From NCBI GenBank assembly GCA_003990765.1, contig RBNJ01000265.1, positions 1-34,881 on the forward strand: 34,881 nucleotides of DNA, read 5' to 3'. Origin of the DNA: Jimgerdemannia flammicorona (lineage: Eukaryota). Positions within the stretch are counted from its first letter, which is position 1. Each line of letters starts with the position of its first letter. Under the pieces are notes generated by a model. The model was not told the origin of the DNA. It saw nothing but the letters and a program-made list of their open reading frames with translations, and ran no database searches. Positions 1 to 34,881 of this stretch are shown here, piece after piece. The translations under genes were made by a program, and so were the position numbers.

Positions 1-3000
1 CAAGAACCTAGTACTATCCACACAGTCCATGAGAGCCAGCGACATGAACATCAATCTACAAGACTCGCCAATGGAAAAGTACATGGTGAAAATGCCAGAA
101 TTCTCGTCGATACTGGAGCAGCAGTATACATTATCACCCAAAGGATATTGGAGCAAATTGGATAGGGAATAGATGAAGGAACCAAAGCAAGAGTTATCAT
201 GGCCAATGGATCAGCTTCCACACCCCTTGGACTTGTCAGAGACATCCCCATTCAAGTTGAAAAGGCCTGCCTCAATGTACCCAAAGCTGTTATGACCCCC
301 GCAACCTCCTATGACCTGATCCTGGGAACTGACTGGTTAAGCCGAGTTGGAGCCAATGTAGATATCAAGAAACAACTCCTGGTCTTCTCCATTCATGGAC
401 AGAAGCACAAGGTGCCCATTGACTCAAAAGAATCATCTAAAAGGACGAATCAAGCCTCAGAAACAGAATGGCAAGGACATGGTGACACCCCCACTACTAC
501 CGAGAATGAAAGCGAGGCCAATTTCCTACAAGAACTAGGAAGTGATTTCAATGCCCCAAGGAACCAAGAAAGTGAACAAGAAGACTCTTTCATTGGAGTT
601 ATTGGTGTTGAAGGCCTGGAAGAAAGCATTGATAGAGCCATTAATGCAAGGGCAGCACTTGAGTTTGCAGGACCTTCTGCTCAACCACCACCACCACTGG
701 TAGAAAATCAGATCATGCGAGCCTTTCATCGAGGCGTATGTGAACATTTCATCAGCTTCCACTCACCAAGAGATGATTGCAGCAATTGCCGAATCCTGGA
801 TCTCAAGAAGGTTCCAATGCCAGAAATTGATGACAAGGATGAATTGAAGCAAGCACCATCTCACAGCCGAATACAACCTCCAACCCCGAAGACCTTCAAG
901 AAGACCTATAAGGAAGGACAGAAGATCCTTGCCTGCCAAACATTCGAGTCCCTTACCATCGAAGGAGAAAGCAACAGCTCTTACACTATCACCCAGGCCC
1001 TCCAGATCACACAGCCCACCTATGATAAGTATCAGAAGAGATTCCCTACCAGTAGGGAGGTCAAACAGCGAAATGAAGACTTTGTCAAGAAGGGACATTG
1101 TGATTGTGGAAAAACCTTTACCTGCTACTGGTGTGAACATCGAGATGTTCACCTCAGCGAAGATGTCTACAAGAGCCGAGTCAAGAGAAAGGATCCCACC
1201 CTGCAAGAACCTTGAATTTTCTGGGTCTGTTGGAAGTGCAAAGAAATCAACCATGAAGGAGATTGCAAGTTCAAGAGCAAGACCTCTATCTGGGACCTAC
1301 CATTGAGTTCTTGCCATCATTCACTGGTACTGTCGCTCTCATTAAGGAAAAGAAGGTGTCAATCTTGCCTTCATCCTTATGGAAGCTCTGGACCCTCTAG
1401 GAAAGACTGGATTCAATTACACAAGAAACTCAAAGACAGGAGCTCACTGGCCTTTCTTCAAACTGGAGCATATGGACTTCTCACCTACAATGACAACAGC
1501 TGAAGCACTATTTCTCAAAGCTCAACCAATTATCCAGGTCAAGCTGCTTTCACCCTGGGCACAGCCACCTCTTGTACAAACAGAAGAATCAGTTGGTTAT
1601 GACCTCTGCCTCCCCTATCAAGTAAGAATCCGACCCAGAAGTACCAGGACTTTTGACCTACAGATCGCACTCGCTATACCACCTGGGTATTATGGACAAT
1701 TGGCCTCAAGATCCTCATTGGCAGCCAAAGGAGTCACAGTAGAAGGAGGAGTCATCAATCAGGACTACCAAGGTCCCTTGAAGGCCATTATCTGCAATTC
1801 TAGTAGAACCAGCCAATTCTTCAGTCCTATGGAAGCCATCTGCCAAATCCTGTTTATTAAGACATCACAGCCGACCATCCAAGAGGTAGACCAACTAGAA
1901 GATACCAATAGAGGACAAGGAGGCTTTAGAAGCACCAATAGAAATCTACGGACACTACCTATTGAGGTTCATTTAGCAACAGTTGCTCAATTCTGAAAAA
2001 TGAGACCCCACATCTGCCACCCAATCCGAGCAAGAGAAGACATCCTCCTGCAGCCCTACCAGCAAAAAGGCCTAGATGTGCACCTACCAATAGAAGCAAA
2101 CAACTTGATGTTTGCACCATTACTGGAGCTTCAAAAGGAATACCACATCCTCCTGGCTGAAGAACGAATTCATGACCAGATGTCACTGATCCACATCCCT
2201 ATCAGAAACTCGGGCTTCAAAGTGATAACTATTCTCAAGGGAATAATACTGGGATATTTCGAACCACTGATAGATACCTATGAGGAAGAAGTCTTCGAAT
2301 TCTTGGGAAACAGCAAGCCCTCTCTGGTGAGATTGATGGTACCAGGGAGGAAGACTCTGCAAATTCAGCAATCAAAGCCATCAACATCGAGACAACTCTA
2401 ACCAAGGACCAGCAACAACAGATACAGGAGTTGATAGAGGAGTACAAAGATATATTTACCACCACATATAATAACTTCCCACCATATCAATATGGAGAAC
2501 ACCCTATACATACTGGAGATGCAAGACCAATCCGACAATGACCCTACCAAACACCACATCATCTGATTGAATTTGAACAACAACACATAGATGAAATGCT
2601 ATGAAATGGAGTCATCAGACCATCATCAAGCCCCTGGGCTTCACCAGCAATCATAGTACCTAAGAAAGGAGGATGGAGATTAGTCATAGATTTCAGAAAA
2701 CTCAACAAAGTCACCACAGAAGATGCCTACCCTCTGCCAAGAATTGATGACCTCATCAATGCCCTCAGAAAAGCCAAATACATGACCACTACTGACCAGT
2801 TCCAAGGATTCCAAGTAATACCCATTGCCAAAGAAGATATCTGCAAGACGGCCTTCATCACCAGACGAGGACAGTATGAATACCTACGAATGCCCTTTGG
2901 ACTCTACAATGCACCCACCTCATTCCAATGAATGATGAACTATGTCTACCAGGACCTCATTGGAAGAAATGTACTAGTGTATATAGATGATGTAATCATC

Positions 3001-5046
3001 TACTCTGAGACATTCAAGCAGCATTTGCAAGACCTCTGCGAAGTATTCAATACCATTCAAAATTCAGGACTCAGACTCAATGCCAAGAAGTGCTTCTTCG
3101 GAAAACATCAAGTCGAATATCTGGGATATGTTGTCTCAGCTCAAGGAACACATGCCAACCCCCGCAAGATGAAGAAAGTCAAGAACTACCCAACCCCGAT
3201 CTCAGCAAAGGAGACCCTATCCTTCCTTATGCTGGCATCCTATTATCGATGATTCATCCCAAGGTTTTCAGATAAGGCAGCACCTCTCCAAGATATCTCC
3301 AAGAAGGACCAACTATTCTACTGAAAAGAAGAACAACAAAAGTCATTCGACCTACTCAAGAAGGCCCTTACTGAAGCCCCTGTCCTGGTGCGACCAGACT
3401 TTGGCAAAACATTCATCCTGACAACTGATGCCTCAGCCTTAGGACTTGGATCAATTCTGTCTCAGCAAGATGACCAAAAGAGGGAGCATGTTATTAAATA
3501 TGCTAGCAAGGCTACGAATGAAACACAAGTGAACTATGGAGCCACTAAGTTGGAATGCCTAGCAGTAGTTTGGGCTGTGGACCACTTCTGACACTATCTC
3601 TTGGGAAAGAGATTCGCCCTCATCACTGACCATCAAGCTCTACAATAGTTGTTCAACAAGCCAGAGCCCTCAGGAATCTTCACTAGATGGATCATATCTC
3701 TACAAGAATATCAGTTCACTATTGTCTACAAGAAAGGTGCTAAGAATTCCAATGTCAATACCCTGTCAAGAATCCCACGAAACCAACAAGAAGGGAAGGA
3801 GCCCCCACAAGAGAAGGCTGCTTCCTGCTCATCCAAATGAACCAAGAATTGCGCCTCGCCCTCACCTGGAGCCTGCACCATAGAAGCTTCAAGAAAGGAA
3901 TCCAACCAGCCCACAAGTTGTTTATCCAAAGGAATTTCAAGAAATTCCAAGAAGGTGATGGCGAACTTTAGAGAGTAGAAGGAGAGCAGTATACCTGAGT
4001 TCCAAGAGAAGAAGAAATATTGAAGATCCTGACAACAAATCATGACCAAAATGCACACTAAGGAATTGGCACTACAATCACAAGAATCAAGAAGCGATAC
4101 TGGTGGCCCAAGATGAGAAAACAAATTTTAACACACATTCAACAATGTGATATCTGCCAAAGATACTGACAAAAGCCTACTGACAGAGCACCATTAATAC
4201 CAATTGCAGTACCAGCTGGAGCCTTTCAAAGACTGGGAATAGACATTATTGGACCCCTACCAGTAACCAGCCGAGGAAGATACTACATCCTCACCATCAA
4301 AGACCACCTAACAAAATGGCCTGAAGCCTTTGCCATTGAGACGGCCAATGCTCAGACAATTATTGGGATCCTGTATGATGAAGTTTTCAGCCGCCATGGT
4401 GTGCCCAAGGAAATCATTACAGACCAAGGCTGAGAATTCATCAACCAAGCCATGAAGACGTTTGCAAGCAACTTCAAGATCAAGCTATGACCAACAACAG
4501 CCTACCACTCTCAGGCAAATGGACTCGAACCAGACCATCAAGCGAGGTCTCAGTAGGACTGGAGATCAACTAAACTGGGATATCTATCTACCGGCAATTC
4601 TGTTCAGCATCCGTACCTCTAAGGCAACCACTACCCAACAGACCCTCTTCTATTTGGTATATGGCCAAGAAGCACAAGATCCTACTGAACCAGCCCAGCT
4701 AGATCTGTCAAAACGGGTCACAGAAGAGATCACTCGGTTACATGACATATGCCAGCAAGCACAAGGATTTATCGCCAAGGCACAAGAAGGACAAAAGAGG
4801 TACTATGACCGCAAAGCTGACCTTGAACCCCTTCTCATTGGACAAAAGGTTCTGGTGTACCATACTATCATAGAAGGAAATTGGAGTGCCAAGCTTGAAC
4901 CAAAATGGGAAGGCCCCTATCTCATACACCAAGTATTCTCGAACCACACTTATCAACTCAAGACCTTGGATGGAGTTATACTCAAGACCAAGATACACCG
5001 CAACTGCATAAGACTCTACTACTCAAGAGAAGCAAAACACATTTGA
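1..5046 (+). pseudogene. pol: Gypsy pol polyprotein, disrupted by stops and frameshifts
   Basis: ILVDTGA (D at 109) and YDLILGTDWL protease; SPWASP/LVIDFRKLN/MPFGLYNAP/YIDD (2980-2991) RT; LTTDASALGLG/KLECLAVVWA RNase H; HHCC, IDIIGPL, ITDQG, TAYHSQANG and KWEGPY integrase. Confidence 0.95.
1530..1945 (+). pseudogene. dut: dUTPase domain within pol
   Basis: All five trimeric dUTPase motifs: SVGYDL, ASRSSLA, GGVINQDYQG (D>N), AICQI, TNRGQGGFRST. Confidence 0.93.
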
Positions 5047-5090
5047 ACAATCCTGTTCACTCTGTCTGTGTTATCTCCATTGGAGATACA

Positions 5091-5579
5091 ATGGACATTT
5101 TACTCAGAACTTAAGAAAGCCAACAACGTAGGAACCAGACTCAAGCCCATCCACGTGACAGACATTGTTACTAAGAAATTACCTCAGATTACAAGTAATA
5201 CTATTTCTGATGGGTTCGAACCCCCAGCCGTGACTATGGGAGCCCTCGCTCTAGACAAGGATGGCCAGTCCTCACAAATGTGCCGACATTCTGCTTGTCC
5301 CTGGAGTTAAGACCACCCAACTCTGTGTAACCTTCACCGCCAAGGACGGCTCTAATTTTGCAAGGGGCAGATGTGATGTACACAATTGACAATGGAGTAC
5401 TGGTAACTGCTAAGATCAGACAACATAATGGCATAACAATCAAATAGACAGCCTGACCTATTAGGTGATCATCTCAAAAGAAGACAGGATGATCTGAGCC
5501 AAAATGATGACCATGTTATTTAAGGAACCATACTCTACCTCAGGGATCGGCACCAAAGAACCAAGTATCCACCACATAA
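5091..5579 (+). pseudogene. Putative post-integrase ORF crossing the PPT into the LTR
   Basis: ATG 5091 to TAA 5577-5579 in one frame (163 codons). Internal stops are all compatible with single C>T/G>A changes. The TAA overlaps the next ATG (TAATG). Confidence 0.4.
5362..5371 (+). promoter_or_regulatory. Polypurine tract, family A
   Basis: AAGGGGCAGA immediately before the TG LTR start. Confidence 0.75.
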
Positions 5580-6564
5580 TGCCTCCCATTTGCTGATCCA
5601 ACCAGACCTCCCACTGCTCTACCCCTTTGTCTGGCCCAAAGACCCTGATCTTTGAAGCTATCAAGAAGGCCATCTGGCATCCTGATACTTCCGAACACTT
5701 GAACTTCTACACCGAGGACCTTGGACACTTCATCAACTACTGGTATATAATGACCCAACAGCTCAAAGACACTACCGAACGAATGACCCTCTGGCATGAC
5801 TATGAAATCGGATACCGCCTTCGCAATGAGACTCAAGAAGACGACCAGGAAGACCTCATTACCGAATTGTTAACCACCAGCTGGCTAATCAAGAGAGCCC
5901 TCTGTGTCCACCAAATCTTTCGCCATATTCCCTAGGCTATAGCACACTTGCAAGGAGTAACAGCTGGCAGCCTCTCCTGCCTTTTAACTGAAGATGCTGA
6001 CTGGATAGAATCTGAAGTAGCCAACTCTATTGGCAGCAACTGCATCGCCATAGGAAGCCAACAAACCGAATCTACTCAGCTAGATTTCCACACTACTCCA
6101 CTCCGAGATAACTATCAAGATCACCTAATGAGTCTTATGGAGATATTTGAAGGACTGCCCATTACCATAGAAGCACCCATTGGAGCTACCCCAACCACCC
6201 ACCACCTTGTCAGCCACAATTCACACCTCATCATTTGGGAACTGAATCAAGAAGAAGCTCAAGAAGTTCCTGTCTTTGAAGAGGAGGCCCAAGAACTCCA
6301 AGACCCTGCCCTGAAGAAACCCCCTCTGACACTGAAACTGACAAGTCTTCAGAAGAAGAAGAGGAGCAACAGAGAGTCTACCAGTCCTCTGTCTGCATTC
6401 AAGCAGTTCAGGGATTGGAAAATGTTGTCAAAGATGACTGGCCACTTTTCTACCCCCTCACCTCTTGGCCGGCACTTCCCCCCTTTGAGGAGAGATATGA
6501 TAAAGAAGAAATTGCAACCCAGCAAGATTTGCCTGCCATGGATGAAGGGTACTATTTCCTCTAG
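5579..6564 (+). pseudogene. LTR(U3)-encoded protein of unknown function, family A
   Basis: MPPI...IFEAIKKAI...WHDYEIGYRL...VHQIFRHIP*AIAHL...DFHTTPLRDNYQDHLMSLMEIFEG; two point stops and one probable frameshift near 6312 into an acidic tail; homologous to the family B LTR ORF. Confidence 0.8.
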
Positions 6565-6939
6565 AAGTACCACCCATCAGCTGTGAGAATTGTGCAGCCT
6601 TCATGTCAGCATTTGTCAGCAAGTCAGCAACACCTGTTTTCAGCGATACTACCCACAACATCCATATCCAGCACTAGCACTCATCTTATCCCAATTCAGT
6701 ACAAACAATTGTCACACCCGTTTCCAGCATTGCTACCCAGCACAACCGAATCCAGCATTGCTACCCAGTACTACCATTTTCAGCAATCATGTCAGCTCAT
6801 CCAAATCCAGTATTGTTATCTCCTATAACCCAATCCATAGTAAACAATAGCCTGTACCTTGCATCGTGCAAGCCAATAGTATAGCAAATGTTCGCCACAA
6901 CATAGTATACCTTAGCTGTGCCCATAGCTAGCAAACTTG

Positions 6940-6978
6940 TATAAATAACCCATATTCTTAGAGTGAATAAACCTCAGT
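6940..6978 (+). promoter_or_regulatory. LTR core promoter / poly(A) signal
   Basis: TATAAATA 6940-6947, AATAAA 6966-6971, TCAGT 6974-6978. Confidence 0.7.
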
Positions 6979-7967
6979 CAACTGGTTTTGAGAAATAACC
7001 ACTACCTCCAAGAGACTGGATAAATTCTGAGAACAAGATAACAATCTAGAGCAATGGATCACTTGGAAGTTTGAGTTAAAGAATTTTCTCTTGCCACAGA
7101 AAGAAAACATTACCCGACCGCCGCCATTCAACTGCCATTCAAGACCCGAGACCCAGCCAAGGATTCAAGACTATGACCGCCATGCATTCAGACTGCCATT
7201 CGGACCGCGCATTCGACTGCCATTCGAGATTCAAGACCCCGGCAACACAGCTAAAGAACCCAAGGAACCCAAGTTATCCAGCCAAAGGATACAAGACTGC
7301 TGCCAAAGACCCAAATGACCACCAGGAACCTTTCAAGTTAACAAGTCGAGATGGACGAGCGAGCTGTCAACCTCTGTTTTCCCAACCTACTGTGCCATGA
7401 ACCGCTTAAAGTCAAGACCATTGCCTGCTTCAAATCGACTGCATATTCCACTAAAGTTTATTGCCACCAGTACACCCAAGTAACCACCCTCTGTTAGCAA
7501 CAACATCTTTTTCCACTGAATATTGAGCCACCATCATCGAACAATCTCTTGCTATTATCAATTACTGCATGAATCGAATGAGCCGATCATGTGATCAATG
7601 ACCCGCAACCGTCGCAAACATACTTATATCCATCACGTGCTTCACCAAGTAGCACATTGAGCCGTGCCAGAAGAGAACCAGGGATACAAACATGACACCA
7701 CAATAGACTAGACTTATCCATTTACCAGAGCTGGATCATCATGACTATATATAAGAGTACACCTATATATTAGATCTATCAATACCAGGACAAAATAAAA
7801 AATAGTCCCCCAAATACCAAACAAAGACCCAAGGCAAAGAAAAACCCCCCAACTAGTCAACAGAAGACAGAATAGATTCAGAGCAAATGAGTAAAGAACT
7901 TATACATAGAGCTCTCTCAAAAGGACTAATATGTATATGCTAAGACTTAAAAAAACCTCACTCCAAT

Positions 7968-8102
7968 TCTCCAAGCCTGTGAGCCTTGATCATATTGCTG
8001 TGTCAGCTCTCAGTTCTAGTCAGGTACTGTCAAATGAGGGAGGTTCTACTCTCCAAGCCTGTAGGCCTTGATTATATTACTATATTAGCTCTTAGTTCTA
8101 GT
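7968..8102. repeat. Imperfect direct repeat (~53 bp, period 82)
   Basis: TCTCCAAGCCTGT..GCCTTGAT.ATATT.CT...AGCTCT.AGTTCTAGT at 7968-8020 and 8050-8102. Confidence 0.8.
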
Positions 8103-9183
8103 TGGATACAGCCAGGATACTGGCCCCTGTACTACCCCACTCTCTGCCAGCCAATCAAAAGGCTCTATCAAGATAATGTCTGTCTCAATCCCAATAACTG
8201 CCCCCAGTCTAGTACTCTACTGGTCTACTGTTATTATCTTTCCACTTATCTATAATAGCCATCTCCCCTCCTATTCTAATTCTACCTGAAAAGCAGTTAT
8301 CTATACTAGAACTATACTCACCAGAAAGCTTATTAAAACTCAGAGAGCCCCACTATAGGTACTAAGGATCTGCAGGTAATCTACACTGGTACTTGATACC
8401 CAAGGTTGGCTGCAGTCTATGACATACCAGATGATATATATTTTGTTGATAATGGTAAAAGGAAAAAAACACTATACTAAAACAGATATACTCTAGATAT
8501 AGCTGAAGATACCAGAAACTGTAAAAAAGTATAGAAGACACTAATCTGATACTAATAAAGGGACAACTCAACACTATTGTCTCCCTCCTACCATACCCTT
8601 ACAGATACAGCAAACCAACCAAAGATAGAGAGGGTAATAATAGAGGAAAGGAGACTCAGAAGGTTATCTATCAAATCTTATAATTAATAAGATAGTTGAG
8701 AAAGGGGTGGACTAATTATATTTATTATAATATAGATAAATAGTATTAGTTCTATATATGTCTACTAATCTTGGTGTCTAATTTAATTAATCTTACTTCT
8801 GTTTTTAGTATTTATTATAGATCTTGATAAATCATCTGATATCTTCTTCTATTTTAGGCCACTATATTGTTCTTCTTACTTTGTCATAGGTATTTGTTCC
8901 TCTTAGATAACTAAGTTTATATACTGACTCATTACTTATTCCTTCTTATACTCTGATATAACTAGTAGTTTTTTTTTCTTCAGTATTTCTCTATTAGTTT
9001 TGAATTATTTTAGATTCTGTTGATAATTTTTTATATCTATTCTCCCAGATATTGAGACATTTTTTACTATCTCAGATAGATGATAATTCTATAGTAGAGT
9101 TTCTTATTCATTTTGGTTTTACTAGTTATAGGTCCTTTAGAGTGTCTGTAAGAGTATCTATTGTAATAGTGACCCCAGAATAA

Positions 9184-9328
9184 GTCAAGTTCTTTGGGAC
9201 TACTGACATTTGAAAAAATTGGAATGATACAGAGAAGATTAGCATGGCCCCTGCACAAGGATGATACTATCTCCCTGAGTAGATAGCCCTATATGGGTAA
9301 GTTTTTTAAAAAAAAAAAAAAAAAAAAA
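9184..9328 (+). pseudogene. U6: U6 snRNA retrocopy (or U6-derived SINE) with poly(A) and TSD
   Basis: AAAATTGGAATGATACAGAGAAGATTAGCATGGCCCCTGCACAAGGATGATAC core (ACAGAGA 9229-9235, AGC 9241-9243); 5' stem-loop; T6 9302-9307; A21 9308-9328; TSD GTGACCCCAGAAT at 9169-9181 and 9329-9341. Confidence 0.95.
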
Positions 9329-9563
9329 GTGACCCCAGAATGATGACATCAACACAGGAGACAGTCTTTCCTTGTAAGCCACCAGATCGGAGCACAAGAA
9401 GATCATATGGTATACGAGATGAGCAATGATGACCAACTGTAAGTCATTGTGACCACAGTACAAGCATCCTGAAGAATATAAAAGAAGGATCAAGGAACTG
9501 CAGTAGTAGTAACCAATAAGAACCACCAATTCTAAAATAGCTCAAAGACTTACTATAAATGAA

Positions 9564-10355
9564 ATGCCTGCTGCCCACCAAACCTCAAGATCAAGGAATC
9601 ACTAAGGCATCTCAGTTGAGGAAAGAATATTCCAAGACATCAGAAGAGCCATGAAGATCTGCTCAAGAAGAACTCCTAGTATCAACCTGGGTACTGCAGA
9701 TCCCTATCACTTTATTCTCTACCACTGTGAAATGGAAACAAGGATTACTGAATACCTCCAAATGTGGCAGGAGTATGAAATAGGAAACCTCCTCTGCCAG
9801 GAGTTCCTACAGGCCAGCACTCAATAGCTACAAGATACCACTTCCATGGATATACGTGAAACAAGGACAGCTAAGAAGATCTATCAGATCTTCAGGCATG
9901 CACCATGATCGATCTCCAACTTAGAGTATGTTAGAGTCTCAGACTTCAGAGATCTGTCATCTCACTATATCAATACCCTAGAAGCCAGGGTGACTACAGA
10001 AGCCCAGTTCACTATTATCCTCAATAGTGATAAAGTAGAAGACTTCTGGCATCCCATCCTTCAGGACAACTCAGACCAATTTCTGCAAGGATTGATCTCA
10101 GTATTCTAAGGCCCAAGCATCCAGATTAGATCTCCTCAAGACCCCACATTTGTCCCCTATTTTGTAGAAGAGAACCTCATAGACTGGAGAGCCCCAGACC
10201 TCCTTCCTACCACCAAACATGATGATGTCATCGGTGATGATGTCATCCTGCATGATATCAAAGCATGCGAAATGTGCGACATATATGAGATGTGTGACCA
10301 GCATAACAACAACAATGAATTCATGGACCTCATCTCCTTTGAAGATATCCTCTAA
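9564..10355 (+). pseudogene. LTR-encoded ORF, family B copy 1
   Basis: MPAAHQTSRSRNH...MWQEYEIGNLL...; colinear with copies 2-4. Confidence 0.8.
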
Positions 10356-10833
10356 GTTCTTTGTTATACTGAATAATGCCAGTACCAGTATTTTGATGTA
10401 ATACTGGATAATGCCAGCACTGGTATTCTGAGGTGATGCAAAATTATTCCAGCACTAGTATTCTGATATGATACTGAATTATACCAGCATCCTGAATCTG
10501 TACAACCATCAGTACTGACCCTGGAACTTAGTAGTTTTAGTTATTAGAATTTATATTTAGCTTTATATCTTAGCAACCATTGAATTATATTTTGTATAAA
10601 TATCCCTCTTATTTCCTCTGAAATAAAGTCAGTCAACTCAGTGCAATACACATACTTCCTTGCAAGCAATCTAAGAGATAACAAGATAGTTAAAGATAAG
10701 AAGTTTGAGGACTATAAGACCTTGGGAAGATACTCCAATAAGAACTTGCTTATAACAAACTTGAGTTAGTCTAAGAGATACATCTTGAAGAGAATCTGGC
10801 ATATTTGAAGGACTCAGCGACCACTATATAACA

Positions 10834-11134
10834 CTATATTGATATTGATTCTTTCTGAGCTTATAGTTTCATAATATATCTGATAAATATTCCTTTGGAT
10901 TTGCTTGTAGTTAATAACTAAATAAGGGTCAAATAGTTAGTTAGGATAGTGAAATATCTTTCTATAAGATAGTAGTTGAACTTTTTTATATCTCAGATAA
11001 CTACAAGATACTCTAGCTTATATATAGAATTTATATTCTCTTTCTCCTCTAGCTGAGATATACAATCACATATTTGACTTTATCTTTTTTGTATAAGAAC
11101 AGCTCCTAGTCCAATTGAGCTTATATGTATCTAT
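10834..11134 (-). pseudogene. Highly decayed gypsy RNase H (old host element, probably continuing left of 9161)
   Basis: Minus strand reads SSIGLGAVLIQK...KLEYLVVI*DIKKFNYYLIERYFTILTNY...KGIFIRYIMKL. Confidence 0.75.
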
Positions 11135-12631
11135 TGTAATGGTAACTCCAGAATGATGACATCAGCACAGGAGATAGCCTTTCCTTGTAAGCTACCAGAT
11201 TGGAGCACAAGAAGATCATACAGTATACAAGATGAGCAATTATGACCAACTATGAGTTATTGTGACCACAGTACAGACATCTTGAGGAATATAAATGAAG
11301 GATCAAGAAACCACAGTAGCAACAACTCAATAAGACCCACTAATCCCAAAATAGCTCAAAGACTTACTACAAACAAAATGTCTGCTGCTCACCAAACCTC
11401 AAGGTCAAGGAACCACCAAGGCACCTCAGTTAAAGAAAGGATGTTCCAAGACATCAGAAGAACCATGAGGACCCATATAAGAAGAACTCCTAGTATCAAT
11501 CTAAATACTGCAGATCCTTATCACTTTATCCTCTACTGTTATGAAATGGAAGCAAGGATCACTATTGCTACTAAATGCCTCCAAATGTGGCAGGAGTATG
11601 AAATAGGAAACTTCCTCTGCCAGAAGTTTCCACAGGCCACCTCAAGAGTTACAAGATACCACTTCTATGGATATATGTAAAACAAGGACAGCTAAGAAGA
11701 TCCATCAGATCTTCAGGTATATACTATAGTCAATCCCTAACTTGGAGTATATTAGAGTCTCAGACTTCAGAGATCTGTCAGCCTGCCATATCAATATACT
11801 AGAAGCTAGGGTGGCTATAGAAGCCTGGTCCACCATTACCCTCAATAGTGATAAAGTAGAAGACTTCTGGCATCCCATCCTCTAGGACAACTCAGACCAA
11901 TTTCTACAAAGATTGATCTCAATATTTCAAGGCTCAAGCATCTAGGTTAGACCTCTCTAAGACTCCACATTTGTCCCCTATTTCATGGAAGAGAACCTCA
12001 TAGATTGGAGAGCCTCTGATTTCTCTACCGAACATAATGACATCATTAGTAATGATATTATCCCACATGATATATGTGAAATGCACAACCTATGTAATGA
12101 TGATGAGATGGACAAAACATTCATGTATCTTATCTCCTTCAAAGACATCCTGACCTCTGATGAGGATGAAGCCCCTATGGTCTTGAACATTCTGCTCTAA
12201 GTTCCTTAGTTACACTGAATTATTCCAACACTATTTTTCTATATTACTGAAATTATATCAGTATCCTGAACCTGTGCAACCATCAGTACTGACACTGGAA
12301 CTTAGCAGTTTTCCATATCCTGGCATTTTATTTTAGTCATTGGAATTTATATTTAGCTTTATATCTTAGCAACCATTAAATTATATTTTGTATAAATACC
12401 CCTCTTATTTTCTCTGAAATAAAGTCAGTTCCTCTCAGTACAATACATATAATTTCTTGCAAGTAATCTAAAGAGATAACAAGATAGTTTAAAGATAAGA
12501 AGTTTGAGGACTATAAGACCTTGGGAAGGCACTCCAATAAGAACTTGCTTATAACAAACTGAGTTAGTCTAAGAGATATACCTTGAAGAGAATCTGACAT
12601 ATTTGAAGGACTCAGCAACTACTACATGATA
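11135..12631 (+). repeat. 5' LTR, family B copy 2
   Basis: TGTAATGG...CATGATA; colinear with the other three copies. Confidence 0.92.
11378..12200 (+). pseudogene. LTR-encoded ORF, family B copy 2
   Basis: MSAAHQTSRSRNHQ...WQEYEIGNFL...EAPMVLNILL*. Confidence 0.8.
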
Positions 12632-12634
12632 ACT

Positions 12635-12652
12635 TGGTGCCTATTGACTGGT
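12635..12652 (+). promoter_or_regulatory. Primer-binding site (tRNA not assigned)
   Basis: TGG-initiated sequence 3 nt after the LTR end; conserved at 28285 (TGGTGCCCATTGGCTGGT). Confidence 0.75.
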
Positions 12653-12751
12653 AATTTGAGATGAATCTCTCACTTTCAAGCTGAAAAACAAACAACCACC
12701 ACAACAACTACTCTGACTACAAGAGTCACCCCTGCAAGAATTCAAGACAAG

Positions 12752-14343
12752 ATGGAAATATATCTCCCTATATTCTATGGATATATTACTAAAGAGTCAA
12801 TCCTGACCTTCATTGAAGACTTTGAACAATTCACCACCATACAAGCTCTTGGTGTGGATGCACAATTGGCTCTTCTACCAGTCAGCCTCAGAGGACCTGC
12901 CAGAGACAAGTTCAATGCAGCCACTATTGCTGATAATAGTGCAGCCAAACTTGCCAACATGAAGGCCTTTCTCAGAACAAAATACTATACTGAAGAGATC
13001 AAGCAAGCTCTCAAGGATCAACTCAACACTATCTGTTAGAGACTCAGTAAAGATTTCAACTCATTCTATACCTGAATCTGCTACCAGATTATCTTGGCTG
13101 GCTATGATAACTGCCTCAAGGAACAAATAGCAGATTCAACCTTCCTCAAAGGAGTTCACTCTGAAATTGCCCTAGCAATCCAGTCTATCCTAGCTGCACT
13201 GACTCTTGATCAGAAAGTGGTCTTTGTATAGAGATATTGGACTACCAGACACCCTACTGAACACTTAATGGAGAAAATAACTGGTATCAAGATAGAGCCA
13301 TCAAAGTTAACTAGTATCATACCTACTACAGTTGTAAACAGACAACTATCCCCATCTACCCCCAAGGTAGCCAAAACTGACCCAGTGGAGGAACTTACTA
13401 AGTAGTTCACCAAGATAACTGCATACCTTGGTGATGTTAGAGAAGTCTGAAGCACCAACAGGAGACCAGTGCAGAGATTTGTAGCTGCTACAGAAGAATG
13501 CAATATCATATGTTTTAGATGTGGAGAAGAAGACCACTATACAAAGAGTTGCATGACTGAAATAAGATACAAAGCCCAACCAAATAATGCTAGCAGAACC
13601 AGAGAACAAATCAATGCAGTAGTCATCAAGAAGATTGGTAATACTGATGATAAAGAATACTATGAGAAGCTTGAATTCTACCCTACTACTGAAGGTACCA
13701 GAACCTGGTCCAAGCTCTATGACGAGAAGAGCAACAGCAAGCCAGTTAGAAGACTAAAGAAGACCCTAGCTGTCACTATTTAAAGCAAGACCCAACTCAA
13801 GGAGATTGATCAAGACATGGAGTTAGATAAAGCTGCCTGCCAAATTATTGAAGGCACTACTCCAGTCTCAGGAGAAAGCAAAAACAAGAAGGAACAGAAG
13901 CTACATAAGACTAAGATCCACTAGTATGATATCTACAAGGACTTCAAGGAACAGAAGGTCAATGCTACTTTTAGACAACTAGCCAAAGTTCCTGCCTTCA
14001 GACAGCAGTTGAGAGTAGGACTTGCAACTACTGCCAAGAATCAAGAGTACAAGATTGTAGAAGCTCACAATATACAAGAAGATGATCAAGAAGACTCAGG
14101 CAAAGAATCTGAAGACTAGTGCAAGACATCAGCCTATACTCCATGTCAGATCAAAGATTGTATCTTTGATGCTATCATTGATACTGGTGCTGGAGGATGC
14201 CTCATAAGCAAGAAGGCAATTGACTGCCTAAGCTGAGATATTGAAGAGTCTACTAAAATGGTCTATGTTACAGCAGATAGTATACAAGCTACCCCTCTTG
14301 GCAAAATCTGAGAAGTCCCCATCAAGATAAGAAGAGCTACTAT

Positions 14344-14346
<3 letters not shown>
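12752..14346 (+). pseudogene. gag: gag plus aspartic protease, family B
   Basis: PIFYG...FIEDFE...LRGPARDKF capsid-like region; CFRCGEEDHYTKSC knuckle 13511-13552; AIIDTGA (D at 14180). Confidence 0.9.
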
Positions 14347-14391
<45 letters not shown>

Positions 14392-14455
14392 GTCTCTTGG
14401 ACTGCCCTTTATTACCGAAGTCTATAATGTATATAATACAATGTCACCCCTGTCC

Positions 14456-17400
14456 TCAACCAACGCCCTGGGGGCCCAAACTCTCCCTCTCATCCTCCCC
14501 CTGCTCGAGCACCACCCAATCACCCACTACCCGAACCCTCTCACCACTCTTCTGGGTGATACACTGCACCAGACCCCTGTGGTACCCCCCACCCATCCCC
14601 CAACCCTGCCACCAACTATTCAAAATATCCAACATCAACCATTCCCACCTAGCCATCTTGTCACCAACCCCGACCTGGCACCCTTCCTCAAATACATAAA
14701 CCCAGTGTCCTGCCAGTCCAACCCACATAGCCAAAGCCCAACTAAGGGTCAGCCATTTGTCCCCAATGCCACCCACCAGACACCAGCAGAGCTCTCTCCA
14801 CCTCCCCCCTTCCTCTCCCTCCCTGGCCCCCAGCCCTACTCTGTCCAAAATACCTCTCCAAAACTCCCCCAAAACCTCACATTCACCAAGCCAATGTTCA
14901 GGCATTTTTATCACTCCTCCCTCCTGACCAACATTGAAACAATCCTCACACTCGAATACCCCACCATCCACCAAGTGTCCAGACTGATAGTTCAACATCA
15001 CATTCTGCCATAGAACCTGCCACCACACCACCCAGAACTTGGGGGGGAGCCACTGCCTTATCTATTTGCTCCAAAGCCAGAGTCCATTCCAATCCCACTC
15101 CTCCCCAATTCCAACCCTCTGCCAGGCTTCTGGCCACAGGTCCCCACCAAGGCCCCACAGATACTCCAGACCCTCACCAAACTGAAAGTTCTCCACCAGG
15201 ACCCCACCCAATAGAAGCCTGTCCCACCGCCACATCTGTGGTCCCCAATCCTCCTCGCCTTCATCACCTCGCTACCGAAGTCCAATCTTCTTAGCACCAT
15301 CTACCACCCCCCACCAAAAGCCCGTAAACTGCATCTTCCTGCTCCCTTCCATGGCCACCATCACAAGCAGATCCCCGGAGCCACCATGTGGGGAGTACCA
15401 AACCTCCCACAATCTCTGCATGAGGGGCACCCACTCCTGCCCCCTGAGCTCACTTGCCCTTCACAGCCACCAGGCCTTCAGACATAGAAGTCGCTTAGTA
15501 AAGTCCACTAAGTCCAGCCCACCTCATTCCAAGGGCAGCGTGAGCACCTCCCAACCAACCTGGCTTCGTCATCCTCCCCAGATCCATAACCTTGCCATCT
15601 TCAACAACTCCTTAACCACCCAGGTTGGAAAATCCAAATGATATCCAACATACCACAGCTTCAGCATCCAGTACACATTCAACACCATCACCCTTCTGGC
15701 AAGGGACATATGCCGGCCTCCCTATCTCAGCAAAACATTACCCCACTCCAGAAGTTTACGGTTCCACCATACCCAGGGAAGAAGAGATCTGAACACTGAG
15801 AAGTAGATCCCCAGGTAGCGCACTGGTTCACCTGCCAGCACTACCATCCCAACAATATCACCACCAACAATTCCTGCACCCAGCACCAGTGTCTCGCATT
15901 TGTGCCAGTTAAGTTTAGCACCAGAACCCTGCTCATACCATTCCACAGTCCTCTGTAACTCTCCCACATCTCCCAAGGAGCCCAGCCCGACCACCATATC
16001 ATTAGCAAAGGTCCCCACCTTCCAGTTTACCCCTAAAATGTCCAAGCCTCCAATCTTATGCTGAATCCTGTCCAGTAGTGGCTCCAGGGAAAGAGCATAC
16101 AATATGGGTGACAAGGGGTCCCCTTGTGGTACCCTGCGTCCCAGGGGAAAGATCACCCCCCAGTTGCCATTGATGACCAATGCTGCCTGACTGTCCTCCA
16201 AGAGGCTGACTAATGCTCTTCGGACCCCTGGTGGGATGCCAATCTGCTTCAGCACTCCTTTCAGCCATAATCTCTGCACTCTATCATAAGCCTTCTCTTG
16301 GTCCAGAAACACCAATCTGTCATCCACCCCTGTCATCTAGGCACCTTCAATCACTCCATAAACCCAGGCTGTCCCATCTCGAATCAACTGACCACCAACA
16401 AACCCACATTACTCCACACCAAGAACCTGCCGGGCGATGCCCTGCAACCTCATCACCAAGATTTTCATCACCAATTTGCAGTCCATATCGAGAAGCATTA
16501 TCGGCCGCCAGTTCTTCCAGTCCTCACGCCTTCCCTTGTTCTTAAAGAGCAAAGAGACCAGCCCTAAACACTGTCCCCCAATCCAGGCACCAGACCAAAG
16601 AACTCCATCACACATAACAGTCATTTCCTCTAGCACCACACCCACCCCAGCCATCTTCTGCCAAAAATCCCAGGGAAGCCCATCCTCTCCCGGAGCTGTC
16701 TCCTTACTCATTGAGGCCACAACCCTGCAAATCTCCTCACCACTCACTGGGTCCCCCAATGCCCCAAGTCCCATTGCAGGGTCCGGGTGCCAATCCCCCA
16801 GCTGTCTTTCAATGTTCAGGGCATCCAATCCCCCATCCTCCTCACTCCAAAGATTCCCCCACCGGGTTCTCAGTAGGTCCAGAATCACCGGTGTCCCCAC
16901 CACCAGCTCGCCATTCTCATCCAAAACTCCTTCCCACCACTGCCTCATATGTCATGCTTTTAACAACTGTGACAAGAATCTGGTAGGCCTCTCCCCCTCC
17001 TCAAGCCCCTGCCACCGCAGGCAGGCCACCATTCCCTGCAACTGCTCCTCCTCCTCTCTGTATAGTACTCCTTTGAGCTCCTCCACCTCCTGCCAGATCC
17101 TCACAATACGCCAATCAGTCATGGCTCCATCCTCCAGCACACCTGCCCACCTCTCCATGAGTGCTGCTAGATGCCATGAGGCCCATAGCACCTGCTGCCT
17201 TTGCTGGGCACACTTTCCTTTCCCTGCTTCTCTCTAATACTTCTGAGCCTTTGCCTTCAGCCTTCTCCAGCAGTCCCCAATCTCCAGTTCTTGTTCCTGC
17301 CACCTGCCTATATTTCCAACCACCTCCGATTCCCATCCCTCCCACAACACCCTATCCTCCAACAAGGAAGAATTCAGTCACCAGTGTCCAGGCCCATCCT

Positions 17401-18117
17401 CATTTCCCCCAAACCTCCTCCCTCCAAGCAGCCCCCAGTGATTAGACTACGGATACCATACGACTTCCAGCACTGACCAGACATCTGTCCCCCAACACTC
17501 TGCTGTTAGAACCCAGTCAATCCTAGAGCCCAGTCCTGCTGCCCAGTGGGTGTACATCTGCCAATCAGCCCAAAAATGTCTTCCTGAGTCTACTAGAGAA
17601 CACAGCCTCTCTATCTCCAACCAGTCACCCAACCTACTACTCTCACTCTGCATGCCTCTCCCTCCATCAGTTCTGTCCAACTCCTTATCCCGTACCATAT
17701 TGAAGTCACCCCCCATACAGTCTAACCCAACTTCTTCCAACATACCAGCCTCCTTCAATCCACAGATCCATTCCACCCTCTCCCCCCTCTCAGCTGGGCA
17801 GTAACAGGACCTGACCATCAGCGGGCCCCATCCAGGCCTCTTCCACACTCGCCACACCACCCGAGACCCCCAATGTCCAATGTTCCTAATGTCCCCCATC
17901 TCTTTCCAAATGAGAATACACACTTTTCCCCTTCAAACTGCTGTGCCCCCCTATTCCTTAGTCCAATTCTGTAAGTCCACATCTGCCTCATAACAAACAT
18001 TCTGCAGTAAGAAGAGGTCTGCATCCAGTCCCTTAAGCCAACCAAAAATATACTTCCTCCTAGCTGACCCCCATAGCCCATTAACGTTCAATGAGAAATC
18101 CTAGTTATACTGTTCAT
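14456..18117 (-). pseudogene. LINE ORF2 (APE endonuclease + reverse transcriptase), disrupted
   Basis: SLNVNGL, GGDFNMV, SRIDWVL endonuclease; APGEDGLPWDFW, KNWRPIMLLDMD, LDQEKAYDRV, PQGDPLSPILY, FAND (FADD), SGAKLNWHKC, VRYLGI RT. Confidence 0.93.
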
Positions 18118-18190
18118 ATTGAAGAAATGTTGCAATAGAGACCCCAATCTATAATTCCATGCTCATCTCATCTCCTGCCAGATCCAAGCG

Positions 18191-20065
18191 TCACTCAGCT
18201 TCCACTTCACCCTTGGCATTATTCTGAGCATCCAGTGCCCCCAAGATTTCCTGATATTCCACTCTGTCCACTTCCTCCATATCAGCCCTGTAGTCCAAGT
18301 AGACAGCATGCCACTTCTCCAGTCCCTTCCTTGAATTCCACAAGAACAATGCTCCGTCACTCGCAATCCTCCTAAGTTTCTCCTCCCTCTGATCACCAAC
18401 CTGATACTCAACCAACTCCAGGAGAACTGCCAGGATCTCATTCCTCATCTTCCTCGGCACCTTCTCCCCCCATAGGATCTCCTCCCAATGCTTCTCCTCC
18501 AACACCCTGAAGTCCTCACCCCCCAGCTCTTCAGCCGCCACCCCTTCCAAGGTCTTCCACATCCACTTCTCCTCATCCACTGCCTCTGCCGCCCCCTGAG
18601 AAATTTGTCCTCCATCCACCTCGGGGTCCACCAGCACATTCCTTCTCATTGACTCATCCCACTCCTCATCTGGCACATCCATCAGCTCCTCCTCTTCCTC
18701 TGCCCCATCCAGAACACTATACTGAGGGTGCACACCCTCACCCATTTTGGCATCCACCTCCAAATTGCCCTCCCTCCCCTCCCCACTGCCCATCCGAACT
18801 CCATCCTGGGCCATCTCTCTCCCCTCAGCCCAGGCGCTCTCCCGTGACCCTGCAACTCCCTCCCCTGAGCTTCCACCAGCCCCACCCTCACCCAACTTCA
18901 CCAATAGCTCCTTCTGGATTCTCTTCCCCTGCATCTTTTCCCAGGCCCCCTTCTCCATCCAGACCCTCTTCCCATCCACCTCCCCAATCACTGTCCTGGC
19001 CTCAAACTCCTTCCAGGCCAATTTCCTCCTTGCCACTGCCCCTTCCAGGTCCTCCAGTACCTCCAACAGGTCCTCCTCCTCCTCTGGAGTCCCCTTCACT
19101 CTGGTGATCTTACACTCCACCGGTCCCCACCTCAGTACTGCTGGCCAGTCCCTCGACTTCCCCGTATTCTCCTTCCCAGCCAGCCTCACCCTGATATCAA
19201 TATCACCAGTTCTAAGCTCCGTGCCCTTCCAGACCTTGAACCCAACATCCACAATCTTGCCATACTCCTTAACCGCCTCCACAACCAACTCTCTGGTCCT
19301 TTCCTTTGACACCATCGGGAGGTCCAACACCGTCAACTGCACCACTCGGGGGTCCCAGCGCATGCACCGAGCCATAGGTACCACAACTCTGCCAACCATC
19401 ACCCCCTTCTCCATGGCTGCCAACAAGGCATCTTCCTCCTCAAACCCCACCTCAACCCCTTCCTTCCCCCTCAAGAACTTCACCAATGCTGCTCCCTTAG
19501 CCTCCTGCGCCACCAGCCCCAGAATCATCCTCACCATTATTGCCAAGCCCCAGAAGCACATCATGATCGTGAATTCGGACCTTGACTTCTTGAGTAATGG
19601 GGCCGACACTATGCCTGTCACCCCATCAGCCAGGTCCCTGGGCCTCGTGCCCACTCCAAGTCCTGAATTGCCAACTGCCATCACATCTGGATTTTTTGCC
19701 AGATCCCCAGTCACAGCCCCATCAACAGTCACATATCCAGCCCCTACTCTGGCCCCTTCCCTACCACCAGAAGTACCCCGGGGTGCACCTCCCTGACCCC
19801 CAGCAGTAGCCATCGATGCCTTTCCCAGGCCCAGCCAACTATCTAGCCCAGAAGCCATCTTCTCCATTCTGACCTTGTCAGCAAAGGTCGACCTCTCCCC
19901 TCCTCTCTGTCTCAGACCACCCCTCTCTCTGCCACCAGGGCCTTGGCTAGCCATCGAGGCCCCTGGCATCCCCAAACCATCTCCCCTCCTCCCCACCTGC
20001 TGCCAGCCAAAGGCGCCATCACCCCCCTGGCCAGTACGCTCACCAGTTTGATCATTGCCATCCAT
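18191..20065 (-). CDS. LINE ORF1 protein (624 aa open frame)
   Basis: Long ORF directly upstream of ORF2; Gly-rich N-terminus, RRM-like middle (LTVLDLP...VKEYGKIV...RTGDIDIRV), acidic/helical C-terminus. Confidence 0.85.
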   Translation of the reverse strand: MDGNDQTGERTGQGGDGAFGWQQVGRRGDGLGMPGASMASQGPGGRERGGLRQRGGERSTFADKVRMEKMASGLDSWLGLGKASMATAGGQGGAPRGTSGGREGARVGAGYVTVDGAVTGDLAKNPDVMAVGNSGLGVGTRPRDLADGVTGIVSAPLLKKSRSEFTIMMCFWGLAIMVRMILGLVAQEAKGAALVKFLRGKEGVEVGFEEEDALLAAMEKGVMVGRVVVPMARCMRWDPRVVQLTVLDLPMVSKERTRELVVEAVKEYGKIVDVGFKVWKGTELRTGDIDIRVRLAGKENTGKSRDWPAVLRWGPVECKITRVKGTPEEEEDLLEVLEDLEGAVARRKLAWKEFEARTVIGEVDGKRVWMEKGAWEKMQGKRIQKELLVKLGEGGAGGSSGEGVAGSRESAWAEGREMAQDGVRMGSGEGREGNLEVDAKMGEGVHPQYSVLDGAEEEEELMDVPDEEWDESMRRNVLVDPEVDGGQISQGAAEAVDEEKWMWKTLEGVAAEELGGEDFRVLEEKHWEEILWGEKVPRKMRNEILAVLLELVEYQVGDQREEKLRRIASDGALFLWNSRKGLEKWHAVYLDYRADMEEVDRVEYQEILGALDAQNNAKGEVEAE

Positions 20066-20431
20066 GTTGTTAGTTGTCGGACACCAAAAACGTTGTAAAA
20101 AGTGTTGTCTGAGTCTTGTGTCACCCGAATATTACTGGTGAAAAGGCCCGGAGCCCAGATCTTCCCCCATTATCACCGGCAGACCCTTGACCTCTAGCTC
20201 CGCCCCCTCCTCTACCATGTCCTCCTGCCAGCAGGCCCCTCATGCTTTCCCCCAAGCCAGGGCCTCTCCCCACTTGCTGCCATTCAAATGCTCCAGGGCC
20301 ACCCTGCCCAGTATGCACCTCAGGATGCTTGTTGGTTGCCATGATACTAGTAGCCTGTCTCCAGAAACTGTGTCGAAAGTATTGCCAAAAGATTGTGTAA
20401 CCTGAATGTTACCAGAGAAAGATTGGTGAGA

Positions 20432-20701
20432 CCTCTCATACTATCTATATATCTTACTTCTATATTGGTTACATCTCTCATCTAAATATAAGTGAATATT
20501 TCAGATATTTTATATATTTTGAAACACTTTTTGATCTATAAAAATTCTTACATTACTGGTCTTTGACTATATTTTTTACCTATTTTCATACTTATAAGTA
20601 GGGAATTTTGACCTTTGGTGGTTATCTAGATAGCACCCCATTAGTCATATTTAGTTTACTCTAGTTTACTTCTATTCTAGTTTGTATTTTTTTTTTTTAG
20701 A
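20432..20701 (+). mobile_element. 3' UTR fragment of a plus-strand copia (left part)
   Basis: Reverse-complement similarity to the minus copia 3' UTR (20667-20698 vs 20876-20905; 20432-20483 vs 21062-21100). Confidence 0.7.
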
Positions 20702-20828
20702 TATGTGGAAAAGATGGATATTTTTATTAAGTTTGCATAGGATATATATTTCATATATTACTGATGGATGATATAAGACTGATGAAATCACCAATCATAT
20801 ATTAATATATTGAGTTGTCATTCCAACA
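20702..20828 (-). repeat. Copia 3' LTR
   Basis: Direct repeat of 34038-34163; starts TGTTGGAATG on minus after the purine-rich AAGCAAGAG. Confidence 0.85.
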
Positions 20829-21149
20829 CTCTTGCTTAATGAGATATATAACCAAAAAGAAATACAACATATACTAAAAAAAATACAAACTAGAATAAAA
20901 AGTAATATAATATATACAAAAACTAGAACTATATATAACTCAGAACTACAACTATCTAAGAATCTTTACAGGTTGAAAAGTGTTCCAAAATATCTAAAAA
21001 TACCCAAAATACCTACCTATCTACTTATAGGTGAAGAATGCAATATATATAATCCTCTTATAGATGAGGGATATAACTAATATATATGCAGTATGAGAGA
21101 CTTTTAGCAGTCTGAAAAGTATTTCATAATCAATCAAGTACTGGTATAA

Positions 21150-22693
21150 GACCCATTCCTTTAATGTATTACTTGAACTTTGGCCTTAGAAGAACTTTAG
21201 TAAGTAAATCAGCAGTCATATACTCTATGGAGATGCATTCCAGATATATAGTGCTATTTTCTATATACTCATAAATGAAATAGTGCTATATATTGATATG
21301 TTTCATTCTGCTATAGTATACTGGATTCTTGGTGAGTATTATCATTAATTAGTTATCTTACCTAATCAGCATGGAGTTCTTCTGAGCAAAGCTGAGCTTC
21401 TTTAGTAGTTTGTAAAACCAAATAGCTTTCTTTGTTGCCAATGACAATGTCTAATATTCAGCTTACATAGATGAGATCATAATAGAGAATTACTTATATA
21501 TTAGCTATGAGATTATAGACCTTTTGTCAATATAAAAGAGATATGTATCTAATCATAGAGTAGTAGTCATCTAAGTCTCCAGTCCAATCAGTATCATAAG
21601 TACCAGATAGTCAGATATTATTGCTCCTACTTAATCCAATATTGTCAAGGGTGAGTATATGGTATGCTATACTCTTAAGATATCTGAAAATTCTCTTAAC
21701 AATACTCCAATATGAGTTATTATAGTAGGAGGAATACTGTACCACTTTATTTATAGTGTATAATATGTTAGACCTCATTCCAAGTATTAAATATATGAGC
21801 AAACCAACCACTTGTTGATAGGAAATATTGTTATTATCTTTGGTACTATTCTTGGCAGATTTATCATCATCTTTCTGAGGCATATTGTCAGGCTTCTTTA
21901 ATTTTACAGAAGTATTCATAAGAGTGCCAATAGACTTGCAATCACTTATATTGAAGCATTTGAGAATAGCTTTGGCATAAGTTTCTTGCAAGAGATATAT
22001 GATATATGTATTCCTGTCACATATGATGGATATCTCCAAAAGAAAGAATGTATCACTTATGTCAGTCATATTGAATTCTTAGCATAGAGTTTTCTTTACT
22101 CTATTAAGCCTATTCTTGCTAGCTATAATAATGATATCATTAACTCATATATCAATGAATACTATACTATCATTATAATATAGGGTATATATGTAATTGT
22201 CTGCTTTGCAATACTTGAATCTATTATTAAGAAGATATTTATCAATCCTTTTATTTTATAGGTATGCTACTTGCTTAATACTATATAATCCTTTATATAG
22301 TTTGCATATGAGCTCACTATTCTGGTTGTTATATAGTTCATATCTCTGTAGTTGATAAATATATATATAGTTTGGTATCTATATTACTGTTCAGAAAGGC
22401 TGTCTTAATATCTATCTAATGGATCTCCTAGATCATATAGTATACCAATTGCAAGAAGTATTTTAAGTAAAGTAAGCTTGAATATTGGTGAAAATATCTC
22501 ATCATAGTCTATGCTATAATCATATAAATAACTCTTAGCAATGAAATGAGCTTTATACTACTCTATATTTCTTTCAGTATTATACTTTATCCTATATATC
22601 TATCTTGATTCAATCACTTGATGGTTTGGCAGAAGAGGTACCAGATCCCATGTTCTGTTCTGAATAAGTGAATCATATTCTTCATTCATGACT

Positions 22694-22695
<2 letters not shown>
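21150..22695 (-). pseudogene. pol: Copia RT and RNase H
   Basis: MNEEYDSLIQNRTWDLVPL; YQQVVGLLIYL...YWSIVKRIFRYLKS; DTDWTGDLDD; AEY; RMKHINI; MTADLLTK. Confidence 0.9.
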
Positions 22696-22746
<51 letters not shown>

Positions 22747-25700
22747 GTTACTCAGACTCTATCATTTATTACCAATCTATTACATATAATTACATTATCT
22801 CCTCAGACTACCCAATACCCCTAGAGAGCCCTCCCTCCATACTCTCCTACTTGAAAACCACCCTGCCACCCACCATTCTAACTTTTCTCTCACTCTGCCT
22901 ATAGATTTTCTCTATCAAATAGTACTACTGACCTCTCTGCAGACTCCAACCCAACCACCAGCCCATCAAGGTGTCCTCCATCAGCCCTTCCCACCTCACC
23001 AACCACTCCCCCAAACTTAAATGCTTTTCTTCCTCAAACACAAATAGCCAGTAATCTGCCAGTCTCACTCATACTACTAATATCTAACCCAAAGTCAACC
23101 ACTCTCTCCCCACCTCTCCCCACCAATCTATCTCTCAGATCTTCCCATCAACCCCACTCTCTATTTCCCCTGTACACAACATCCAACCTATTCCCAACTG
23201 CTAACCAAAAATCTCTAAGTACCTCACACTCTCTCAGCCAAAGTTCTGAAATCTGTATATATCCCCCTTCTTGTCCTATATTATAACACTTCTCATAATC
23301 AAAGTTCTCTCTCTCTACAAGATGGCCTGAGTGAAAGTTGAGCATAATATTCCTCCACAGCATGTACTATCAAACCACCCAGTACTTGGGTGACAACTAT
23401 TGCCTTATCTCTGCACTCTAGACCCAGACTCCATTTCAGTCCCACCCTTCTTCAATTTCTGCCATCTGCTAGCTGCTAGGCCATACATCCTGTCCCATCC
23501 CTCTCTAGTACTCTACCTCATTGCCAAAATCAAAATCTATAAGGAGAGCACTCCCTAGCAACACTTGATCTCATCTCTATATCACCAGACTCCATAGCAC
23601 CTCACCTTCATCCCTCTGTCAGCAAATTCCAATACAGTGAGCCCCATCTACTACTCCCTACCAGAAGCCCTTAAATCTCATTCACCCTCTATTTGGAAGC
23701 CCAACCAAGACCAGTAAATCTCCAGTAATTCCTCTTAGTGAGCATTTTATCTCCCAGACCTTCTTCATCAGAAGAACCCAGCTACTATCTCTCAGTTTCA
23801 CTGCTCTCTTCAGCCACTATGCTCTCAGACAATACAGTCTCTTTGGGAAGTCAACCAGCTCAAGGCCTCCTCTAGCCACTAGTAATGACAAGATTTCCCA
23901 GCTAATCTGACTCCTCTGCTCAGCCCAGATCTAATATTTGACCAGCTTCAAAAGCCTCTTCATCACTCAGACTGAAAAGTCCAGATATTATGCCCAATTC
24001 CACAACTTTGGAAGCCAGTAGACATTCAAAATTGCAATGTCCCTGCCAAAGACAGGTGGCAGCCTCCTCAATCTTATAGGACCTCTCTTTAGATGGCCAC
24101 TGATTTCTCTCACCAAGTGCATGGCAGAACTGACCCATACACAGAGAGATATATGCCCAAGTATCTCACAGCCTCTCCAGTAGAGACAATTGTTCCAATG
24201 ACATCCCCTCCCACCAGGCCATTATCTAACACTGTAATTTCACACTTGTACTAGTTAAGTTTAGCCCCAGAGTATATCTCATACTACTCCACTATTTCCC
24301 AGAGTTCGTCAATATCAGCAATCGACCCCAGACTAACTACCATATCATCTGCAAAGGCTCTAATCTTCCATATAATGCAAAATATAGATAGCTTCACTAT
24401 CTTCCACCAAATATTATCCAATAATAGCTCCAAGGACAGAGTATACAAAATAGAAGAAAGTGGGTCTCCCTGCAGAATACCTCTCTCCAGAGTGAATACC
24501 ACCCCTCTATACCTATTGTACAGAGTACCACTCTACTTCCTTTCAGTAGACTGATCATTACTACTTGAAACTGCTGAGGGACACTAATCCTGTCCAGAAT
24601 CTTCTCTAGCCAGACTTGCTACACATTGTTATAAGCTTTCTCCTGATCCAAGAAGACCAGTCTCCCATCAAGACCATAGGCTCAAGTCCCTTCAATAATA
24701 CCATGCACCCAGGCCATGCCATCCCTAATAAGCTGGCCCCCAACAAAACCTCACTGCTCCTCACTCAAAACTTGCTGGGCCACCTTCTGTAGCCTCACCA
24801 CCACCACCTTAGTGACCAACTTCCTTTCCATATCCAGAAGCATGATGGGCCACCAGTTCTTCCAGTCCTCCCTTCTACTCTTATTCTTATAAAGCAGTAC
24901 CACTGGCCCCAGATCTTGCTCCCCCACCCACCTTCCTGACTATAGTACCAAATCACACATCTCTATCATCTCTCCTAGTACTCTAGATACTCCCAGCATC
25001 CTCTTCCAAAAGTCCCAGAGCAGACCATCCTCTCCAGACACCATTCCCAGTATAATTGTGATAAGAACCTGACAAATCTCCTCCTTCTGAACTGGTATCA
25101 CCAAACTGTCTAACCCATCTACTTATAGTGAGTACCAATCCTCCAAAGTATACACATTGGTAGTGGCCATAGCCCCACCTTCCTCCTTACTTCACAAACT
25201 ACTCTACCTCTCCTTGAGTGAGCCCAAAATGTCCTGTGAACTATGTACCAGAAGCCTATCTGAGTTCAGTACCCCCTCTTACCTCTGCCTCACTTCCATC
25301 TCTGCCTCACTCTTCTTGCCTACAGGATCCTTAAAAGATGTTTAGAAGGTCTCTCTCCTTCCTCGAGCCCCTGTCAGCATAATTAAATAGCCAAACTCTA
25401 CACCTATATCTCCTCCTCTTCCCTCAACACCTATTGTAGCTCAGTGATCTCCATCTTAGCCTGGCTCAGCTGCTAGTCCTCCACCTCCTCCAGGATCAAA
25501 ATATCAGCCCAATTCTCCAAAAGTTGAGCCAAGAAGCCCAGCTCACTCTCTTTCTCCTCTGTCTGCCTGCCACCTTACCTATCTCTCTCCAATAAACCCT
25601 AGCAGTCTCCTTCAGCCTTACTCACCAAATACCAATTATGGTACCCTCCTGTACCCAACTCTCCACCCTCCACTAAATGTCCTCTGCCCACTTGTCCTAT

Positions 25701-25767
25701 AATACCATCTCAGCCAACAAAGAGGAATTTAGATACCAATATTCAGGCCTATCCCCACTTCCCCCAG
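22696..25767 (-). mobile_element. 5'-truncated L1/Tx1-like LINE (ORF2 RT + C-terminus), related to 14347-20431
   Basis: A48 tail; KNWWPIMLLDM, LDQEKAY, LQGDPLSSILY, AFADDMVV; copia frame KKWK|*VMNEEY rejoins across it. Confidence 0.92.
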
Positions 25768-26767
25768 TTTCCATTTCTTGCTGTCAGGGTTGGTTATAGC
25801 TTTATTATATATATTTGGCTCACTGGAAGATATCATGATATATGCATATTCATATACTTTCACATAGCTCATGTGGTTCTTATATTACTATCAAGAGCTT
25901 TTTGGCATATCCCAATTCTGAACAAGTTTCTTACTAAACATTTGAGTATTTTTTACCCTTTGTAGAGATAGAGGATTCCTTATCATTGGAGGATTTACTA
26001 CTATCTTCATTCTTGATCCCCATTATCCTTAGCTCAGGCTCAGATATGTATAGTAGTTGAAAATAATTTTAATTAACTACTGGAGAGGTGGACAATGGTT
26101 GCACTGGTTACTGCATTTGTACTGGCTAAGATATAGAGGTTTTGACTAGTACTTCCATATAGATCTCTCTTTTCTTTGAATTATACATCATAAGAAATTA
26201 CTATATACCACTTGTATAGATCTCATAGCCAGTATACTTTGCTGGAATACTCAAGAAATATATGCTTGCTTACCTTGAGTTCAAATTTATCCTATATAGT
26301 ATTGCTTTTGTCAAGGATATATACCTTGTAACTGAATATACATAGATGGGATATATTGGATTTAGATCTACTCTATAATTCTTCAGAGGTAAGATTATTA
26401 TTATTATCAGTATCTATGCTCAGAATTGAGATATGTATCAATTACATATATACACTATGGTGCTTATCACTTCAGTCCAATAAGAATATAATAGTCTGGT
26501 GGCATTGATCATTATATACATATACTATTTCTACAACCATATAGTTAAATCACTCAGCTATACCATTCTGCTGAGGTATATAGAGAGCTATTATTTGATA
26601 GATTATGCTATGTTTCATCAGGAACTGTTTGAATACATAGTTGATATATTTAAGTCTATTATCTGATCATATAGTATATATTTTACATCTAGTTTTATTT
26701 TTAGTAATTGTTTTGAATTCTTTGAATTTATCTAAGGCCTCACTTTTCACTAATAGGAAATATATAT
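25768..26767 (-). pseudogene. pol: Copia integrase core / IN-RT linker (continues at 32098)
   Basis: Decayed PDET*HN/NGIAE*FN, LDLSHLNSE(HLR-like), KFELKVSKHIFLEY motifs; EP...Y.KAITNPDSKKW. Confidence 0.7.
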
Positions 26768-28281
26768 TGTAATGGTGACCCTAGAATGATGACATTAGTA
26801 CAGGAGACAGCCTTTCCTTGCAAGTTACCAGATTAGAGTACAAGAAGATTATATGGTATATGAGATGAGCAATGATGACCAACTGTGAGTCATTGTGACC
26901 ACAGTATGAGTATCTTGAGGAATATAAAAGAAGGATCAAGGAACTATAGTAGCAGCAACCAACAAGACTCACCAATTCCAAAATAGCTCAAAGACTTACC
27001 ACAAATGAAATGCCTGCTGCCCACCAAACCTCAAGGTCAAGAAACCACCAAGGCACCTCAGTTGAAGAAAGGATATTCCAAGACATCAGAAGAGCCATGA
27101 GGACCCACTCAAGAAGGACTCCTAGTGTCAACCTGGGTACTGCAGATCCCTATCAATTTATCCTCTACTACCATGAAATGGAAACAAGGATCACCATTAC
27201 TACCAAATGCCTCCAAATGTAGCAGGAGTATGAAATAGGAAATCTCCTCTGCTAGGAGTTCCCACAGGTCAGCACTCAAGAGCTATAAGATGCCACTCCC
27301 ATAGATATACATGAGGCAAGAACAGCTAAGAAGATCCATCAGATCTTCAGGCATGCACCATGGTCAATCTCCAACTTGGAGTATGTTAAAGTCTCAGATT
27401 TCAGAGACCTATCATTCTACCATATCAATGCACTAGAAGCCAGAGTGGCTATAGAAGCTCAGTCCACTATCACCCTCAACAGTGATGAAGTAGAAGACTT
27501 CTGGCATCCCATCCTTCAGGACAACCCAGACCAATTCCTGCAAGGATTGATCTCAGTATTCCAAGGCCCAAGCATCCAGGTTAGACCTCCTCAAGACCCA
27601 TATTTGTTCCCTATTTTGTGGAAGAGAACCTCATAGACTGGAGAGCTCCAGATCTCCTTGTTTCTGTTGCTGCCGAATGTGATGATGTCATCGGCAATGA
27701 TGTCATCCCATGCAACATTGAAGCATGTGAAATGCATGATGATGACAAATTCACAGATCTCATCTCCTTCAGTGATAATGATGAAGCCTCCATGGTCCTG
27801 AACATCCTGCTCTGAGTTCTAGGTAATACTGAATAATGCTAGCACCAGTATTCTGAGATAATACTGAATAATGCCAACACTGATATTCTGAGGTAATATT
27901 AAATTATACCAACACCTAAACCTGTACAATCATCAGTACCGACTCTGGAACTTAGCAGTTTTTCCTGTCCTGGCATTTTATTTTAATTATTGGAATTTAT
28001 ATTTAGCTTTATATCTTAGCAACCATTGAATTATATTTTGTATAAATACTTCTCTTATTTTCTTTGAAATGAAGTCAGTTCCTCTCAGTACAATATACAC
28101 ACTTCCTTGCAAGCAATCTAAGAGATAATAAGACAGTTTAAAGATAAGAAGTTTGAGGACTATAAGACCTTAGAAATGCACTCCAATAAGAACTTGCTTA
28201 TAACAAACTTGAGTTAGTCTAAGAGATATACCTTGAAGAGAATCTGATATATTTGAAGAACTCAGTGACCACTATGTGACC
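26768..28281 (+). repeat. 5' LTR, family B copy 3
   Basis: Direct repeat of 30508-32097. Confidence 0.95.
27010..27815 (+). pseudogene. LTR-encoded ORF, family B copy 3
   Basis: ORF fragments 27010, 27376 and 27618 join with one -1 shift. Confidence 0.82.
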
Positions 28282-28400
28282 ACTTGGTGCCCATTGGCTG
28301 GTGATTCAAGATGAATCCCTCACTTTCAAGCTGAAAAATGAACAACCCCCACAACAACTACCCTGACTACAAGAGTCACCCCTGTAAGAATTCAAGATAA

Positions 28401-30142
28401 GATGGAAATATATCCCCCCACATTCTATGGATATACTACTGAAGAGTCAATCCTGACCTTCATTGAAGACTTTGAACAATTTGCCACTATATGAGCTCTT
28501 AGTGTGGATACACAATTAGCTCTTCTACCAGTCAGCCTCAGAGGACCTGCCAGAGATAAGTTCAATATAGCTACTATTGTTGATACTGGTGCAGCCAAAC
28601 TTACCAACATGAAGGCCTTTCTCAGAACAATATACTATACTGAAGAGATCAAGCAAGCTCTCAAGGATTAACTCAATACTATCTATCAGGGACTTAGTGA
28701 AGATCTCAACTCATTCTATACCCAAATCTGCTACCAGATTGTCTTGGCTGGCTATGATGACTGCCTCAAGGAACAAATAGCAGATTCAACCTTCCTTAAA
28801 GGAGTTCACCCTGAAATTGCCCTAGCAATCTGGTCTACCCCAGCTGTACTGACCCTTGATCAGAAAGTTGTCTTTATACAGAGATATTGGACTGCCAGAC
28901 ACTCTACTGAACACTTAATAGAGAAAATAACTGGCATCAAGATGGAGTCATCAAAGCCAACTAGTATCATACCTGCCACAGTTATAAACAGACAACCAAC
29001 TCCACCTACCCCTAAGGCAGCCAAAGCTGACCCAGTGGAGGAACTTGCCAAATAGTTTAAACTAGACAATACTACATTCAGAAAAGGAGGAAAGCTAGTA
29101 ATATCCGAATACAAGAAGTATCAAGTAATGAAGGAAGTACACAAGCAAGGATACCTAGGAGGAACTAATATATATGACAAGGCAAGAAGAACCATGTGGT
29201 GGCCTAAGATGGAAGAAGACCTGTACCAATTTGTCAAAGAGTGTGACAAGTACTAAAAACAGAAACAAGATCAGCAAGACCAGGCATCCAGGTCATCAAG
29301 AATTGAGCCTATCCCCTTCCACCACATTGCAATAGATATCATTGAGCTATTATCAGTAATACTATCAGGAAACTACTATATTATAGTTATTGTAGACCTC
29401 TTTACAAAATGAATAGAAGCAGGAGCATTACAAGAAGTCAATGTCCTCTCTATTGCTGACTTCCTGCATCGAGAAATCATCTGCCACTACAAGACACCAA
29501 AACAAATTACAACAGACTGCAGCACAGAATTTGTCAACAGATTCCATGAGAATGTATTAAAAATACAAGATTCAGCACATAAAGACTACTGCATACCACT
29601 CTCAAGGAAATGGACAGACAGAGAGAACCAATAAGACCCTCAAGAACATCCTGGTGAAGATCTCAGAGACACATGAGAATTGGAATAATTATCTCCCAAC
29701 TGCCCTCTCTGTCCTACAAGACATATAGTCACAGAGCACATACTTTACCCCAAGAAAACTGCTCTTCGGAGAAGAAGATTTTAATAGAACCTCAGCTATA
29801 AATCTAGACCTAACTTGGAGATGGGTTGATGCAGAAATCCAGAGACTACACCAAATCAGGAAGAAGGCTGAAGATTACATCATCAAGTCATAAGTGCTAA
29901 TAAGAAAGAATGCAGAAAAGAATCACAAGACCCTAGAACCCATCCAAATCAGAGAAAAGGTCCTACTGTATTGAAATATAATAGAAGTCTCATGGTTGTG
30001 AAAACTGGAGCTCAAATGAGAAGAACTCTTCTATGTATAAGATATCAAGAGAACTACCTTCTGGCTTAGAAAAATCTCAGAGACCATATTGTCTACCATA
30101 GTACATAGGAACAGACTCAAGAAGTACCATAAACCTATATAA
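28401..30142 (+). pseudogene. gag (N-terminal part) joined in frame to integrase
   Basis: ...DPVEELAK*F|KLDNTTFRKGGKLVI...VHKQGYLG...WWPKMEEDLYQFVKECDKY, IAIDII, VDLFTK, ITTD, TAYHSQGNGQTER. Confidence 0.88.
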
Positions 30143-30749
30143 GAGAAGCAAAATATAATGACCACCCATGAGGTTCTAGTCTGTAAATCATAATAGCATA
30201 TCCCTTGACCAGCAGACTATTTGTCTGAACTATTCTCTAAGGAATACAGTACCAGCAACTACTCATCCATAAGACTTTTGAAGCCAGAGGAGTTCAAACC
30301 ATCAATTGATTGGTCAAGATCAGAATTAGGCCCTTGCTCTATATGAAGAGAGCAACTCTTCACCATCATGCCAAAATACATAGAGAAGATACTAGCCCAT
30401 AAATACCACTTTTTGACCCCTTGCCAGAGGTTATGGGATCAGCAAATTTTTCAGGACTGGACCAATGAATAAGGATGATTCAAGGAGATCCTTATTCAGA
30501 AGGAAGATGTAATAGTGATCTCAGAATGATGACATCAGCACAGGAGACAGCCTTTCCTTGTAAGCTACCAGATCAGAGTATAAGAAGATTATATGGTATA
30601 TGAGATGAGCAATGATGACCAACTGTAAGTCATTGTGACCACAGTATGGGTATCTTGAGGAATATAAAAGAAGGATCAAGGAACCACAGTAGCAGCAACC
30701 AACAAGACCCATCAATTCCAAAATAGCTCAAAGACTTACCACAAATGAA

Positions 30750-31556
30750 ATGCCTGCTGTCCACCAAACCTCAAGGTCAAGGAACCACCAAGGCACCTCA
30801 GTTGAAGAAAGGATATTTCAAGACATCAGAAGAGCCATGAGGACCCACTCAAGAAGGACTCCAAGTGTCAACCTGGGTTCTACAGATCCCTATAACTTTA
30901 TCCTCTACCACTGTAAAATGGAAACAAGGATCACCATTGCTACTGAATACCTCCAAATATGGCAGGAATATGAAATAGGAAATCTCCTCTACTGGGAGTT
31001 CCCACAGGCCAGCACTCAAGAGCTATAAGATGCCACTCTCATAGATATACATGAAACAAGGATAGCTAAGAAGATCCATCAGATCTTCAGGCATGCACTA
31101 TGGTCAATCTCCAACTTGGAGTATGTTAGAGTCTCAGATTTCAGAGACCTGTCATCCCATTATATCAATGCACTAGAAGCCAGAGTGGCTACAGAAGCTC
31201 AATCCACTATCACCCTCAATAGTGATGAAGTAGAAGACTTCTGGCATCTCATCCTTCAGGACAACCCAGACCAATTCCTGCAAGAATTGATCTCAGTATT
31301 CTAAGACCCAAGCATCCAGATTAGACCTCTCCAAGACCCCACATTTGTTCCCTATTTTGTGGAAGAGAATCCCATAGACTGGAGAGCTCCAGATCTCCTT
31401 GTTTCCACCACTGCCAAATGTGATGATATTATCAGCAATAACATTATCCTGCATAATATTGAAGCATGCAAAATGTGTGACAACAATAAATTCATGGATC
31501 TCATCTCCTTTAGTGATGATGATGAAGCCCCCATGGTCCTGAACATCCTGCTCTAA
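30750..31556 (+). pseudogene. LTR-encoded ORF, family B copy 4 (268 aa, single frame)
   Basis: Fragments 30750, 31116 and 31359 share one frame and are interrupted only by point stops. Confidence 0.85.
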
Positions 31557-31571
31557 GTCTCATATTATATG

Positions 31572-31725
31572 GAATAATGCCAGCACTGGCATTTTGAGGT
31601 AACACTGAATAATGCCAGCACCAGCATTCTGAGGTAACACTGAATAATGCCAGCACTGGCATTTTGAGGTAACACTGAATAATGCCAGTACCAGTATTCT
31701 GAGATATGTAACACTGAATTATACT
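31572..31725. repeat. 35-bp tandem array in U3
   Basis: GAATAATGCCAGCACTGGCATTTTGAGGTAACACT units at 31572, 31607, 31642 and 31677. Confidence 0.92.
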
Positions 31726-32097
31726 AGCAACCTGAACCTATACAACCATCAGTACTGACCCTGGAACTTAGCAGTTTTTCCTGTCCTGGCATTTTATTTT
31801 AGTTATTGAAATTTATATTTAGCTTTATATCTTAGCAATCATTGAATTATATTTTGTATAAATACTTCTTTTATTTTCTTTGAAATAAAGTCAGTTCCTC
31901 TCAGTACAATATACATACTTCCTTGCAAGCAATCTAAGAGATAACAAGACAGTTTAAAGATAAGAAGTTTAAGGACTATAAGACCTTGGGAAGGCACTCC
32001 AATAAGAACTTGCTTATAACAAACTTGAGTTAGTCTAAGAGATATATCTTGAAGAGAATCTGGTATATTTGAAGGACTCAGTGACCACTATATGACA

Positions 32098-33900
32098 ATA
32101 TATACCTTATATATATAATTATTGATAAATGTGAGAAAGTATCTCTTTTTAGAATACATCAGTCCATATATATATATCTATATATATGAGGTTGAGGATC
32201 TCTGATATATACTTTAATTGTTCTTTGAATAGTCACTGAGATGTCTTATTTATTGTACAATCTTCATAGAAGAAATTGTTATATATATATATATGTATCA
32301 GTAATCTATTGATGGATCTACTCCTTATCATATATTTGAGGCTCATCTTGTTAATATGTCCTAAGCATTGATGATATATATTAGATACATCAGGTATAGT
32401 TGTTGTATATGTGGAGACTTTTGCACTACTCAGTATACTATTGATTATATAAAGATTGCCACATTTTGAGACTATCATTAACCTCTTATTATTATATGAA
32501 TTTACAATGTTGTATCCTTTGAATGTATATGTATCTCTTTGTTACTATAGATTATCATTTTGCCTATAGAGAAGAGGTTCTTTTCTATATCTAGAGTATA
32601 TAGTATATCTGCAAGAGTAGCAGCAGACTCAATAACATCTCTATAGAGATATATTCCAACATTTCTCTCTTCTTGAGCATAAATAACATTATTATCTCTC
32701 AACTTGATAGATATAGAGTATTCAAATGGTTGATATATAGTGAACTATTCCCTATGTGATATCATGTATTGTGTGGTCATTAATCAGATATCATTATTAT
32801 TAGCTGTATTGGTATATTCACCAGATATATAACTAGGCATATAGTTGACAGTTTTTTTATATATACTACTGATGGTACTGATATAATTACTGCTTTTTAT
32901 TAGCCCAAAAGTATTTCACTAACTAGTGCTTATAGATGATGAATTGGTAGATTTGGTGGTAGATCTTATACTAGTAGAACTAGTAGAACTGGTACTAGTA
33001 GTAGATTTGGTGGGATTTTTAATCTAAAATTATCATACTTCTCTCAATAGTTCTACTACTTCTATGTTACTAATACTTACCTTTTTCATGCTTTTCACCA
33101 CTCTCCTTGTCATTTTCTCAGTATTAATATTGGTACTTTCTATATCCATACTTGCTATAGTATTCACAATAACTATTATACTTAGTTGATTGGCTATCAT
33201 ATTATTGAGCTTGGATTTGGTTTCATTGGCTTTATTGACTATATCTTTGATCTCATTTGGCATCATATCTACAGAACTCATAGAATGCCCTTTTATTATC
33301 ATTTTCTTTAGTATTATTTCCTTGGTATATTTTCTCATTCATGAGGCTCATTATTATATAAGTATAGTCTATAAGAGTACTGCTCTCATATATGACTATG
33401 ATAACAATATTATATATATCTAGAAGTTCCCTTATAAGTACTATAATCTTATTTTTATTATTGATACAATCTATAGATATGCTGAGGGAATTCACTTGAT
33501 TCACCAGATCATTGACATGACTGATATATTTATGAATACTCTTTTTGGGCATTATTTAAAGATTGAATAGCTGAGATTTCAGATAGAATCTATTTGATAC
33601 AAATGCTTATATATGATGATTACATAGGACTTCCTATATTTTATTAGCCATATTTACATATATTATGAGCTTCATTTATAAGTTTGACAATTTAAATGCA
33701 ATCTTGCATAATACTCAGTAATTGTTTACAGAGTTATAGTCTTGAATCTGTACTTATGGCTTTGTATACTCTATCAGACTGTATTAATCAAGAAGATTCA
33801 TCATATGGAATATCCAGATGATATAATCTTTCCAATCAAAGATCAGGATGGACCTCTTGGCTATATTTATATGTACTTACAATATAGACTGCTCTCATTA
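32098..33900 (-). pseudogene. gag: Copia gag, protease and GAG-pre-integrase, heavily decayed
   Basis: YHQCLGHIN (WHxRLGH), DILYTLDIEKNLFSIGKM, KSIHKYISHVNDLVNQV...IIVLIRELLDIY; start approximate. Confidence 0.75.
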
Positions 33901-34020
33901 CTAGAATGCTTATAATTGGTATATTCATATTGCTAGGTTACTTGTTGCTTAATATTTCTAGTATATATAATTATATAATATATATTTATGAGGTGTATAT
34001 GCTATAGCTGCTTAATACTA

Positions 34021-34036
34021 GTGGGGCTTATAACCT
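34021..34036 (-). promoter_or_regulatory. Copia primer-binding site (half tRNA-iMet type)
   Basis: AGGTTATAAGCCCCAC next to the 5' LTR; resembles the GGTTATG(A/G)GCCC PBS of copia elements. Confidence 0.8.
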
Positions 34037-34037
34037 T

Positions 34038-34163
34038 TATTAAGAAAGAGAGGCATTTTTATTAAGTTTACATAGGATATATATTTCATATATTACTGAT
34101 AGATAATGTAAGACTGATGAAATCACTAATCATATATTGATATATTGGGTTGCCATCCCAATA
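34038..34163 (-). repeat. Copia 5' LTR
   Basis: Direct repeat of 20702-20828. Confidence 0.85.
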
Positions 34164-34339
34164 GAGTATATGTTGTATTATTTTTAGGTTATATATCTTA
34201 TTGAGCAAAAGTATTAGAATAGTAACTCAATATACTAGTATATAATCTTATATTATTCTATCAAATTTATATTATTCATCAGTAATATAGAGAAATATGT
34301 AACTTACACAACTTTAATAAAATTGCCTCTTTCACAATA
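34164..34339 (+). mobile_element. End of 3' UTR, PPT and 3' LTR (34212-34339) of the plus-strand copia
   Basis: 34166-34211 resembles the reverse complement of 20829-20875; 34212-34339 is a diverged inverted copy of the copia LTR. Confidence 0.75.
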
Positions 34340-34594
34340 ATTATTAGCTAGAATAGTATTAGAGTCATCATTCCATCTATTGGCTTAGTAATTTATATTA
34401 ATTTATCTAATGAAGTTAGTAACTTATTTATTATTAAACTGAGATAGTTGAAGAGTTTTTATAGATTAATTTACTTCTGTAGTTCTTTCTAAGAAGGCAA
34501 CCAGAGTGGTCACTTGTTCTATCAATCAGACAATTACTGTATCTATTATTTTTTCTTTAGTTAGTAATAGTGTTCTTACTAGAAGTCTTGATAT

Positions 34595-34881
34595 TGTAAC
34601 AGACCAAAAACGTACCACCTGAATTATAACTTAGCCAGATGACGCGAACAATTAGCATACTTACTCAGTATGATGTGACTTCCAGTGTATCATAGTTACT
34701 CATGCCCGCCACACTTATAATTAGCCAAGACACCAGATCAGGATTGTTTACCTGTGTCCTGCGGACACACTCATGTCCTGCGGACACACTCATGTCCTGC
34801 GGACACACTCATGTCCTGCGGACACACTCATGTCCTGCGGACACACTCATGTCCTGTGGACACACCTGTACCCAGAGGACA
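34595..34881. mobile_element. Probable terminus of another, younger LTR
   Basis: TGTAACA start with an abrupt switch to CpG-containing sequence; the other end lies outside the window. Confidence 0.45.
34755..34865. repeat. 19-bp tandem repeat x ~6
   Basis: TGTCCTGCGGACACACTCA x5 perfect plus one variant partial copy. Confidence 0.97.

Follow-up and report, generated by a model that had tools for sequence, protein, structure and literature searches.

A putative accessory gene within the LTRs of two divergent Ty3/gypsy families in Jimgerdemannia flammicorona

The window analyzed here, a stretch of 34,881 nucleotides from Jimgerdemannia flammicorona (assembly GCA_003990765.1, contig RBNJ01000265.1, forward strand), holds the remains of LTR retrotransposons of two families, A and B, together with five copies of an ORF associated with their LTRs (Table 1). 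The family A element shows the order PR-RT-RH-IN followed by PPT and LTR that is typical of Ty3/gypsy (Metaviridae), with a single LTR in the window. In Pfam the order of its domains was RVP_2, dUTPase (E=1.3e-29) and RVT_1, while the integrase and its C-terminal part were read from read-through translations, and the relatives of its RT-RH region carry gypsy-type Pfam sets. These relatives are at most 48% identical, those with names coming from a pseudoscorpion, a frog, plants, Chara, a beetle, Rhizopus and Rhizophagus. No second copy of the family A LTR was found in the window and region 7000-9324 yielded no gag or other domain, only a faint inverted trace of integrase.

Family B is represented by four LTR copies, 85-91% identical, with the ends TGTAATG...ATGACA. 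A PBS-like TGGTGCC and gag follow the B2 and B3 LTRs, and integrase and the PPT AGAAGGAAGA precede B4, such that family B has the direct TG..CA LTRs, PBS and PPT expected of Ty3/gypsy LTRs. Gag (with its CCHC knuckle) and PR come after the B2 LTR, and integrase adjoins the PPT and 3′ LTR in the B3-B4 element, with RT and RH deleted or cut off in both elements. Family B is classed as gypsy from its gag, PR and 3′-terminal integrase genes, its RT being absent from the window.

Table 1. Coordinates of the retrotransposon features in the window.
Feature	Positions	Strand	Remarks
Family A internal part, decayed	1..5046	+	protease, Cys-rich stretch, dUTPase, RT, RNase H, integrase; window begins within it
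PPT GCAAGGGGCAGA	5360..5371	+	immediately 5′ of family A 3′ LTR; analogous to AGAAGGAAGA before B4
Family A 3′ LTR	5372..7100	+	starts TGTGATG, like TGTAATG of B; 3′ end somewhere about 7060-7200
11-mer AATGATGACCA	5503..5513	+	common to A and four B LTRs, 5′ of ORF
TATA-like box TTATTTAAGG	5516..5525	+	54 nt before A ATG, no ATG between; candidate ORF promoter
Family A LTR ORF, part 1	5579..6325	+	conserved MP start; P0008 residues 1-253, 73.5% identity (tblastn)
Family A LTR ORF, part 2 (other frame, acidic tail)	6304..6540	+	P0008 residues 247-313 at 6304-6504, 86.6% (tblastn); end extrapolated
28-bp tandem repeat, x2.6	6713..6785	+	family A, between ORF and second TATA box
TGTATAAATA box, then AATAAA	6938..6971	+	presumed genomic promoter and poly(A) signal, family A
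B1 LTR	9325..10839	+	5′ end truncated
B1 ORF	9564-10355	+	4 premature stops
B2 LTR	11128..12632	+	a 5′ LTR
B2 ORF	11378-12197	+	frameshift near 11640 and stops
Family B gag (CCHC knuckle) and protease start	12665..14330	+	interrupted by LINE insertion; protease matches that of A
B3 LTR	26761..28280	+	5′ LTR of deleted element
B3 ORF	27010-27812	+	frameshift near 27597 and stops
B3-B4 element, internal part	28281..30507	+	PBS, gag, internal deletion, integrase, PPT
B4 LTR	30508..32103	+	3′ LTR; TATA-like box 30660-30670; 35-bp repeats 31572-31688; TGTATAAATA at 31855
B4 ORF	30750-31556	+	only 2 premature stops; natural stop retained

The original prediction placed the ORF inside the LTR in both families. 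For family B this position is seen directly, while for family A it is indicated by the PPT/TGTGATG junction at 5360-5379 and by motifs common to B; since the window contains no 5′ LTR of A, a formal alternative for A is an ORF3 positioned ahead of a shorter LTR. The start of the ORF falls 207-242 nt into the LTR and its stop 300-400 nt before the second TATA box, the TGTATAAATA box, in good agreement with the start some 210-240 bp into the LTR and the end upstream of a TATA box that had been predicted. About 430-470 nt of LTR remain beyond the end of the ORF in B2 and B3, and the PBS and gag come directly behind the LTR. Calling the ORF region U3 presupposes a transcription start beyond the second TATA box.

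None of the five ORF copies in the window is intact: each contains premature stops or frameshifts, and C>T decay is heavy. Two in-frame stops, at codon 6 (TGA, 5594-5596) and codon 119 (TAG, 5933-5935), interrupt the A copy, which also has a frameshift near 6304-6325; beyond it the true frame is followed through 6304-6504 and on to about 6540; the tail that had been assigned to the A ORF up to 6564 lies beyond this frameshift and is out of frame. Relative to intact homologs the commonest replacements are V>I, P>L, R>C, E>K, R>H and R>W, and as pseudogenes of intact relatives the window copies have decayed by C>T change. An additional ATG 5 nt before the ORF start in B1, B3 and B4, which speaks against the stand-alone transcription unit considered below, may likewise have arisen by C>T decay.

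The reading frames were found at the predicted starts (5579 in A; 9564, 11378, 27010 and 30750 in B), and the products of the family A and family B ORFs are homologous. The A and B3 proteins share 51 of 178 residues (29% over 178 aa, E=4e-16 in BLASTP) and A against B4 gave E=6e-14, such that the A-versus-B alignment is significant. In a tblastn control in which the six-frame translation of the A LTR was compared with the four B LTRs, one of the six frames matched, with E values from 1.5e-12 to 2e-9, while the remaining five gave E>=0.2. At the DNA level blastn found no match longer than 29 nt between the A and B LTRs, which are otherwise unalignable; as such the likeness lies in the protein and not in the DNA. 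The claim of colinear proteins encoded in dissimilar LTR DNA is therefore upheld, with all of its conserved blocks present (IFEAIKKAI/IFQDIRRAM, YEIG, HQIFRH.PW, L.DN and F.GP.I). The identity between A and B is 29-30% for the LTR ORF and 30-34% for integrase, indicating from these alignments that the ORF is about as conserved as integrase between the families. This comparable divergence suggests that the ORF was probably inherited together with its element.

Intact relatives of 214-342 aa are present in metagenome protein sets, namely P0006 (325 aa), P0008 (324 aa), P0014 (271 aa), the ORF of metagenome contig L001 (323 aa), P0020 (342 aa) and P0019 (214 aa). The MP(P/A) start is conserved among the homologs and in L001 the ORF frame is closed 5′ of the ATG, as seen from the ORF list. 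Comparison of family B with L001 gave a dN/dS of 0.13-0.17 in the ORF frame (Fisher p<=5e-19), a rough value since pS is 0.65-0.71 and so near saturation, against 1.05-1.9 in the shifted frames. Between A and B dN/dS was saturated (pS 0.80-0.84) and its value unusable. Nucleotide identity between B and L001 was 66-67% and nearly gap-free in the ORF core, against 44-51% with many gaps in the spacer and tail, and the 68 nt 5′ of the ORF were 69% identical. Judged by these substitution patterns, the LTR ORF is a real protein-coding gene under purifying selection between family B and L001, in keeping with its original description as a selected ORF.

The family is very small, with 13 matches among 1.84 billion representatives, all of them short orphan ORFs, none longer than 342 aa and none fused to other domains. 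Every member recovered by searching is metagenome-derived, as a consequence of which genomic context can be checked in three lineages only (A, B and L001). A pattern scan of metagenome contigs gave 221 matches with a single true relative (L001), and a pattern scan of IMG/VR gave 79 matches and no relatives. In Pfam the window copies gave a single sub-threshold match (Fungal_KA1, E 0.11, P0002), and the 17 family members matched five families, each in one member at E 0.044-0.99 and none shared. Searching PDB sequences with the family profile gave one match at E 0.49 and an ESM Atlas search with P0008 gave no usable match. The expectation that the ORF would match no gypsy accessory family already described was borne out in the Pfam and PDB profile searches, and searches of the open-access literature revealed no account of a gypsy element whose LTR contains an ORF.

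The protein is acidic throughout (pI 4.5-6.0), with a net charge of -2 to -9 over the conserved domain (residues 20-160), and ends in an acidic, disordered tail with 18-30% D+E that contains conserved hydrophobic motifs. The AF2 model of P0019 showed a helical core (pLDDT 76.4, pTM 0.70). In seven members no transmembrane segment was detected, the KD19 maximum of 1.09 falling below the threshold of 1.6, which agrees with the earlier view that the protein is not env-like. The structural comparison that had been proposed, Foldseek on a predicted model, was run with both models against PDB and with the P0008 model against BFVD and gave no matches at E<=0.001; likewise VIA-align against 48,161 chains gave none at Z>=5 for either the P0008 or the P0019 model, the best Z being 4.2. 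Eight of the 50 VIA-align rows listed for the P0019 model were HTH proteins of the ParB/SopB/KorB/VirB type, at Z 2.7-4.0 and hence below noise (Z<5), covering model residues 72-159 or 76-193 with 73-83 residues aligned at an rmsd of 3.9-5.9. About 11 more P0019 rows belong, judging from their titles, to further bacterial proteins of HTH or sigma type. The ParB-type rows were absent from the P0008 VIA-align list and from Foldseek. Moreover, a ParB/KorB-type HTH would usually be expected to have a basic surface whereas the conserved domain here is net acidic, which is unusual for a DNA binder and argues against DNA binding. As such the HTH resemblance of the model is a weak lead and not a sign of membership.

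A number of candidate regulatory sites surround the ORF. The 11-mer AATGATGACCA occurs exactly at 5503, 9425, 26871 and 30611 and with one mismatch at 11238; this motif was picked post hoc and has two further one-mismatch matches outside LTRs. A TATA-like box lies 60-90 nt 5′ of each ORF, with no intervening ATG in A and L001, and in all four B LTRs it takes the form GAATATAAAWG at 80-90 nt before the ATG, a sequence also found at position 1 of L001. Since AT-rich DNA often contains TATA-like words, the boxes can be regarded only as candidate promoters of the ORF. Downstream, TGTATAAATA occurs five times in the window, once in each LTR, and is followed by AATAAA in all five and in L001, where TGTATAAATA is likewise present. 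Tandem enhancer-like repeats lie just 5′ of TGTATAAATA in both A and B, as in ordinary U3 regions. A CCAGCAYTRG core is common to the A and B repeat arrays (five matches against 0.32 expected), a pattern chosen post hoc and absent from L001. In a search of sequencing runs no RNA run contained the stretch, while three soil-metagenome DNA runs from one study did so with word shares of 0.05-0.13.

Taken as a whole, the ORF may be an accessory gene of the Ty3/gypsy lineage, of 214-342 codons and situated wholly inside the LTR, a reading that we put slightly short of an even chance. Because the ORF lies wholly inside the LTR, each full element carries two copies of it and a solo LTR one, and with a TATA-like box upstream and a TGTATAAATA..AATAAA block downstream each LTR may be a self-contained gene. 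In such a stand-alone transcription unit, for which the arrangement of sites makes a tentative case falling just on the doubtful side, the TATA-like box some 60-90 nt upstream would give rise to an mRNA with the ORF as its first ATG, this mRNA would end at the LTR's own AATAAA, and the downstream TGTATAAATA box would set the start of the genomic RNA. It is unlikely that the ORF lacks its own promoter and is expressed from the 3′ LTR U3 through a spliced or subgenomic RNA derived from the genomic one, as MMTV sag and HIV nef are, the upstream TATA-like box then being incidental. That route is known for the U3-overlapping genes of complex retroviruses, and if transcription starts after TGTATAAATA the ORF region would be transcribed only at the 3′ end, but conservation of the upstream box and the 68-nt leader between B and L001, and a leader free of ATG in A and L001, speak against it. 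It is improbable that transcription of the element instead starts after the first TATA-like box, placing the ORF in an R region of about 1.1-1.3 kb as the 5′-most cistron (an ORF0 ahead of gag), with TGTATAAATA as part of a two-part poly(A) signal and not a promoter. To our knowledge an R longer than 1 kb would be unprecedented, a poly(A) signal 1.2 kb from the cap would have to be bypassed, and the tandem enhancer-like repeats sit just before TGTATAAATA as they would in an ordinary U3; in favor of such a long R, TGTATAAATA with AATAAA about 20 nt further on would resemble the efficiency and positioning elements of fungal poly(A) signals. Extra ORFs ahead of gag are described in plants, as in the account of Retrosat2/RIRE ORF0 (PMC3485330).

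As to what the product of a stand-alone LTR gene would do, its predicted helical core and acidic disordered tail could suit a factor acting in trans in the nucleus on the expression or chromatin of the element itself, as an activator or in an anti-silencing role, a suggestion that we regard as rather doubtful. There is a minor chance that it has another job, either as a dosage-dependent inhibitor in copy-number control or as an acidic chaperone or cofactor binding the basic Gag/NC or integrase. The acidity of the protein and its tail would fit this, Ty1 p22 is a precedent for self-restriction, and since the gene sits in the LTR the dose of the ORF would rise with copy number, solo LTRs included; however, no result singles this reading out. 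The possibility that the ORF is a captured fragment of a host gene riding in the LTR, for which a parent cellular gene can be envisaged, or is conserved non-coding LTR DNA that merely stays open is very remote given the frame-specific dN/dS, the retention of the ORF across families with integrases only 30-34% identical, the absence of any longer or fused protein among the 13 matches and of any Pfam family shared by the 17 members. The trans-acting reading can be taken further, such that each LTR would be a complete gene encoding a family-specific regulator, its core helical and HTH-like and its tail acidic and activation-like, which acts on the tandem repeats just upstream of the genomic promoter. 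In this full form the proposal is a long shot, but if true an env-less retrotransposon would have a feedback circuit of the Tas/Tat kind, in which solo LTRs keep supplying the factor and its dose tracks copy number.

The alignments and substitution patterns point to a selected gene, wholly within the LTR, that has persisted in gypsy families whose integrases share only about 30% identity, so that LTRs, including solo LTRs, can be protein-coding units. Annotation of transposable elements that treats LTRs as non-coding would miss such genes, which may explain why the relatives are found only as unnamed metagenome ORFs. An LTR gene also offers a simple system for studying trans-regulation by a retrotransposon, whether of itself or of its host.

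A few complex vertebrate retroviruses are the textbook cases of LTR-embedded genes; LTR retrotransposons are generally regarded as carrying any extra ORFs in the internal region. The accessory frames of HIV/SIV nef and foamy virus bel/bet extend into the U3 of the 3′ LTR, but they begin upstream of the LTR and merely overlap it whereas the gypsy ORF has its start codon inside. In the PDB profile and Foldseek searches no sequence or fold similarity was found to nef, bel/bet or the retroviral transactivators Tas/Bel1, Tax and Tat. A close parallel in layout is MMTV sag, which is described as LTR-encoded, with an ORF of about 320 codons present in both LTRs and under purifying selection (PMC11998498). 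MMTV, like element A, also has a dUTPase beside the protease. Sag is however a type II transmembrane superantigen of a vertebrate betaretrovirus, whereas the gypsy LTR protein has no transmembrane segment and no Pfam match and belongs to an element without env; no match to the Sag family was seen in the Pfam scan of 17 members and the hydropathy maximum was 1.09 or lower in seven of them. The resemblance to MMTV sag is architectural only.

Among retrotransposons, env-like ORF3s of gypsy and the errantiviruses differ from the ORF described here, which encodes no hydrophobic segment and starts within the LTR. There is also a likeness to accessory ORFs in plants and bdelloid rotifers, which are lineage-specific and whose functions are diverse or obscure. 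The ORF0 of the grass elements Retrosat2, RIRE3 and RIRE8 is reported to evolve more rapidly than pol, Ka remaining well under Ks (PMC3485330), and bdelloid LTR elements are reported to carry a dUTPase and ORF3s that are separate transcription units (PMC5408684). No sequence resemblance between these ORFs and the present family was found, the 13 matches among 1.84 billion representatives all being short orphans. The position differs in each case, with the ORF0/ORF1 of plant Tat/Ogre/Retrosat2 elements being internal, between the 5′ LTR and gag, and the bdelloid ORF3 lying between pol and the 3′ LTR, whereas the gypsy ORF is contained within the LTR, ending before it does and with the PBS and gag coming after.

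Translation of the family A frame (from 5579) and the family B frames (from 9564, 11378, 27010 and 30750) bears out the original prediction that the LTRs of these two distantly related gypsy-type families encode colinear proteins. The A protein matched that of the third B copy (B3) at BLASTP E=4e-16 (51/178 identical) and that of the fourth (B4) at E=6e-14. In a six-frame tblastn control of the A LTR against the four B LTRs a single frame matched (1.5e-12 to 2e-9) with a best E of 0.2 among the remaining five, and blastn between A and B LTRs found nothing exceeding 29 nt, such that the likeness is frame-specific rather than residual DNA similarity. The LTR proteins of A and B are 29-30% identical and their integrases 30-34%, and the LTR gene appears from these sequences to have diverged along with the elements rather than having been captured recently.

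Comparison of the B copies with L001, a 1345-bp metagenome contig that represents a third lineage and whose 323-codon ORF is intact, gave dN/dS of 0.13-0.17 (Nei-Gojobori; pN 0.22-0.24, pS 0.65-0.71; Fisher p <=5e-19) over 200-209 codons, with 15-24 codon columns left out for gaps or stops. Shifting the same aligned DNA by 1 or 2 bases raised dN/dS to 1.05-1.93. Nucleotide identity between B and L001 is 66-67% across the ORF core, where gaps occupy 6-7 columns, and 44-51% in the tail and in the spacer beyond it, both of which are gappy. No dN/dS is given for A against B because synonymous sites are saturated (pS 0.80-0.84). The LTR ORF is very probably a real accessory gene under selection, carried within the LTR of a gypsy lineage, its genomic context having been checked in A, B and L001.

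The protein family is small. When 5.8 billion proteins were searched by word index, 582 candidates included two relatives of A and 48 candidates included six of B, among them intact A-type ORFs of 324, 325 and 331 aa (72-74% identity to the window copy) and B-type ORFs of 247 and 271 aa (77-86%). Profile searching across 1.84 billion representatives returned only 13 proteins at E<=1e-3, six of them at E<=1e-10, each of 40-342 aa and none fused to another domain, including the more distant intact members P0019, P0020, P0022, P0023, P0026 and P0028. Every member is metagenome-derived, and none is named beyond "hypothetical protein".

All five window copies are broken. The A copy is interrupted by stops at codons 6 and 119 and by a frameshift near 6304-6325, and from there the correct frame continues to approximately 6540; the tail originally drawn to 6564 lies beyond this frameshift, in the wrong frame. 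The least damaged copy is B4, which spans 268 codons with two premature stops and still ends at its natural stop; B1 has four premature stops and B2 and B3 have frameshifts. The commonest replacements relative to intact proteins are V>I, P>L, R>C, E>K, R>H and R>W, a pattern typical of C>T/G>A decay. Among the four B LTRs, 163 of 249 private substitutions are C>T or G>A, 77 of the 163 in a CpA/TpG context, and CpG observed/expected in the elements is 0.05-0.28. This strong bias fits RIP-like or methylation-driven decay and hints at a fungal host.

Nested, decayed eukaryotic retroelements make up the window, which contains only the 3′ LTR of A. The B LTRs are 85-91% identical, beginning with TGTAATG and ending with ATGACA, with B3 and B4 flanking one internally deleted element. 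Its internal sequence (28281-30507) is just 2.2 kb, with gag joined directly to integrase, protease, RT and RNase H deleted and both LTR ORFs kept; it is a non-autonomous derivative. The family A dUTPase (1379-1996; PF00692, E=1.3e-29) lies between protease and RT, separated from the protease by a roughly 230-aa stretch (within 199-1996) that is rich in Cys and His and has no Pfam match. Gypsy elements with a dUTPase are reported from basidiomycetes and bdelloid rotifers (PMC5408684). A minus-strand LINE-like element (14331-20065; GC 53-57% vs 30-46% in the surroundings) is inserted into the B element starting at 11128, its first ORF having no Pfam match, and a second, diverged copy (63% identity) lies at 22702-25035. 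The short fragment 8790-8965 is 73% identical, inverted, to 29095-29271, a part of the B internal region lying at the integrase start or immediately ahead of it. A faint minus-strand Integrase_H2C2 trace (~8820-8900) lies about 50-120 nt upstream of this fragment, overlapping its start, and the fragment is probably a remnant of another, inverted B-type insertion. Just past the recognisable A LTR, a CpG-rich patch amid CpG-depleted surroundings (7100-7300) contains a 12-bp repeat, CATTCAGACTGC (x3.4, 7185-7225).

Features of the retroelements and of the shared LTR layout
Feature	Position or extent	Strand	Remarks
Family A internal part	1-5046		gypsy-type; protease, dUTPase, RT, RNase H, integrase
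Family A polypurine tract	5360-5371		directly before TGTGATG at 5372
Family A 3′ LTR start	5372		TGTGATG after polypurine tract
Family B LTR B1	9325-10839
Family B LTR B2	11128-12632		PBS-like TGGTGCC, then gag with CCHC knuckle
Family B LTR B3	26761-28280		PBS-like TGGTGCC, then gag with CCHC knuckle
Family B LTR B4	30508-32103		preceded by integrase and tract AGAAGGAAGA
LINE-like first ORF	18191-20065	minus	intact, 624 aa
LINE-like endonuclease/exonuclease/phosphatase trace	17447-17899	minus
LINE-like RT	15722-16336	minus
LINE-like poly(A) tail	~14331-14390		T-run on plus strand
Layout, 5′ end	~150 nt of LTR start		contains shared AATGATGACCA, picked post hoc
TATA-like box, A	5516		TTATTTAAGG
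TATA-like box, B and L001	4/4 B LTRs; base 1 of L001		GAATATAAAWG
Leader, TATA-like box to ORF	54-80 nt		ATG-free in A and L001
LTR ORF start			MP(P/A), conserved
ORF-to-TGTATAAATA segment	170-400 nt		tandem repeats in A and B
A tandem repeat	6713-6785		28 bp x2.6, between LTR ORF and TGTATAAATA
B tandem repeats	27817-27916; 31572-31688		35 bp x2.9-3.3, between LTR ORF and TGTATAAATA
AATAAA	~20 nt past TGTATAAATA
B LTR remainder after AATAAA	~200 nt		to LTR end

The LTR layout is common to A, B and L001, the last as far as the contig extends. The A and B tandem repeats have a CCAGCAYT-like core in common and look like U3 enhancer repeats, with L001 carrying short repeats of a different kind at the corresponding place. 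TGTATAAATA occurs five times in the window, one in each LTR, and is present in L001. Should transcription of the genomic RNA begin downstream of TGTATAAATA, the AATAAA would sit at the start site or ahead of it, leaving a short R and placing the ORF in U3, as originally predicted. The upstream TATA-like box would then drive a monocistronic ORF mRNA ending at the poly(A) site of the same LTR, such that each LTR would be a complete gene. Among sequencing runs, none of RNA was found to contain this stretch. Expression from an LTR-internal promoter has slightly below even odds, the alternatives being that the ORF is read from a spliced or subgenomic RNA of the 3′ LTR or that, with a very long R, it heads the genomic RNA as its first cistron.

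AlphaFold2 models of two relatives, P0008 and P0019, built from a 17-row alignment, give the LTR protein a helical core (P0008, mean pLDDT 61.8 with residues 20-155 mostly at 70-93; P0019, whose tail is naturally absent, pLDDT 76.4 and pTM 0.70). The C-terminal third is predicted to be disordered (D+E 18-30%), with short conserved hydrophobic motifs in the tail (DLISF and P..LNFLL in the B type). No match was found in Pfam, PDB sequences or Atlas, nor by Foldseek against PDB or BFVD, and VIA-align over 48,161 chains gave none at Z of at least 5 with either model. Among the 50 matches listed for P0019, eight, scoring Z 2.7-4.0 and hence under the noise level given for the tool, were ParB/SopB/KorB/VirB-type DNA-binding domains, and about 11 more were, judged by titles, other HTH or sigma-type proteins; none of the 50 listed for P0008 was ParB-type. 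This resemblance, from a predicted model and under that noise level, is a lead. The protein has a pI of 4.5-6.0, and its core is net negatively charged, which argues against classical DNA binding. The best guess, albeit a doubtful one, is that it regulates the element's expression or chromatin state in trans from within the nucleus. Roughly equal, and likewise low, odds go to its being a dosage-dependent inhibitor or an acidic cofactor for Gag or integrase.

No description of a gypsy element with an ORF inside its LTR was found in the open-access full text searched, and the published extra ORFs of LTR retrotransposons found there all lie outside the LTR. ORF0 of Retrosat2/RIRE lies upstream of gag (PMC3485330) and bdelloid ORF3 after pol (PMC5408684), both outside the LTR, whereas the A/B ORF lies within it. 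A Sag-type identity fails, Sag being a transmembrane superantigen and the LTR protein having no hydrophobic segment (maximum 19-residue hydropathy 1.09). In architecture, the nearest analogue is MMTV sag, an ORF encoded in the LTR (PMC11998498) of a virus that also has a dUTPase.
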